Shown: piece by piece, positions 1-64,000 of the stretch | Position numbering within the stretch: position 1 is the stretch's first letter | Layout of the letters: the number at the start of each line of letters is the position of its first letter | Origin: Arenicellaceae bacterium | Lineage (GTDB): Bacteria > Pseudomonadota > Gammaproteobacteria > Arenicellales > Arenicellaceae | Assembly (NCBI GenBank): GCA_029246505.1 | Contig: JAQWNC010000015.1 | Span: forward strand, 147,662-211,661 | Direction of reading: 5' to 3' | DNA: 64,000 nt | The notes under the pieces: model-generated | The model's input: only the letters and a program-made list of their open reading frames with translations | Told to the model about the DNA's origin: nothing | The model's database searches: none | Made by a program: the position numbers and the translations under genes

Positions 1-597
1 CTTTTCTCCGAGCCAGGCAACGCCAATTATCGCTGGCAACGAAATAACAATCATTGCTGCATCCCCAATCGTAGAACTTTCAGCTGATTGGGCCCCTAAC
101 CACAGCATCACTGCAATTGCTATCAAGTCCTGTAACAGCAACACACTTATAATGACCTCTCCAGTATGCCTGTGATGAAGCACAGTTGTAGGTAGCAATT
201 TTAGGCCAATAATAGTGCTGGAAAACATCGCAGAAAATCCAATAATTAATGTGTCTAACCAACTGAACCCAAACGCTAGCGCAACAACCACACCAAACAA
301 GGAAAAGCTTATCGATGTGATAATCGTTACTATGGTTGTTTTCTTTAACAGAAAAAGCAATTTTTGCGGCGCTAAATTTAGCCCTAACATGAATAACAAA
401 AACATAATGCCAATCTCGGCAATATCAGCTAATAAAGCAGTGTCATCTACCCACGCCAAACCCCACGGCCCTAGCAACACTCCCAAAATTATATAACCGA
501 CAATAAGAGCCTGTCGGGCCCATAAAGCCAGCGTGGCTGTAATGGCACATCCAACAAATATAAGGAATAAAGAATAAATGATGCTATGGGTCTGCAT
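1..597 (-). CDS. Cation:proton antiporter (CPA2, KefB/KefC-like), N-terminal part; gene runs off the left edge of the window
   Basis: Absent from the ORF track because no stop lies in the window. ATG at 597 (complement) opens a frame that stays open to base 1 (199 codons): MQTHSIIYSLFLIFVGCAITATLALWARQALIVGYIILGVLLGPWGLAWVDD... It is a repeated TM-helix pattern with the GYIxxGxLLGPxGL motif typical of Na+/H+ and K+/H+ exchanger family proteins. Confidence 0.7.
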   Translation of the reverse strand, partial: MQTHSIIYSLFLIFVGCAITATLALWARQALIVGYIILGVLLGPWGLAWVDDTALLADIAEIGIMFLLFMLGLNLAPQKLLFLLKKTTIVTIITSISFSLFGVVVALAFGFSWLDTLIIGFSAMFSSTIIGLKLLPTTVLHHRHTGEVIISVLLLQDLIAIAVMLWLGAQSAESSTIGDAAMIVISLPAIIGVAWLGEK

Positions 598-686
598 ATT
601 CCTACCGTAACATTGCGCCACTCCCCGAACCAATCGTTAAAAGAGCATACCTAACGCTAGATAAACCACCAATGAATGTAGCGCTG

Positions 687-1274
687 CTAATTAAAAATAG
701 TTGGTTCCTTTCCCGGTGCCCATTTAATGCTGCAGCCTAAACTGGCAATCTGGTGTTTATCAACCTCTCTTCCTTCAATAACCGCATTGCAGGCTTTTCG
801 TAAATCTTCTCCATTTGAAGAGACCCTGTTTCCAGGCCGTACTCCATCAAACTGACCACGATAGACTAATTTTATATCCTTATCAAAAAGATAAAAATCG
901 GGTGTACAAGCCGCACAACAAGCCCGAGCGACCGTTTGGTTCTTATCATATAAATACGGCATCGCAAACTCGTTTGCCGTCGCAAATCGGGACATATTAT
1001 CAGTGCTATCGGCTGGGTAGGTTTCAGCATCATTAGAATTTATAACCGCAAGCCCAATTCCACTGCTGCAATAGTCTCGAGAAAACTTTCCCAACGCTTC
1101 TGCAATCTTAATAACATAAGGGCAATGATTACAGATAAACGCAAGCATCAACCCTTTGTCGCCCGCTAACTGGTCCGTTGAAATCGTGCGTGCGCCGTAA
1201 TCATGGGTATTATATAACTCAAAATATGGTGCTTTGGTCCCCAGCGCTAACATGGTAGATGATCTTTCAGCCAT
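687..1274 (-). CDS. Thioredoxin-fold thiol-disulfide oxidoreductase (AhpC/TSA-redoxin family, CxxC type)
   Basis: 195-aa ORF with redox motif FICNHCPYV (C-x-x-C) about 50 aa from the N-terminus. No signal peptide. Confidence 0.6.
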   Translation of the reverse strand: MAERSSTMLALGTKAPYFELYNTHDYGARTISTDQLAGDKGLMLAFICNHCPYVIKIAEALGKFSRDYCSSGIGLAVINSNDAETYPADSTDNMSRFATANEFAMPYLYDKNQTVARACCAACTPDFYLFDKDIKLVYRGQFDGVRPGNRVSSNGEDLRKACNAVIEGREVDKHQIASLGCSIKWAPGKEPTIFN

Positions 1275-1286
1275 TTTATGACTAAC

Positions 1287-1859
1287 CTAGACCTTACCCG
1301 CGGCTTTCCAAAAAGCCTCCATAACACGATAGCTTAATCCCCAAAAAATGTGTTGGTCACTATCACTTAAGCGGACTGCCGGCATTAACGAGTCAGATAT
1401 TCTTGGGTGTTGAAAGTCTGCGGAATATGCTGGATCAGTAAATCGACTCAAAGGCACCCATAACGCTTCCGCGACTTCTTCGTTCAATATTAATAACACG
1501 CGCGGTGGCACGTGATAAACAAATGCTGACAACACCACGCCTGGAATGTCAGGCACATTCGCAACCGTGTCATCTAGGCGGCCCACATAGGCGCTTTCAG
1601 ACAATACAAACCCCACTTCTTCAAGTACTTCTCGTTCGGCCGCCGCTCGGGCATCTTTATCGCTACGATCAATTTTCCCTCCTGGAAAAGCCATTTGACC
1701 CGACCAAGCATCTCCGTCTCGCGTTGCGCGCTTGATTACCAGTAGTTCCAGTTCCGTATCTATACCGCGAAAAATTAACGCTACTGATGCACGGCGCGCG
1801 CCGTCTAGTGACCCAATCGTGGCCTGGTACTCCGGAATTGGCTGTAGTACTCGCTCCAA
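1287..1859 (-). CDS. NUDIX hydrolase, CoA pyrophosphatase-like
   Basis: 190-aa ORF. Nudix box FPGGKIDRSDKDARAAAEREVLEEVG (GX5EX7REUXEEXGU), preceded by LLVIKRATRDGDAWSGQMAFPGG as in NudL-type CoA pyrophosphatases. Confidence 0.75.
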   Translation of the reverse strand: MERVLQPIPEYQATIGSLDGARRASVALIFRGIDTELELLVIKRATRDGDAWSGQMAFPGGKIDRSDKDARAAAEREVLEEVGFVLSESAYVGRLDDTVANVPDIPGVVLSAFVYHVPPRVLLILNEEVAEALWVPLSRFTDPAYSADFQHPRISDSLMPAVRLSDSDQHIFWGLSYRVMEAFWKAAGKV

Positions 1860-1885
1860 AGTCTGATCCTAATAATTGGAAATAC

Positions 1886-4651
1886 TTAGGCCTGTCGAAT
1901 TCGCGCGAACATCCACAGCGCTATAAGATAAATCGCAAAGCCTATTACCAAAACGAACTTGAAGCCCATCAGAAACGACAATGTCACCGACAAAAACCCG
2001 CCAAATACGGTGAAAAACCCATTCATCCCCCATGCCCACGGTATACCCCTGGGCTCAATTCGCCCCAATCTACTAACCGCCATTGGTAATGGCATACCCA
2101 TCACAAAACCTAAGGGTAAAAGTAGTAGGGTCGCCACTAAAATTCGTATGCTTATTGAAGAGCCTAAAAACAGATTAAACAAACTACTACTAAAAATCGT
2201 TACCAATGCGCCATAGGCAACGATGCTTAAAAACACCCAGTACCAGCGACCATCCTCGTCTACACGTAGTTTCTTCGTCAATAGACTGCCTGTACCTGCA
2301 GATACTAATAGCGCAAAAATTACCGTTGCATAGGTATGTATTGGATAACCAATCAATTTTTTAAATAATTGAACAAACACCAGCTCTACCATAATAAAGC
2401 CAGCGCCTAGGCAAGAGAAAAACACTAGATAGCTAGCCATTGATGGCCAACGGGCACGGCCATGGTGAGAAAAGAACAATGGTAAAAATATAAAAACTGC
2501 AGAGAAAATTACTGAAACGGTACCCACAATATAAAGACTAAGCCATTCCGCAGACAGCACGTTGCGCAGCTGGTCATTCAAAAACCCTGCTGTACCCCCG
2601 TCCATCATTACACTGTTAGCAACCGAGACAGGTTCAAACTTATTCCGAATCATTGCAAAATAAGGGTTGTTGTCGGTTACCGGTTCCAACTTATATTCTA
2701 GACCTGGAATAGCTTGCGACGGAAAAGGCGTATCGAGTAACTCATTAGGTATTAAGTTACCGGCAGCGTTAAACGGATCGAAAGCCAAAACAAATGGTGC
2801 CGGTGTGCCGCGCATATCGATATACGGTGCACCAGCGCGGTCTAGCCAAAGTACAAACCGATTCTCTTCACCTAGGTTGGTAGAGGAGACTTCTATTTCC
2901 AGCCGCTCCCCACGCGTTGTTTCAATCTGATTGGTCAGAAGCAGTGTATTAGGGCCATTGTCGGTAACATTCTTCCCGTCAAGAGTGAAAGACTCCAGCA
3001 AATTACCACCACGGCTAAGTTTGACCAAAACATCATCCTGTAGGCTAACCTGGCCGTATGTCCCCAACCAAAACGTAAAACTATCCAGACGATCCTGGTT
3101 TACCACAAATTCGCCGTGATATGGCGTGCGCGATGCAATCGGGTCAGAAGGAATGTTTTCACCTGGTATACCGCCAGACACAAACGTGGTATCTCGAATC
3201 ATGTACTGTCGGGCCGCTTCAACTTCTCCCGGAAGCCAAGGTTGCATTTTAATTAGTGTAGTCGGTAAGGTGTCAGTTCGCCAACGTTCCAACACAACCA
3301 CATGACGAGAAAATTCTTCACGGCCCATTTGACGCCATGCCTCAGCTGCCGTAGTAAGCATCCGCGGATAAACGTGATGATTAATTTGCATAATTCCATC
3401 GTCAGCTAAATGCGTAAAGTACTCCTTATAAGCTTCGACGGTTTGTAAATATGCCGCGGTTACTGCCCCAGAGCCATCGGCCATACTTGAGCTGGTGTGG
3501 TTACTAAACATTTGTATGACGTCATACTTTTTGTCGCTACCACGCAAAAAAGTTCTTCCTTCGCCAACTCGATAGTTAACCGACGGGTGACTAAAAATTC
3601 CACCGCCGTATTCGGAATATAGGGTGCTCGCAGCATCGACCATCTCGCCAACCAGCTCAATAGCATCTACATGCTTTGCCTTAAATACTACTGCAGCCTT
3701 GGTTTCTCCCCCCGCTGCTGCCCCTATAATCAGCACGTCCGGCTCCGTGCCACGACGTAAATAGTGCACCAAAGAGTTCATACCAAAATAGAAGATGTCC
3801 GGGTTGTTCGCCATTTCCTGATCAAACGCGGAGTAGTCGCCATCAAATTCAATTAACCAGGAACCCTGCTGTCCACCATCCAAAGCAAAATTAAGTGCCG
3901 TGGGATTAGCTCTAAACACTTCAACTTTGGATACTGGATCCCATCGAACAAAATCCCTTAGCCCCTGCTCGGTCCAGTCATCTACATTTCTTTTATTGGC
4001 ATGACCCCGATACTCGATATATTCTTCTCGCGCAGAGGGATAAACGATTAACCCAAACGCAACAACCAACATAAGGGCCATTGCTAATACTCGCCGACTA
4101 AAGATAGCTGCAGCAATCAGTGTTATACCAGCCACCACAAACTGAATTCCGCCAGGTCCGTACGGGGTCAGCAACGGCACCACAATCAGGCACCCCAAGC
4201 CCGCACCAATCAAATCAAAAAAGTAAAGCGAGTGAACCTGTTCACTGTAGTGGGTCAGAATCAACGAAAGTAGAATCCCTGCGATAAAAAATGGTAATAC
4301 CAGAACAAGATACATCCCCACCCAAGCTAGAACCTGCCGTAGTAATGTGCCCCCACCATTTAAATCAAAAGGTAACCAATCAATTGTCGGCTTCAAAACT
4401 AAAGTAGTGATGCAAAATGCCATAAGTAATTTCGGCATAAGTGCCAAAACTTTTTCTTCGCTATCAACCGGGAATAGATACAAGTAAATGCCACCCAAAC
4501 CGAGAGCAAACACAGCTGCGGTTATTACTGCATAACCCATATTAGGGGTAAGAATTACGTCAAATACTCGCACTAGGCTCAGCTCTAAAACCAACGTAGC
4601 TAGAGCTATAAGGAAAATACCGATTCTAAGTCGGGTAATGGAAACAAGCAT
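1886..4651 (-). CDS. Large polytopic membrane protein with a central spermidine-synthase-like (Rossmann methyltransferase-fold) domain; function unknown
   Basis: 921-aa ORF. About 7 N-terminal and about 7 C-terminal hydrophobic helices flank a soluble core containing VLIIGAAAGGETKAAVVFKAKHVDAIELVGEMVDAA...YDVIQMFSNHTSS. This resembles the aminopropyltransferase fold with altered motifs. Confidence 0.55.
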   Translation of the reverse strand: MLVSITRLRIGIFLIALATLVLELSLVRVFDVILTPNMGYAVITAAVFALGLGGIYLYLFPVDSEEKVLALMPKLLMAFCITTLVLKPTIDWLPFDLNGGGTLLRQVLAWVGMYLVLVLPFFIAGILLSLILTHYSEQVHSLYFFDLIGAGLGCLIVVPLLTPYGPGGIQFVVAGITLIAAAIFSRRVLAMALMLVVAFGLIVYPSAREEYIEYRGHANKRNVDDWTEQGLRDFVRWDPVSKVEVFRANPTALNFALDGGQQGSWLIEFDGDYSAFDQEMANNPDIFYFGMNSLVHYLRRGTEPDVLIIGAAAGGETKAAVVFKAKHVDAIELVGEMVDAASTLYSEYGGGIFSHPSVNYRVGEGRTFLRGSDKKYDVIQMFSNHTSSSMADGSGAVTAAYLQTVEAYKEYFTHLADDGIMQINHHVYPRMLTTAAEAWRQMGREEFSRHVVVLERWRTDTLPTTLIKMQPWLPGEVEAARQYMIRDTTFVSGGIPGENIPSDPIASRTPYHGEFVVNQDRLDSFTFWLGTYGQVSLQDDVLVKLSRGGNLLESFTLDGKNVTDNGPNTLLLTNQIETTRGERLEIEVSSTNLGEENRFVLWLDRAGAPYIDMRGTPAPFVLAFDPFNAAGNLIPNELLDTPFPSQAIPGLEYKLEPVTDNNPYFAMIRNKFEPVSVANSVMMDGGTAGFLNDQLRNVLSAEWLSLYIVGTVSVIFSAVFIFLPLFFSHHGRARWPSMASYLVFFSCLGAGFIMVELVFVQLFKKLIGYPIHTYATVIFALLVSAGTGSLLTKKLRVDEDGRWYWVFLSIVAYGALVTIFSSSLFNLFLGSSISIRILVATLLLLPLGFVMGMPLPMAVSRLGRIEPRGIPWAWGMNGFFTVFGGFLSVTLSFLMGFKFVLVIGFAIYLIALWMFARIRQA

Positions 4652-4865
4652 AGAGCGATTAACTATAGTTAGAATGCGATTAGAAAATTATCAGTTGGCA
4701 TTTGGGCAAATCTAATCGTAGAAGAGACCTAAAACCACTAAAAGCCATTATATTTAACTGGCTTTAGTTCTGAACGGATTATAAACGGATTGACCCTAAG
4801 AGCCTACCGCTATTCGGTTCTCAACTTGCTACAATAATCATCAATAAACCTTCTGGCTATTAACA

Positions 4866-5258
4866 TTGCAATCATCACATTATTCTATTCGCTTGGATAC
4901 ATGGCTCTGGGCAGCTCGTTTCTACAAAACACGTCGATTAGCCGTAGACGCGATTAAAAATGGAAAAATTCGCGTCAATATTGAGCGATCAAAACCCGCC
5001 CGAATGGTGAAACAAGGGGATTTTATTTCAATTATCCGAGCGCCTCATCAGATTGATTTACAGGTAATGGCTCTGGCAGAAAAGCGTGGCCCTGCGGGCA
5101 CCGCACAAACACTTTACCAAGAGACTATAAAGAGTATAGCCCGAGGACAAAAGCTAACTCTTCAGCTTAAAGCCGCTGCACAACAGGTTAGATTTGATCA
5201 GAAAAAACCAGATCAACGCAACCGAGAGCTTTCTCGTAAAGCAAAGCGCGGTGATTAA
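4866..5258 (+). CDS. hslR: Ribosome-associated heat shock protein Hsp15 (S4 RNA-binding domain)
   Basis: 130-aa ORF with a TTG start. RLDTWLWAARFYKTRRLAVDAIKNGKIRVN closely matches the E. coli HslR N-terminus (RLDKWLWAARFYKTRALA). Confidence 0.85.
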   Translation: MQSSHYSIRLDTWLWAARFYKTRRLAVDAIKNGKIRVNIERSKPARMVKQGDFISIIRAPHQIDLQVMALAEKRGPAGTAQTLYQETIKSIARGQKLTLQLKAAAQQVRFDQKKPDQRNRELSRKAKRGD

Positions 5259-5304
5259 AAACAACCAACTTAAGCAAACTTGGGCTAAGTGGGTTAGATA
5301 GCTA

Positions 5305-5913
5305 CTAAAACGTAACAACGACCTTTTCTATCTCAGCCCGTAAGGCATCATAACCAAGTGCCACCGGAAATTGCGGAAATTCACGGATGACATTGTCTGG
5401 CGGGCAAAATAAAATGCCTCCCTCTGCTTCACTTAACATGCTCGTATCATTATAGGAATCACCAGCAGCAGCAACCTTCAGGTTTAGTCCGTGCAATGCC
5501 TGCACCGCTTTACGTTTCTGGTCTTGCTGACGAAGCTTATAGTTCTCGATCACGCCACCATCACCTATCACCAACTCATGACATAAAATAGTTGGCCAAT
5601 CGAGCTGCTTCATTAAAGGTGTGGCAAACTGATCAAATGTGTCTGACAAAATTATTAGTTGATGGTCGGCGCGTAAATCATCCAAAAATCTCTTAGCTCC
5701 CGGCAGCGGCTCGAGACCGGAAATTACGTCCTGTATATCCTGTATTTTAAGGCCATGTTTTTCTACAAGAGCCAAACGATAAACCATAAGCTCATCGTAG
5801 TCAGGAATATCTCGTGTGGTCTTTTTTAATTCTTCAACGCCAATACGCTCAGCAACATTAACCCATATTTCAGGAACCAATACGCCTTCCAAATCAAGAC
5901 AAACAACATGCAT
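5305..5913 (-). CDS. thrH: Bifunctional phosphoserine phosphatase / homoserine phosphotransferase ThrH (HAD family)
   Basis: 202 aa. MHVVCLDLEGVLVPEIWVNVAE...TTRDIPDYDELM...AAGDSYNDTSMLSEAEGGILFCPPDNVIREFPQFP is near-collinear with Pseudomonas ThrH as I recall it. Confidence 0.85.
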   Translation of the reverse strand: MHVVCLDLEGVLVPEIWVNVAERIGVEELKKTTRDIPDYDELMVYRLALVEKHGLKIQDIQDVISGLEPLPGAKRFLDDLRADHQLIILSDTFDQFATPLMKQLDWPTILCHELVIGDGGVIENYKLRQQDQKRKAVQALHGLNLKVAAAGDSYNDTSMLSEAEGGILFCPPDNVIREFPQFPVALGYDALRAEIEKVVVTF

Positions 5914-6149
5914 TTATACCTACCCCTGCTTGTTCCAAAGTAATTTCAATAATAACCAAAATAAAGTTTGATAGTTTTAAATCGGCGGTAAACGTACTGG
6001 GTCGCACCGAAAGGTGCAATAGCTAAACACAAAGTATTTAGCGAAATAAATCGGAGTAGGGCAAATAAAAATACAATAAACAGGTCTGGCGTGTTCGGAT
6101 TAATCAACGCACAATCAAACTGAACTATTTCTTTGTAAACAAGGATATT

Positions 6150-7301
6150 TTGAATCCCGTCGCACCACTCTCACTTTATATACACCTACCGTGGTGTACC
6201 CGTAAATGTCCATATTGTGATTTTAACTCTCACGAATTACGCGGTGCAGTAGATGAAAATGCTTATGTACAGGCCTTGCTTGACGATTTGAAGCAGGACG
6301 TCAAACTCATTGATGGACGAGAGCTCCAAACTATATTTATTGGGGGCGGGACGCCTTCGCTATTTTCTGGCCAAGCAATTACCGATTTGCTCGACGGCAT
6401 AGCTTTAAACATAAACTGCGCGCCCGATATTGAAGTTACCATGGAGGCCAACCCTGGTAGTAGCGAACTAAATAAATTTTCTGCTTTTCGGGCAGCTGGG
6501 GTTAATCGGCTTTCAATTGGCATACAAAGCTTTAACGCAAAGCACCTTAGCGCGCTTGGCCGAGCACACAACAGTAGTGAAGCCCTGAATGCAGCAAAAG
6601 CAGCAAAACACGCAGGTTTTGAGCGCATCAATCTGGATATTATGTATGCCTTGCCTGGCCAAACTGCAGAGAGCGCTAACGAAGACATAGCCCAAGCAAT
6701 AAAGCTAAGTCCTGAACACCTCTCATGCTATCAACTGACGATCGAGCCAAATACTCTGTTTCACAAACAACCTCCGAACCTTCCAAACGATCAGCTAGGC
6801 TGGGAGATTCAAGAGATTGTTCATAATTCGCTAAACCGGGCAAACTATAAGCAATACGAAGTATCCGCTTGGTCTAAACTAGGTGAAGAATGTCGCCATA
6901 ACCTAAACTACTGGCAGTTCGGTGATTATCTTGGAATTGGTGCGGGCGCACACGGTAAGGTTAGTCGACCCGATGGATCAATCATCCGTTATTGGAAACA
7001 CAAACAGCCAAAGCGATACTTACATTCCGCCCACACTAACAGCCGCTTCGGTGACCGTAAGATTATTTCTGAAAAAGAATTAGGTTTTGAGTTTTTACTA
7101 AACGCCTTGCGCCTAAAAGTGGGTTTTACGCCAAAGCTATTTGAGCAAAGAACCGGCTTATCAATTGATGTGCTACAGCCGATTTTAAGTGAGCAAATTG
7201 ATAAGCATTGGTTAACTCAGACCAATTCAAATATTAAGTGCTCCGAAACCGGCTATCGATTTTTAGATCAACTGCTAACCGATTATTTACCGCCGGATTA
7301 A
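6150..7301 (+). CDS. hemW: Radical SAM heme chaperone HemW (HemN-like, coproporphyrinogen III oxidase family)
   Basis: 383 aa with a TTG start. Radical-SAM motif LYIHLPWCTRKCPYCDFNS (CxxxCxxC), plus GGGTPS and the HemN C-terminal domain. Confidence 0.85.
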   Translation: MNPVAPLSLYIHLPWCTRKCPYCDFNSHELRGAVDENAYVQALLDDLKQDVKLIDGRELQTIFIGGGTPSLFSGQAITDLLDGIALNINCAPDIEVTMEANPGSSELNKFSAFRAAGVNRLSIGIQSFNAKHLSALGRAHNSSEALNAAKAAKHAGFERINLDIMYALPGQTAESANEDIAQAIKLSPEHLSCYQLTIEPNTLFHKQPPNLPNDQLGWEIQEIVHNSLNRANYKQYEVSAWSKLGEECRHNLNYWQFGDYLGIGAGAHGKVSRPDGSIIRYWKHKQPKRYLHSAHTNSRFGDRKIISEKELGFEFLLNALRLKVGFTPKLFEQRTGLSIDVLQPILSEQIDKHWLTQTNSNIKCSETGYRFLDQLLTDYLPPD

Positions 7302-7306
7302 GCTAA

Positions 7307-7534
7307 TTAATAATGCGGTGGCTTCTCATCCAGAACGGCCTCTCCCTCAAACTGCTGCGCGCTTATCTGGCGATATTTTTCCTTTAGTAGCTCATTGGTA
7401 TTTTGCATTTCAATCAGCTCTCGCTGCTGATTGGTTACCGCATCATTTAGCTGCTGTAGCGTATCCTCAAGAAACGCAAGCTTCTCCTGAAGCTGCGCTA
7501 GCGCTTCAGGGTCGTGATCAGACTTAGACACCAA
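7307..7534 (-). CDS. slyX: SlyX family protein
   Basis: 75-aa coiled-coil protein, LQEKLAFLEDTLQQLNDAV..., ending in PPHY like E. coli SlyX. Confidence 0.75.
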   Translation of the reverse strand: MVSKSDHDPEALAQLQEKLAFLEDTLQQLNDAVTNQQRELIEMQNTNELLKEKYRQISAQQFEGEAVLDEKPPHY

Positions 7535-8789
7535 AAGACTCCACGATTTTTTTGGGAACCATAATGCCCTTTATTTTTGCATATACAGGCATACCGTTCT
7601 TAAAGGGTGGATAGTCTTCCCCACAAATCAGTGGTAACAAATACTCCCGACATTTTTTGGTAATTCCAAACCCATTTTTACTAATGAAGCTTTTTGGCAT
7701 CATTTTCTCTTTATTGGCTACTTTTGAAAGTTCAACCTCACCAGTGGTCCATGAGTACTTGCTGGTTGCCTTTCGATCAATCGTGACCATAACTGAGTTT
7801 TTGCCTTGAAGCGCATACTCTACTGCCGCTTTGCCGACAGCATATGCCTGATCTACATCAGTTTTAGAAGCAATATGCCTGGCCGCACGTTGCATGTAAT
7901 CTGCAACACCCCAATGATATTTATAACCAGTAGCTTCACGAATCATGTTTGCGACCACCGGAGCCACACCTCCTAGTTGCGCATGACCAAAAGCATCCGT
8001 GGTGCCTACATCTGCTAGAAAATGCCCTCGATAATCCCTTACTCCTTCAGATACCACGACCGTTACATACCCGTACTGCTTTACCTTCTTTTTCACCTCA
8101 GCAATAAACTCCTTTTTCTTGAACGCGACCTCGGGGAATAAAATCACTACCGGTATATCATTTGCTTCGTCTGCGACCAAACCTCCAGCAGCTGCGATCC
8201 AGCCAGCATGACGGCCCATCACTTCCAGTACAAACACTTTCGTGGACGTTTCGCACATACTCGCCACGTCATAGCTAGCTTCTCGAGCAGAAACAGCAAT
8301 GTACTTGGCAACCGAACCAAACCCAGGGCAGCAATCAGTATAGGGAAGATCGTTATCTACTGTTTTGGGAACGTGTATAGCCTGAATTGGGTATCCAACT
8401 GTTTTAGAAAGCTGAGAAATTTTTAAACAGGTGTCAGCGGAATCACCTCCGCCATTATAAAAAAAGTAACCAATATTATGAGCCTTAAAAACCTGCATAA
8501 GGCGCTCATATTCTACTCGATTTTCCCGTAAGCTTTTAAGCTTATAACGACACGAACCAAAAGCACCAGACGGCGTATATCTAAGCCCGGCTATTGTTTT
8601 CGCAGTTTCTTTCGAGGTGTCTATCAGCTCTTCACGCAGGGCGCCTATAATTCCATTTTTCCCGGCGTAAACTTTGGCAATTTTATCTTTGTTCGCCCCT
8701 GCTGTTTCAATAACTCCACAGGCACTGGCGTTGATCACTGCAGTAACACCACCAGATTGTGCGTAAAATGCATTACTAGACGTACTCAT
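7524..8789 (-). CDS. 6-phosphofructokinase, long type, probably pyrophosphate-dependent
   Basis: 421 aa. PFK motifs GGVTAVINAS, NGGGDSADT and VPKTVDNDL. The Lys in PKTxDND sits at the position that is Gly in ATP-dependent PfkA and Lys in PPi-PFKs. Confidence 0.8.
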   Translation of the reverse strand: MSTSSNAFYAQSGGVTAVINASACGVIETAGANKDKIAKVYAGKNGIIGALREELIDTSKETAKTIAGLRYTPSGAFGSCRYKLKSLRENRVEYERLMQVFKAHNIGYFFYNGGGDSADTCLKISQLSKTVGYPIQAIHVPKTVDNDLPYTDCCPGFGSVAKYIAVSAREASYDVASMCETSTKVFVLEVMGRHAGWIAAAGGLVADEANDIPVVILFPEVAFKKKEFIAEVKKKVKQYGYVTVVVSEGVRDYRGHFLADVGTTDAFGHAQLGGVAPVVANMIREATGYKYHWGVADYMQRAARHIASKTDVDQAYAVGKAAVEYALQGKNSVMVTIDRKATSKYSWTTGEVELSKVANKEKMMPKSFISKNGFGITKKCREYLLPLICGEDYPPFKNGMPVYAKIKGIMVPKKIVESFGV

Positions 8790-8890
8790 TAATGATTTCC
8801 TGAAATAAGTGAGTTTTGATTATACTTTTATGCAAACTGATGTAGAGGATTCTCCCACATCAATTCAGCGTGTCATAGCTACTAGTATGT

Positions 8891-9595
8891 ATGAATAGGC
8901 AATATAAAAAGTTTTCGGGACGTGTTCGCCGAATATGGCTATGGACACTTATTGGGGTTTTTGTATCAAGCGCCACCCCAATGGTGTTGCTGCGCTACGT
9001 AAATCCACCAACAAGTAGTTTTATTCTGCAAAACGAAACCGCTTCAGGGCGACAAGCTAGCCGTGAATGGCAAGCACTGGAGAATATTTCTGAATCACTT
9101 CAGCTAGCAGTTATGGCGTCGGAAGACCAGAGGTTTCCGTTTCACTATGGATTGGATTTGGTACAAATTCAAAATGCCCTAGTGGCTAATGAAGCTCGGA
9201 GCCGCCCTTTGGGTGCCAGCACAATTACCCAACAAACCATTAAGAATTTATTCTTGTGGGGCAAGCAGAGCTATCTTCGAAAAGGCATAGAAGCATGGTT
9301 ATCAGTTTGGATGGAGTTATTCTTGCCCAAGTATAGAATCCTAGAAATCTATTTGAACATCGCCCAATGGGGGCCGACTCACTATGGCGCACACATCGCG
9401 TCAAATCGATACTTTGATCTGGATGCCTCCCTACTCAACGATCAGCAGGCAGCATTATTAGCTGCAGCTTTGCCTAGCCCTGGCCGCTCAAACCCAGGCC
9501 AACCAACCAACTACCTTCAGGCGCGAGCCAATGCACTTTTAGATGATATAAAAAGATTGCGGCAGCAGGGCTATATTGTTGGGTTGTACCTTTAA
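8891..9595 (+). CDS. mtgA: Monofunctional biosynthetic peptidoglycan transglycosylase
   Basis: 234 aa. N-terminal TM anchor and GT51 motifs EDQRFPFHYGLD, GASTITQQ and RKGIEAW. Confidence 0.9.
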   Translation: MNRQYKKFSGRVRRIWLWTLIGVFVSSATPMVLLRYVNPPTSSFILQNETASGRQASREWQALENISESLQLAVMASEDQRFPFHYGLDLVQIQNALVANEARSRPLGASTITQQTIKNLFLWGKQSYLRKGIEAWLSVWMELFLPKYRILEIYLNIAQWGPTHYGAHIASNRYFDLDASLLNDQQAALLAAALPSPGRSNPGQPTNYLQARANALLDDIKRLRQQGYIVGLYL

Positions 9596-9789
9596 AGAAA
9601 AATATAACTTATAGCCGCGCATATAGTGAAAAATGATGTTAATTTCATCGCTTACTATGAGGTTCGCAACATTACTACTTACATAATGCTTTAGCTGACA
9701 ATCCGGCAACATGCCTTCACTCACTTTTCTCTAGCGCTCGAGAATACAAAAACCACCATAGCCTTGGATTTTATATAACCGCGATTTAA

Positions 9790-10803
<1,014 letters not shown>

Positions 10804-10924
10804 AAATTTCTAGCTAGAGAAACTATTTCAACTAAAATTCAACAAATACGCTTGCGTTAATTCGCTCAGTGCCGAGGTTTTCTTCAGGCACGGCTACAGC
10901 GTCTATCAATTCAGCTCGCATCAT

Positions 10925-11517
10925 TTAAGCTCCCGCGTAAACAGGCGGCTGCTTAGCTACCGACCTGTCGACAATCCGCTTTACCGCAACCAATTCACGC
11001 CCTAAACGAGCAGCTAAAACCCCCGCGTTTGCAGCAGGATTATCTGTCGCCAAACCTAAAGCTAGTTGATGTCCTTCATTTAGATTGGAAAATCCAGCTG
11101 TGGTGTTATCAATTTTAATTACACCTACAGATAATAGCGCAGCGGCTACCTCTGCATAACTCTCCAAATTACGGACTGTTATTACAAGCTGTCGGGTCGC
11201 TCGCCCTTATTAACCGGCCGTTGTTTCTCCCAAACAAGCTCCGGATAAGCTCGCAAACTTTCGCCTTTAATATCTTTAGCTTCAATATTGAATTTTTGCA
11301 TCGCATTGGCGGGTTTTTCATATAACTCATCAACTTGCTCTTTACTGGTCGCTAAACTTGAAGGTAAATGGCTAATACTTGCAATTAAAATTACCAAATC
11401 AGGCTGAACATCTACGTATACCTGACCGTTTATTTCAATAATATTTGTTTGTTCCTAGGCCTGCAGCGGCAGGCCAGCGAAATAAACAGCCCTAATCACC
11501 CACCAATATTTATTCAT
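10925..11517 (-). pseudogene. Candidate decayed gene for a secreted protein: signal peptide, in-frame TAG, 91 further codons to TAA, then a frame-shifted 80-codon tail
   Basis: ATG at 11517 encodes MNKYWWVIRAVYFAGLPLQA and is followed by TAG at 11455-11457. The same frame continues into track ORF 11182..11397 (11517-11397=120). A third fragment, 10925..11167, lies in another frame. No family recognised. Confidence 0.35.
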
Positions 11518-11694
11518 GTTTATACCCTCTTGTGTTCTAACGCAGATACTTACATTTGGTAGCTTTAAGAAATAATGTGATTGTTGTTCTTTTCATCGAA
11601 AATTAGAGCTTTAAGTTCACTTCTGATTCCATTTTAGACTGAGGTTTATACTCTTTAAACTGCAGCCATGTATCAGCAACCATTTTTACCAGCA

Positions 11695-12057
11695 CTAGCT
11701 TTCTATTTGAGTTTTCTCACCATGAGCATTCAAACACACAAAAGTAATATTAGTTTCAAACAAGGCTGTGCCAACCTCATGTCCGTGAGAATACCGCTCC
11801 CCGGTAACATTCACATGATAGCTCACCGAAGTAGCACCTAATCTAATTTGCTCACACTCAAAACAAAGAATTTGTCCTCGTTCGATCTGGTGCTTGAATT
11901 CGACTTGATCCAGACCAATTGTTACGAACTTGCGATCAGGTAAATCCAGTGAAACCCTTATATAGGCGATTTCATCTATCCACTTTAAAAGATTACCGCC
12001 AAATAAATATCCGTAATCGTTTAAGTGTTCCGGCAAAACAATTTTATAATGATGCAT
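11695..12057 (-). CDS. Acyl-CoA thioesterase (hotdog fold, YciA-like)
   Basis: 120 aa. LNDYGYLFGGNLLKWIDEIAYI is typical of the hotdog-fold acyl-CoA thioester hydrolase family. Confidence 0.7.
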   Translation of the reverse strand: MHHYKIVLPEHLNDYGYLFGGNLLKWIDEIAYIRVSLDLPDRKFVTIGLDQVEFKHQIERGQILCFECEQIRLGATSVSYHVNVTGERYSHGHEVGTALFETNITFVCLNAHGEKTQIES

Positions 12058-12136
12058 CGCTCTATCGTAACATCTGTCACGGTTTAAGGCTTGCTCACGA
12101 GGATTTTTTAGATTTCTAATTCTTAATATCTTTTAG

Positions 12137-12147
12137 CCCCCCCCCCC
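12137..12147. repeat. Homopolymeric C11 (G11 on the minus strand) tract in a divergent intergenic region
   Basis: Direct count: 11 consecutive C at 12137-12147, between the thioesterase start (12057, minus) and the DUF971 start (12209/12218, plus). Confidence 0.95.
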
Positions 12148-12208
12148 AATGGCCTTAGGCATAAACACAACAGGCACTATATAATCTGCGCCCCAACTGA
12201 CTAATGGG

Positions 12209-12628
12209 TTGCCACTCATGGGCCTTGTACCAACTGACATAAAACTGAACCAGAAGTCTCGTGTATTAACGATACGGTATAGTGAAACATCGGTATTTGA
12301 ATTGCCTTGCGAATTTTTACGAGTGCATTCGCCATCGGCAGAGGTTAAAGGACATGGCAAAGGGCGGGAGGCTCTTCAGCTGCACAAAGAAGAAGTAAAT
12401 ATTACGTCTATTGAACCAGTAGGTCATTATGCGATTAAGCTAGTTTTCGATGACCAACATGATTCTGGCCTATATTCTTGGGACTTGTTATATGATCTTG
12501 GAAAAAATAGAGCGAATTTATGGGCGACCTATTTAGACAAGCTGTCCGAAGAGAATATTGTGCGCCGCAACCAGGCAAGTGATATTTTATTAACCTCGGG
12601 ACCTGATAAAAATAACTTTAGTAAGTAA
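12209..12628 (+). CDS. DUF971 family protein (gamma-butyrobetaine hydroxylase-like N-terminal domain)
   Basis: 139 aa. LTIRYSETSVFELPCEFLRVHSPSAEV...IEPVGHYAIKLVFDDQHDSGLYSWDLLYDLG is typical DUF971. Its position upstream of ubiE is common in gammaproteobacteria. The start is TTG 12209 or ATG 12218. Confidence 0.75.
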   Translation: MPLMGLVPTDIKLNQKSRVLTIRYSETSVFELPCEFLRVHSPSAEVKGHGKGREALQLHKEEVNITSIEPVGHYAIKLVFDDQHDSGLYSWDLLYDLGKNRANLWATYLDKLSEENIVRRNQASDILLTSGPDKNNFSK

Positions 12629-12661
12629 CCCGTCGATCCCTTAACTTCTTAATATTAGTAG

Positions 12662-13408
12662 ATGAACAAAAAAGTCACACATTTCGGTTTCAAAGACGTT
12701 CCGAAAGATCAAAAGAGCAAGCTGGTCGGAGAAGTCTTTCACTCTGTAGCAAGCCAATACGACGTTATGAATGATGTAATGTCATTTGGCGTACACCGCC
12801 TATGGAAGCGTTTTGCCATTTCACAAAGTGCGGTTAAAGCAGGAAATACCGTGTTGGATGTAGCAGCAGGCAGCGGCGATTTGTCAGCCCTGTTTTCCAA
12901 TCGCGTCGGCCCAACTGGAAGAGTGGTTGTTACTGATATAAACGAGTCCATGCTGCGTATAGGGAGAGATCGCTTAATTAATGATGGCTGCAGTAATAAT
13001 TTGAATTTCAGTTTAGCGGATGCACAAACATTACCATTCAAGTCCAATTTTTTTGATTGTATAAGTATTAGTTTCGGCCTGCGAAATGTGACGGACAAAT
13101 CGTTGGCATTAAGCTCAATGTATCGTTGTCTAAAACCAGGTGGCCGTCTGCTAATTTTAGAATTTTCTACTCCAGCACTACCATTGCTCGCAAAAGCTTA
13201 TGATCAATATAGCTTTAACGTAATTCCAAAAATAGGCGAATTAATAACGGGTGATAAAGCTTCCTACCAATATCTGGTTGAATCTATAAGAAAACATCCA
13301 CCTCAAAATGAATTGAAGCAATTAATGGTGGGGTCTGGTTTTGATCATGCCCGCTATCACAATCTCACTGGTGGAGTGGTGGCTCTGCATATCGGCTACA
13401 AATACTAA
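12662..13408 (+). CDS. ubiE: Ubiquinone/menaquinone biosynthesis C-methyltransferase UbiE
   Basis: 248 aa. [47 protein letters not shown] motif [10 protein letters not shown], and C-terminal [12 protein letters not shown]. Confidence 0.93.
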
Positions 13409-13418
13409 AGAGGCCACC

Positions 13419-14012
13419 ATGCTAATAGGCTTAATAGAAAACGCTGGCAAAAGCATACTTGCAACCGATCCTGATACGCTTGAAGCATTAGCTGAAATGG
13501 AAGGTCAGGTAATCGCCTTTGAGATACGGCAGCTAGATAAAACGATATACTTGCGGCCGATGGCGGACGGTATTGAAGTTGAGTTGGCTAGCGACCTTAA
13601 GGCGAACGTCTCGTTTAGTGCCAAACCCGAAGTTTTTTTGCGCTTAGCTAAAGATGGCCTTGATAGCGCAGATTACGCCCCAGGCGAACTTGAAATAAAT
13701 GGTGACGCCCTATTAGGCCAAAAGTTTGCTAAAGCGCTAAGCAATATTAATATTGACTGGGAAGAGCTGTTATCACAACACATTGGAGATGTTTCAGCCC
13801 GCTTGGTTAGCAAAGAGCTGCAAAATATTTTCAACTGGACAAATAAACAAAGCTCTCTGGCTCAACAGGACTTATCTGACTTTCTCTTTGATCGAGCTCA
13901 GTTGCTGGCCAAATCAGATGATGTAAGCGCTTTTATGGCCGAGGTAGATACTCTGGTTTCTCAAGCTGAGCGATTTGCGGCCAAACTAAAAAAGTTTGAA
14001 GATAGTTTATGA
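13419..14012 (+). CDS. ubiJ: Ubiquinone biosynthesis accessory factor UbiJ (SCP2 domain)
   Basis: ATG at 13419 lies inside track ORF 13341..14012, whose upstream part overlaps the ubiE end. The size and the position between ubiE and ubiB fit UbiJ/YigP. Includes GELEINGDALLGQKF. Confidence 0.7.
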   Translation: MLIGLIENAGKSILATDPDTLEALAEMEGQVIAFEIRQLDKTIYLRPMADGIEVELASDLKANVSFSAKPEVFLRLAKDGLDSADYAPGELEINGDALLGQKFAKALSNINIDWEELLSQHIGDVSARLVSKELQNIFNWTNKQSSLAQQDLSDFLFDRAQLLAKSDDVSAFMAEVDTLVSQAERFAAKLKKFEDSL

Positions 14013-15685
14013 GAACCCAAGGCTCACTTTCTCCAAATCGTCTACATGCGTTATTTCGTATGTTTCGAATAGTCCGCGTATTGTGTAAATATCGCTTGTC
14101 GGGATTTCTCAAACTAGGCCCCAGCAGACTCCTAAGCCCTGTATACTGGCTGCTCTCTATTGGCGGTGATAATTCTGATAGCGAAGGCGCACGAATTCGT
14201 CGGGCATTACAGGACTTAGGTCCCGTGTTTGTGAAGTTTGGCCAGGCCCTTTCAACCCGGCCGGATATGCTGTCAGAAGAAATCGCAAGTGAACTTGCCT
14301 TACTGCAAGATGCGGTACCTCCGTTCGACGGTGCGCAAGCAGTTAAAATTATAGAGGCATCACTAGGGCAACTCCGCGCTGCAGTATTTTCGGAATTCGA
14401 TATTGAGCCTTTGGCCTCTGCTTCGGTAGCTCAGGTGCATCTTGCAAAGCTGTTAGATGGTAAAGAAGTTATCGTTAAAGTACTGCGGCCAAATATTGAG
14501 ATCGTTATCGATAGAGATCTCGGCCTTCTTTATACGCTTGCTCTATTCGTTGAAAAGCATTGGGACCAAGGCCCTCGATTGCGGCCGGTTGAGGTAGTAA
14601 AGGAATATGAAGCCACCATTCACAAAGAGTTAGACATGCGAATGGAAGCTGCTAATGCCGCTCAAATGAAACGAAACTTTGAAGGATCTGACCTAATTTA
14701 TGTTCCAGAGATTTATTGGGACTTTACCGATGAAAAAATCTTGGTCATGGAGCGGATACATGGCACCCCAATTCGAGAGATAGATACCTTAATCGAATTG
14801 GGAATAGATATGCGAAAACTTGCCCATGACGGCGTCACTATATTCTTTACGCAGGCTTTTCGAGACGGGTTTTTTCATGCGGACATGCATCCAGGTAATA
14901 TTTTTGTCGGAGAGAACGGTCAATATCGAGCAGTCGATTTCGGCATTATGGGGACCTTAACCGATGCAGATAAATACTATCTAGCTCGAAATTTTATTGG
15001 ATTTTTTAACCGTGATTACCGCGCGGTTGCAGAAGCGCACATACAAGCAGAATGGGTTCCGGCGGACACTCGCGTAGAAGAGTTTGAAGCCGCTATACGA
15101 ACGGTATGCGAGCCAATTTTCGCCAAACCAATAAGCGAGATTTCCTTTGGTAAGTTTTTACTGCAGCTTTTTCAAACCGCCCGTCGATTTGAAATGCCCA
15201 TCCAACCACAGCTGGTATTGCTGCAAAAAACGCTACTGAACATCGAAGGGCTGGGCCGTCAGCTATACCCGCAACTAGATCTATGGGAAACGGCCAAACC
15301 TTTTCTGGAAAACTGGATGGACGAGCAAGTAGGCTTCGCCGCTTTGCGCAAAAAAGTGGCTGCAGAAATGCCATTTTGGGCACAAAAACTACCAGAACTC
15401 CCATCAAAGTTTCATGAGTTTCTAAACGATGTGCGCGAGTTACGTATATCGAGTCACAAACAACAGTTAGCTCTTGCCAATGTCGAGCATCAGCTTATTC
15501 AACATAATCAATCGCAACGCCGAATCTGGGCGGCCAGTCTCATTTTTATAACCGCTGCCGTTACTTTGGGTGTATTGCTAACTGGCCAATTTGTCCCACC
15601 AATAGACTTCAGCGACTATTGGAACTATGGCTCGCTTAGCATTATGTTGCTCAGTCTAATGGCCATTCTACGAAAACCACGGTAA
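14009..15685 (+). CDS. ubiB: Ubiquinone biosynthesis protein kinase-like UbiB (ABC1/ADCK family)
   Basis: 558 aa. LGPVFVKFGQALSTRPDMLS, ASASVAQVH and FFHADMHPGNIF, with C-terminal TM helices. ATGA overlap with ubiJ. Confidence 0.92.
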   Translation: MRTQGSLSPNRLHALFRMFRIVRVLCKYRLSGFLKLGPSRLLSPVYWLLSIGGDNSDSEGARIRRALQDLGPVFVKFGQALSTRPDMLSEEIASELALLQDAVPPFDGAQAVKIIEASLGQLRAAVFSEFDIEPLASASVAQVHLAKLLDGKEVIVKVLRPNIEIVIDRDLGLLYTLALFVEKHWDQGPRLRPVEVVKEYEATIHKELDMRMEAANAAQMKRNFEGSDLIYVPEIYWDFTDEKILVMERIHGTPIREIDTLIELGIDMRKLAHDGVTIFFTQAFRDGFFHADMHPGNIFVGENGQYRAVDFGIMGTLTDADKYYLARNFIGFFNRDYRAVAEAHIQAEWVPADTRVEEFEAAIRTVCEPIFAKPISEISFGKFLLQLFQTARRFEMPIQPQLVLLQKTLLNIEGLGRQLYPQLDLWETAKPFLENWMDEQVGFAALRKKVAAEMPFWAQKLPELPSKFHEFLNDVRELRISSHKQQLALANVEHQLIQHNQSQRRIWAASLIFITAAVTLGVLLTGQFVPPIDFSDYWNYGSLSIMLLSLMAILRKPR

Positions 15686-15874
15686 GCCTTTTATGCTCAA
15701 CTCCGGTTGAAACGTAAAGAAGAGGTTTGCTGAAGAAAAAGTTATTCTAACGGTAGGAAATATTAAAGCCGTCGCCTCGGTTAATATAAAAACCGTGAAG
15801 CATATTTTACATATTATTCTCTGATACTATCCATCTGTGATTTAACTTTCCTAATGTCCTTTGAAGGAGCCAAA

Positions 15875-16417
15875 ATGCATCACAAATTATGCCAACGTAT
15901 TTCGCTAATGCTCGGAGCGATTACTGCAACAATAGTGTTATTTACTCAATCCGCAATGGGGCTAGAGGTTGGCGCAACCGCAGCAGATTTCTCACTACAA
16001 GCATCAGATGGAAATACCTACACACTGTCTCAATTCATTGGCGAGAAACCAGTCGTCATTGCTTTTTTCCCCAAGGCCTTTACCGGTGGATGAACTATCC
16101 AATGTAAAGCACTGCGTGACAGTGCTCAAGAAATACAGGGTTTTGATGTTGCTTATTTTATGGCAAGTGTAGACACACTGGAGACTAACACAGCTTTTGC
16201 GTTAGAACATCAAGCGGGGTTTCCGATTCTGGCAGACCCCAGCAAAGAGATGTCGGCTGCTTATGGTGTGATGAATGCAATGGGTGTAGATAACCGCTGG
16301 ACCTATTATATTGATGCAACAGGCACCATAGTCAAAATCGATAAAGAAATAAGCCCGGCTGCTGCAGGAGAAGTATTAACACAAACCATGAAAGAGTTAG
16401 GGTTTCCTATAAAGTAA
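15875..16417 (+). CDS. Secreted peroxiredoxin (AhpC/TSA, BCP/PrxQ-like) with in-frame TGA at 16091-16093 read as selenocysteine (candidate selenoprotein)
   Basis: Track ORFs 15854..16093 and 16160..16417 share a frame (difference 306). Read-through gives FFPKAFTGG-[TGA][27 protein letters not shown], against the paralog [42 protein letters not shown] lies 7 nt before ATG 15875. The signal peptide ends AMG|LEVG. A hairpin lies just 3' of the TGA. Confidence 0.75.
16108..16126 (+). other. Candidate bacterial SECIS hairpin
   Basis: AGCACTG (16108-16114), loop CGTGA, CAGTGCT (16120-16126). This is a perfect 7-bp stem starting 14 nt after the TGA, with G at the second loop position. No equivalent stem follows the TGC codon of the Cys paralog. 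Confidence 0.6.
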
Positions 16418-16425
16418 ATCTCCCA

Positions 16426-16448
16426 GGGGGCGAATGTTCTCTGCCCCC
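16426..16448 (+). terminator. Possible intrinsic terminator after the peroxiredoxin gene
   Basis: GGGGGC (16426-16431), an 11-nt loop, then GCCCCC (16443-16448), 9 nt after the stop codon. The downstream T-tract is weak (aaactttcgcttt). Confidence 0.4.
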
Positions 16449-16680
16449 GGAAACTTTCGCTTTGCTTGCCGAAGCTGTATCCGTTTATCTCATTGGACGA
16501 GATCTACACGCAGCAATCTCTGGCAGAGTTTTTTACAATAATTCCGGGTTGGTTTGCAAAAAGAAAATCCATAAATTTGCATAGGAACCTCATGATGAAC
16601 CTGCCATAGTTGTGAGTATGCGCGTTCTAAGTGTAAATCGTAACTTTAGTCGAAATACAGTGCCTGTAATTGGAGTGCTA

Positions 16681-19137
16681 ATGAAATTAATAACAACATT
16701 GTCAACAGTGAGCCTACTGCTTTCTTCTAACGCTTTCGCGGCAGGCATTAATCAAACTAAAGGGGTCTTTGAGGATAAATTTCGGCAACTTGAAGAAGTG
16801 TTGCCGACTCCTAATGATTATCGGAATGCTGCAGGTGAACCTGGCAAAGAATATTGGCAGCAACAAGTGGATTATGAAATTAGGGCCGTGCTCGATGAAG
16901 TCGAGCGGCATATTAGCGCCTCTCAAACAGTTAGCTACACCAATAATTCGCCTTATGCGTTGAAATATCTATGGCTACAGCTAGAGCAAAACCGATTTAA
17001 ACCGGATTCACTGGCCGAAAGAGCTGATGCCTTTGGTGGCATTGGTCGTCGTGGTTCATTATCAAAATTGCCCGAAAACGACGAGCCCGCGCGAGTCAGT
17101 ATGGCTGAGTTGCGCCGACAACAGTTTTACGCCGACAATGAAATTGGCTACACCATTAGCAATGTAGTGGATGAAACCGGCACCGCACTTGAGTACATAA
17201 TCACAGGTGCACAAATGCGAATCGATTTGCCGGTAGCAATTCAGTCCGGTTCCAGCTTTGTTTATAAGCTGGACTACGAATACAACATTCTGGAAGAAAA
17301 TGCGGTTAGCGCACGAGCAGGGTATGAGCACTTTCCAGATGACGCCGGCAAAGACAGCAATGATATTTTTTTGATGGCGCAATGGTTTCCGCGTGTTGCT
17401 GCGTATTCAGATTATGAGGCCTGGCACAACAAGGAGTTTTTAGGCCGCGGTGAATTTACTCTTGAGTTCGGAAATTACGATGTAAAAATGACCGTGCCGG
17501 CCGACCATATTGTAGCTGCAACCGGGGTATTGCAAAATCCAGACCAGGTGCTGACTGCTACTCAACAGAGCCGCCTGGATTCGGCTAGGGATAGTGAGCG
17601 GCCGGTATTTGTGGTGACGGCTGAAGAAGCCCTTGAAAACGAAAGCGAAGGCACCACTGATACCAAAACCTGGCACTTTTCTGCAGCAAATGTGCGAGAT
17701 TTTGCCTGGGCATCATCACGTAAGTTTATCTGGGATGCGAAAGGCATACAGCAAGGCGGTGACATTCAGCCTTTCATCATGGCGATGTCGTATTACCCCA
17801 AGGAAGGTGGTGATCTCTGGAAAAATTATTCCACCGAAGCCATCGTTCATGCCATAGATGTGTATTCGCGTTTTACCTTTGACTATCCATACCCGGTTTC
17901 GATAAGTGTAAATGGTCCAGTTGGGGGTATGGAGTACCCGATGATTACCTTTAACGGTCCTCGAACAATATGGCATGAAGATGGCAGTCGTACTTATACA
18001 TTGGGCGAAAAGCGCTTTTTAATTGGCGTGGTCATCCATGAAGTCGGACACAATTACTTCCCGATGATCGTCAACTCAGATGAACGTCAATGGACATGGA
18101 TGGACGAAGGCCTGAACAGTTTTCTTGATGGCATTGCAGGCCGGGAGTGGGATCCGGATATTCCGTGGGGTGTGGAACCACGAGATGTGGTCGAGTATAT
18201 GAAATCGAATGTGCAAGTGCCAATTATGACGCAGTCAGACAGCATACTTAAGTTTGGCCCTAATGCTTATGCAAAACCTGCAGCGGCGTTAAATATATTG
18301 CGCGAAGTAATACTGGGGCGAGAGCTATTTGACTTTGCGTTTAAAGAATATGCCCAACGCTGGATGAATAAACGCCCAACGCCGTCTGACTTCTTTCGGA
18401 CCATCGAAGAGGCCTCCGGTGTTGATCTTGATTGGTTTTGGCAGGGCTGGTTTTATAGCACCGATCACGTCGATATCTCGATCGATAAGGTCTATCAGTT
18501 GCGTTTGGATACACTGGACCCCGATATTGATTCTGCCCGCCGTCGAAATGAAGAAATCGACAGGCCAAATTCGTTGTTTGTGGAGCGTAACAAAGAGGAA
18601 GGCCGAAAGTTGTGGGTGGATCTGAATCGGGATATTGCTGATTATCACGATGAAAATGACCGCTTCACCGTTACTAATAGAGACCGAAACAGCTACACCC
18701 AAATGCTGGAAGACTTGGGCCCTATGGAGCGCGTGGCATTTGAGCGGGCGATAGAAGAAGACAAAAACTATTATCTGCTTAATTTTACAAACGAGGGTGG
18801 TTTAGTAATGCCAATTTTATTGCGTTTAACATATGAAAATGGCATGCAAGAAGATCGAATGATCCCCGCAGAAATTTGGCGTCGATCTCACGCCCAGGTG
18901 AGCAAAATGATCGTTACCAATAAGGGCCACAAACTTGAGTCAGTTGAAGTTGACCCCGGTTGGGAGACGGCTGATGTTGATATAGAAAACAATCATTATC
19001 CGCGAAAAATTATTCTTTCCAGAATTGAAGCCTTTAAGGCGGAAGATCGTTCCAAAACTGACATTGAGTATCGAGACCTCATGCACGATAGTAAAACCGA
19101 GTTAGAAGAACCAAAGGAAAAAATACAGAAAAAGTAA
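16681..19137 (+). CDS. Secreted M1-family zinc metallopeptidase (aminopeptidase N-like)
   Basis: Gluzincin signature HEVGHNYF-X18-E (WMDEGLNSF). ATG 16681 is preceded by GGAG and gives the signal peptide MKLITTLSTVSLLLSSNAFA. The track ORF starts further upstream at GTG 16612. Confidence 0.85.
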   Translation: MKLITTLSTVSLLLSSNAFAAGINQTKGVFEDKFRQLEEVLPTPNDYRNAAGEPGKEYWQQQVDYEIRAVLDEVERHISASQTVSYTNNSPYALKYLWLQLEQNRFKPDSLAERADAFGGIGRRGSLSKLPENDEPARVSMAELRRQQFYADNEIGYTISNVVDETGTALEYIITGAQMRIDLPVAIQSGSSFVYKLDYEYNILEENAVSARAGYEHFPDDAGKDSNDIFLMAQWFPRVAAYSDYEAWHNKEFLGRGEFTLEFGNYDVKMTVPADHIVAATGVLQNPDQVLTATQQSRLDSARDSERPVFVVTAEEALENESEGTTDTKTWHFSAANVRDFAWASSRKFIWDAKGIQQGGDIQPFIMAMSYYPKEGGDLWKNYSTEAIVHAIDVYSRFTFDYPYPVSISVNGPVGGMEYPMITFNGPRTIWHEDGSRTYTLGEKRFLIGVVIHEVGHNYFPMIVNSDERQWTWMDEGLNSFLDGIAGREWDPDIPWGVEPRDVVEYMKSNVQVPIMTQSDSILKFGPNAYAKPAAALNILREVILGRELFDFAFKEYAQRWMNKRPTPSDFFRTIEEASGVDLDWFWQGWFYSTDHVDISIDKVYQLRLDTLDPDIDSARRRNEEIDRPNSLFVERNKEEGRKLWVDLNRDIADYHDENDRFTVTNRDRNSYTQMLEDLGPMERVAFERAIEEDKNYYLLNFTNEGGLVMPILLRLTYENGMQEDRMIPAEIWRRSHAQVSKMIVTNKGHKLESVEVDPGWETADVDIENNHYPRKIILSRIEAFKAEDRSKTDIEYRDLMHDSKTELEEPKEKIQKK

Positions 19138-19643
19138 TGTCCTTGTTCAAAAATATTTGGCCGCTCTGCGGGGTAGTCGGGCTGTTGATAGTCTGCAATA
19201 CGCTCCTAGCTCATCAGCAGAAAGAGGCTTACATTACGCTACTTTTCAATAAAAACACTGGCAACCTTGAAGTAAGCCATCGGTTCTTGCTGCACGATGC
19301 AGAGCACGTTGTAAGCGCTTTGCTAAATACAGATGGGCCGCTGGCAACGGACCAATCTGCGCAACAAATATTTGCTACGTACTTAAAGTCCGGCTTCTCA
19401 GTATCAGACTCAGACCTAAAGCCTATAGAGTTTAAAGACGTTGGTTTTGAAGTTGAGGGGAAATATTTTTGGGTCTACCAGGAAGTGACCCCGCCTGAAA
19501 CAAACGCGTTAAATATTGAACATGTAGCCTTACAGGAGTTATGGCCAACCCAACAAAATCACATAAATGTAGAGAAAGATGGCCTGGTACGTTCGGCAAG
19601 ACTCTCTGCTTCGTCTCCCCGGGCTAAAATTGAACTACCTTAA
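19137..19643 (+). CDS. Hypothetical secreted protein, translationally coupled to the M1 peptidase
   Basis: 168 aa. N-terminal signal-like helix LCGVVGLLIVCNTLLA. Its start overlaps the peptidase stop (TAATG). No family recognised with confidence. Confidence 0.55.
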   Translation: MSLFKNIWPLCGVVGLLIVCNTLLAHQQKEAYITLLFNKNTGNLEVSHRFLLHDAEHVVSALLNTDGPLATDQSAQQIFATYLKSGFSVSDSDLKPIEFKDVGFEVEGKYFWVYQEVTPPETNALNIEHVALQELWPTQQNHINVEKDGLVRSARLSASSPRAKIELP

Positions 19644-20191
19644 CCTCTTTGTTGCCAACCTTCAGAACTCTCAGCTTGCCTAGTATCGGTTTGTTAGCGT
19701 ACAGATAGATCGGTAACACAACAGAAAATAAACAATTGTTGCGCAGAATATGAGCAAGTATTATGAATAGCGAAAGGGTCGGCCTCACTATTTTTCTCTG
19801 CCTTTTGCGTATTTTGTAGCACGCGCCGCTCTGGGCGCAGTCGTCAGCAGCTTATGCACCTATGTTCTGCAAAGAACTTCTATGATCCCAGCTAGTTGAT
19901 CACCGATAGATACTAGTTGTGCGGTGGGTAATGTCTTTAGTATTTCATACACCGTCACAGAACCCGGCTTATCAGGATCAGCCGCGTGATCATGGGGCGT
20001 AGTACCTGACCTATAGTCAGCCGAACGGTGCCACGATATTCCATATTATCATATCCAGCAGACATCAATTGGGTCGCATTAAATGGTTGTGTAAACTAAG
20101 TGTCATTTATCAATCAAATAGATGTATAAAAGCATCTGTCATTCTGTATAAATTAATCGGCCACGCTACACTTTGAAAGGCCTCGAGTATA

Positions 20192-20216
20192 ATTCTTGAC
20201 TAAATCACTAGGTTTT
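20192..20216 (+). promoter_or_regulatory. Second, weaker IscR type-1-like site overlapping the -35
   Basis: ATTCTTGACTAAATCACTAGGTTTT matches about 20 of 25 consensus positions. Its centre lies about 31 bp from the stronger site. Confidence 0.4.
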
Positions 20217-20224
20217 ATTATAAT
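20196..20224 (+). promoter_or_regulatory. Near-consensus sigma70 promoter of the iscR-suf operon
   Basis: TTGACT (20196-20201), a 17-nt spacer, then TATAAT (20219-20224), 37 nt upstream of the iscR ATG at 20261. Confidence 0.65.
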
Positions 20225-20247
20225 TCCCGACTGTTTTAGTCAGGATT
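20223..20247 (+). promoter_or_regulatory. IscR type-1 binding site (strong match)
   Basis: ATTCCCGACTGTTTTAGTCAGGATT versus the recalled type-1 consensus ATASYYGACTRwwwYAGTCRRSTAT. The GACT-N5-AGTC core is perfect. The site overlaps the -10 and the transcription start region. Confidence 0.7.
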
Positions 20248-20260
20248 GTTGATTTCGCCT

Positions 20261-20743
20261 ATGAAGCTCACGACCAAAGGCCGATACGCGGTAACCGCTA
20301 TGATGGATCTTGCGATTCAATCAAGCGCTTCTCCCGTGGCGCTGGAAGAAATCTCCGGCCGGCAAGATATTTCTCAATCGTATCTTGAACAGTTATTCGC
20401 TCTTCTTCGACGCGCAGGGCTGGTAGAGGGTATTCGCGGGCCGCACGGCGGCTATCAATTGGCGCGCGATGTTAATGAAATATCCATTGCCGAAGTTATT
20501 GCTGCGGTAGACGAAAACATTGATCTAACTTGCGGCAATGGCAGTTCCTGCAGCGGTGACGCAGACCCCTGCCTCACCCATGGTTTATGGACAACGTTAA
20601 GCGAACAAATATATAACTTCTTACATGGAATAAAGCTCGGCGAACTTATTAAATCGCCAGAAGTACTAAAGATCACTCAAAAAAGGGAAGTCGGCCGTGT
20701 CGCCGATATCCCGGTGCACTTACAAGTAGGCAATATAAACTAA
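20261..20743 (+). CDS. iscR: Fe-S cluster assembly transcriptional regulator IscR (Rrf2 family)
   Basis: [18 protein letters not shown], an Rrf2 winged helix, and the cluster ligand region [17 protein letters not shown]. The track ORF begins 15 nt upstream at TTG 20246. Confidence 0.88.
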
Positions 20744-20744
20744 T

Positions 20745-22208
20745 ATGGGCGATTCAACACAAGAACTGGATGCGCTGGTTAAGCGCAAATACAAAGAAGG
20801 CTTTGTTACTAACATTGAATCGGACACTCTGCCGCCAGGATTAGATGAAGACGTTATCCGCGAAATATCTCGCCGGAAAAACGAACCAGAATTCATGCTG
20901 GAATGGCGATTGGAGGCATATCGAAAATGGCTTGATATGCCCGAACCTGAATGGGCACATATAAATTATCCTAAAATAAATTTTCAGGATATCTCTTATT
21001 TTTCTGCACCAAAAAACCCTGATGATGGGCCAGAAAGCCTTGATGAGGTTGACCCTCGATTATTAGAAACCTATGCAAAATTGGGTATCCCCTTAGAAGA
21101 ACAGAAAATGCTTGCTGGTGTGAAAGGCGCCAATATTGCCGTAGATGCAGTTTTTGATAGCGTGTCAGTTCGTACCACCTTCCGAGGCAAACTAGCTGAA
21201 GCGGGGGTTATTTTTTGTCCGATATCTGAAGCACTACAAGAACATCCTGAATTGATTAAAAAATATCTAGGTTCTGTAGTCCCGCAAACAGATAACTACT
21301 ATGCCGCTTTGAACTCTGCCGTGTTTAGCGATGGCTCTTTTGTCTATATACCCAAGGGTGTTCGCTGCCCAATGGAGCTATCGACCTATTTTCGTATAAA
21401 CGAAATGAATACCGGTCAATTCGAGCGCACCTTAATTATTGCAGAAGAAGGCTCTTACGTTAGCTATCTTGAGGGGTGTACCGCTCCGATGCGCGACGAA
21501 AACCAACTACATGCCGCTGTGGTCGAATTGGTCACCATGAAAGACGCCGAAATCAAATACTCAACGGTACAGAATTGGTATCCCGGAGATGAAAACGGGC
21601 GTGGTGGGATATATAACTTTGTTACGAAACGCGGGGCTTGCCGTGGAGATAATTCCAAAATTTCCTGGACACAAGTAGAGACTGGCTCAGCCATCACCTG
21701 GAAATATCCAAGCGTGATCCTTTATGGTAACCATTCGGTAGGAGAATTTTATTCAGTCGCACTGACCCATAATATGCAGCAAGCCGACACTGGCACTAAA
21801 ATGGTCCATATAGGAAAGAACACATCTAGCACGATAATTTCAAAAGGAATTTCGGCCGGACGAGGCCAGAACACCTATCGCGGACAAGTAAAAATATTGC
21901 GTGGCGCTGACGGCGCCAGAAACTACTCTCAATGCGACTCCTTATTAATGGGTGACCAATGTGGAGCGCACACTTTCCCGTATGTAGAAGTTCAAAATAA
22001 AACTGCGAACCTTGAGCACGAAGCCACCACCTCAAAAATATCAGAGGATCAGCTTTTCTATTTGCGCCAGCGAGGCTTAAGTGAAGAATCGGCTGTATCG
22101 ATGATCGTAAATGGGTTCTGTAAAGAAGTTTTTCGAGAGCTACCAATGGAATTTGCCGTAGAGGCTCAAAAGCTTCTAGATGTCAGCCTGGAAGGCGCTG
22201 TTGGCTAA
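20745..22208 (+). CDS. sufB: Fe-S cluster assembly scaffold protein SufB
   Basis: 487 aa. [28 protein letters not shown] and the C-terminal FCKEVF...LEGAVG are typical SufB. Confidence 0.95.
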
Positions 22209-22240
22209 CCCGAACCAAATAAAAATAGAATTGAGATAAT

Positions 22241-22996
22241 ATGTTAAGCATAAAAAACTTAAAAGCCGAGATTGGCGGTAAAAAAATACTAAAAGGCCTG
22301 TCTTTAGAAGTGGCCGCTGGAGAAGTACACGCGATAATGGGTCCCAATGGATCTGGCAAGAGTAGCTTTGCAAATGTACTGGCCGGGCACGGTGGTTATG
22401 AAATGACGGGTGGAAGCATTAATTATCTCGGCAAAGACCTGACTGAATTTAACGTTGAAGAACGTGCCGCTGAGGGCCTTTTTTTAGCCTTCCAATACCC
22501 AATGGAGATTCCTGGTGTAAGTAATATCGCCATGTTAAAAACTGCGGTGAATTCTATTCGAAAGTACCGTAATGAAGATGAGTTGACCGCTGGTGCGTTT
22601 CTAAAAGTTATAAAGAAAAAAGCTGCGCTTGTTGAAATGAAACAAGAGCTTCTAAAGCGTTCCGTCAATGAGGGGTTCTCAGGCGGAGAAAAAAAGAGAA
22701 ACGAAATTCTGCAAATGGCCGTTCTCGAACCAACACTGTCAGTACTGGATGAGACAGATTCAGGGCTTGATATTGATGCACTCAAGATAGTTGCCCACGG
22801 TGTAAATACGTTACGCTCTCCAGATCGCTCCATGATCGTAATAACCCACTATCAACGTCTTCTTGACTACATTCAGCCAGATTACGTTCATGTGCTTGCC
22901 GATGGCCAGATAGTAAAAACCGGAAACAAAAATCTTGCCCTTGAACTTGAAGAGCGTGGTTACGGATGGCTCGAAAAACAAGTTGTGAACGGATAA
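22241..22996 (+). CDS. sufC: Fe-S cluster assembly ATPase SufC
   Basis: 251 aa. Walker A GPNGSGKSS, ABC signature FSGGEKKRNEILQ and Walker B LSVLDETDSGLD. Confidence 0.95.
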   Translation: MLSIKNLKAEIGGKKILKGLSLEVAAGEVHAIMGPNGSGKSSFANVLAGHGGYEMTGGSINYLGKDLTEFNVEERAAEGLFLAFQYPMEIPGVSNIAMLKTAVNSIRKYRNEDELTAGAFLKVIKKKAALVEMKQELLKRSVNEGFSGGEKKRNEILQMAVLEPTLSVLDETDSGLDIDALKIVAHGVNTLRSPDRSMIVITHYQRLLDYIQPDYVHVLADGQIVKTGNKNLALELEERGYGWLEKQVVNG

Positions 22997-24325
22997 ATGA
23001 CCGCACTGCATAATTTTCTAATTGCCCAAAAGCAAGCCAACGAAGCCGCACCGGAATGGTTAAGCTCGCTTCAACAGGTCGCTTTCAGTCAACTAAAAAA
23101 CCGCGGGCTACCGAGCGCCCAAGATGAAGAGTGGCGCCTGACCCGACTCACCGAGCTATATAAGCAGGAATTTAGGCCTGCCATCGCGACAAACACACTT
23201 TCATTGCAAAAAACACTGCTCACTCCTTCTGCAGGTAGTCGCATCGTATTTGTTAACGGGGTATTAGACACCGGATTATCAGATAGTAGCTTTGTTGCCG
23301 GATTAGCGATTGAGCCACTTGAACAAGCCGTTATATCCGATAAGCTTAATTTAGAAACATTTTTCAATGCCTCTCCTCCGCTGGAACAACATGGCTTTTT
23401 ATCGGCCAATACTGCTTTTTCAAAAAGCGGTTACGTTATTCGTATTAGTGCGGACTCGATTATTGATAACCCAATTGAAATTATATTTATAGCTAATAAT
23501 ACAGGTCCTGCTGCTTGGCACTGCCGCAACATCATCGTTGCAGATCAATTTAGCAAGGCAACAATAATCGAACGACACGTAGCCAACGATACCGCGGAAA
23601 CTTATTTAAGCAATTGTGTAACAGAGCTGCACCTTGCTGACGGCAGCCATCTTGATTTTTATAAATATCAAGATGAGTCGCTTGATGCCTACCATATTGG
23701 TGGGGTTTACAGTAAGCAGTCGCGTGATAGCTATTTAGCCACTAACAATATTGCTATTGGAAGCAAAATCGCCCGCACCGATATATACGCGACATTGTCA
23801 GCAGAAGGCGCGCATTGTGAGATGAACGGCCTATCCGTTTTAGCTGGCGATCAACACGTCGAGAATTGTACCGAGGTAATTCATGCGAAACCCAATTGCA
23901 CCAGCGACGAATACTATAAGTCCGTGCTTGACGATCAGGCCCGATCTGTTTTTCGTGGTCGCATTATCGTAGCTAAAGATGCTCAGAAGACAGATGCAAA
24001 TCAACAAAATAAGAATCTGCTGCTGTCTAGCCGGGCAGAAGCCGATACCAAGCCACAGTTAGAGATTTATGCTGATGACGTAAAGTGCGCACATGGTGCT
24101 ACCGTAGGCCAATTGGAAGAAAAGTCCGTGTTCTATTTGCGTAGTCGAGGTGTTTCGGAAACAATGGCTCGTGCACTACTTACCTTCGCGTTCGCTAATG
24201 ACGTAATACGTCGTTTTCACTTGGCTGACTTACAGAAGCAGCTATCGGCGCAGTTAGCTGACAGAATATTAGGCGAAGCCGCAAGCGCTATTGAAACAGA
24301 TAGCTTATTTGGAGAGCCGCTTTGA
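22997..24325 (+). CDS. sufD: Fe-S cluster assembly protein SufD
   Basis: 442 aa. The position and the C-terminal SufB/D beta-helix motifs (QLEIYADDVKCAHGATVGQL, FYLRSRG) fit SufD. Confidence 0.9.
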   Translation: MTALHNFLIAQKQANEAAPEWLSSLQQVAFSQLKNRGLPSAQDEEWRLTRLTELYKQEFRPAIATNTLSLQKTLLTPSAGSRIVFVNGVLDTGLSDSSFVAGLAIEPLEQAVISDKLNLETFFNASPPLEQHGFLSANTAFSKSGYVIRISADSIIDNPIEIIFIANNTGPAAWHCRNIIVADQFSKATIIERHVANDTAETYLSNCVTELHLADGSHLDFYKYQDESLDAYHIGGVYSKQSRDSYLATNNIAIGSKIARTDIYATLSAEGAHCEMNGLSVLAGDQHVENCTEVIHAKPNCTSDEYYKSVLDDQARSVFRGRIIVAKDAQKTDANQQNKNLLLSSRAEADTKPQLEIYADDVKCAHGATVGQLEEKSVFYLRSRGVSETMARALLTFAFANDVIRRFHLADLQKQLSAQLADRILGEAASAIETDSLFGEPL

Positions 24326-25566
24326 ACCATGCCGCCACTCCCTTGGGTATGTTAGATACAGCCGCAATTCGTGCAGATTTCCCCATATTAAATCAGCAAA
24401 TCAATGGACACCCATTGGTATATCTTGATAATGGGGCCACTACGCAAAAACCTGCTCAAGTGATCGAGGCCTTAGAGCATTTTTATAAAGTAGACTATTC
24501 CAATGTTCATCGTGGCATCCACACACTTAGCCAGCGCGCCACCGAACGTTTTGAAAATGCCCGACAAACTGTAAGACATTTTATTGGTGCCGATTCAGAG
24601 AAAGAAATTATTTTTACTCGTGGCACGACAGAGTCCATAAACTTAGTGGCCCATTCATGGGGCGATAAAAACTTGCACGCCCATGACGAAATTCTAGTGT
24701 CGGAAATGGAACATCACTCTAATATTGTTCCGTGGCAAATACTTGCACAAAAAAAGCAAGCTCGAGTTGTTCCTATACCGATAGATGATGATGGCGCTCT
24801 TAATATGGCAGCATTTCATCAACGCCTTTCAGCAAAAACCCGAATTGTCGCCATTACCGAACTATCGAATGCTTTAGGCACTCTACCGCCACTAGACGAA
24901 ATAATATTAGCCGCACATAAAGTCGGCGCAGTTGTTCTTGTCGATGGCGCTCAATCTGTCGCTCATAAAGCCGTAAACGTGGCGGAGCTTGATTGTGATT
25001 TCTACGCCTTTTCTGGGCATAAGGTTTATGGTCCAAGCGGAATCGGTATTTTGTATGCCAAGCAAACGCTCCTTGAACATATGCCTCCGTATCAAAGTGG
25101 CGGAGACATGATCTCGGAAGTATCCTTTACTGGCACGACATATAACGCGCTTCCATATAAGTTTGAAGCCGGCACCCCAAACATAGTTGGCGCCGATGGA
25201 TTAGCTATAGCGCTAAATTATCTAAGCAACATTGGTCTAAACAATATCGCGCAGCACGAAGCTAACCTTCTGAGCTACGCCACTGACAAAGCTCTCGAGA
25301 TCCCGGGGCTTCACATAGTCGGCTCAGCAAAATATAAAGCCGGAATTCTGTCATTCGTGATTGATGGCGTTCATGCCACTGATCTCGGCACACTGCTTAA
25401 CCAACAAGGTGTTGCTATCCGTGTCGGCCACCACTGTGCCATGCCGGTAATGCAGCGTTTTAATCTGGTGTCTACCGCACGGATTTCACTTGGTATTTAC
25501 AACACCATTGAAGATATTGATATTTGTTTTACATCGATTAACAAAGCACTCGAAATATTGGCATAA
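24322..25566 (+). CDS. sufS: Cysteine desulfurase SufS (class V aminotransferase, group II)
   Basis: 414 aa. YLDNGATTQKP, PLP-lysine region FSGHKVYGPSGIG and active-site RVGHHCAMP. Confidence 0.93.
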   Translation: MNHAATPLGMLDTAAIRADFPILNQQINGHPLVYLDNGATTQKPAQVIEALEHFYKVDYSNVHRGIHTLSQRATERFENARQTVRHFIGADSEKEIIFTRGTTESINLVAHSWGDKNLHAHDEILVSEMEHHSNIVPWQILAQKKQARVVPIPIDDDGALNMAAFHQRLSAKTRIVAITELSNALGTLPPLDEIILAAHKVGAVVLVDGAQSVAHKAVNVAELDCDFYAFSGHKVYGPSGIGILYAKQTLLEHMPPYQSGGDMISEVSFTGTTYNALPYKFEAGTPNIVGADGLAIALNYLSNIGLNNIAQHEANLLSYATDKALEIPGLHIVGSAKYKAGILSFVIDGVHATDLGTLLNQQGVAIRVGHHCAMPVMQRFNLVSTARISLGIYNTIEDIDICFTSINKALEILA

Positions 25567-25568
25567 CA

Positions 25569-25922
25569 ATGACTAACTCTATTATTGAATACGCGGACAT
25601 GTCGCTCGAAGAGCGCATAAAAGATCTAAAAGAACGTATCGTTGCGTCGCTAAAAGAAGTTTACGACCCAGAAATTCCAGTCAATATTTACGACCTTGGT
25701 CTAATTTACACCGTCGACATTAACGACGAATATTTTGTAGACGTGGCAATGACGCTAACTGCTCCGGGGTGCCCGGTTGCAGATTCTTTTCCTGGTATTG
25801 TAGAAAACGCCGTGCGAGGAGTGGTTGGAGTATCAGATGCCAAAGTTGAGCTGACTTTTGACCCGCCATGGACAATGGAGTTGATGAGTGAAGAAGCCCG
25901 GTTAGAATTAGGCATGATGTAA
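25569..25922 (+). CDS. SUF-associated DUF59 Fe-S assembly protein (SufT/MIP18-like)
   Basis: 117 aa. VYDPEIPVNIYDLGLIY...MTLTAPGCPVA is the DUF59 signature. It lies immediately after sufS. Confidence 0.8.
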   Translation: MTNSIIEYADMSLEERIKDLKERIVASLKEVYDPEIPVNIYDLGLIYTVDINDEYFVDVAMTLTAPGCPVADSFPGIVENAVRGVVGVSDAKVELTFDPPWTMELMSEEARLELGMM

Positions 25923-26000
25923 TCAATAAGCTGTGGTCTCTGGCAAAACTTCCTAAAGATTAATTTCCATAAGCATTGAAGGCTATATACTTGTCGAATA

Positions 26001-27059
26001 ATGAGTGCATATAATAAAACTATAATCTTATCTCTTGCGATACTCGCTGTTATCGGGATATTTTACGTCCTCGTTGTAGGAAAAACGCTGCTAGTCCCGC
26101 TCGCCGTAGCTGTAATGATTTGGTACATAATTAACGCCCTTAGTAAATCTTACCAGAGATGGCTTATCCCGCAGCTTGGTAAACCAGAGTGGTTAACTAA
26201 ATTATTTGCTGTACTGACAATTGGCGCGGCAGCATTTTTCGTTTTTAATATTATCGAGGCCAGCATTGGAACAGTGGTTGAGCAGGTTCCCGTCTACCGG
26301 GCAAACCTTAATAGTCTAATTGGTGAATGGTTTGCCCAATATGGATTGGAAAAATACCTGGATGTAGCAGAAATTACTCAATCAATCGAAGTCGTACCCT
26401 TTATACGTGAACTAGGCGCTGCGCTTACCGGGCTATTTGGAAAATCCTTATTAGTATTAATTTATGTCTTATTTTTACTTTTAGAGCAAACACGATTTGA
26501 CTCAAAAATCGCTTCTTTGTTTCCAAACACGGCACGTCGCACAGAAATTCGCTCACTAATTGCTCGTACTCAGGATGACATACAAACCTATATATGGATT
26601 AAAACCTTGGCAAGTATTACAACAGGTCTAACCAGTTATTGTGTTTTGTTATTCGTCGGTGTAGATTTCCCCGAGTTTTGGGCTTTTTTAATATTTATGC
26701 TCAATTACATACCAACGATAGGGTCTATTATTGCCACGCTATTTCCCGCGGTGCTTGCCCTGGTTCAGTTTGAAGCCCCACTGCAACCTTTTCTTATTGT
26801 TTTGCTTAGCGTCGGCTCCATTCAATTCCTTATCGGAAGTGTAATCGAGCCTAGATTATTAGGCGACTCGCTGAACTTAAGCCCCTTAGTTGTTCTATTG
26901 TCACTTGCTTTGTGGGGAAGCATTTGGGGTATTGCAGGAATGTTTCTTTGTGTTCCGCTTACCGTAATCTGTGTGATTATTCTTGCTCACTTTACACAAA
27001 CACGCCCAATTGCCGTGTTGCTTTCAGGCAGCGGTAAACTCAGATTTATTGAAGACTAG
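26001..27059 (+). CDS. AI-2E family transporter (PerM/YhhT, UPF0118)
   Basis: 352 aa with about 8 TM helices. NYIPTIGSIIAT and the C-terminal GIAGMFLCVPLT are typical of the family. Confidence 0.75.
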   Translation: MSAYNKTIILSLAILAVIGIFYVLVVGKTLLVPLAVAVMIWYIINALSKSYQRWLIPQLGKPEWLTKLFAVLTIGAAAFFVFNIIEASIGTVVEQVPVYRANLNSLIGEWFAQYGLEKYLDVAEITQSIEVVPFIRELGAALTGLFGKSLLVLIYVLFLLLEQTRFDSKIASLFPNTARRTEIRSLIARTQDDIQTYIWIKTLASITTGLTSYCVLLFVGVDFPEFWAFLIFMLNYIPTIGSIIATLFPAVLALVQFEAPLQPFLIVLLSVGSIQFLIGSVIEPRLLGDSLNLSPLVVLLSLALWGSIWGIAGMFLCVPLTVICVIILAHFTQTRPIAVLLSGSGKLRFIED

Positions 27060-27099
27060 TTCGCTGTACTTGCGATAGCAGATCTAGCATTTTTAACCC

Positions 27100-27966
27100 T
27101 TAGGCAGTCAGCGCCTCTCGCACCAGCAAGGCCCGTTTACGCGTTGCTCCCCAACGATACTTCCCTATAACGCCGGTTGATCGAATTACCCGATGACACG
27201 GTATTAATATTGACACCGGGTTTGCCCCAACTGCCGTACCGACCGCCCGTTGAGCTTTCGGTCGCCCTACGTTTTCGGCCAACTGTTGATATGCCGCAGT
27301 GTCACCAAAAGGGATTTCTAGCAATGCTTTCCAAACTTGAACCTGAAAATTAGTGCCACGAACATCCAGTGCTACCCTATTTGTGCTTTTAGTAGAAAAA
27401 ACTTTACTTAGTATCTGTTTTGCTTCACTTTGATCTTCACTAAGTGCCGCTAAAGTCCATTCTCTTTGAATCCTTTGCAACGCTTGCGTAACAGAATAAT
27501 CATCATCGACAAACTGAAGCGAGCAAATGCCGCGCTGGGTCCAAGCGACCACTGCTTGCCCAAACGGTGTTTCACTCAAACCCCACCAAATGCTCACATA
27601 ATGGACATACTCCGCCAATTCTCCTGGCGTCATAGCAACTATATTACCCGTACAATCATTAAGTCGAGACGCTGAGGAAACCCCGCCGTCCATCGCTGCT
27701 GCAAAAACCTTTTTACCGACCCGCAAACCATCAGCCGCTTGCAAATAAGAAACAAATTGAATGAATCGTGAGGGACTTATACCAGCCCACGAATTAAACA
27801 ATCTCCTCAACTTTAACCCCGAAACCCCCAATTGTTGTGCTAATACAGATGGCGACAATGCCTCTAGGTTAGACGCGACTATCTGATTTATCGCGCGCGC
27901 TACCAGACGGTATTCCTGGTTACTGCTGGAAACTTCATCTGCATGAGTCATATCCAAAGTGTGCAT
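27100..27966 (-). CDS. AraC-type HTH domain fused to O6-alkylguanine-DNA alkyltransferase (Ada-like, lacking the Zn N-Ada domain)
   Basis: 288 aa. C-terminal MGMT active site IPCHRVI. N-terminal AraC-like HTH (LAQQLGVSGLKLRRLFNSWAGISPSRFIQ). Confidence 0.8.
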   Translation of the reverse strand: MHTLDMTHADEVSSSNQEYRLVARAINQIVASNLEALSPSVLAQQLGVSGLKLRRLFNSWAGISPSRFIQFVSYLQAADGLRVGKKVFAAAMDGGVSSASRLNDCTGNIVAMTPGELAEYVHYVSIWWGLSETPFGQAVVAWTQRGICSLQFVDDDYSVTQALQRIQREWTLAALSEDQSEAKQILSKVFSTKSTNRVALDVRGTNFQVQVWKALLEIPFGDTAAYQQLAENVGRPKAQRAVGTAVGANPVSILIPCHRVIRSTGVIGKYRWGATRKRALLVREALTA

Positions 27967-28047
27967 GCTTGAAACTTTCGGGTCGACCCGGTTTTTTATC
28001 TAGCTGTAGGAGCTCTTAGTCTAACTATTAGGTTCGACTGCAGGCCT

Positions 28048-29334
28048 CTAGTCAACAGGATTTACTCGTGAAAGTGCAACTGCTTTTAAAAGATTTAGCG
28101 CTTCATTTAGCTGGTAATCTGTGATTTCACCTTCGCCCGCATCACCAACTGCGCTCTGATCTTCCTCATTATTCAAATGACCACGCAAATCGGCCTCTCT
28201 AACCCGCGGGCCAGCCTCTGGCCGAGTAACCTCTAAACGTTCAACCAATATATCTGGCTCGATACCTTCGGCTTGTATAGACCTCCCATGTGGTGTGTAA
28301 TAGCGTGCTGTAGTTAATTTGATCGCACCATTACCATGCACCGGCAATATTGTTTGTACCGATCCTTTTCCAAAAGTTTTGGTACCTACAACCAAAGCCC
28401 GCCGGTGGTCTTGCAACGCTCCAGCCACAATCTCAGATGCAGAGGCAGAACCACCATTTACCAATACAACAATAGGCGCACCATCCACATGGTCAGTTGG
28501 TGACGCTTCAAAAGATAGTTTTGCACCATCAGTTCGCCCTTGTGTTGATACTATTTTACCTACCTTAAGAAAAGCGTCAGATACAGATACCGCCGCCTTT
28601 AACAAACCCCCAGGGTTATTACGCAAATCGATTATTAAACCTAACAAGGCACCATCATTGTCCGATACTAAATCTTTAATCTGTGCCCTCAATGTTTCTG
28701 CGGTGGACACCTGGAACTGTGATATCCGTATGTATCCGTAACCAGGTTCCAACGTTCGGCTACGAACACTGCGAACCTTAATAACTGCGCGTTCTAGCTC
28801 GACGTCAAAAGATGCGCTCTCGCCCTCACGCACGATTGTCAAAATAATAGTTGTGCCTGGGTCCCCGCGCATCTTATCGACGGCTTCTTGTAATGGGGCA
28901 TCGCGCAATGATTGGCCATCAATACTAACAATCAAGTCTCCACTTAAAAGACCGGCACGTTCTGCCGGTGTTTCGTCTATAGGAGAAACGATTTTTATAT
29001 ACCCATTCTCTCCGACAATTTCTATTCCCAGGCCGCCAAACTTTCCACTCGTGCCCGTTTGTAGCTCGTCATACCCGTTCGGATCCAGATATATCGAATG
29101 TGGGTCAAGGCCAGCCAACATGCCACTAATGGCACTTTCAATAAGATCTTCGTCGCTCACTTCCTCCACATACGCAGCCTTAATCCTGACAAACGCTTCA
29201 GTGAATGTCCGCAACTCCTCAAGTGGTAGCGGTGTTTCAGAATTGATGTCCAAATTATTTTCTTCTTGTGCGACGGAGATACTTATCAAGCTCAACACTA
29301 GAATTAACCCGCAAAAACCCTTTCTAAAGTTCAT
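28048..29334 (-). CDS. ctpA: Carboxy-terminal processing peptidase (S41A, CtpA/Prc-like)
   Basis: 428 aa. Signal peptide, PDZ region (GDLIVSIDG), catalytic GGSASASEIVAGALQD and TFGKGSVQ. Confidence 0.9.
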   Translation of the reverse strand: MNFRKGFCGLILVLSLISISVAQEENNLDINSETPLPLEELRTFTEAFVRIKAAYVEEVSDEDLIESAISGMLAGLDPHSIYLDPNGYDELQTGTSGKFGGLGIEIVGENGYIKIVSPIDETPAERAGLLSGDLIVSIDGQSLRDAPLQEAVDKMRGDPGTTIILTIVREGESASFDVELERAVIKVRSVRSRTLEPGYGYIRISQFQVSTAETLRAQIKDLVSDNDGALLGLIIDLRNNPGGLLKAAVSVSDAFLKVGKIVSTQGRTDGAKLSFEASPTDHVDGAPIVVLVNGGSASASEIVAGALQDHRRALVVGTKTFGKGSVQTILPVHGNGAIKLTTARYYTPHGRSIQAEGIEPDILVERLEVTRPEAGPRVREADLRGHLNNEEDQSAVGDAGEGEITDYQLNEALNLLKAVALSRVNPVD

Positions 29335-29378
29335 TAACTAACTCCCAATACCGTATATTCGGCGATTATATTTACCCA

Positions 29379-30560
29379 TCAATTTTGCAGCCAACCAGCA
29401 GGGTTTATTGGATCACCATTATGCCTTATTTCAAAATATAATCCGGCTTGCGCCAAACCCCCGCTGACGCCCGCTGAGGATATGACCTGACCAACCGCTA
29501 CTTTATCGCCAACACCAACAAATACATCCTGATTATGGCCATAAAGACTCATATAACCATCACCATGATCTAAAATTATCAATTGCCCATAACCTCTAAG
29601 CCAGTCACTAAAAATCGCCTCACCATCAAAAACAGCATGCACCGGCTGCCCACTCGCTGATTGTATAAGAACACCTTGCCTGCTTAAGCCTGTAACGGAG
29701 TCTTTGCTCCCAAACTGTTGCGAGACAATTCCACCAAGAGGCTGAGACAATTTATTCCTTTGTTTACTAAATCCACCAGCTCCTGCGTTTGGCGAGATGT
29801 ATGGCATATAACCGGACTTCACCTTCTTCAGGCCTACCAACAACGCTTGAAGTCGAAGCTTATCTTCTCGTTGTGCGCTAATCACTAGTTTAGTACTATT
29901 AATCTCGACATCAACGGCTGTTAGCTTTTGTGCCCTTTGAATCAAGGCTTTGTCCGCTTCGATAACCAAATACGCTAAACGTGCTTTTTCATCTTTCAAT
30001 TTTTGCTGTTGTATTTGATATTCTTTTATTCCTTGCCTGGTTTTCAGTGTTTCTTTTAAAAGCAAACTAATTCGCTGGCTACGGGCCTGGCTAATATAAT
30101 TGTAGTAATTTGTCAATCGGCCGAGTAGATAAGGGTTCTGCTGGCTCAGTAACATTTTGAGTTTATTATTACTTCCCATACTAAACCCAGAGTGAACAAG
30201 CAAAGCGAGGTTTTCAATTTGGCCTTGCTGTTCCAAAAGCTGGTTTTTTAGTGTCCCAGCCAATTGCTCTAGTTTTAATGATTTATCGAAAATGGACCCT
30301 TCCAACAACGAGCTTTGCTTTTCTAATTCAACTAATCGAATCTCTTCCTTTCTCAGCGCGACACGTTGTTGTTTTCCAACACTAACCGAATCGTCCAAGC
30401 TTTGTTGTAAAGCTCTTATTTCACTTTCAATAGAAACTAATTTAGATCTGTATTCTGGCTGTGCACTAGAGCCTGCCGGCACTGCCAACAGACAAACCAT
30501 TAGCAGAAGGAGCACATGCTTGGTGTATAATGCGCCGCATTGAAAGCTTCGCTTGGGCAT
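29379..30560 (-). CDS. envC: Murein hydrolase activator EnvC (coiled coil plus M23/LytM domain)
   Basis: 393 aa. Signal peptide, long Q/L/E-rich coiled coil and a C-terminal LytM domain (IILDHGDGYMSLYGHN). Its position upstream of ctpA is the conserved arrangement. Confidence 0.85.
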   Translation of the reverse strand: MPKRSFQCGALYTKHVLLLLMVCLLAVPAGSSAQPEYRSKLVSIESEIRALQQSLDDSVSVGKQQRVALRKEEIRLVELEKQSSLLEGSIFDKSLKLEQLAGTLKNQLLEQQGQIENLALLVHSGFSMGSNNKLKMLLSQQNPYLLGRLTNYYNYISQARSQRISLLLKETLKTRQGIKEYQIQQQKLKDEKARLAYLVIEADKALIQRAQKLTAVDVEINSTKLVISAQREDKLRLQALLVGLKKVKSGYMPYISPNAGAGGFSKQRNKLSQPLGGIVSQQFGSKDSVTGLSRQGVLIQSASGQPVHAVFDGEAIFSDWLRGYGQLIILDHGDGYMSLYGHNQDVFVGVGDKVAVGQVISSAGVSGGLAQAGLYFEIRHNGDPINPAGWLQN

Positions 30561-30650
30561 AAAAGGTCTTAGTAATCTAATTTACCTGCATTCTTAAGTG
30601 TTAATTCTCCTTAATCAACTATCCCAACAGAAACGTAACAAATCATCATA

Positions 30651-31064
30651 ATGTTAGAACAATTTTTTATTGAAAACCTGGTTTTATTTATCCCGCTATT
30701 TACAGCCTTTGGGTTGTTTTTTGCATTACCCAGTATTGCCTCAATAGGCGGCAGCTCAAGTGTCTCGGCGCTTCAACTGCCTCAGTTACAGCGGTCTGAT
30801 CATATAATTATCGATGTGTCTACGAACTCCGAATTTGCCAAAGGTCACCTCCCGGGCGCTTTAAACTTACCTCTGGAAGAACTACAAAAAAACCCCTCCA
30901 AATTAAACAAGCACAAAAATAAAAATTTGATTTTTACATGCCCAAATGGCAATAAGTCTATAACCGCTGGCAAGTGTCTTAAAAAGCTTGGTTTTGAAAA
31001 ACTATACCACCTTAGTGGTGGTCTTACAGCGTGGGAACGAGAAAGCTTTCCTATTGAATCTTAA
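30651..31064 (+). CDS. Membrane-anchored rhodanese-domain protein (YibN-like)
   Basis: 137 aa. N-terminal TM helix and rhodanese fold with active-site loop FTCPNGNKS. Its position upstream of secB-gpsA matches E. coli yibN. Confidence 0.75.
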   Translation: MLEQFFIENLVLFIPLFTAFGLFFALPSIASIGGSSSVSALQLPQLQRSDHIIIDVSTNSEFAKGHLPGALNLPLEELQKNPSKLNKHKNKNLIFTCPNGNKSITAGKCLKKLGFEKLYHLSGGLTAWERESFPIES

Positions 31065-31131
31065 AGCCGAAAAAAGCAGACAACCCCTATTTCTTTCACT
31101 GTAGCAACCCTACTAACTATAGGAATTTACT

Positions 31132-31599
31132 ATGGCCGACTTGCCAACCCCTGTTTTTGAAATTCGAAAAATTTACACTAAAGATATTTCTTTCGAATCT
31201 CCCAAGGCGCCTGAGGTTTTTTTAGAAAACAGCAAGAACCCAAACATTGATATGCAAGTAACCATTGCTAGAAATACACTAAACCCAGAAGATTATTTTG
31301 AGGTTATATTAAAACTTACAGCTACCGCTCAAGTCGATGATAGTCCCTTATTTTTAATAGAAATAGAGCAGGCTGGTGTGTTTCAAATAAAGGGCATAAA
31401 GAATGAAAACCTTGAGCTGGCGTTAGAGGTCGCATCTCCCAACATATTATTACCATTCGCTCGAGAAGCCATTTCTGACTTAGTAACGAAAGGGGGCTTT
31501 CCTCAGTTTTTAATTGCGCCTATAAATTTTGAGTCTTTATACCAGCAGAAAAAGCAAACCGTGGCCGCGGCTAAAGACGAGAATACTGCCAAACACTAA
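31132..31599 (+). CDS. secB: Protein-export chaperone SecB
   Basis: 155 aa. FEIRKIYTKDISFESPKAPEVF and PNILLPFAREAISDLVTKGGFP. Confidence 0.93.
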   Translation: MADLPTPVFEIRKIYTKDISFESPKAPEVFLENSKNPNIDMQVTIARNTLNPEDYFEVILKLTATAQVDDSPLFLIEIEQAGVFQIKGIKNENLELALEVASPNILLPFAREAISDLVTKGGFPQFLIAPINFESLYQQKKQTVAAAKDENTAKH

Positions 31600-31613
31600 G
31601 GAAGTGTTTTCCT

Positions 31614-32603
31614 ATGATACATAAAATTGCTGTTCTAGGTGCGGGCTCTTGGGGTACCGCCCTAGCTATTGCCCTAGCGCGAAACAACCACGAGGTGCAT
31701 TTATGGGGTCATCGCACTAGCACCATTGAGGCCCTTATTAATGACGGCGAAAATTCCCGCTACTTACCTGGCCACAAATTCCCGACAAACCTGATACCGG
31801 AATCAAATATGGATGTTGCTGTTGATAAAGCACGCGTACTTATTGTTGTGCCAAGTTTTGCATTTAGAAGCACCCTGCTGGCATTGGATACCTGTCGTGA
31901 TTCAACTAAAGGCGGTATTTGTTGGGCAACCAAAGGCTTTGACCCAAAGAACGCCGATCTTTTAAGTGTTGTCGCCAGAAAAACCCTTAGCGGCAAACCA
32001 TCTTTAGCTGTTGTTAGCGGCCCTTCTTTCGCGCAAGAGGTTGCCCAAGGGCTGCCGACAGCGATGGCGGTCGCCAGCACTGCAACCGATTCGTTTTGGC
32101 TTGACGCCTTCCAGGGTGGGCGTGTGCGCGTATATAAGAACGACGACATCATCGGCATTCAAGTCGGCGGTGCAGCAAAAAATATTGTCGCTGTGGCTAC
32201 AGGAATATCTGATGGTCTAGGGTTTGGCGCGAACGCCCGCGCAGCAATAATTACTCGTGGACTTACGGAAATATCACGCCTTGGGCGAGCCCTAAATGCT
32301 AACCAGAAAACATTTATGGGGCTGGCGGGTCTAGGTGATCTCGTCTTGACATGTACCGATGATCAATCCCGAAACCGCCGTTTCGGATTAGGGTTAGGGG
32401 CAGGAAAAAGTATAAATACAATCAAAAAAGAGATTGGTCAAGAAATTGAGAGCATACATGCTGCCGGTCTTGTAGAGCGCCTTGCCTTATCAATGAACAT
32501 TGACATGCCTATTACCAAAGAAGTAAGCGCTGTAATTAGGGGAGACACCTCTGCTGTATCGGCCGCTGAAGCACTATTGGCCAGAAGTGCTACTCACGAG
32601 TAA
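31614..32603 (+). CDS. gpsA: NAD(P)H-dependent glycerol-3-phosphate dehydrogenase
   Basis: 329 aa. VLGAGSWGTALA, GPSFAQEV, NIVAVATGISDGLGFG and SRNRRFG. Confidence 0.93.
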   Translation: MIHKIAVLGAGSWGTALAIALARNNHEVHLWGHRTSTIEALINDGENSRYLPGHKFPTNLIPESNMDVAVDKARVLIVVPSFAFRSTLLALDTCRDSTKGGICWATKGFDPKNADLLSVVARKTLSGKPSLAVVSGPSFAQEVAQGLPTAMAVASTATDSFWLDAFQGGRVRVYKNDDIIGIQVGGAAKNIVAVATGISDGLGFGANARAAIITRGLTEISRLGRALNANQKTFMGLAGLGDLVLTCTDDQSRNRRFGLGLGAGKSINTIKKEIGQEIESIHAAGLVERLALSMNIDMPITKEVSAVIRGDTSAVSAAEALLARSATHE

Positions 32604-32638
32604 ACTATTAACTTGTATCTCAGCCTGTTTCTTTAATA

Positions 32639-33355
32639 ATGAAAATTACTTTTACGTTGTTTTGTTTTTTGTTTATTACCGGTTGTGCCGGCGTACCAAT
32701 AAATAAAGATTTAGATGCCCACCGTTTTTCAGGTGATCCTGAGAAGCTGAATCGCGCTGTATATAAATTTAACGACAGAATAGACAAAGCATTTCTGCGG
32801 CCTATCGCAAAAGGGTATGTAACAATAGTTCCTGGCTTAGCGAGAAAGGGGATAAGGAATGTTTTTAATAACCTGTTAGAAATCAACAGCTTAATCAACA
32901 ATATTCTACAAGGGGACATCAATGGAGCCGGTAGCAATCTTGCACGATTTATGGCAAATACTACTGTTGGTATATTGGGATTATTCGATGTTGCCGGAAA
33001 AATTAGTGTAGACCCTAATGTGGAAGATTTCGGACAAACGATGGCCGTTTGGGGCATCCCGCCCGGACCCCATATTATCCTGCCATTTTTTGGCTCATCT
33101 TCATTACGCGATGCTCTAGGCCTAATTCCCTACTACGCGTATACACAACCTCAAGCACAATTTTCTAACTTCAACACGCGAGCAGCAACTACTGGCTTTT
33201 ATCTTATCAGTCAGCGATCCGATTTTTTAGGCGCGTCAGCCATATTGGATGGTCAGCTCGACCCCTATAGTTTTGCACGTGCGGCATACGAACAGGCAAG
33301 AATAAACGCTGTTTTTGACGACAACCCTCCAGAAGAAGAGTTCGACGGCTTCTAA
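32639..33355 (+). CDS. mlaA: Outer-membrane lipid asymmetry lipoprotein MlaA (VacJ)
   Basis: 238 aa. Lipobox FITGC, and DPEKLNRAVYKFNDRIDKAFLRPIAKGY is the VacJ signature. Confidence 0.88.
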   Translation: MKITFTLFCFLFITGCAGVPINKDLDAHRFSGDPEKLNRAVYKFNDRIDKAFLRPIAKGYVTIVPGLARKGIRNVFNNLLEINSLINNILQGDINGAGSNLARFMANTTVGILGLFDVAGKISVDPNVEDFGQTMAVWGIPPGPHIILPFFGSSSLRDALGLIPYYAYTQPQAQFSNFNTRAATTGFYLISQRSDFLGASAILDGQLDPYSFARAAYEQARINAVFDDNPPEEEFDGF

Positions 33356-33406
33356 TTAGTTCCCCCCTATTTCCTATAATTAGACTAAAAATAGCCACCA
33401 CCGAAT

Positions 33407-34219
33407 ATGCATTACGTTATTGGCGACGTACAAGGCTGCTACGACGAGTTGAGACACTTATTAGATAAAGTATGTTTTGATTATTCAAAAGATAAAATTA
33501 CTTTTGCGGGTGATTTATTAAACCGGGGTCTTAAATCTAAGTCTGTTCTCAAATTTATTATAGAAAACCAAAACTGTATGGATACAGTGTTAGGAAATCA
33601 CGATTTACATTTTCTGAGTATATACGGTGGTGTACGAAATGCTGGCCAAAAAGACACTTTAGCCCAGTTACTTAAATATAAAAACGTCGATATCATCGTA
33701 GATTGGCTACTTAAGAAGCCTTTATGCGTAGAGATAAATAAAACCCTGCTAGTTTGTCATGCGGGGTTATACCCTTTATGGACACCCCAAAAAGCTTTGG
33801 CTTATTCAAATACTGTTTCCGAAGTGCTGCAATCTAAAAACTGGAAAACCTTTTTAAAGAACGTGTATGGCAACAACCCAAACCGTTGGGAGACTAATGA
33901 TAAGAAAATTAACCAGCTACGATTTATTGTTAATGCTTTTACTAGAATGCGCTATGTAAATAGCCAATGCCACCTAAATTTTAGTCACAAAGGCCCAATA
34001 GAAGTAGATTCTACTAAAACCCTGATTCCCTGGTTTAACTACCAACCCACCAAAAATAAAACACATACTGTTTTATTCGGCCATTGGTCTGCTATTGGCG
34101 CGGCCAAAAGACCCATGTCGATTTCTTTAGATGGGGGCTGTATTTGGGGTGGGGAGTTGTGTGCGGTTAACATAAAAAGTCTAAAAATCACTAGCGTAAA
34201 ATCTAAAAATGCTTACTAA
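33407..34219 (+). CDS. apaH: Bis(5'-nucleosyl)-tetraphosphatase, symmetrical
   Basis: 270 aa. MHYVIGDVQGCYDEL, GDLLNRG, GNHD and GHW metallophosphatase motifs. Confidence 0.9.
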   Translation: MHYVIGDVQGCYDELRHLLDKVCFDYSKDKITFAGDLLNRGLKSKSVLKFIIENQNCMDTVLGNHDLHFLSIYGGVRNAGQKDTLAQLLKYKNVDIIVDWLLKKPLCVEINKTLLVCHAGLYPLWTPQKALAYSNTVSEVLQSKNWKTFLKNVYGNNPNRWETNDKKINQLRFIVNAFTRMRYVNSQCHLNFSHKGPIEVDSTKTLIPWFNYQPTKNKTHTVLFGHWSAIGAAKRPMSISLDGGCIWGGELCAVNIKSLKITSVKSKNAY

Positions 34220-34583
34220 AGAAATTGATATTTATTGTTTCGCGACCTATCAAACCGATAAATCATCACCCGAAAACAATACGTTTATATTTAGTTACAC
34301 TATAAAAATTAGCAACAATAGTAATCAAAACATCAATTTATTAACTAGGCATTGGCTTATTACCGACGGTAACGCCCAAGTACGAGAAGTTTATGGCCAT
34401 GGTGTTTTAGGACAACAGCCCCTTATTCTTCCTGGGGAGTGTTTTACTTATACCAGCTACGCCGTATTGGATACCGCTATCGGTTTTATGGAAGGTAAAT
34501 ATAAAATGAGCCGAAGTGATGGATCAGTATTTGATGCTCATATTCAAAAATTTAATTTAATTCAACCAAATGCGATTCACTAA
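34209..34583 (+). CDS. apaG: ApaG (DUF525) protein
   Basis: 124 aa. FSYTIKISNNSNQNINLLTRHWLITDGN...GVLGQQP...Y(T)S...GFMEGKYKM is typical ApaG. Confidence 0.88.
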   Translation: MLTKEIDIYCFATYQTDKSSPENNTFIFSYTIKISNNSNQNINLLTRHWLITDGNAQVREVYGHGVLGQQPLILPGECFTYTSYAVLDTAIGFMEGKYKMSRSDGSVFDAHIQKFNLIQPNAIH

Positions 34584-34586
34584 ATA

Positions 34587-36977
<2,391 letters not shown>

Positions 36978-37055
36978 CTATATTAAAACTTAATTAATTA
37001 CTAATATTTTAACAAAACCATCACAGGCGGTCGCCCAATATCAAAATAAATAATG

Positions 37056-37071
37056 TGTTTCACGTGGAACG
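37056..37071. other. parS centromere-like site (15 of 16 match)
   Basis: TGTTTCACGTGGAACG versus the palindromic parS consensus TGTTNCACGTGNAACA. Confidence 0.75.
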
Positions 37072-37099
37072 AGCAACCGCTTTTTATATGTTATATTTA

Positions 37100-37115
37100 T
37101 GTTCCACGTGAAACA
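37100..37115. other. parS centromere-like site (16 of 16 match)
   Basis: TGTTCCACGTGAAACA is identical to the canonical chromosomal parS sequence. parA-parB are encoded at 53851..55484. Confidence 0.85.
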
Positions 37116-37123
37116 TAAATATA

Positions 37124-38230
37124 CTAAAGTCGCATCGGCATTATTAAATATAGTGTGGTCTCTATATTTGGGCTTTTAATAGTACAAGACGTATTTGAAT
37201 CTTGAAGTCCTAATACCACCATATCTGTTTCGAGATTTCTCAATGCATCTAAAATATAATTTACGTTAAATCCAACCTCTACAGACTCTCCTGTGTAATC
37301 TACAACCATCTCATCATTAGCTTGTTCTTGTTCTGGATTATTAGAACTTACTTTTAATAGCCCTGGCTCCAGAAGCAACGAAACCCCTTTGAATTTTTCA
37401 TTACTTAGAATGGCCGCTCGAACTAGAACATTAATAAATTCAGAACACTTTACTTCTACATGTTTTGATAAGTTTGAAGGAATCACACTATTATAATCTG
37501 GGAAACGGCCATCGATTAGTTTGGATTGAAAGATGAGCTGATCTGTCGAAACGCTTATGTGATTAGCGTTAATTTGTACATTAACATCACCCCCGCCTTC
37601 AGAAGATAAAAACCGCTGCATCTCCAAAACCGCTTTTCTCGGGACAATTCGTTGTACTTCTGCTGTTTCTATACCAGAAACAGCTATTTCAGAACGCGCC
37701 AAACGATGCCCATCAGTAGCAACCGTGCGTAAAATGCCCGGCTCAGCCTCAAATAGTAAACCATTTAGAAAATACCGGACGTCTTGTTGTGCCATTGCAA
37801 ACTGCGTTGCCCCTAATAAACCAGACAAATCACTTCGAGACACCTTAAATTCTGAATCCCAATCGTTAACTTCTAACCTAGGAAAATCTTTAGCGGGTAA
37901 TGTTTGCAGTGTAAACCGAGTCCGGCCACTTGAAACTATAACCTTATTCTCTCGTTTGGCATCTAGATTAATTATTGCGCCATCAGGCATTGATCGAACA
38001 ATATCAAACAGCTTCCGAGCGCCAACAGTAATCTCACCATCTTCTGATTCAACCTTATTTAAAAAGGTGGTTATTTCTGTTTCTAAATCAGTTCCTATAA
38101 TAGTTAAATGATTAGAAACTGATTTAATAAACACATTACCTAAGATTGGAAGTGTTTGTCTTTTTTCGACAACACCTACTACGTAAGTTAATGGCTTGAG
38201 TAATGTTTCTTTTTTAATACTAATTTTCAT
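37124..38230 (-). CDS. dnaN: DNA polymerase III beta sliding clamp
   Basis: 368 aa. MKISIKKETLLKPLTYVVGVVEKRQTLPILGNVFI and C-terminal LIMPMRL. Confidence 0.96.
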   Translation of the reverse strand: MKISIKKETLLKPLTYVVGVVEKRQTLPILGNVFIKSVSNHLTIIGTDLETEITTFLNKVESEDGEITVGARKLFDIVRSMPDGAIINLDAKRENKVIVSSGRTRFTLQTLPAKDFPRLEVNDWDSEFKVSRSDLSGLLGATQFAMAQQDVRYFLNGLLFEAEPGILRTVATDGHRLARSEIAVSGIETAEVQRIVPRKAVLEMQRFLSSEGGGDVNVQINANHISVSTDQLIFQSKLIDGRFPDYNSVIPSNLSKHVEVKCSEFINVLVRAAILSNEKFKGVSLLLEPGLLKVSSNNPEQEQANDEMVVDYTGESVEVGFNVNYILDALRNLETDMVVLGLQDSNTSCTIKSPNIETTLYLIMPMRL

Positions 38231-38341
38231 AGTTATAGTTATTAGAGCTGTTGATATGTATATAACTTATTAAACTGATTTAAATCAATGTTTTATGCCT
38301 ATTATTCACTAACTATCTTTGTTTATAATTAGCTTATATCT

Positions 38342-38415
38342 TGTGGATGAAGTGTGTATATCTTTATGGCGTATGTTTATGAAATATGAATTTATTTATT
38401 AACAGTTTGTCCACA
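38342..38415. promoter_or_regulatory. Cluster of DnaA-box-like 9-mers in the AT-rich dnaA-dnaN spacer (candidate oriC or dnaN control region)
   Basis: TGTGGATGA (38342-38350; rc TCATCCACA), TGTGTATAT (38353-38361; rc ATATACACA) and TTGTCCACA (38407-38415). Each is one mismatch from TTATCCACA or TTWTNCACA. They are embedded in a 220-bp very AT-rich non-coding spacer. Confidence 0.5.
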
Positions 38416-38450
38416 ATTTATACCTTTATTTATCATCTAAATTATTTTTA

Positions 38451-39791
38451 TTACCCGCCTAATATTTTGAGTAAACTATTATAATCGTCTTTTATCAGTG
38501 CATCTTCCTTTATGAGCGAATTAATTTTTCGACAAGCATGTAAAACCGTTGTGTGATCTCTACCCCCAAAAGCATCGCCGATATCAGGTAAGCTAAGATT
38601 AGTTAGTTCTTTTGATAGGGCCATTCCAATTTGTCTGGGTCGAGCAATTTGACGGTTACGCTTCTTAGAGTTTAAATCTGAAACACGCATATTGTAGTAA
38701 TCAGCAACCGTTTTTTGAATATTTTCTACAGATATTTTACGTTTCTGAAATAGTGTTAAATCTTGTAATGCCAGCTGGGCGCTTTCCAGGTTTATAGCGT
38801 TTCCCGTAAATGCTGAGCCGGCTATTAATCGGTGTAGCGCGCCCTCTAATTCCCTTACATTAGATTTAATGTGTTTGGCGACCATAAATGCTACCTCTTC
38901 TGGCAACTCAACAGACTTTTCTTTTGCTTTATTTCTTAGAATAGCAACCCTTGTTTCTAGTTCTGGGGGATCAACTCGAACAGTAAGACCACTTTCAAAT
39001 CTAGAGATTAACCGTTCTTGGACACCATCAATTTCTTTTGGGAACCGGTCACTTGCAATAATTATTTGACTGCCCGCCTCCATTAAAGTGTTAAATGTAT
39101 GAAAAAACTCTTCTTGTGATTGGCTTTTACCTGAAAAAAACTGAATATCATCAATTAGTAAAGCATCTACAGAACGGTAATAGGCTTTAAAATTATTCAT
39201 TTTCCCGCGTTGTAATGCTTTTACCATATCTGAAACAAAGCGTTCTGAATGTATATATATAATTTTTCTTGATTTGTTCTTTTCAATAATGTTTCCAGCA
39301 GCGTGCATTAGGTGTGTTTTGCCTAGGCCTACACCACCGTAAATATATAAAGGGTTATATGCAGAACTGGGATTTTCACCAACTTGTTGAGATGCCGCGC
39401 GGGCGATTTGATTTGATTTTCCTTCTACATGTGATGCAAATGTATAAATCGGGTTAGGGCCACTATCTCCATAAGGTGTAAGCTTAGGGCTAGTAATAAC
39501 TTTTTTAGGATTCACCGTTGCTTCAGGTTCATAATTATCACCAACAATTAATTCAACCGGCATATTTGTAGTTGAGAATAGTTGTACTGTTTGGCTAAGG
39601 GTTTCAGATAAATGTTCTTCAACCCAGTCCTTAACAAACTTATTAGGCGCATATAACAAGCATTTTTTATCTTGCATATCAGCGTGAAGGGGTTTTATCC
39701 ACATATTAAACTCTCTCTCGCCTAATTCGAGTTCCAATTTACTTAGGCATTTTTTCCAAATTTCTTTGTTGCTCAATGAAATCCCCCACAA
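38451..39791 (-). CDS. dnaA: Chromosomal replication initiator protein DnaA
   Basis: 446-aa maximal ORF with a TTG start. AAA+ Walker A GGVGLGKTHL, and the domain IV DnaA signature ALSKELTNLSLPDIGDAFGGRDHTTVLHA. A TTG at 39776 has a better GGGGGA Shine-Dalgarno and may be the real start. Confidence 0.96.
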   Translation of the reverse strand: MWGISLSNKEIWKKCLSKLELELGEREFNMWIKPLHADMQDKKCLLYAPNKFVKDWVEEHLSETLSQTVQLFSTTNMPVELIVGDNYEPEATVNPKKVITSPKLTPYGDSGPNPIYTFASHVEGKSNQIARAASQQVGENPSSAYNPLYIYGGVGLGKTHLMHAAGNIIEKNKSRKIIYIHSERFVSDMVKALQRGKMNNFKAYYRSVDALLIDDIQFFSGKSQSQEEFFHTFNTLMEAGSQIIIASDRFPKEIDGVQERLISRFESGLTVRVDPPELETRVAILRNKAKEKSVELPEEVAFMVAKHIKSNVRELEGALHRLIAGSAFTGNAINLESAQLALQDLTLFQKRKISVENIQKTVADYYNMRVSDLNSKKRNRQIARPRQIGMALSKELTNLSLPDIGDAFGGRDHTTVLHACRKINSLIKEDALIKDDYNSLLKILGG

Positions 39792-39945
39792 GAACTTTAT
39801 TTTAAATAGTATAACGATTAATTATGGTTTGAAATAAACTCTGATTCTGATTGACTAAAAGTAGTAAAAAACGTACTTTTACGCGCCATTTTTTCGGCCA
39901 CCGTTCTACAATGGCCCATTCAACGCACGAAAGAGTGTAAGTGAC

Positions 39946-40080
39946 ATGAAACGTACTTTTCAACCAAGTAATTTAAAACGAAAGAGAACACATGGCTTCC
40001 GCGCGCGCATGTCTACGCGAGGAGGTCGAGCAGTTATTAATGCTCGGCGGGCCAAAGGTCGTCGACGCCTTAGTGTATAA
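39946..40080 (+). CDS. rpmH: 50S ribosomal protein L34
   Basis: Below the ORF-track size cutoff. It translates to [44 protein letters not shown] (44 aa), the canonical L34 sequence. Confidence 0.95.
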
Positions 40081-40220
40081 GTAATAACGATAGTGTAACT
40101 ACTTATTATCTAATTAATGGTAGTGGTTTTCTTATAAGCAACACGTTACAAAATAGGCGTAGGCTACTGTGTTCTGATCAATATAAACAAGTATTTGATC
40201 GTCGGCAGTGGGTCGCAAGC

Positions 40221-40481
40221 GTGTATTTTAAAGCATGTGTTAAAGAAAGCGGGCTTGATTATTCACGCTTAGGGTTGGCTGTATCTAAAAATATTTCTAA
40301 GTTAGCTGTTGTTCGCAACAGTCTAAAAAGACATGTTCGCGAAAGTTTTCGTTGTACTAAACAGGTAAGCATTAGTCTTGATATTATTGTCCTGCCGAAA
40401 CATAAAAGCGTGAAGGTTGAGTCAGAAGAGTTAAGGCAGGACTTAAATTTATTGTGGAAACGCTGTCAAAATTTACAATAG
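40221..40481 (+). CDS. rnpA: Ribonuclease P protein component
   Basis: LGLAVSKNISKLAVVRNSLKRHVRESFR is the RnpA RNR motif region. The same frame is open upstream, with RnpA-like sequence (RLLCSDQYKQVFDRRQWVAS) but no ATG, GTG or TTG before GTG 40221. The true start is uncertain. Confidence 0.8.
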   Translation: MYFKACVKESGLDYSRLGLAVSKNISKLAVVRNSLKRHVRESFRCTKQVSISLDIIVLPKHKSVKVESEELRQDLNLLWKRCQNLQ

Positions 40482-40699
40482 CGCCATTTGTTGCTTTGAT
40501 AAAGCTTTATAAGACTCTGGTTAGTCCTTGGTTGGGTAGCCGTTGTCGATTTAGTCCTACGTGTGCTGAATATTCAATTGATTGCTTCAAAGCGCATGGG
40601 GTTTTTAAAGGGATAATTTTATCGATAAAGCGAATCGTCCGCTGTAATCCATTTGGTGGTGACGGCTTGGATCCTGTACCAGAAGAAATAGACATTTAA
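40454..40699 (+). CDS. yidD: Membrane protein insertion efficiency factor YidD
   Basis: 81 aa. LIKLYKTLVSPWLGSRCRFSPTCAEYSIDCFKAHG is the YidD signature. It overlaps the rnpA end. Confidence 0.9.
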   Translation: METLSKFTIAPFVALIKLYKTLVSPWLGSRCRFSPTCAEYSIDCFKAHGVFKGIILSIKRIVRCNPFGGDGLDPVPEEIDI

Positions 40700-40718
40700 T
40701 ACAAAAGATAAACTTGAA

Positions 40719-42422
40719 ATGGAAATACAAAGAAATATTTTAATTGTTACATTAGTAGCACTATCTTTCGTTTTATATCAGCGTTGGCAAGTGTTTCAAC
40801 AAGAGTACATGTTGGAAAATATGATGCCAACACAAACGCGAGATTTTCTAACGAATGAAGGTATTCCAGAGGTTTCTGAAATAATAGTTCAAAGAGTTAA
40901 CGACGTTCCGTCTACGCCAGAGCAGGAAAACCTAGCTTCAGTGGTAGAGATTGAAATCGGAGCGGGCAGTGTTCTAAATATCACAACAGATTTAGTGCGA
41001 GCTAAAATTGATACGGTTGGGGGCTCGGTCGTGTTTTTAGAATTAATTGAAGAGCCTGTATCTATAGAGGAGCCTGATATCGGTTACGAACTGTTCAAAA
41101 CACCAGGCACTGCTCGGGCTCAGGACTCATTTGTTGCTAGAGGTGGTTTAATTGGTCGTGATGCAAGTTTTCCAAATCACCACACGGTTTTTCAATCGGA
41201 ATACAGCTCTTATGAGTTGCTTGATGAAACCTTGCGCGTCCCCTTAAGCTGGATAGATGAGCGCGGTGTTGAATATATAAAGGAGTTTATTTTTCATCGT
41301 GATAGCTATGTTGTGGATGTTAATTATGTAATTAAAAACACATTAACGAATCAAATTAGTGTTTATCCGTATGCGCAGCTGAGCAGGAGTGAACCCGCTG
41401 AGAATAGCGGCAGTGGGTTTGGTCGTTTACCCAGTTATCTTGGGGCGGTAATTTACACCGACGAAGAGAAATACCAAAAAGTAGATTTTGGTGATATGGA
41501 CGAGGAAAACATAAAAGTTCAAACGTCAAATGGTTGGGCCGCGATGATAGAGCACTATTTTGTTGCGGCGTGGTTACCTCGTCGAGGACAAGAAAAAGAG
41601 CTTTATTCTGCTGTATCAAATTCTGGGTTACGAACGATATACAGTATTGGATATAAAGCATTAGAGCCGACAATTATTGCTGCTGGACAGTCAGGCACGA
41701 TTACAGCAGCGCTGTACGCGGGCCCCAAGGAACAATATAGATTACGGGCCGTAGAGGGGGTTTTAGGCCATGAAGGATTAAATTTAACTGTTGATTATGG
41801 TTGGCTTACCGTAGTGGCAAGCCCATTATTTTGGTTGCTAGAAAACATTTTTAAGGTTGTTGGCAATTGGGGGTGGGCAATTATTTTTCTTACGTTGCTA
41901 ATAAAAGCCGTTTTTTATCCACTATCTGCAGCAAGCTATAAATCAATGGCAGCAATGAAGCGGCTACAGCCTAGAATGGCGACGCTAAAAGAACGTTATA
42001 CAGATGATAAACAAAAGTTTCAGGTTGCTATGATGGAGCTTTATAAGGAAGAGAAAGTGAATCCAGCAGGAGGTTGCTTGCCAATTTTAATCCAAATCCC
42101 TGTTTTTATTGCACTATATTGGGTGTTATTAGAAAGTGTGGAACTTAGGCAGGCGGACTTTGCTCTTTGGTGGAATGATCTTTCATCACCTGACCCATAT
42201 TATGTTCTGCCAGTATTAATGGGGGCTTCTATGTTTTTTCAACAAAAGCTAAACCCAGCACCAATGGATCCGATGCAGCAAAAGGTAATGATGTTTATGC
42301 CGCTCGTGTTGACCTTCTTATTCTTAAGCTTTCCACAAGGGTTGGTTTTATACTGGGTAGTTAATAACTGTCTATCTATTGCGCAGCAATGGTTGATTAA
42401 TAAGCGGGCGGGTGCGCTTTAA
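40719..42422 (+). CDS. yidC: Membrane protein insertase YidC
   Basis: 567 aa. N-terminal TM helix, large periplasmic domain, and a C-terminal 60-kDa IMP core (GWAIIFLTLLIKAVFYPLS, GCLPILIQIPVFIALY). Confidence 0.95.
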   Translation: MEIQRNILIVTLVALSFVLYQRWQVFQQEYMLENMMPTQTRDFLTNEGIPEVSEIIVQRVNDVPSTPEQENLASVVEIEIGAGSVLNITTDLVRAKIDTVGGSVVFLELIEEPVSIEEPDIGYELFKTPGTARAQDSFVARGGLIGRDASFPNHHTVFQSEYSSYELLDETLRVPLSWIDERGVEYIKEFIFHRDSYVVDVNYVIKNTLTNQISVYPYAQLSRSEPAENSGSGFGRLPSYLGAVIYTDEEKYQKVDFGDMDEENIKVQTSNGWAAMIEHYFVAAWLPRRGQEKELYSAVSNSGLRTIYSIGYKALEPTIIAAGQSGTITAALYAGPKEQYRLRAVEGVLGHEGLNLTVDYGWLTVVASPLFWLLENIFKVVGNWGWAIIFLTLLIKAVFYPLSAASYKSMAAMKRLQPRMATLKERYTDDKQKFQVAMMELYKEEKVNPAGGCLPILIQIPVFIALYWVLLESVELRQADFALWWNDLSSPDPYYVLPVLMGASMFFQQKLNPAPMDPMQQKVMMFMPLVLTFLFLSFPQGLVLYWVVNNCLSIAQQWLINKRAGAL

Positions 42423-42445
42423 TCATAAGGAAGAGTTGAGCTTTC

Positions 42446-43771
42446 GTGACTGCCGATACTATTGCAGCAATAGCGACACCATCAGGCGTTGGTGGGATTG
42501 GTGTTCTTCGGTTATCTGGAATTAATGCACACGCTATCGGTAAGGCAATTGCTGGGGAAGTACCCCCTGCAGGCGAGTTCAGTTACCGATGCTTTCAAGA
42601 TTTAAATGGAAATGAAATTGATCAAGGCATAGTACTTTGTTTTTCTTCGCCATCATCTTTTACTGGCGAAGATGTTATAGAGCTTCAGGGCCATGGCGGG
42701 CCTGTTCCAATGGCAATGTTATTGGATGCGTGCATCCAGGCAGGGGCCCGGCGGGCGGAGCCCGGCGAGTTTAGTCAGCGTGCATTTTTAAATGACCGAA
42801 TTGATTTGGCGCAGGCCGAAGCCATCACAGATTTAATTAACAGCGCAACAGAACAGGCGGCGCGTAGCGCGGTTCGGTCAATTAAAGGAGCGTTTTCTGA
42901 TCATGTTCAGGGTCTGGAGCAAGAGTTAATAAGGTTTCGAATGTATATAGAGGCAGCTATTGATTTTCCAGAAGAAGAAATTGATTTCTTGGCGGATAAG
43001 GGTATTATGAGCCGGCTCAAAAACATAAAAACACAATTAAAACAGATACTTGAGCGCGCTAATGCTGGCGAGCTCCTGCAGCACGGAGTACAAATAGCAT
43101 TAGTGGGTGAGCCCAATGTAGGCAAATCCAGTTTGTTTAATGCGCTTATCGGTTCTGAGGCAGCGATAGTTACCGAGATTCCCGGCACGACAAGAGATGT
43201 TATCGCCCAGTCGATTAACCTAGACGGGCTGTTAATACACCTTATGGATACGGCGGGCATACGCAAGAGTGAGGACGTAGTTGAAAAAATAGGGATTGAT
43301 AGAGCGCGGCAAGCGTTGGCTTCTGCTGATTTAGTGCTGGAGCTTCGAGATAGCACTATAAAAAAATCAAAAAAGCTTATTACTAGCGGCACTGAAACAA
43401 ACAAGGTGTTAACGGTTTATACAAAAACAGACTTAATTAATACAGCAAAAACGAGCAATGAAAACGAAATACGGGTTTCTTCAAAAACAGGTCAAGGTAT
43501 TCCTGGGCTCATTCAGCGAATAAAAGAGGAGGTTGGTTTTTCTATTGCAACGGCCAGCGCGTTTAGTGCAAGAAAGAGGCACATAAGTTTATTGCAAAGT
43601 ACGTTTTTAGCGGTTGAGCGAGGAGAAAACGAATTGATAGCTGCCGGTGCGGGGGAGTTATTGGCAGAAGAGCTTCGGTTAGCCCACAATACGTTGGGGG
43701 AAATAACAGGTAAAATGACTGCTGATGATCTGTTGGGCGAAATATTTTCCAGTTTTTGTATTGGTAAATAG
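42446..43771 (+). CDS. mnmE: tRNA modification GTPase MnmE (TrmE)
   Basis: 441 aa with a GTG start. DTIAAIATP, G1 GEPNVGKSS, DTAGIR and C-terminal FCIGK. Confidence 0.95.
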   Translation: MTADTIAAIATPSGVGGIGVLRLSGINAHAIGKAIAGEVPPAGEFSYRCFQDLNGNEIDQGIVLCFSSPSSFTGEDVIELQGHGGPVPMAMLLDACIQAGARRAEPGEFSQRAFLNDRIDLAQAEAITDLINSATEQAARSAVRSIKGAFSDHVQGLEQELIRFRMYIEAAIDFPEEEIDFLADKGIMSRLKNIKTQLKQILERANAGELLQHGVQIALVGEPNVGKSSLFNALIGSEAAIVTEIPGTTRDVIAQSINLDGLLIHLMDTAGIRKSEDVVEKIGIDRARQALASADLVLELRDSTIKKSKKLITSGTETNKVLTVYTKTDLINTAKTSNENEIRVSSKTGQGIPGLIQRIKEEVGFSIATASAFSARKRHISLLQSTFLAVERGENELIAAGAGELLAEELRLAHNTLGEITGKMTADDLLGEIFSSFCIGK

Positions 43772-43809
43772 CATAATTAACTATAAGAAATTAGTCACGG
43801 GAGATAACA

Positions 43810-44334
43810 ATGAAATATTTTTGGAAAAACATCGTTGTAGCGGGCATTTTGAATATTGCGGCCACAGTAGCCCTGGCTCAAAGCCCGGCCGAAAATAATG
43901 CAAATATTAGCGAAATTAATTATCAGGATTGGACAGTACGTTGCGGGCAGGTTGAAGGTACGGGACGAAGCTGTGTTATGGCCCAGTTGGTACAATTAGA
44001 GGAAAGTGGAGAATGGCTAATGCAAGTTAATATTGCTTATATCCCCGAACGAGAAGAACCCGTAATGAGCATAGTTCTTCCGTTAGGCGTTGGCTTACAA
44101 GGCGGTATTAAATTTCAGTTAGGAGAGGCTGATGAAAATTCTAACGTTATGGGTTATAGCCATTGTATTCAGGACGGTTGTTATGTGAACCAACTTCTTT
44201 CTGATGAGGCAATACAAAGAATAACTGATGTTGAATCAGGTAGCGTAACGTTTGTTACTTTACTAGACGAAGCTATTGATGTGCCGTTCTCTCCGCAAGG
44301 GTTTGTTGAAGCCCTTGCGGCCTTGCGAGAGTAA
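43810..44334 (+). CDS. Secreted protein, invasion-associated locus B (IalB)-like
   Basis: 174 aa. Signal peptide ending ALAQS. DWTVRCGQ...SCVMAQ and the paired Cys pattern resemble the IalB family. The assignment is from memory only. Confidence 0.45.
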   Translation: MKYFWKNIVVAGILNIAATVALAQSPAENNANISEINYQDWTVRCGQVEGTGRSCVMAQLVQLEESGEWLMQVNIAYIPEREEPVMSIVLPLGVGLQGGIKFQLGEADENSNVMGYSHCIQDGCYVNQLLSDEAIQRITDVESGSVTFVTLLDEAIDVPFSPQGFVEALAALRE

Positions 44335-44384
44335 TTAGGAAACGATACGACTAGCCAGCATAGGACAAGAAATAAACTAATATT

Positions 44385-44909
44385 CTAATTTGTGGCAATC
44401 GTTACACCAAGCATGCCCAGCATGGTTGAAATGTCCTCAGCAGATGTTGCTGGATTAATGTTGGAATCTATTGCCGTAATTAATCCGTCCACACCGATAT
44501 ATATGGTGTGACGTGAGGCCACGCCTCGGGTATTTAGTACGTCGTAAGCTGACGCTACAACTTTGTTTGGATCACTGAGCAGCGGGAAGTCGGCTTTATT
44601 CTCTTCCGCAAATCCCGTATTTTCCTCTATGGGGTCAACGCTTGCCATAAAGTATGCAGCATCAAACTTTCGGATTAAATGGCCTTTTTCTGCCAAAGAC
44701 TTACATTCAATTGTGCACCCTTGAGTATAAGCTTTAGGGAACCACGCAATAACAACGGCTTTTTGTCCTTTAAAAGTGCTAAGTGTATAAGTCTTTCCGT
44801 CCGACGCCTGCAAAGTAAAATCAGGCGCTATATCACCTACCTCTAATCCAAGTGCGGACGCTGGAAGGATGATAGTGATTACGGCCAGCGCTAGAAATCG
44901 ATTCAACAT
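44385..44909 (-). CDS. Secreted peroxiredoxin (AhpC/TSA, BCP/PrxQ-like), Cys form
   Basis: 174 aa. Signal peptide ending ALG|LEVG. Peroxidatic motif [13 protein letters not shown] (Cys codon at 44715-44717). Collinear with the TGA-containing copy at 15875..16417. Confidence 0.85.
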
Positions 44910-44998
44910 AATAATTCCCCAAATAGTTTTACCAGATTATAGTAAATAATCATCTTTTAGTCTGTGAGCTTAACCAATAATATTAACCAATCCTGCAT

Positions 44999-46759
44999 TT
45001 AGCTGAGCAAAACTTGATTATTAAGTTTTGTATTAAAACGGCCAGAGAGAGTATCGAGCCCTACTGCAAAACCAAACAATAATAGCCAGCCAAGCAATAC
45101 CGATCCTAGAGCCATAGACCATGGTCTTAATGCGGGCTGATATAGATCGCCATCATATAGAAGTATCGGGTCATTTTCATTTGGGTTTGTACGTATAATT
45201 AATTCGTCGCCAATTAACGTTAGTTCAGCTATACCGCTGAGAGCGGAAAGCTTGGAAACATCAAGTGCTAGTGGACCGGTGATCCAAGGGTATTCAATAT
45301 TTAGGTTTCGAATGCGATATGTTCCGGGAGCATCGCCAGGATCGAATCGGAGTTTGTTAATTCGACGCTCCGGAACTATAAACGTCCGTGCTTCCCAGTG
45401 ACCACCATTAATTCGATAGAACATAGAGCTTTCTTCATTAAAGCTACTTGAATCAGTGGTAAAAAATTGGGTTACAACAGGGTGTTCGGAATAAACCTCG
45501 GCCTGAATAGATATTTGGTATTCGAACGGGTGCATAGTGCGGATGACTAAAAATGAGCTGAGAAAAATAAAGACAGCTGCGCTGGTGCTAAATAGGCGGG
45601 ATTTTTCACTACTAGAGATCTGCTTTGCTAAATATTTTCCTAGTCGAATACCCGGTCTTTCAACTAGCAAATAGCCTAAAATGGCGAGGCCGAATGAAGC
45701 TATAAAGCAGATTATATTGTATTGCCATATGGGCAAGTCGAAACCACCCACATAATTAATAACTATCGGGTGCCAAAGGTAAAAACCATAGCCAACTACA
45801 CCAAGTAGTCGTAACCAGGCATTACCCCAAAAGCGAGATTTAAAACTCGCAACACCAAGCACTACGAGCATACAGGCCGGGTAAACAAAATGGCCCATTG
45901 CCCACATCGCCATCCAATCGGTAAAGCCGATAAGTTGGCGATACTGTTCAGCTATGTGAACATCTAATCCAAAACCAAGAATACCGATCAAGCCTAGAGC
46001 TACTAATATTCTTCCTATTTTGGGGCCAATCATGGGCTGAATATGTACTGCTGCCATACCTAAAATAAAGGGCGTGAAATATGGCATACCGCCATTTAAT
46101 ACCATTACCATTTGGCGTTCAAAATACCACCAAACAGGAAATACCAACCCTAATAGGGCAGCCAATCGAACTTTTGGGGTAACCAGAGGAGCTAAACCCA
46201 GAATTATAAAAGGCAATAAAAGGTAAAATATTAACTCTACCTTTATTGTCCATAGATGATGATCACCCATGAGCCCGAGAAGGTGAAGGTTTATCCATAA
46301 AGGATTGATTTCCCCCCAAGGCTGGGTCCAATACATGCTCATGACTATTAGTACAGCGACAAACAGGGGCACTATTCGAAAAAATCGTCGAACAAGATAA
46401 GCGATAAGGGTGTTGCCCGTTGGGAGCGGCTGTTCAATTCGAAGAAAAACTAAATAGAGAAGGTATCCGCTTAGTGTGAAAAACAGCCATACCCCGGCAG
46501 GTCCAAACACTACATATGGGACAGTTTGTAAATGCTGAAGAAAAACCATTATCGCAGCTACCGCCCTAACCCCATCAAAATTTTCTACTAGTGGGCCGCT
46601 TGATGGTTTGTGAGCAATTAACTGATCACGCCAGTAAATTATTGATTGCCATTGGTTTAGCATAGTAAAGCTTGAATTTTTTAGAATGTCTGCCGGAAAT
46701 GAGCAGCTAACCTTACGAGGTTTCGTAAAAAGTGTAAATAGCCCAGAGCGAAGCAACAT
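44999..46759 (-). CDS. Acyltransferase family 3 (OafA/YrhL-like) membrane protein with an extra C-terminal domain
   Basis: 586 aa. About 10 TM helices, with FDGVRAVAAIMVFLQH near the N-terminus as in acyltransferase_3 proteins. This is followed by an approximately 190-aa soluble segment and a terminal TM helix. Confidence 0.7.
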   Translation of the reverse strand: MLLRSGLFTLFTKPRKVSCSFPADILKNSSFTMLNQWQSIIYWRDQLIAHKPSSGPLVENFDGVRAVAAIMVFLQHLQTVPYVVFGPAGVWLFFTLSGYLLYLVFLRIEQPLPTGNTLIAYLVRRFFRIVPLFVAVLIVMSMYWTQPWGEINPLWINLHLLGLMGDHHLWTIKVELIFYLLLPFIILGLAPLVTPKVRLAALLGLVFPVWWYFERQMVMVLNGGMPYFTPFILGMAAVHIQPMIGPKIGRILVALGLIGILGFGLDVHIAEQYRQLIGFTDWMAMWAMGHFVYPACMLVVLGVASFKSRFWGNAWLRLLGVVGYGFYLWHPIVINYVGGFDLPIWQYNIICFIASFGLAILGYLLVERPGIRLGKYLAKQISSSEKSRLFSTSAAVFIFLSSFLVIRTMHPFEYQISIQAEVYSEHPVVTQFFTTDSSSFNEESSMFYRINGGHWEARTFIVPERRINKLRFDPGDAPGTYRIRNLNIEYPWITGPLALDVSKLSALSGIAELTLIGDELIIRTNPNENDPILLYDGDLYQPALRPWSMALGSVLLGWLLLFGFAVGLDTLSGRFNTKLNNQVLLS

Positions 46760-46828
46760 TCCCTTTTACTATAAAAAACAATAGAATACGTCACCCGAAT
46801 AGAAACGCCTGGGAAATTGAGTAAGTAG

Positions 46829-48718
46829 ATGACATCTTCAAATCAAAAGTTTGGCGTTATTGTTGTTGGTGGCGGCCATGCCGGTACAGAGGCGGCCTTG
46901 GCGGCTGCTCGCATGGGCGTTCGAACTTTATTGATCACTCACAATATTGAGACAATTGGTCAAATGTCTTGTAATCCCGCGATTGGCGGTATAGGCAAGG
47001 GCCATATTGTTAAAGAAGTTGATGCGATGGGTGGTGCAATGGCAGAAGCAATCGATCATGCGGGCATTCAGTTTCGTACACTAAACGCGAGCAAAGGCCC
47101 GGCGGTGAGAGCGACCCGCGCGCAAGCGGACAGAGTTTTATATAAAGCTGCTATTCGTAAAATTGTTGAAAACCAACAAAATTTAGAATTATTTCAACAG
47201 TCAGTGGATGATTTGGCTATAGAAAACGATCGCGTTATTGGTGTAGATACCCAAATGGGGCTTCGCTTCCTTGCCGATAACGTGGTGTTAACCACGGGAA
47301 CGTTTCTTGGTGGTGTAATTCATATTGGTGAGCAGAACCTTCAGGGAGGGCGTGCCGGTGATGCCCCTGCAAATGCGTTATCAAAACGTATTCGGGAACT
47401 ACCTTTTCGGGTGTCCAGATTAAAAACGGGCACACCAGCCAGGCTAGATGGGCGGACGCTCAATTATGACGTAATGGAATGCCAACCAGGCGATGACCCA
47501 GTCCCGGTGTATTCGTTTTTAGGTTCGACTGAGCAACATCCGCGACAAATCAATTGTCACATCACGTATACCAATGAAAAGACGCACGAAATTATTCGGA
47601 GTGGACTTGATCGTTCACCAATGTATTCCGGCGCTATTGATGGTGTGGGGCCGCGCTATTGCCCGTCGATTGAAGATAAAGTGGTTCGCTTTGCAGGTCG
47701 AACCTCACATCAGATTTTTGTTGAACCAGAGGGACTAAATACTGTTGAGGTTTATCCGAATGGTATTTCTACGTCACTACCATATGATATACAAGAAGCG
47801 TTTATTCATAGCATAGTTGGATTTGAATCAGCGCAGATCATCCGCCCAGGATATGCGATCGAGTATGATTTTATGGATCCGCGAGATTTAAAGCCCACAC
47901 TAGAAACCAAATTTATTGAAGGTTTGTTTTTTGCAGGTCAAATAAATGGTACTACTGGTTATGAAGAAGCCGCTGGGCAAGGGCTATTAGCTGGGCTTAA
48001 TGCGGGGTTGGGGTCACAAGGTAAGCCAGGCTGGTATCCACAGCGGGATCAAGCCTATATTGGAGTGTTAGTAGACGATTTGACTACTGCTGGCACTCTA
48101 GAACCTTATCGGATGTTTACATCGCGTGCAGAGTACCGCTTAATTTTGCGGGAAGACAACGCCGATTTAAGGCTAACCGAGAAAGCGCGAGAACTTGGTT
48201 TGATCGATGAGCGGAGATGGCAGGCATTTAGTATTAAGCGAGAAGCCATCGAGATAGAGAGAGCCCGGCTATCAAGTTTATTTTTGCATCCGAACACACT
48301 TGCGGCAGCGCAATACACGGATGCAACTACAAAAAATATTAGTCGAGAGGTGAATGCTTTAGAGCTGTTAAGGCGTCCTGAAGTTGAATATGACCTTTTA
48401 GTTGGTCTGGATGGCTTCGGCCCGGCAGTTGACGATCCGCTAGTTGCTGAGCAGCTGGATATTCAGGCACGCTACCATGGTTATATTGACCGTCAAAAAG
48501 TTGAAATTAAAAAAAGACGAAACCATGAACAGACAGTTTTGCCTGAGGACATAAATTATACGATGGTTAAAGGACTGTCGAATGAGGTTAAGCAAAAACT
48601 GACGGATTACCGACCAGTTACAATTGGACAGGCCTCCCGGATATCTGGAGTAACACCGGTATCGATCTCAATACTTTTGGTGCATATGAAAAAGCTGTCT
48701 TTGTCTAAAGTGGCTTAA
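46829..48718 (+). CDS. mnmG: tRNA uridine 5-carboxymethylaminomethyl modification enzyme MnmG (GidA)
   Basis: 629 aa. [38 protein letters not shown] and [11 protein letters not shown]. Confidence 0.96.
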
Positions 48719-48741
48719 GGGCTTTAGCAGACAGTTTTTGT

Positions 48742-49452
48742 CTAGATAGGAATGAAAACTGCGGTCGCGAGTTTTAACAAATTGGATGGAATCCGCTGAT
48801 TGGAATTACCACCCAAAATATCGACCACTAAGTCCTGGTAGTCAATGATTCGGTTAATTAGGCGGTCATAGCTAATATTAATTTCGCCAGGGCCGTAAGA
48901 ATTTGAAAGCAGCATAAGTCCGCTGTTTGTTAAGCGCTTATTATTTAGTCGCCAATTTGCAATTTCTATATTTCGGGCGGAAGCATAAATTTTTTGCGGA
49001 CTAATATGGTCGACAACAAAAAACTCTTTTTTGTTGTCGTACGACTCCATGATCATGCTTCCCAAACCCACGGTAAAAGCTAAAACACGATCCCCTGTAA
49101 AGTTTTCGTTGAATGCAAGTTCTAGCGCAGAAATTGATGCTGTGCCTCCAAGCTCATTGTGTATCCAATGTGGGCCATTATCACTAAATATCTGATTCAT
49201 TCGTGAAGTAAGGGTTACCGAGGGAGACGCTTTCTGTAATTCTCTTGGGTTCTTTCGATAAAGTTTAAGCATTAACGCTTTTACTGATTCCATCTGACTG
49301 GCTACGACTAGTTCATATGTTTTTCCGGCCTCAGATTTGGCCAGATTTTTGATCTCAAAATCCTTTAAGTCGATAGATGCGCATGAGTTCAATAGCAATG
49401 GCGTTAATAAAATTAACAGTTTATTACTAAAGGAGGAGTAGTTTTTCATCAA
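48742..49452 (-). CDS. Hypothetical lipoprotein
   Basis: 236 aa. Lipobox LLNSC at residues about 20-24. It lies 12 nt downstream of, and co-oriented with, the M13 peptidase gene. No family recognised. Confidence 0.55.
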   Translation of the reverse strand: MMKNYSSFSNKLLILLTPLLLNSCASIDLKDFEIKNLAKSEAGKTYELVVASQMESVKALMLKLYRKNPRELQKASPSVTLTSRMNQIFSDNGPHWIHNELGGTASISALELAFNENFTGDRVLAFTVGLGSMIMESYDNKKEFFVVDHISPQKIYASARNIEIANWRLNNKRLTNSGLMLLSNSYGPGEINISYDRLINRIIDYQDLVVDILGGNSNQRIPSNLLKLATAVFIPI

Positions 49453-49464
49453 CAGGAATTAGCC

Positions 49465-51549
49465 TTACCAAATTTTTACGCGCTCGTTTTCAGGTAGGTA
49501 TAGCTGATCTTTATCGGTAACGTTAAAAGCAGAATAGAATTCAGGAATGTTGCGTACGACACCATTAACCCTAAACCTGAAAGGAGAGTGTGAATCAGTA
49601 GCGATTTGTCGGCGCAAAGCCTGATCACGATATTTGCCTGCGAACCCTTGAGCCCAGCCGATAAAAACTCTTTGTTCGCCCGTAAAGCCATCGATTTCTG
49701 ACATAGGCTTACCTTCAAGCGATATTTTGTAGGCTTTCATAGCTATACCTAACCCTCCAAGATCACCTATATTTTCGCCTAGCGTATATTCTCCATTAAC
49801 TGACAAGTCTCCCAATACGGTGTAGCCACTGAATTGTTCGATTAGGCGGCTGGTTCGCTTTTCGAATTCTTGCCGATCATTTTCAGACCACCAATTCCGG
49901 AGTACGCCATCTCCGTCAAAGGCGCTGCCCATATCGTCAAAACCGTGGCCGATTTCGTGGCCGATCACGCCGCCGATCGCGCCGTAATTGATAGCGTCAT
50001 CGGCGGCTAGGTCAAAAAAGGGGGGTTGGAGTATTGCTGCAGGAAAGACGATCTCATTTAAAGATGGATTATAGTATGCATTTACGGTTTGAGGGGTCAT
50101 AGACCACTCATGTTTAAGTACCGGGCCATTAAGTTTCTCAAGTGCTCGCTCGTGTTCTATGATGGCCGCACGCTGAAGATTGCCAAATAGGTCATCAACA
50201 ACAATATTCAGTTTTGAATAATCTTTCCATATATCGGGGTATCCAATTTTTGGAGTGAATTTGGATAATTTATCTAAAGCTTCAATACGAGTATCAACCC
50301 CCATCCATTCCAGTTGTTCAATACTTTCCTGATAAGCCGAAACTAAATTATTGACGAGCGTCAACATGCGTCCCTTAGCTTGAGACGGGAAGTGCTTGTT
50401 CACGTAAACCTTTCCAACTAGTTCTCCTATTACTCCATTCACCAGCACAACGCCACGTCGCCACATTGGCCTTTGTTCTTCGGTGCCATTTAAGGTAGTG
50501 CTATAGAAGTTAAAATTTTGTTTATCCAACGCTTGTGTTAACGAACTAGCATATTTATTAAGAACGGCCCATCGTAACCACAGTTTCCAGTCTGATAATG
50601 GGGTCTCGTTAAGGATTGAGTCTAATGCGGCCACATAGGTTGGTTGACCGACAATCAGAACCTCAAGGTCAGGTATGCCCGATTCTTCGAGCAAGGCATT
50701 CCAAAGAATTGTTTTACTTAAAACGGTAAGCTCCACACGGGTTTGCGGGTTGTACATTTTGGTCATATCCCGCGTTTCCTCCTTTCGCAGATGATTTTCC
50801 GCTAAGCGAGTTTCAAGGTCTAGAATTGTTTTAGCATCGGAGTTTTTCAGATGGAAGTTTGCAAGAGCAAACATTTTTTCAATATGTTTAACGTAAGCGA
50901 TACGAATATCCGCAAATTTTGAGTCTTGCTCTAGATAGTATTCGCGATCCGGCAGACCAAGGCCGTCTTGCCAGGCATATATACTGTAACGAGTTGGGTC
51001 TGCCATATCAGGGAACATACTAAGCACCAGAGGTGAGCTAATGCCAAGCGTGCCAGCCCAGGCAAAGGTACGAATTAGCGAGTCTAGATCGCTAATTTCA
51101 TTTATCCGTTCAAGAGCAATCTCTAGAGGGGTTACACCAAGTCGTTCGCGGGTTTCCAAATCTAGATATGAGAGGTATAGGTCGCCAACTTTCTGTTCGT
51201 CGGCCCCGTTAGCGGATTTCGTGTTCGCGGCCTCATCGATGATGATGCGCACATCTTCCTGTGATTTGTCTCTTAATAGATCAAAAGTGCCGTAACGCGA
51301 CTTGTCTGCCGGAATTACCGCTCTGTCTAACCAGGTGCCATTTACATAAGCGAAAAAATCGTCTCCCGGAGTGACCGCAGAATTCATATTTTCAATATGT
51401 ATACCAGAGACCAAAGCTTGATCTTTATCGACGATTGACTGTGCGGTAGGTTCCGTAGAAGATGTTTGATTCTCGCCGCACGCTGTAAGCATGATAGAAG
51501 CACAAACAATCAGAATTTGTGAGCGATATGTTTTGTTTTTGGCTTGCAT
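49465..51549 (-). CDS. M13-family zinc metallopeptidase (PepO/neprilysin-like), lipoprotein
   Basis: HEIGHGFDD zincin motif, NAYY and GENIGDLGG. ATG at 51549 gives MQAKNKTYRSQILIVCASIMLTAC (lipobox). The track ORF extends 15 codons further, to 51594. Confidence 0.88.
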   Translation of the reverse strand: MQAKNKTYRSQILIVCASIMLTACGENQTSSTEPTAQSIVDKDQALVSGIHIENMNSAVTPGDDFFAYVNGTWLDRAVIPADKSRYGTFDLLRDKSQEDVRIIIDEAANTKSANGADEQKVGDLYLSYLDLETRERLGVTPLEIALERINEISDLDSLIRTFAWAGTLGISSPLVLSMFPDMADPTRYSIYAWQDGLGLPDREYYLEQDSKFADIRIAYVKHIEKMFALANFHLKNSDAKTILDLETRLAENHLRKEETRDMTKMYNPQTRVELTVLSKTILWNALLEESGIPDLEVLIVGQPTYVAALDSILNETPLSDWKLWLRWAVLNKYASSLTQALDKQNFNFYSTTLNGTEEQRPMWRRGVVLVNGVIGELVGKVYVNKHFPSQAKGRMLTLVNNLVSAYQESIEQLEWMGVDTRIEALDKLSKFTPKIGYPDIWKDYSKLNIVVDDLFGNLQRAAIIEHERALEKLNGPVLKHEWSMTPQTVNAYYNPSLNEIVFPAAILQPPFFDLAADDAINYGAIGGVIGHEIGHGFDDMGSAFDGDGVLRNWWSENDRQEFEKRTSRLIEQFSGYTVLGDLSVNGEYTLGENIGDLGGLGIAMKAYKISLEGKPMSEIDGFTGEQRVFIGWAQGFAGKYRDQALRRQIATDSHSPFRFRVNGVVRNIPEFYSAFNVTDKDQLYLPENERVKIW

Positions 51550-51669
51550 AGCATGGGGCCGGTATAGTGGTTGATGACGGTGCAGTTTATACAAAGGTTT
51601 CTTCAGCGAACAGCCATGATGACCCTCATGTATTGCATATTAGTTTCGAAAATTTGAGGATAGTGAAAG

Positions 51670-51996
51670 GTGGGTAGAAGAGTATTCGACACGTTTGGAG
51701 CCAAGGATGAAGAATTAGATGGGCTTCGAAGGGCCCTAAACGAGGCAAGTATAGAGTTTTATGAGACGTATGCTGGCTTCTGGGGAGTTGGAACCCCCGC
51801 GATTTGGATACATGATTCGGAGCAGTTCGAATATGCCAGACATGTTATTTCTGAATTTGAAGAAAACTGGAGTAAAACGTTCGCTGTAGATAATAGATCA
51901 TATCTGGCACAAGTTAATTGGAAAATGCTGCCTTTATTGATTTTATTATTAGCAGCAGTAGTTTGGATGTGTTTGGCTTTTTTTCGCTTTACTTAA
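51670..51996 (+). CDS. Hypothetical protein with a C-terminal TM anchor
   Basis: 108 aa with a GTG start. Soluble N-terminal domain and C-terminal helix LPLLILLLAAVVWMCLAFF. No family recognised. Confidence 0.45.
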   Translation: MGRRVFDTFGAKDEELDGLRRALNEASIEFYETYAGFWGVGTPAIWIHDSEQFEYARHVISEFEENWSKTFAVDNRSYLAQVNWKMLPLLILLLAAVVWMCLAFFRFT

Positions 51997-52107
51997 ACTT
52001 TCTGGGCTATTCGAATGTTAATCGATGAGCCAATTTAGTCCGTTTGCCGGTTGTCTGTGTTTTAATTGCTGCATTAGAAAATCTGACTAATTTCCTCTTT
52101 TAAAATA

Positions 52108-53190
52108 ATGTCCAAATTTTGGAATGATCGAGTTAATGTACTGACACCGTATGTTCCTGGAGAACAAACGCAGGACGCCACATTACTTAAATTGAATACG
52201 AACGAAAGTCCCTATAGCTCGTCACCGGAGGCGCTTAAGGAAATTAGTTTGGCTATTGGCGGCACGTTATCGAAATACCCCGACCCGAACGCGCATCATT
52301 TATGCGAAAGTATCGGTAAGTTTTACTCTCTAAAAACAGAGCAAATATTTGTTGGTAACGGTTCAGATGAAGTTTTGGCGCATATTTTTGGTGGTTTGTT
52401 TAAAAATACGGGCGCAGTTTTGTCGCCCGAAATCACGTACGAGTTTTACCCAATTTATTGTCGGTACTTTGGTTTGGAGTATCGAGCGGTGCCACTTTTA
52501 GGTGATTTTTCCGTTGATGTACGTTTATTTGGCAGCCCACCGGATAGCATAGGTGGAATCATATTAGCTAATCCTAATGCATCTACCGGGGTGGCACTGG
52601 GTATTGATGGTATACGTAATTTATTGTTGGCGAATCCCGAAACTACGGTGGTTATTGATGAAGCGTATGTTGATTTTGGGACAGAATCTGCTGTTACTTT
52701 GTTGCCGGAGCATTCAAATTTAGTGATTGTTCAGACCTGTTCCAAGTCGCGAGGACTGGCCGGGTTGAGGGTTGGTTTCGCGTTGAGCTCGGTTGATATG
52801 ATTGAAGGCTTAACTCGTATGAAGAATAGTTTTAATTCCTACCCCCTAGATCAGCTAGCGCAAGTTGGTGCGGCAGCAGCATTTGCCGATATCCCATATT
52901 TTGAAGAAACTAGAAATAAAGTTATAGCTACGCGTGAAAAATTTACCATTGACATAAAAATGGCAGGTTATGAAGTTATTCCATCGAGGGCAAATTTTAT
53001 ATTAGCTCGTCACCCCAATCATGATGGTGCAGTGTTTAGTCGTCAATTGAGGGCGCGTGGTATTTTAGTCCGATATTTATCAGGCGAAAAGTTGGCCCCG
53101 TTTGTTCGAGTAACCATTGGTACAGATCAGCAGATGGAGCATGTTAAAAAAGTATTTCGCGACTTGAATGGTTTGTCGAATGACGAGTAA
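52108..53190 (+). CDS. hisC: Histidinol-phosphate aminotransferase-like class II PLP aminotransferase
   Basis: 360 aa. LNTNESPY, ILANPNASTG and the PLP-lysine region CSKSRGLAGLRVGF match the HisC pattern. It could instead be an aromatic or other HisC-family paralog. Confidence 0.75.
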   Translation: MSKFWNDRVNVLTPYVPGEQTQDATLLKLNTNESPYSSSPEALKEISLAIGGTLSKYPDPNAHHLCESIGKFYSLKTEQIFVGNGSDEVLAHIFGGLFKNTGAVLSPEITYEFYPIYCRYFGLEYRAVPLLGDFSVDVRLFGSPPDSIGGIILANPNASTGVALGIDGIRNLLLANPETTVVIDEAYVDFGTESAVTLLPEHSNLVIVQTCSKSRGLAGLRVGFALSSVDMIEGLTRMKNSFNSYPLDQLAQVGAAAAFADIPYFEETRNKVIATREKFTIDIKMAGYEVIPSRANFILARHPNHDGAVFSRQLRARGILVRYLSGEKLAPFVRVTIGTDQQMEHVKKVFRDLNGLSNDE

Positions 53191-53854
53191 GGACGAGGCG
53201 CGCTCTCTTCTGAATCATTATGCAAACGAAGTTGGTTTTGACGGTGGGCAAGAAGGTCGGCTATTTGAATTTGTGTCCCTGCTGCGGCAGTGGAATGGTA
53301 CTCATAATTTGACGTCTATTGTAGACTGGTCTGAAATGGTGGTGCTACATGTGTTCGATGCGCTAACGTTGCTGCCATTTATACATGGGAAGTCTTTTCT
53401 AGATGTCGGAAGCGGCGCGGGTATTCCCGGCATACCATTGGCAATAGCGCGCGCTGACTTACAGGTACATTCAATAGACAGTCGGCGAAAGAAAATACAG
53501 TTTCAGATTTTAGCTAGACATGCTTTGGGGATAAAAAACTTCTATCCAATCCATAGCCGAGTTGAGCAATATCCGTCAGTGGAAAAATTTGATACGCTCG
53601 CGTGCCGCGCATTTTCTTCGCTAGAAAAGTTTGTGGCAAGCAGCACTAATTTGTGTAAACCGAGCGGTAGATTGCTTGCGATGAAAGGTGCTTATCCTAC
53701 CGAAGAGCTGGGACAGTTGAATCCAGATATCGTAGATGTGGTGGCTGTTCATGAGCTGCGTATTCCGGGGCACGTTTCGACACAGAGGCACCTTATTGAG
53801 ATGCGGCTAGTAAATTCAAAATTAAACAAGGCAATTTTAAAGAATAAGGCATGA
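53180..53854 (+). CDS. rsmG: 16S rRNA (guanine527-N7)-methyltransferase RsmG (GidB)
   Basis: [13 protein letters not shown] motif [16 protein letters not shown] and RAF. The ATG at 53180 lies inside track ORF 53168..53854. Confidence 0.9.
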
Positions 53855-54630
53855 GTGAACAAGCCAGAGTTATCGCAATCACTAACCAGAAGGGGGGTGT
53901 TGGAAAAACCACTACGGCGATTAATTTGGCAGCGACCCTAGCAAACGCAAAAAAACGTGTGCTAATGGTAGATATAGACCCCCAAGGTAACGGCAGTGTT
54001 GGGCTCGGTGCTCATCCAGACCCCGCAGAAAATACGATTTATCCAGTGCTATTGGAGCAAAGAGATTTGGTTGATGTGATAATTAACACGGATTCTGGTG
54101 TAGATGTGGCTGCAGCGAACGGTGACCTTACTGGCGCGCAGGTCGAGCTGCTGCACGAAATTGGTCGAGAAATGAGACTTAAATCCGTGCTTGCCCCGGT
54201 ATTGGATAAATATGATTATATTTTTATTGATTGTCCACCTGCCCTGAACGTGTTGACGGTGAACGCGTTGGTGGCTGCGGAGTGTGTAATAATACCTATG
54301 CAGTGCGAGTACTTTGCGCTCGAAGGATTAAGCTCGTTGGTCGCTACGGTGCGTAAAATTAGAGTGGCGCTAAATCCTGGATTAAAGATTGATGGGTTGG
54401 TGCGAACGATGTTTGATACCCGCAATAGTTTGGCAAATGAAGTATCTAATCAATTACTTCACCACTTCGGTTCCACAGTTTACGATACGATTATTCCACG
54501 AAATGTTCGTTTGGCAGAAGCACCTAGTTATGGAAAACCAGTTATTATGTACGATCCATCTTCAAAGGGTGCGAAGGCATACGTTCGTCTCGCAAAAGAG
54601 TTCAATGCTAGAGAGGCAAAGAAGGCATGA
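53851..54630 (+). CDS. parA: Chromosome partitioning ATPase ParA (Soj)
   Basis: 259 aa. Deviant Walker [20 protein letters not shown] and [17 protein letters not shown]. Confidence 0.95.
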
Positions 54631-55484
54631 GTTCAACTACTAAGCGCTTAGGTCGAGGGCTGGATGTCCTGTTAGGAGATTTGCCCGGCGTGGCGATCGA
54701 TAGCGAACTGAAAACATTAGCAATAGAAAAGTTGCAGCGTGGCCAGTATCAGCCGCGCTCACAAATGAATAAAGAGTCTTTGCAAGAGCTTGCGGATTCG
54801 ATTCGGTCGCAAGGGATTCTGCAACCGATTATTGTTCGGCCAATAGGGCAGGATATATTTGAAATAATAGCTGGGGAGCGCCGCTGGCGGGCAGCCCAGC
54901 TTGCCGAATTGGCGAACGTGCCAGTGTTAGTGAAAGAAATTCCTGACAAAGCAGCTCTAGCCGTAGCGTTGATCGAAAATATCCAAAGAGAGAACCTTAG
55001 CCCGATTGAAGAGGCGGTTGGTTTGCAGCGGTTGGTCGAAGAGTTTGGTTTGACTCATGAAAAGGCGGCCATGCTTGTCGGCCGATCACGGGCGGCGGTA
55101 AGTAATTTGATGCGATTGTTGTCGCTAGGGGATGTTGCTCGAGAGTTGTTGGAACAAGGTAAAATTGAAATGGGACACGGGCGCGCTTTGCTAGCGCTTC
55201 CAATACGGGACCAGGACTCTGCCGCTCGGGAGGTCTATGCCAAGCAACTATCAGTTCGTCAGGCTGAACAACTTGTCAGAGCATACGATAAAAAATCAGC
55301 GGACAAAGGCGCTAGCTCTAAAGTAGATGTTAATTTGAGCAGGTTACAACAAGCATTGTCGGAAATTCTTGGTGCAAAGGTGAGCCTTCAGGGGCAAGGA
55401 GAAAAAGGTAAATTAGTGATTTCTTACAGTAGCCTGGAGCAGTTGGATGGGGTTTTGGAGAAGTTGGGATACACCGACAACTAA
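54627..55484 (+). CDS. parB: Chromosome partitioning protein ParB (Spo0J)
   Basis: 285 aa. [46 protein letters not shown] and [14 protein letters not shown]. Confidence 0.95.
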
Positions 55485-55533
55485 CTAATTTAACAATGGA
55501 TTTTTTACTTGAGTTCAACACGTATTTTGGCTG

Positions 55534-55562
55534 TTGACCATCAGATAACTGCACACTATACT
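55534..55562 (+). promoter_or_regulatory. Candidate sigma70 promoter of the atp operon
   Basis: TTGACC (55534-55539), a 17-nt spacer, then TATACT (55557-55562), 66 nt upstream of atpI. Confidence 0.5.
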
Positions 55563-55627
55563 CGCGGCCCCGAAATAGCCGATTTATCGGTTATATCTGG
55601 CTTGGCGAGATAAATGTCTGGGAAACA

Positions 55628-55993
55628 ATGCGGATCTATCCGTTGATTAAAAAGGGCATGGTTCAGGGAGCACGACGGTGCTTGTTGGCACAGTTGATTA
55701 CAATTTCTATAGCTGCAGGTGGGCTATGGTTGGTGTGTGGGGTTCCGTCTTTTCAGGCCTCGGTTTATGGTGGGCTGCTGGGGATGTTAAACACGTTCAT
55801 TCTCGCGCGGCGAGTAAATCGTGGGAATGCTGCGGAAGACTTGCTGTTTCATGCTCGGTTAGGGCAGTTTGAACGATTGGTAGTAACGATCGTTTTTTTG
55901 GTGCTAGCGTTTCTGAGTTTGGATTTGCTGCCGTTACCACTGGTTTTAACTATGTCGTTAACGTACCTTGGCTATTTTTTTACTGATAAGTAA
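55628..55993 (+). CDS. atpI: F-type ATP synthase protein I
   Basis: 121-aa small hydrophobic protein at the head of the atp operon. Confidence 0.8.
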   Translation: MRIYPLIKKGMVQGARRCLLAQLITISIAAGGLWLVCGVPSFQASVYGGLLGMLNTFILARRVNRGNAAEDLLFHARLGQFERLVVTIVFLVLAFLSLDLLPLPLVLTMSLTYLGYFFTDK

Positions 55994-56081
55994 ACGAAAA
56001 GATACTGAAATGAATAGGCCGACACTTACTAGTTTGTTTTGGCCTATTCACCGCACTAAGTAAATAGAACATTTAAATTGA

Positions 56082-56996
<915 letters not shown>

Positions 56997-57050
56997 AGGC
57001 CGGTGTGAGGGCATCGTTTTTACATTTTTAATTTTAACGTTCAACAATAA

Positions 57051-57299
<249 letters not shown>

Positions 57300-57399
57300 A
57301 AGGCGCTTATTTGTAAGGATGTGTTTGTGCTCAGTTGAAGACCTTCAGCAGCGAAGCGCTTCTGTCCGCGGCTTTTTTAGATAGTAAAGAGGAACTAAG

Positions 57400-57879
57400 A
57401 TGAATATCAATATGACGCTGGTACTCCAGATGGTGGTATTTGGCTTATTTTGGTGGTTTTCCAAAAAGTATGTTTGGGTACCCATCATGCAGGCCCTAGA
57501 TGAGCGTAAAAAAGGAATTGCAGACTCACTGTCGGCCGCAGAGCGCGCTAAAACCGATCAGGAAGACGCCCAAAAAAATGCTGATAAATTCATTACTGAA
57601 GCCAAAGATCAGGCCGCAGATATTGTCGCAAAAGCCGAAAAACGGGGCAGCACGGTGGTTGAAGAAGCTAAATATTCGGCGAAAGCCGAAGGCAGTCGCA
57701 TTGTGACTGCGGCGCAGGCGGAAGTTGATCAACAAGTCAATCGTGCTCGAGAAGCTCTTCGCGGTGAAGTTGCTGCGTTAGCCGCAGCTGGTGCGTCGAA
57801 AATTCTTGGTAAAGAGATTGACGCTAAATCACATGCGAAGTTAATAGATGAATTGGTCAGCGAGATTAAGGTGGGGTAG
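57400..57879 (+). CDS. atpF: F0F1 ATP synthase subunit b
   Basis: 159 aa. N-terminal TM helix followed by a long charged helix, in the expected operon position. Confidence 0.92.
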   Translation: MNINMTLVLQMVVFGLFWWFSKKYVWVPIMQALDERKKGIADSLSAAERAKTDQEDAQKNADKFITEAKDQAADIVAKAEKRGSTVVEEAKYSAKAEGSRIVTAAQAEVDQQVNRAREALRGEVAALAAAGASKILGKEIDAKSHAKLIDELVSEIKVG

Positions 57880-57881
57880 TA

Positions 57882-58418
57882 ATGAGCGTTTCTGTTTCAA
57901 TTGCCCGACCATATGCGCAGGCTATTTTTGAGCTGGCTAAAGAGAGTAATGCATTTGATGAGTGGCTTGAGGGCCTGACAACGGCTGCGGCCGTTGCTGA
58001 AGACCGGGAGATTGCAGTGTTGGTTGCAGACCCAGCGTTTAGCGGTGATCGTTTGCAAGCTTTGCTTTTTGATATTTGTGGTGGCAGTTTGCCGGCAGGC
58101 GGAGATAATTTTTTGAAATTGCTAGTGCAAAATGATCGAGTGGAATCATTGCCTGGCATCGCGACACAGTTTGCAGAGTTAGTCGACATAGAACGTAAAA
58201 CAGTGACCGCAGAGGTGGTGTCCGCTCAACAATTGACGGATAAGCAACGGAAAAGCCTCCTTGGCGCGTTGGAGGGACGGCTGGGTCGTACAGTAAGCCT
58301 TAGTGAGTCGGTAGATGAAACTTTGGTAGGCGGGGCAGTCGTGAGAGCTGGTGATCTGGTCATTGATGGTTCTGCGTTAGGTGGGGCCGGTAAGCTCGCA
58401 ATAGTATTAGCACGGTAA
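57882..58418 (+). CDS. atpH: F0F1 ATP synthase subunit delta
   Basis: 178 aa. ARPYAQAIFELA is the OSCP/delta N-terminal signature. Confidence 0.92.
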   Translation: MSVSVSIARPYAQAIFELAKESNAFDEWLEGLTTAAAVAEDREIAVLVADPAFSGDRLQALLFDICGGSLPAGGDNFLKLLVQNDRVESLPGIATQFAELVDIERKTVTAEVVSAQQLTDKQRKSLLGALEGRLGRTVSLSESVDETLVGGAVVRAGDLVIDGSALGGAGKLAIVLAR

Positions 58419-58476
58419 AGTATTTAGATTCAGTTTGTATACATAAGTTCGATATAACAGCTTAGGACAACACGTC

Positions 58477-60024
58477 ATGACAACACAACTTAACCCATCT
58501 GAAATCAGCGAACTGATTAAAGACCGGATAAAGAATTTTGATGCTTCAGCAGAGGCGCGAACAGAAGGCACGGTCGTTGGTTTGAGCGATGGTATTGCTT
58601 TGATTCATGGCCTCGCAGATGCGATGGCCGGTGAAATGCTTGAATTTCCTGGAGGGGTGTTCGGTTTAGCATTGAACCTTAAGCAAGACTCGGTCGGTGC
58701 AGTAATTCTAGGTGATTACAAGCATATAACCGAGGGTGATACGGTCACTTGTACCGGCCGAATACTTGAAGTACCCGTTGGTGAAAACTTGCTGGGTCGA
58801 GTTGTCAATTCGCTTGGCGAACCGATAGATGGAAATGGACCTATAGATGCGACTAGTTTTGAGCCAATTGAAAAAGTTGCCCCTGGAGTGATTGCGCGGC
58901 AGTCGGTAGATCAGCCGATGCAAACCGGGTTGAAGTCAATCGATGCGATGGTGCCGATTGGTCGAGGCCAACGTGAACTGATTATTGGTGACCGGCAAAC
59001 AGGGAAAACCGCGGTAGCGATTGACGCCATCATTAATCAAAAAGGTACCGGCGTTAAATGCATATATGTCGCGATTGGCCAGAAGGCATCTTCGGTGGCA
59101 AGTGTTGTGCGGAAACTTGAAGATCATGGTGCGATGGCACATACAATTGTTGTTGCCGCGAATGCTTCAGATTCAGCGGCAATGCAGTACATTGCTCCGT
59201 ACTCAGGTTGTGCTATGGGTGAATACTTTCGCGACAAGGGTGAAGATGCGCTGATCGTTTATGATGATTTAACTAAGCAAGCCTGGGCCTACCGTCAGGT
59301 TTCCTTGTTATTACGCCGTCCGCCAGGACGTGAAGCCTATCCCGGTGATGTGTTTTATTTGCACTCTAGATTACTTGAAAGAGCTGCCCGGATTAACGAG
59401 AATTACGTTGAAAAACTGACCGGTGGCAAAGTAAAAGGCAAAACTGGTTCATTGACAGCGTTGCCTATTATTGAAACTCAAGGCGGTGACGTATCTGCTT
59501 TCGTGCCAACGAACGTAATTTCTATTACAGATGGCCAAATATTTTTGGAGTCTGATTTATTTAATGCGGGCATTAGACCGGCGATCAACGCCGGTCTATC
59601 AGTTTCTCGAGTAGGTGGGGCTGCGCAAACAAATATTATTAAAAAGTTGGGTGGAGGAGTTCGTTTGGCGCTAGCTCAATACCGTGAGCTAGCGGCATTT
59701 TCACAATTTGCATCGGATCTAGATGAAGCTACCCGCAAGCAGCTTGAGCGTGGTGAGCGAGTGATGGAACTGATGAAGCAAAATCAATATTCGCCTATGT
59801 CAGTGTCGGGGATGGCGCTATCGTTATATGCTGTAGAGAATGGTTATTTCGACGACGTTGAAGTTAATAAAATCGTTGCATGCGAAACTGCGATGCAGGC
59901 GTATGTGATTGATAATGCAGGCGACTTATTGGGCGGGATTGAACAATCGCCGAAGTTAAGCGACGAAGTGAAAAAGCAGCTGGACGCAGCGCTCAAAGAT
60001 TTTAAGGTTAATGGCGCGTGGTAA
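58477..60024 (+). CDS. atpA: F0F1 ATP synthase subunit alpha
   Basis: 515 aa. Walker [10 protein letters not shown], plus [22 protein letters not shown]. Confidence 0.97.
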
Positions 60025-60038
60025 ACGAGGATTAATCG

Positions 60039-60905
60039 ATGTCAGGCGCTAAAGAAATTCGTGGCAAGATCAAGAGCGTACAGAATACGCAAAAGATTAC
60101 TAAAGCCATGGAAATGGTTGCAGCCAGTAAAATGCGCAAGGCCAAGGATCGTATGCTAGCGGCTCGACCGTATGCAGAAAAAATTCGTTCTGTTGTTGCG
60201 CATATGGCCCGAGCGAATTTGGAATATCGTCATCCGTTCACCGTTGAGCGCGATGTAAAACGCGTTGGTTATATAGTTGTTACTTCAGACAGAGGCCTTT
60301 GTGGGGGATTGAACACTAATCTGCTACGAGCTTTGGTACGTGATGCAGCCGACTGGGACAGCAAAGGCACAGAGATTGATATCGCTACGATTGGCTCAAA
60401 AGCGGTTGGCTTTCTTCGTCGGTATGGTGCGAATGTGGTTTCCGACGTTTCGCATTTGGGTGATCATCCCAATATGGTGGATCTTCTAGGCGCTATCAAA
60501 GTCATGCTTGACGCTTACATGGTTGGCAAGATTGATCGATTGTATTTAGCTTCAAACGAATTTGTAAACACCATGACTCAAGCACCTGTATTTAAACAAG
60601 TGTTGCCGATAGAGCGTGTCGAAGCAGATGCAGATATACTGCCGACGCATTGGGATTATTTGTATGAGCCAGAGTCCAAAGTGGTTCTTGATACGGTATT
60701 AAAACGCTATGTTGAATCCCAAATTTATCAAGGTGTGGTTGAAAATTTTGCGTGTGAGCAATCTGCGCGAATGGTAGCAATGAAAGCTGCTACAGATAAT
60801 GCGGGTGGTCTAATAGACGACTTGGAAATGGTTTATAACAAGGCCCGACAGTCAGCAATTACCCAGGAAATTTCTGAGATTGTTGGTGGCGCGGCTGCTG
60901 TCTAA
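60039..60905 (+). CDS. atpG: F0F1 ATP synthase subunit gamma
   Basis: 288 aa. [31 protein letters not shown] and C-terminal [15 protein letters not shown]. Confidence 0.96.
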
Positions 60906-60925
60906 AAATTTATTCGAAAAGGTAA

Positions 60926-62320
<1,395 letters not shown>

Positions 62321-62323
62321 GTC

Positions 62324-62743
62324 ATGGCTACTAGCATGCAAGTTGAAGTGGTTAGTGCCGAGCGCGAGATATTCTCTGGTGAGGCGACGATGCTGGTGGC
62401 TACTGGAATTGCTGGCGATCTTGGTATTATGCCTAACCACACGCCATTACTTACGCAGTTAAAGCCAGGCGATGTTCGTGTGTTTACGGAAAGCGGCGAA
62501 GAGCAAGTAATATACGTTTCAGGTGGCATACTGGAGGTTACTCCAAAAGTTGTTACTGTCTTATCTGACACTGCATTACGAGCCGAAGATTTAGATGAAG
62601 CCGCAGCGTTAGAGACACAGAAGCGAGCCCAACAAGCGTTAGCAGATAAAAAAGCTGATATTGAATGGGCCAAGGCGAGGGTTGAGCTTGCACAGGCTGC
62701 AGCACAATTAGCTGCTATTAGAAAGCTCAAAAGTCGTGGATAA
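62324..62743 (+). CDS. atpC: F0F1 ATP synthase subunit epsilon
   Basis: 139 aa. VEVVSAEREIFSGEA, GDLGIMPNHTPLLT and a C-terminal helical hairpin. Confidence 0.93.
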   Translation: MATSMQVEVVSAEREIFSGEATMLVATGIAGDLGIMPNHTPLLTQLKPGDVRVFTESGEEQVIYVSGGILEVTPKVVTVLSDTALRAEDLDEAAALETQKRAQQALADKKADIEWAKARVELAQAAAQLAAIRKLKSRG

Positions 62744-62792
62744 ATATATAGGTAGCTCAGAATCAAGCATTTAGGCAAACAGGTTAGCTGAG

Positions 62793-64000
62793 ATGATGCT
62801 TTTTATTGTCGTTACGGCCTTACTTGTAGCGCTTGCTATTTTTATTGCTGGGCCTCAACGATTACAATTAAAACGCGTTCTACCGCTTTGTATTGCAATA
62901 TCGGCAGTGATCTTCAAATTATGGTTAGTATCATGGCAAGATTTAATCGGTCATGGTACGGCCGGGCATGATGATTTTCTTTTTATTAAATTAGCTGCAT
63001 TTATAGCCGATGGGGAATGGCTTGGTGCATATGATCACCTGACCCTGATAAAAGGCCCCTTTTATTCTCTTTGGATGGTGTTTTTGTATGAGCTGGGGAT
63101 TCCTCTATTATTAGGGAATCAGCTGCTTTATACATTTGCTAGTATAATTGCGGTTATCTCACTTAGACCGGTGATCAAGTCTGATTGGGGTTTGCTAATT
63201 ATGTTTTTGGTGGTGTTATTTAATCCAATGACATTTAGTCTTGGACACGTTGCCAGAGTCGATCGGTTTGGGATATATCCCGCTCAAACATTACTAGTGC
63301 ATGCTTGTGCTGTAGGACTACTGCTGCGCTACTCGCAGACTTTGCGTGAGAATATTGGATGGTTCATTGGTTTGGGTGTTAGCCTCGGGTTGTTTTTAAT
63401 TACAAGAGAGGCTGCATTTTGGGTGTATCCGGGAATATTACTGATGGCTATCGTAATGATGTTTTTCCCCAGTCTTAAATTTGAAGCCTTCAGTAGGGAT
63501 AGATTGATTCCCTGGGCATTGGTCCTTTTGTTAGCAGTAATTCCATCGCAAATCATAAGCTTTGCCAATTGGAAGGCATATGAGTTTTGGGGTGTGACGG
63601 AATATGGAAACACTAGCTTCGCGAAGGCGTATGGAGCTTTAAATCGAGTGCTACCAAAATCTTTTAATATGCGAGTTCCGGTGAGTCAAGATAGTCGAGC
63701 GCTGGTTTATAAACAAAGTCCGGCCTTTGCTGAGCTTGAACCCCTACTAGAAGGATGGATTGGTGACTCTTGGTCACTAACTTCTGAAAGAGAGCTAGAG
63801 CAAGAAATGGAAGGTGAAATCGCAGGTGGTTGGTTTATGTGGGCACTACGTGATGCGGCTTTTTATAGTCTGAAGCATCAGTGGTTTGGCAAGTCAGAAG
63901 ATTTTTATCGGAGAGTCGCAGAAGAGACTAATACTGCGTGTGACGAGGGTCGACTGAACTGTTTGCCTGCGCGTAATTGGTTCGGGCCAGTGTTGAGTGG
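62793..64000 (+). CDS. Polytopic membrane protein, possibly GT-C-type glycosyltransferase-like; partial, runs off the right edge
   Basis: Absent from the ORF track because no stop lies in the window. The frame from ATG 62793 is open to base 64000: MMLFIVVTALLVALAIFIAGPQ...GTAGHDDFLFIKLAAFIADGEWLG...KGPFYSLWMVFLYELGIP... It has multiple TM helices followed by a soluble region. The family assignment is weak. Confidence 0.5.
   Translation, partial: MMLFIVVTALLVALAIFIAGPQRLQLKRVLPLCIAISAVIFKLWLVSWQDLIGHGTAGHDDFLFIKLAAFIADGEWLGAYDHLTLIKGPFYSLWMVFLYELGIPLLLGNQLLYTFASIIAVISLRPVIKSDWGLLIMFLVVLFNPMTFSLGHVARVDRFGIYPAQTLLVHACAVGLLLRYSQTLRENIGWFIGLGVSLGLFLITREAAFWVYPGILLMAIVMMFFPSLKFEAFSRDRLIPWALVLLLAVIPSQIISFANWKAYEFWGVTEYGNTSFAKAYGALNRVLPKSFNMRVPVSQDSRALVYKQSPAFAELEPLLEGWIGDSWSLTSERELEQEMEGEIAGGWFMWALRDAAFYSLKHQWFGKSEDFYRRVAEETNTACDEGRLNCLPARNWFGPVLS

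Follow-up and report, generated by a model that had tools for sequence, protein, structure and literature searches.

In all likelihood, an in-frame UGA codon in the 64-kb window considered here (the whole stretch of DNA that was analysed, from an Arenicellaceae MAG) encodes selenocysteine (Sec), and the gene in which it stands is an intact gene for an exported peroxiredoxin with Sec as its peroxidatic residue. The evidence comes from the anatomy of the gene, the alternation of TGA and Cys codons at the catalytic position, purifying selection that continues beyond the UGA, a synonymous constraint specific to the Sec-containing forms (Sec-forms) at a bacterial SECIS-type hairpin, a conserved signal peptide, the fold of the product, and the physical association of the family with selA and selB in relatives.

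Anatomy of the gene and its catalytic column

The TGA at window positions 16091-16093 is in frame with two ORFs, 15854..16093 and 16160..16417, which the sequence-only reading had joined into a single peroxiredoxin gene; a match to the Pfam AhpC-TSA domain (PF00578) supports the union by spanning the UGA, from residue 32 to residue 154 (E = 7e-29; 100.6 bits against a gathering threshold of 26). The start of the gene is placed at 15875 and not at 15854 because of the Shine-Dalgarno sequence that precedes the ATG at 15875 (Table 1). Read-through from this ATG yields a 180-codon product that passes the UGA as ...FFPKAFTGG-UGA-TIQCKALRDS..., the peptide directly before the UGA being VVIAFFPKAFTGG. 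In alignment the TGA falls on the peroxidatic site of the PxxxTxxC/U motif, the position assigned to it from the sequence, and the exported paralogue encoded elsewhere in the window has Cys in the same column, again as originally described. The U-x3-C pair noted at that time is likewise a property of the family, as its second member, Cys77, is invariant in Sec-forms and Cys-forms and is located in the first turn of helix alpha2 in the AlphaFold model.

The window is a chromosomal origin region that carries gyrB, dnaN, dnaA, yidC, mnmE, mnmG, rsmG and the atp operon. All six frames were scanned for long stretches between TAA or TAG codons that contain an internal TGA, and 15875..16417 emerged as the only credible TGA-interrupted gene within the 64 kb; the same scan found no second selenoprotein gene in the window. 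A promoter and terminator scan was uninformative, with counts not above those of shuffled sequences.

Table 1. Features of the selenoperoxiredoxin gene and its paralogue (positions are those of the window)
Feature	Position	Strand	Details and basis
Shine-Dalgarno sequence AGGAG	15865..15869	+	5 nt 5' of ATG 15875; read from sequence, kept in L090 and L001
Complete selenoperoxiredoxin CDS	15875..16417	+	180 codons plus TAA; predicted Sec at codon 73
Predicted signal peptide (Sec translocon pathway), residues 1-29, MHHKLCQRISLMLGAITATIVLFTQSAMG	15875..15961	+	Predicted cleavage before L30-E-V-G; sequence features
Active-site motif P66-K-A-F-T70-G-G-U73 (PxxxTxxU)	16070..16093	+	P66, T70 and G72 invariant in family alignment A1
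In-frame UGA, read as selenocysteine U73, peroxidatic residue	16091..16093	+	TGA versus TGC/TGT column
Region with few synonymous changes, codons +1 to +13	16094..16132	+	Third-position entropy and pS; overlaps SECIS
Cys77 (TGT), candidate resolving cysteine, UxxxC	16103..16105	+	Invariant in Sec-forms and Cys-forms; putative resolving role
Bacterial SECIS-type hairpin	16108..16126	+	7-bp stem AGCACUG/CAGUGCU, loop CGUGA (16115-16119)
Conserved catalytic Arg, R141 (CGC)	16295..16297	+	Invariant in A1; aligns with NR motif of M. tuberculosis AhpE
Cys-containing exported paralogue	44385..44909	-	50% identical; Cys at column aligned with UGA

A protein search with the gene product returned 2,867 relatives. 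The top match (P0001, 94% identical) has Cys at the catalytic position, and the next six (P0002-P0007, 65-73% identical) are printed with a 'W' there; this 'W' comes from gene callers that had changed to genetic code 4 and is an artefact, as the DNA of these six entries has TGA. In a scan restricted to a single genome for each species, 80 loci were recovered, the majority from Pseudohongiellaceae/OM182 MAGs, with TGA in 63/80 and TGC or TGT in 17/80, and a metagenome scan found TGA in 80/80 further loci; both counts are biased towards kin of the Sec-form query and are not population frequencies. Four further contigs (L001-L004) have a Cys codon. In total, TGA is found in 143 loci as well as in the window, TGC or TGT in 21 loci, and any other codon in none, and the identical TGA codon is present in 146 related sequences that derive from independent genomes and metagenomes. 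The key point is that the catalytic column is confined to TGA and Cys codons, which is the alternation that the sequence-only reading had proposed as a check on itself.

The tryptophan printed in P0002-P0007 reflects the assumption of several gene callers that UGA is a sense codon for Trp or Gly (code 4 or 25). This assumption is contradicted by the data and can be given next to no credence: TGA terminates 5 of the 38 long ORFs in the window, which excludes a genetic code with UGA as sense, and the 64 kb contain a single credible in-frame TGA. Furthermore, an enzyme with Trp at the peroxidatic position would be inactive, and Cys is the only amino acid otherwise seen in that column.

Selection downstream of the UGA and the SECIS-type hairpin

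Purifying selection continues downstream of the UGA. Mean pairwise pN/pS among Sec-forms is 0.205 downstream and 0.163 upstream of the codon, the downstream value in Cys-forms is 0.245, and extra stops are absent from all 66 distinct Sec-form genes; together these values and the lack of further stops imply that the region after the UGA is translated. The sequence-only reading had argued from similarity past the stop that the gene is not a decayed pseudogene, had asked for a Ka/Ks below 1 in that region, and had named additional downstream stops in orthologues as evidence that would speak against it; the selection seen here, at a pN/pS well under 1 and with no such stops, upholds the argument.

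The bacterial SECIS-type hairpin starts 14 nt past the UGA. Bacterial SECIS (bSECIS) elements, according to the criteria quoted in PMC13188914, have a loop of 3-9 nt, a stem of 4-16 bp, a G in the first two loop positions, a distance of 16-37 nt from the UGA to the loop and an MFE of <= -7.5 kcal/mol. The window hairpin lies within each of these ranges, with a loop of 5 nt, a stem of 7 bp, a UGA-to-loop distance of 21 nt and a folding energy of -8.9 kcal/mol, and its loop has G at position 2, followed by U. The variant in one related locus, L086, is slightly weaker (-6.7 kcal/mol).

The core of the hairpin, CUG-CGUGA-CAG, is invariant in 146 Sec-form sequences, and 92.4% of the hairpin cells in the Sec-form alignment are paired. 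Pair 21-33 occurs as GU (59 sequences), AU (4) or GC (3) and is never broken, and pair 19-35 is GC in 61 sequences and UG in one, L067, where both bases have changed (G-C to U-G); L059, a locus outside that alignment, has the same U-G state. Covariation is nevertheless thin, as 3 of the 7 pairs are invariant, double changes occur in two pairs and the RNAalifold covariation term is -0.09; strict covariation is weak because the core of the hairpin is so conserved. Folding z-scores do not stand out (-1.7 in the window, -0.3 in L013), and Rfam gave no match to SECIS or tRNA-Sec in the window, in the UGA region at E <= 10 or in seven related loci. The sole Rfam match, to MAT2A_A (E = 1.2), was dismissed as noise.

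Strong evidence for the hairpin is provided by a synonymous constraint that is specific to the Sec-forms. The third positions of codons +6 to +10 have an entropy of 0-0.27 bits in 66 Sec-forms versus 0.65-1.95 bits in 18 Cys-forms. Similarly, pS over codons +1 to +13 is 0.27 in Sec-forms versus 0.85 in Cys-forms, and elsewhere in the gene it is about 0.7-0.8 in both. The core of the SECIS persists as a relic in two recently converted Cys lineages, those of L001 and L078, and is eroded in older Cys clades.

Ancestral state and probable selenocysteine decoding in the lineage

The gene order of the window, ubiE-SCP2-ubiB-prx-M1 peptidase-DUF6702-Rrf2-suf, recurs in its nearest syntenic relatives, L001-L004, but these have TGC at the catalytic codon, which indicates that Sec is an evolutionarily unstable state in this clade. 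An independent metagenome contig, L090 (94% identical), combines TGA with an intact signal peptide and carries the same variant of the hairpin, and the TGA of the window is therefore neither a private mutation nor a sequencing error. Consensus errors can indeed occur in MAGs, and an in-frame stop that arose during the sequencing or assembly of the source MAG could be of this kind; with the same base recovered in an independent assembly of the same population (L090) and in at least 140 other assemblies, such an origin for the stop deserves hardly any weight.

Substitutions were polarised among three sequences, those of the window, L001 and L090. In the lineage of the window, 6 of the private changes are synonymous and 5 are non-synonymous, which points to purifying selection, and relaxed constraint in this lineage was rejected on the same figures. 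Of the private changes in the lineage of L001, 1 is synonymous and 6 are non-synonymous; they include TGA>TGC at the catalytic codon and a CAA>TAA nonsense change in the signal peptide. One Sec-to-Cys conversion thus went together with the loss of the signal peptide. The polarisation implies that TGA is ancestral in this sub-clade and that Cys is derived.

This order of events bears on the possibility that a nonsense change, TGC to TGA, inactivated a Cys-peroxiredoxin in the source genome and left a pseudogene, for which the single A/C difference between the window and L001 at the catalytic codon would suffice. The comparative data in effect refute such an event, and its probability is very small: TGA is the majority state in the 146 sequences, down to about 55-60% identity; its presence in L090 makes TGC the derived state by parsimony; and constraint downstream of the UGA equals that upstream, with the SECIS under Sec-specific selection.

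The machinery for decoding UGA as Sec was looked for in the window and in related loci. E. coli SelA, SelB and SelD gave no tblastn match within the 64-kb window, no sel gene is present among the 40 large window ORFs that were annotated, and neither the window nor any of seven related loci contains a tRNA according to ARAGORN. A separate ARAGORN run returned 0 tRNAs over 886 kb, a result that was doubted and was re-checked on the seven loci only.

The same tblastn queries did match two Sec-form loci, L086 and L087. In L086, selA and selB (996..2888) end 59 nt before the gene for the Sec-containing peroxiredoxin (2947..3465); its SelA is matched by Pfam at E = 1e-113, and the domains of SelB are also matched. 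One source labels the SelB of L086 'Ca. Azotimanducaceae'. In L087, one SDR gene separates the Sec-peroxiredoxin gene from the 3' end of selB upstream of it, and a tRNA-Sec next to selAB was detected in neither L086 nor L087. The adjacency of selA-selB or selB in these two loci ties the Sec-peroxiredoxin family physically to the decoding machinery, but it is no proof of that machinery in the source organism, which is presumed to be competent for Sec.

Genuine decoding of the UGA as Sec in the Arenicellaceae source organism is highly probable. A window without sel genes or tRNA-Sec, together with nearest syntenic relatives that have switched to Cys, as lineages abandoning Sec do, would also agree with a recently stranded selenoprotein gene, in a host where Sec decoding had been lost or was never present and where the UGA would give a 72-residue fragment or a low level of near-cognate read-through with Trp or Cys. 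We regard this as improbable, given that TGA and an intact SECIS are kept in both the window and L090 and that the private changes of the window lineage reflect purifying selection; stops, frameshifts or conversion to Cys would be expected in a stranded gene, and none is seen.

For a host that decodes the UGA as Sec, the conserved anatomy suggests how the codon would be read. The hairpin would be bound by SelB-GTP-Sec-tRNA(Sec) during translation, and Sec, with its selenium, would be delivered to the UGA in place of release factor 2.

Predicted export, peroxiredoxin type and the place of the family

The cleavable signal peptide that the sequence-only reading had recognised is a constant feature of the family, and export is predicted from sequence features. 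In all 143 Sec-forms that were analysed, the presequence is 29 aa or longer, contains a hydrophobic core and is followed by a conserved LEVG; position -3 is A or V in 140/143 and position -1 is A or G in 143/143. The resulting A/V-x-A/G before LEVG fits a predicted signal-peptidase-I substrate of the AXA type. The 180-aa precursor would thus be expected to cross the Sec translocon, and signal peptidase I would cut after A-M-G29 to release a periplasmic enzyme of about 151 aa.

Peroxiredoxin chemistry suggests that the selenolate of U73, positioned by P66, T70 and R141, would reduce H2O2 or organic hydroperoxides and would itself be oxidised to a selenenic acid. Cys77, one helical turn away, probably resolves the selenenic acid by forming an intramolecular U73-C77 selenenylsulfide, which would make the mechanism atypical and 2-Cys-like. 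By comparison with the Cys enzyme PprX, the selenenylsulfide may be re-reduced by a thioredoxin-like protein of the periplasm that receives its electrons from a membrane transporter of the DsbD/CcdA/ScsB type. PprX of Caulobacter crescentus is a periplasmic peroxiredoxin of the BCP/PrxQ type with a cleavable signal sequence that is reduced via TlpA and ScsB (Cho et al. 2012, PMC3322552). It resembles the window protein in its signal sequence and its BCP/PrxQ type and offers a working model for the re-reduction of an exported peroxiredoxin; it differs in being a Cys enzyme with a resolving Cys that is placed differently (PMC3322552). No gene for ScsB, TlpA or another reductant adjoins prx in the window or in the main-clade context. 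The context in the window (ubiE-ubiJ-ubiB on one side and M1 peptidase-DUF6702-iscR-suf on the other) is limited to its own tight clade, and that of the main clade consists of TPR, DUF3014 and rhodanese genes, with no reductant.

By sequence, the nearest solved structure is that of AhpE from M. tuberculosis (about 34% identity, E = 3e-18), with BCP proteins next, and an AlphaFold (AF2) model of the 94%-identical Cys-form (pLDDT 91) superimposes on AhpE and BCP structures with TM scores of 0.85-0.88. AhpE (Rv2238c; PDB 1XXU, 1XVW) resembles the window protein in its fold (TM 0.87), in the FFP-x-AFTG-C context and in the conserved Arg. It is, however, a 1-Cys peroxiredoxin according to the title of its PDB entry and has Leu where the window gene has the invariant Cys77. 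The chain of AhpE begins where the mature window protein begins, without a presequence. The window gene is set apart from AhpE, its nearest relative in the PDB, by an invariant second Cys at +4 and by its signal peptide.

E. coli BCP has the spacing C-x4-C. The BCP/PrxQ group (E. coli BCP, NF006960; Sulfolobus Bcp1, PDB 3DRN) includes the best NCBIfam match and a top structural match and follows a similar atypical 2-Cys logic, in which one helix also contains the resolving Cys, but the window protein is predicted to be exported and to contain Sec, and its spacing is U-x3-C. NCBIfam equivalogs are not reached, with scores of 72 versus a cut-off of 140 bits for the E. coli-type BCP model NF006960 and 47.6 versus 270 for the PrxU model NF040737; the latter score implies that the gene is not an orthologue of PrxU.

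Sec-containing peroxiredoxins are already known as a concept, in the form of the TxxU family. Prx (pfam00578, TxxU) appears among the listed selenoprotein families, and 34 GOS samples yielded 253 of its sequences (Zhang & Gladyshev, PMC2398784); the view that Prx-like Sec proteins had been predicted from marine metagenomes is borne out by that survey. The further view that such proteins are essentially uncharacterised goes too far for the family as a whole, in that PrxU of Eubacterium acidaminophilum has been characterised biochemically (Sohling 2001, cited in PMC13188914); PrxU is the only Sec-peroxiredoxin given as experimentally verified in the list in PMC13188914. The family described from the Sargasso Sea and GOS (PMC2398784) resembles the present one in its Pfam domain, in the position of Sec in PxxxTxxU, in its occurrence in marine bacteria, and in the type of evidence, namely Sec/Cys pairs and bSECIS elements. 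That family is defined broadly, and the text of the paper mentions neither a signal peptide nor the periplasm (PMC2398784); the window subfamily, which may be among its sequences, is delimited as AhpE/BCP-like, UxxxC and exported, and is tied to named lineages. PrxU is likewise a bacterial peroxiredoxin with Sec as its peroxidatic residue, but its model has 233 positions and its host is a strict anaerobe, as opposed to a protein of about 151 aa when mature, with a signal peptide, from marine Gammaproteobacteria.

What goes beyond the textbook case is the exported AhpE/BCP-like architecture with UxxxC, the breadth of its occurrence across marine gammaproteobacterial families, and the adjacency of selAB. 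A search of the literature found no characterisation of an exported AhpE/BCP-like Sec-peroxiredoxin subfamily. It is possible, and we propose it tentatively, that these genes form a distinct and so far undelineated AhpE/BCP-like U-x3-C selenoperoxiredoxin subfamily whose export depends on the Sec translocon. The product would be a selenoenzyme of the periplasm with no relation to the formate dehydrogenases and hydrogenases that Tat exports. The subfamily would occur widely among marine Gammaproteobacteria that are aerobic and abundant (Pseudohongiellaceae/OM182, Azotimanducaceae and Arenicellaceae), and in some lineages it is apparently co-transcribed with selAB. If the co-transcription with selAB is true, the Sec-peroxiredoxin would be a principal reason that those bacteria keep the Sec machinery.

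Standard annotation splits the gene in two or calls it a pseudogene, and some pipelines print Trp, as in P0002-P0007; hence active-site selenoenzymes would be mis-annotated across a whole clade of common marine heterotrophs. The repeated Sec-to-Cys conversions, with their SECIS relics, offer a natural series for the study of Sec/Cys exchange. If a Sec-peroxiredoxin is exported, a very reactive selenol would come to lie in the oxidising periplasm, which raises the question of the reductant of the selenenylsulfide, and the enzyme would link peroxide defence in surface-ocean bacteria to a demand for selenium.

Genomic setting of the peroxiredoxin gene

Three genes of the AhpC/TSA family are carried in the window, one of which is the peroxiredoxin gene with an in-frame TGA at its catalytic codon, read here as selenocysteine (the Sec-form). 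The window also spans the chromosomal origin region (34587..62320), which includes gyrB, dnaN, dnaA, yidC, mnmE, mnmG, rsmG and the atp operon; the GC content falls to 36% between 36 and 40 kb, and at about 40 kb the sign of the GC skew flips. The GyrB encoded there is identical to a protein whose annotation assigns it to an Arenicellaceae MAG. The hairpin that follows the Sec-form gene is kept in the syntenic relative L001 and in L090, an independent metagenome contig that is 94% identical and has the TGA. This hairpin has no clear U-tract and drew no call from the terminator scan, and it may act as a terminator or as an mRNA-stability element.

Positions of selected features in the window
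Feature	Position	Strand	Remarks
195-aa Redoxin protein, AhpC/TSA family	687..1274	-	adjoins NUDIX gene
921-aa ORF	1886..4651	-	only a weak spermine-synthase-domain match
Sec-form peroxiredoxin, AhpC/TSA family	15875..16417	+	
GC-rich hairpin	16423..16450		CC-A-GGGGGC ... GCCCCC-GG; 11-nt loop; 6 nt past the peroxiredoxin stop codon
Exported Cys paralogue, AhpC/TSA family	44385..44909	-	50% identical to Sec-form
236-aa ORF	48742..49452	-	no Pfam match

Gene neighbourhoods and selenocysteine-decoding genes in related loci

The ubiB and M1-peptidase context of the window gene is limited to its own tight clade and is wholly unlike that of the main Pseudohongiellaceae/OM182 clade (L013, L017 and L032), where the Sec-form gene has a TPR-protein gene on one side and a DUF3014-protein gene on the other, followed in L017 by a tandem-rhodanese gene. 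In one related locus (L086:61-3465) the Sec-form gene is directly preceded on the same strand by selA-selB, across a gap of 59 nt and in an operon-like arrangement, and in another (L087:6-2176) the 3′ end of selB lies upstream on the same strand; tRNA-Sec was not found in either locus by ARAGORN or Rfam. Peroxiredoxin genes of the Pseudohongiella type are also present in MAGs labelled 'Klebsiella pneumoniae' (L074), 'Rhodoferax sp. OV413' (L077) and 'Glaciecola sp.' (L057). Their occurrence under these labels, together with the identity of the L074 and L077 proteins across the aligned region, suggests that the bins are mislabelled or contaminated.

Misreading and replacement of the selenocysteine codon

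In public gene calls (JGI, ENA) the catalytic residue of six database proteins (P0002-P0007; DNA in L005-L009) is shown as Trp, since the gene-calling software adopted genetic code 4 in order to translate across the TGA. These entries are a systematic mis-annotation of a selenoprotein. In the closest syntenic relatives of the window gene, L001 (3950-4500) and L002-L004, the Sec codon is replaced by TGC. All four also have a CAA to TAA change that makes signal-peptide codon 25 a stop, so that their peroxiredoxin is called from Met28, without the signal peptide. The private changes of the L001 lineage comprise six non-synonymous and one synonymous. Sec-to-Cys conversion in L001-L004 may be linked to a change of localisation or to the onset of decay.

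Follow-up and report, generated by a model that had tools for sequence, protein, structure and literature searches.

A conserved hairpin 3′ of an in-frame UGA as the probable SECIS element of a secreted BCP/PrxQ-type peroxiredoxin

A 19-nt stem-loop (16108–16126) lying just downstream of an in-frame UGA very probably constitutes the SECIS element of a secreted peroxiredoxin of the BCP/PrxQ type. This candidate was put forward in a sequence-only reading of the 64-kb stretch of DNA analysed here as a whole (hereafter the window), and it is now supported by its fit to the four constraints of the bacterial SECIS model, by the conservation of the hairpin in the UGA-containing orthologs and by its absence from the Cys homologs. 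The single sequence under-supported the SECIS reading, and the comparative evidence is decisive. More specifically, we regard the frozen synonymous sites within the hairpin, more than covariation, as the strongest argument for a SECIS element.

A peroxiredoxin gene with a single in-frame UGA

Among the reading frames of the window, the one running from 15854 or 15875 to 16417 contains a single TGA and is otherwise open. Its product carries an AhpC/TSA domain (PF00578, E = 8e-29; PF08534, E = 1e-17), i.e. the PF00578/COG1225-type domain of the Prx (TxxU) family, and its top resemblance in NCBIfam is the Bcp-type thiol peroxidase, with a score under the cutoff. The ATG at 15875 is likely to be the start, because a GGAG motif lies upstream, because an independent metagenome assembly has its gene start called at this same ATG and because the homologs retrieved by protein search are about 180 aa long (Table 1). 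The N-terminal residues, about 28 in number, look like a signal peptide. The TGA falls in the motif P-K-A-F-T-G-G-U-T-I-Q-C, which matches PxxxTxxU as defined in PMC13188914, and in the alignment its column is occupied by Cys in the paralog encoded in the window and in more than 100 Cys homologs. The Cys located four residues past U (U-T-I-Q-C) is a candidate for the resolving Cys. Note that TGA ends two of the 25 long frames of the window, and thus acts as a stop elsewhere in this DNA.

Table 1. Positions of the features discussed, numbered along the window
Feature	Position	Strand	Remarks
Peroxiredoxin gene (AhpC/TSA, BCP/PrxQ-like)	15875..16417	+	180 codons including one in-frame UGA
Probable start ATG	15875	+	alternative in-frame ATG at 15854
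Putative Shine-Dalgarno-like motif GGAG	15866..15869	+	5 nt 5′ of ATG 15875; read from the sequence
In-frame UGA, proposed selenocysteine codon	16091..16093	+	peroxidatic position; aligns with the Cys of homologs
Probable SECIS hairpin	16108..16126	+	7-bp stem (16108–16114 with 16120–16126), 5-nt loop CGUGA (16115–16119)
Conserved hairpin core	16109–16125	+	inner 6 bp and loop; outermost A-U pair 16108/16126 not conserved in the family
Cys paralog (comparator)	44385..44909	–	TGC at 44717–44715; without an equivalent conserved hairpin

The near relatives recovered by protein search have W at the Sec position, are 106-aa fragments or have Cys. Public protein sets mis-annotate the family: among P0002–P0007 and P0100–P0120, Trp stands at the Sec position in some entries, the TGA having been read with code 4, and other entries are 106-aa fragments (MQCKALRDS...) that start at the ATG two codons past the UGA. 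The apparent split ORF of the window would be better annotated as one selenoprotein gene.

A Pfam analysis identified no sel gene among the 10 sel-sized ORFs of the 64-kb window, which encode ALAD, an AI-2E transporter, GpsA, DnaN, an aminotransferase, ATP synthase beta, DnaA, MnmG, an acyltransferase and YidC, and the window contains no tRNA; similarly, ARAGORN detected no tRNA-Sec in 247 related loci totalling 1.6 Mb. That the organism decodes Sec is an assumption, which we base on the persistence of the UGA and the hairpin in at least 119 species. Other in-frame TGAs with long flanks yielded no credible selenoprotein candidate in the window, nor did a scan of the window combining redox motifs and hairpins provide any further one, and, apart from out-of-frame noise, a mini-SECIS scan (hairpin plus TGA) of the related loci picked up no sites other than those of the peroxiredoxin.

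Structure and conservation of the hairpin

The sequence-only reading had AGCACTG pairing with CAGTGCT around the loop CGTGA, with the stem starting 14 nt and the loop 21 nt after the UGA and with G as the second loop base; its coordinates are exact and the spacing agrees with the sequence. Both the MFE structure and the centroid given by RNAfold correspond to this hairpin in 45-, 66- and 121-nt contexts, and the energy of the stem-loop is -9.6 kcal/mol. According to the consensus model of bSECISearch (Zhang & Gladyshev 2005, as summarised in PMC13188914), a bacterial SECIS element has (i) an apical loop of 3–9 nt on an upper stem of 4–16 bp (PMC13188914); (ii) at least one G at loop positions 1 and 2, the next base usually being G or U (PMC13188914); (iii) a UGA-to-apical-loop distance of 16–37 nt (PMC13188914; PMC10778597); and (iv) an MFE of -7.5 kcal/mol or lower (PMC13188914). 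With a loop of 5 nt, a stem of 7 bp, the loop sequence CGUGA, a distance of 21 nt and the above energy, the hairpin falls within all four constraints, and it closely follows, inside the ORF, an in-frame UGA aligned to the Cys of homologs. Such agreement is necessary but weak evidence, since a SECIS-compatible helix follows 4.0% of the 11,328 in-frame codons in the long open frames of the window (a scan of uninterrupted helices under a simplified version of the published constraints) and since the Cys paralog possesses a hairpin at a similar spacing. Taken as a lone sequence, the hairpin is only marginally unusual (p ~0.05): relative to dinucleotide shuffles its z-score is -1.72, with 10 of 200 shuffles folding as well as the native hairpin, and when the 20 residues encoded here are recoded synonymously 5,000 times with the codon usage of the window, 5.2% of the recodings fold as well locally. 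An Rfam scan gave nothing at gathering thresholds, and a permissive scan only a meaningless match to MAT2A (E = 1.2). A small 6-bp hairpin around the UGA itself, present in the fold of the window, was rejected, as the orthologs do not conserve it.

We scanned one genome per GTDB species with a degenerate DNA pattern for AFTGG-TGA-T[I/M]QC, which leaves everything past codon +4 free. The same UGA occurs in at least 119 species-representative genomes, and the matches listed are nearly all MAGs of Pseudohongiellaceae, Pseudohongiella, OM182, Azotimanducaceae and other Pseudomonadales. Comparison with UGA-containing orthologs, which had been suggested as a check, shows that the structure is kept in every one of the matches listed, including at synonymous sites: the sequence (A/G)GCGCUG-CGUGA-CAG(U/C)GCN is found in each at the identical offset, the loop CGUGA is unchanged in 98 of 98 aligned unique sequences and the 21-nt spacing (16094–16114) is the same in all orthologs. 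In 113 unique UGA sequences, the codons used at positions +6 to +10 are, for Ala, GCG (109) and GCA (2); for Leu, CTG (113); for Arg, CGT (113); for Asp, GAC (113); and for Ser, AGT (101) and AGC (12). The corresponding synonymous entropies of these codons (GCG CTG CGT GAC AGY) are 0.13, 0, 0, 0 and 0.49 bits, compared to about 1–1.9 bits at flanking four-fold sites, and all four codons are in use for the Ala right after +10. Altogether, of the 60 conserved degenerate columns (140 codons), the five with the lowest entropy are those of the hairpin, the chance of one given five-codon set occupying these ranks being about 2e-7. The entropy valley is confined to the hairpin codons, i.e. the hairpin is conserved beyond the need of the protein, and it is absent from the Cys homologs, one recent TGC allele of the locus excepted. 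Downstream of the UGA, columns of the family with at least 90% amino-acid conservation display synonymous entropies of 0.8–1.9 bits; a protein sequence conserved past the UGA with free synonymous sites indicates that the downstream part is translated across the family. Purifying selection past the UGA is thus apparent for the family, and is equivocal for the window's own lineage.

In the 98-sequence alignment, 94% of the cells of the 7-bp helix are paired, versus 4–57% when the partners are slid by 1–3 columns; the shuffle controls of this pairing test are inflated by the relatedness of the sequences. No sequence has a mismatch at 16111/16123, where 84 sequences pair G.U, 12 pair G-C and two, the window and L041, pair A-U. 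The pair 16109/16125 is G-C in 95 sequences and U-A in one, an OM182 single-cell genome (L056) in which two non-synonymous changes, Ala-to-Ser and Ala-to-Asp, compensate each other. Two aligned pairs are lost in L041, where a 7-bp stem is regained via a one-base bulge. As to the outermost pair, it is A-U in 32 sequences, G-C in 25 and mismatched in 38, so that the conserved element consists of 6 bp and the loop; the covariation of this pair was not counted as evidence because it follows GC content and phylogeny. All six core pairs are present in 92 of the 94 unique UGA sequences, and the local fold is at -7.9 kcal/mol or lower in all 94. The few changes in the stem keep the pairing, but true compensatory covariation is limited to a single double change among the 98 sequences, because the element hardly varies. 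Importantly, the predominant pair, G.U, would be C-A on the other strand and mismatched in DNA; this points to an RNA structure of the sense strand.

The top consensus of RNAalifold is another helix, in which the FTGG codons (16080–16088) pair with the 5′ arm and the loop of the hairpin (16110–16119) over 9 bp with one bulge, 99% of the cells being pairable in the 98 orthologs. We rejected it as a selected structure: resampling the upstream codons synonymously yields almost the same duplex energy (-13.2 versus -13.9 kcal/mol, p = 0.4), 17% of the other 24-nt segments in these genes form an equally good duplex with the hairpin, the alternative helix is the MFE structure of only three of the 98 sequences (versus 67 for the hairpin) and, in addition, the ribosome would have melted it on reaching the UGA. 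The complementarity arises because the fixed peptide and the fixed hairpin yield it anyway. Gly(-2) is encoded by GGY in 93 of 94 Sec forms versus 68 of 90 Cys forms, a difference confounded by taxonomy.

In the mechanism that we propose, when the UGA occupies the ribosomal A site, the hairpin, 14–15 nt downstream, would be positioned just outside the mRNA entry channel and would still be folded. SelB would then bring the tRNA to the UGA, and selenocysteine would enter the peroxidatic position (TxxU) instead of termination taking place.

Cys homologs and the Sec/Cys alleles of the locus

It had been claimed that the Cys paralog shows no comparable stem. This holds in the sense that the paralog has no uninterrupted helix compatible with the constraints, but RNAfold does fold it into another hairpin (-8.8 kcal/mol), whose stem is interrupted and whose 7-nt loop opens with GG about 20 nt past the TGC; hence folding alone cannot cleanly separate the two copies, whereas the comparative data do. 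In relatives of the paralog type (SLAD/E..GH), synonymous sites vary freely across the equivalent stretch. The paralog adjoins an acyltransferase gene within the chromosomal replication-origin neighbourhood, which spans 34587–62320 and includes dnaN (37124–38230, minus strand), dnaA (38451–39791, minus strand), yidC (40719–42422), mnmG (46829–48718) and the ATP synthase beta gene (60938–62320).

Metagenome contigs were also scanned with a pattern in which TGY replaced TGA and in which Q or E was accepted at codon +3. The resulting 120 loci (L126–L245), together with six TGC contigs (L120–L125), provided 91 unique Cys sequences. The six core pairs are all present in a single one of them, the ~97%-identical TGC allele of the same locus. 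Residues R-D-S are encoded at codons +8 to +10 in 37 Cys forms, where Arg is specified by CGC (23), CGT (11), CGA (2) or AGG (1) and Asp by GAC (23) or GAT (14), whereas in the 94 unique UGA forms Arg is always CGT and Asp always GAC. The mean local fold of these R-D-S Cys forms is -5.9 kcal/mol, versus -10.0 kcal/mol for the UGA forms. With their free codons and weak folds, they indicate that the peptide does not impose the hairpin, in keeping with what the sequence-only reading had maintained. Its further statement, which confines the structure to the UGA copy, needs to be qualified: the Cys homologs are devoid of it, but the TGC allele of the same locus, whose DNA is 97% identical, keeps an identical hairpin. 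A more distant Cys homolog, L233 (CTIQCKALRDSGREI, equivalent to 16091–16135), retains the loop CGTGA and five of the six core pairs; it may represent an older Sec-to-Cys conversion in which the SECIS element has partly decayed.

The TGC allele is carried by L120–L125, six contigs from six JGI samples that are 97.0% identical to the window over 6.5 kb and syntenic with it (UbiE-SCP2-UbiB-Prx-M1 peptidase-DUF6702). In these contigs (e.g. L120:3001–3462), TGC replaces TGA and the hairpin is base-for-base identical, including the rare A-U variant. In all six, moreover, codon 25, within the signal-peptide region, is TAA, so that the gene is called from Met28, without a signal peptide. Since the next-closest relatives (~75–79% protein identity) all have TGA, a recent TGA-to-TGC change leaving a fossil SECIS is the simplest history, and in L120–L125 the gene would be decaying, or else its product would have gone from Sec to Cys and changed location. 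L247, an independent metagenome contig from ENA, is 97.4% identical to the window over 6.2 kb and has the same TGA and the same hairpin as the window, showing that the TGA is no assembly error. We tentatively entertain the possibility that the ~97%-identical contigs stem from one marine population in which Sec and Cys persist as a standing polymorphism at the peroxiredoxin's catalytic residue, TGA in the window and L247 versus TGC in L120–L125. If both alleles were functional, they would amount to a natural Sec-to-Cys replacement experiment, possibly combined with a move from the periplasm to the cytoplasm, caught before decay of the SECIS; a TGA/TGC polymorphism with a retained SECIS would be a modestly useful case for studying Sec loss.

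Compared to its two closest relatives, L247 and L120, the window copy displays eight unique codon differences, seven non-synonymous and one synonymous, all of which lie in the last 46 codons (codons 128–173, 16256–16391). Over the first 127 codons, the window and L247 are the same except for one L247-specific change at codon 114. This clustering suggests a recombination tract, and it could also reflect relaxed or diversifying selection; under strong purifying selection, such a non-synonymous excess would not be expected.

Alternative explanations and relation to known systems

The last observation bears on the possibility that the hairpin is a SECIS element by descent only and that the UGA now terminates translation in this organism, either because the Sec trait has been lost or because the gene is a pseudogene. 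The seven-to-one ratio of unique differences would fit such a relic, as would a sister population with TGC for TGA and a TAA in the signal peptide, which denotes a locus in flux, and the fact that the Sec machinery is not seen in the window. We nevertheless consider it improbable: codons 1–127, with the UGA and the hairpin, are intact; the differences, small in number, are grouped at the end of the gene instead of being distributed across the 107 post-UGA codons, which resembles a recombination tract more than neutral decay; and, with related chromosomes measuring roughly 4 Mb, 64 kb would be ~1.5% of the genome, so that the absence of sel genes says little. Least probable of all, to the point of being negligible, is a hairpin without function, due to chance or to the codons, K-A-L-R-D-S-A simply happening to be encodable as a palindrome. 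True, an equally good hairpin arises in about 5% of the synonymous recodings and after 4% of random in-frame codons, and the peptide K-[AS]-x-R-D-S is found in Cys homologs too; but the synonymous freeze is restricted to the UGA forms and to the hairpin, the Cys forms with R-D-S at this place vary freely and do not fold, and the flanking synonymous entropy of 1–1.9 bits shows that the UGA genomes are not near-clonal at the locus.

An intermediate case, which we still deem very unlikely, is that the element serves another purpose, as a regulator-binding palindrome in the DNA, as the target of an antisense transcript or sRNA, or as a hairpin that makes ribosomes pause or acts on mRNA stability, or that the gene is split and restarts at the ATG two codons past the TGA. 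The sequence is indeed an inverted repeat, and RNAalifold favours the helix formed with the FTGG codons, but this helix does no better than synonymous resampling, and the G.U pair seen in the stem of 84 of 98 sequences would be a mismatch both in DNA and in the antisense strand. As to a restart, codon +2 is ATG in most orthologs and gene callers gave the corresponding 106-aa proteins; however, this codon is ATC or ATT in the window, L029 and L078, and the next in-frame ATG of the window is at 16160, so that the restart is not conserved, and its product would be devoid of the catalytic residue. Finally, the element strictly accompanies the UGA, the recent TGC derivatives excepted. A SECIS element directing Sec insertion at the UGA thus remains by far our preferred reading. 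In practice, its value lies in annotation: our understanding of Sec decoding is unchanged, and the TGA/TGC polymorphism is of minor evolutionary interest. The analysis provides a family-level SECIS consensus for the Pseudohongiellaceae/OM182 group (a 6-bp stem and an invariant CGUGA loop), which can be used to find other selenoprotein genes read by the same SelB.

Like the bSECIS consensus, the hairpin is an in-ORF stem-loop just 3′ of a Sec-UGA, with a small loop containing G then U; nothing substantive differs, the present helix being short and perfect and lacking any lower stem or bulges such as are drawn for some SECIS elements. In the SECIS element of E. coli fdhF, the SelB-binding hairpin has been defined experimentally: SelB contacts an unpaired G-U of the loop, the loop is GGUC, a U is bulged in the upper stem and the stem starts about 11 nt past the UGA. 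The unpaired G-U dinucleotide of the loop and the approximate distance from the UGA are common to both hairpins, whereas the one described here has a CGUGA loop, no bulged U, a stem starting 14–15 nt past the UGA and no sequence similarity with its fdhF counterpart; it thus does not display the fdhF-type combination of a bulged U and a GGUC-type loop. At the protein level, the biochemically characterised PrxU of Eubacterium acidaminophilum (NF040737) is likewise a peroxiredoxin of the thioredoxin fold whose catalytic residue is Sec, but it does not belong to the same equivalog (47.6 bits versus a cutoff of 270). The closest precedent is the Sec-containing Prx family (COG1225/PF00578, TxxU) of marine metagenomes, of which the Sargasso Sea set contained 43 genes and GOS 253 (PMC1088965; PMC2398784), and the Sargasso paper described stable stem-loops with a small G-containing apical loop 3′ of the UGA in known and new selenoprotein families (PMC1088965). 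The present gene shares with this family the AhpC/TSA domain and Sec at the peroxidatic position in (PxxxT)xxU, and belongs to a subgroup that is BCP/PrxQ-like, bears a putative signal peptide and is concentrated in Pseudohongiellaceae, OM182 and Azotimanducaceae; we found no literature linking Pseudohongiella(ceae), OM182 or Azotimanducaceae to selenoproteins. In conclusion, the family has been known for some twenty years as an abundant marine selenoprotein, and the gene described here is a further member of it.
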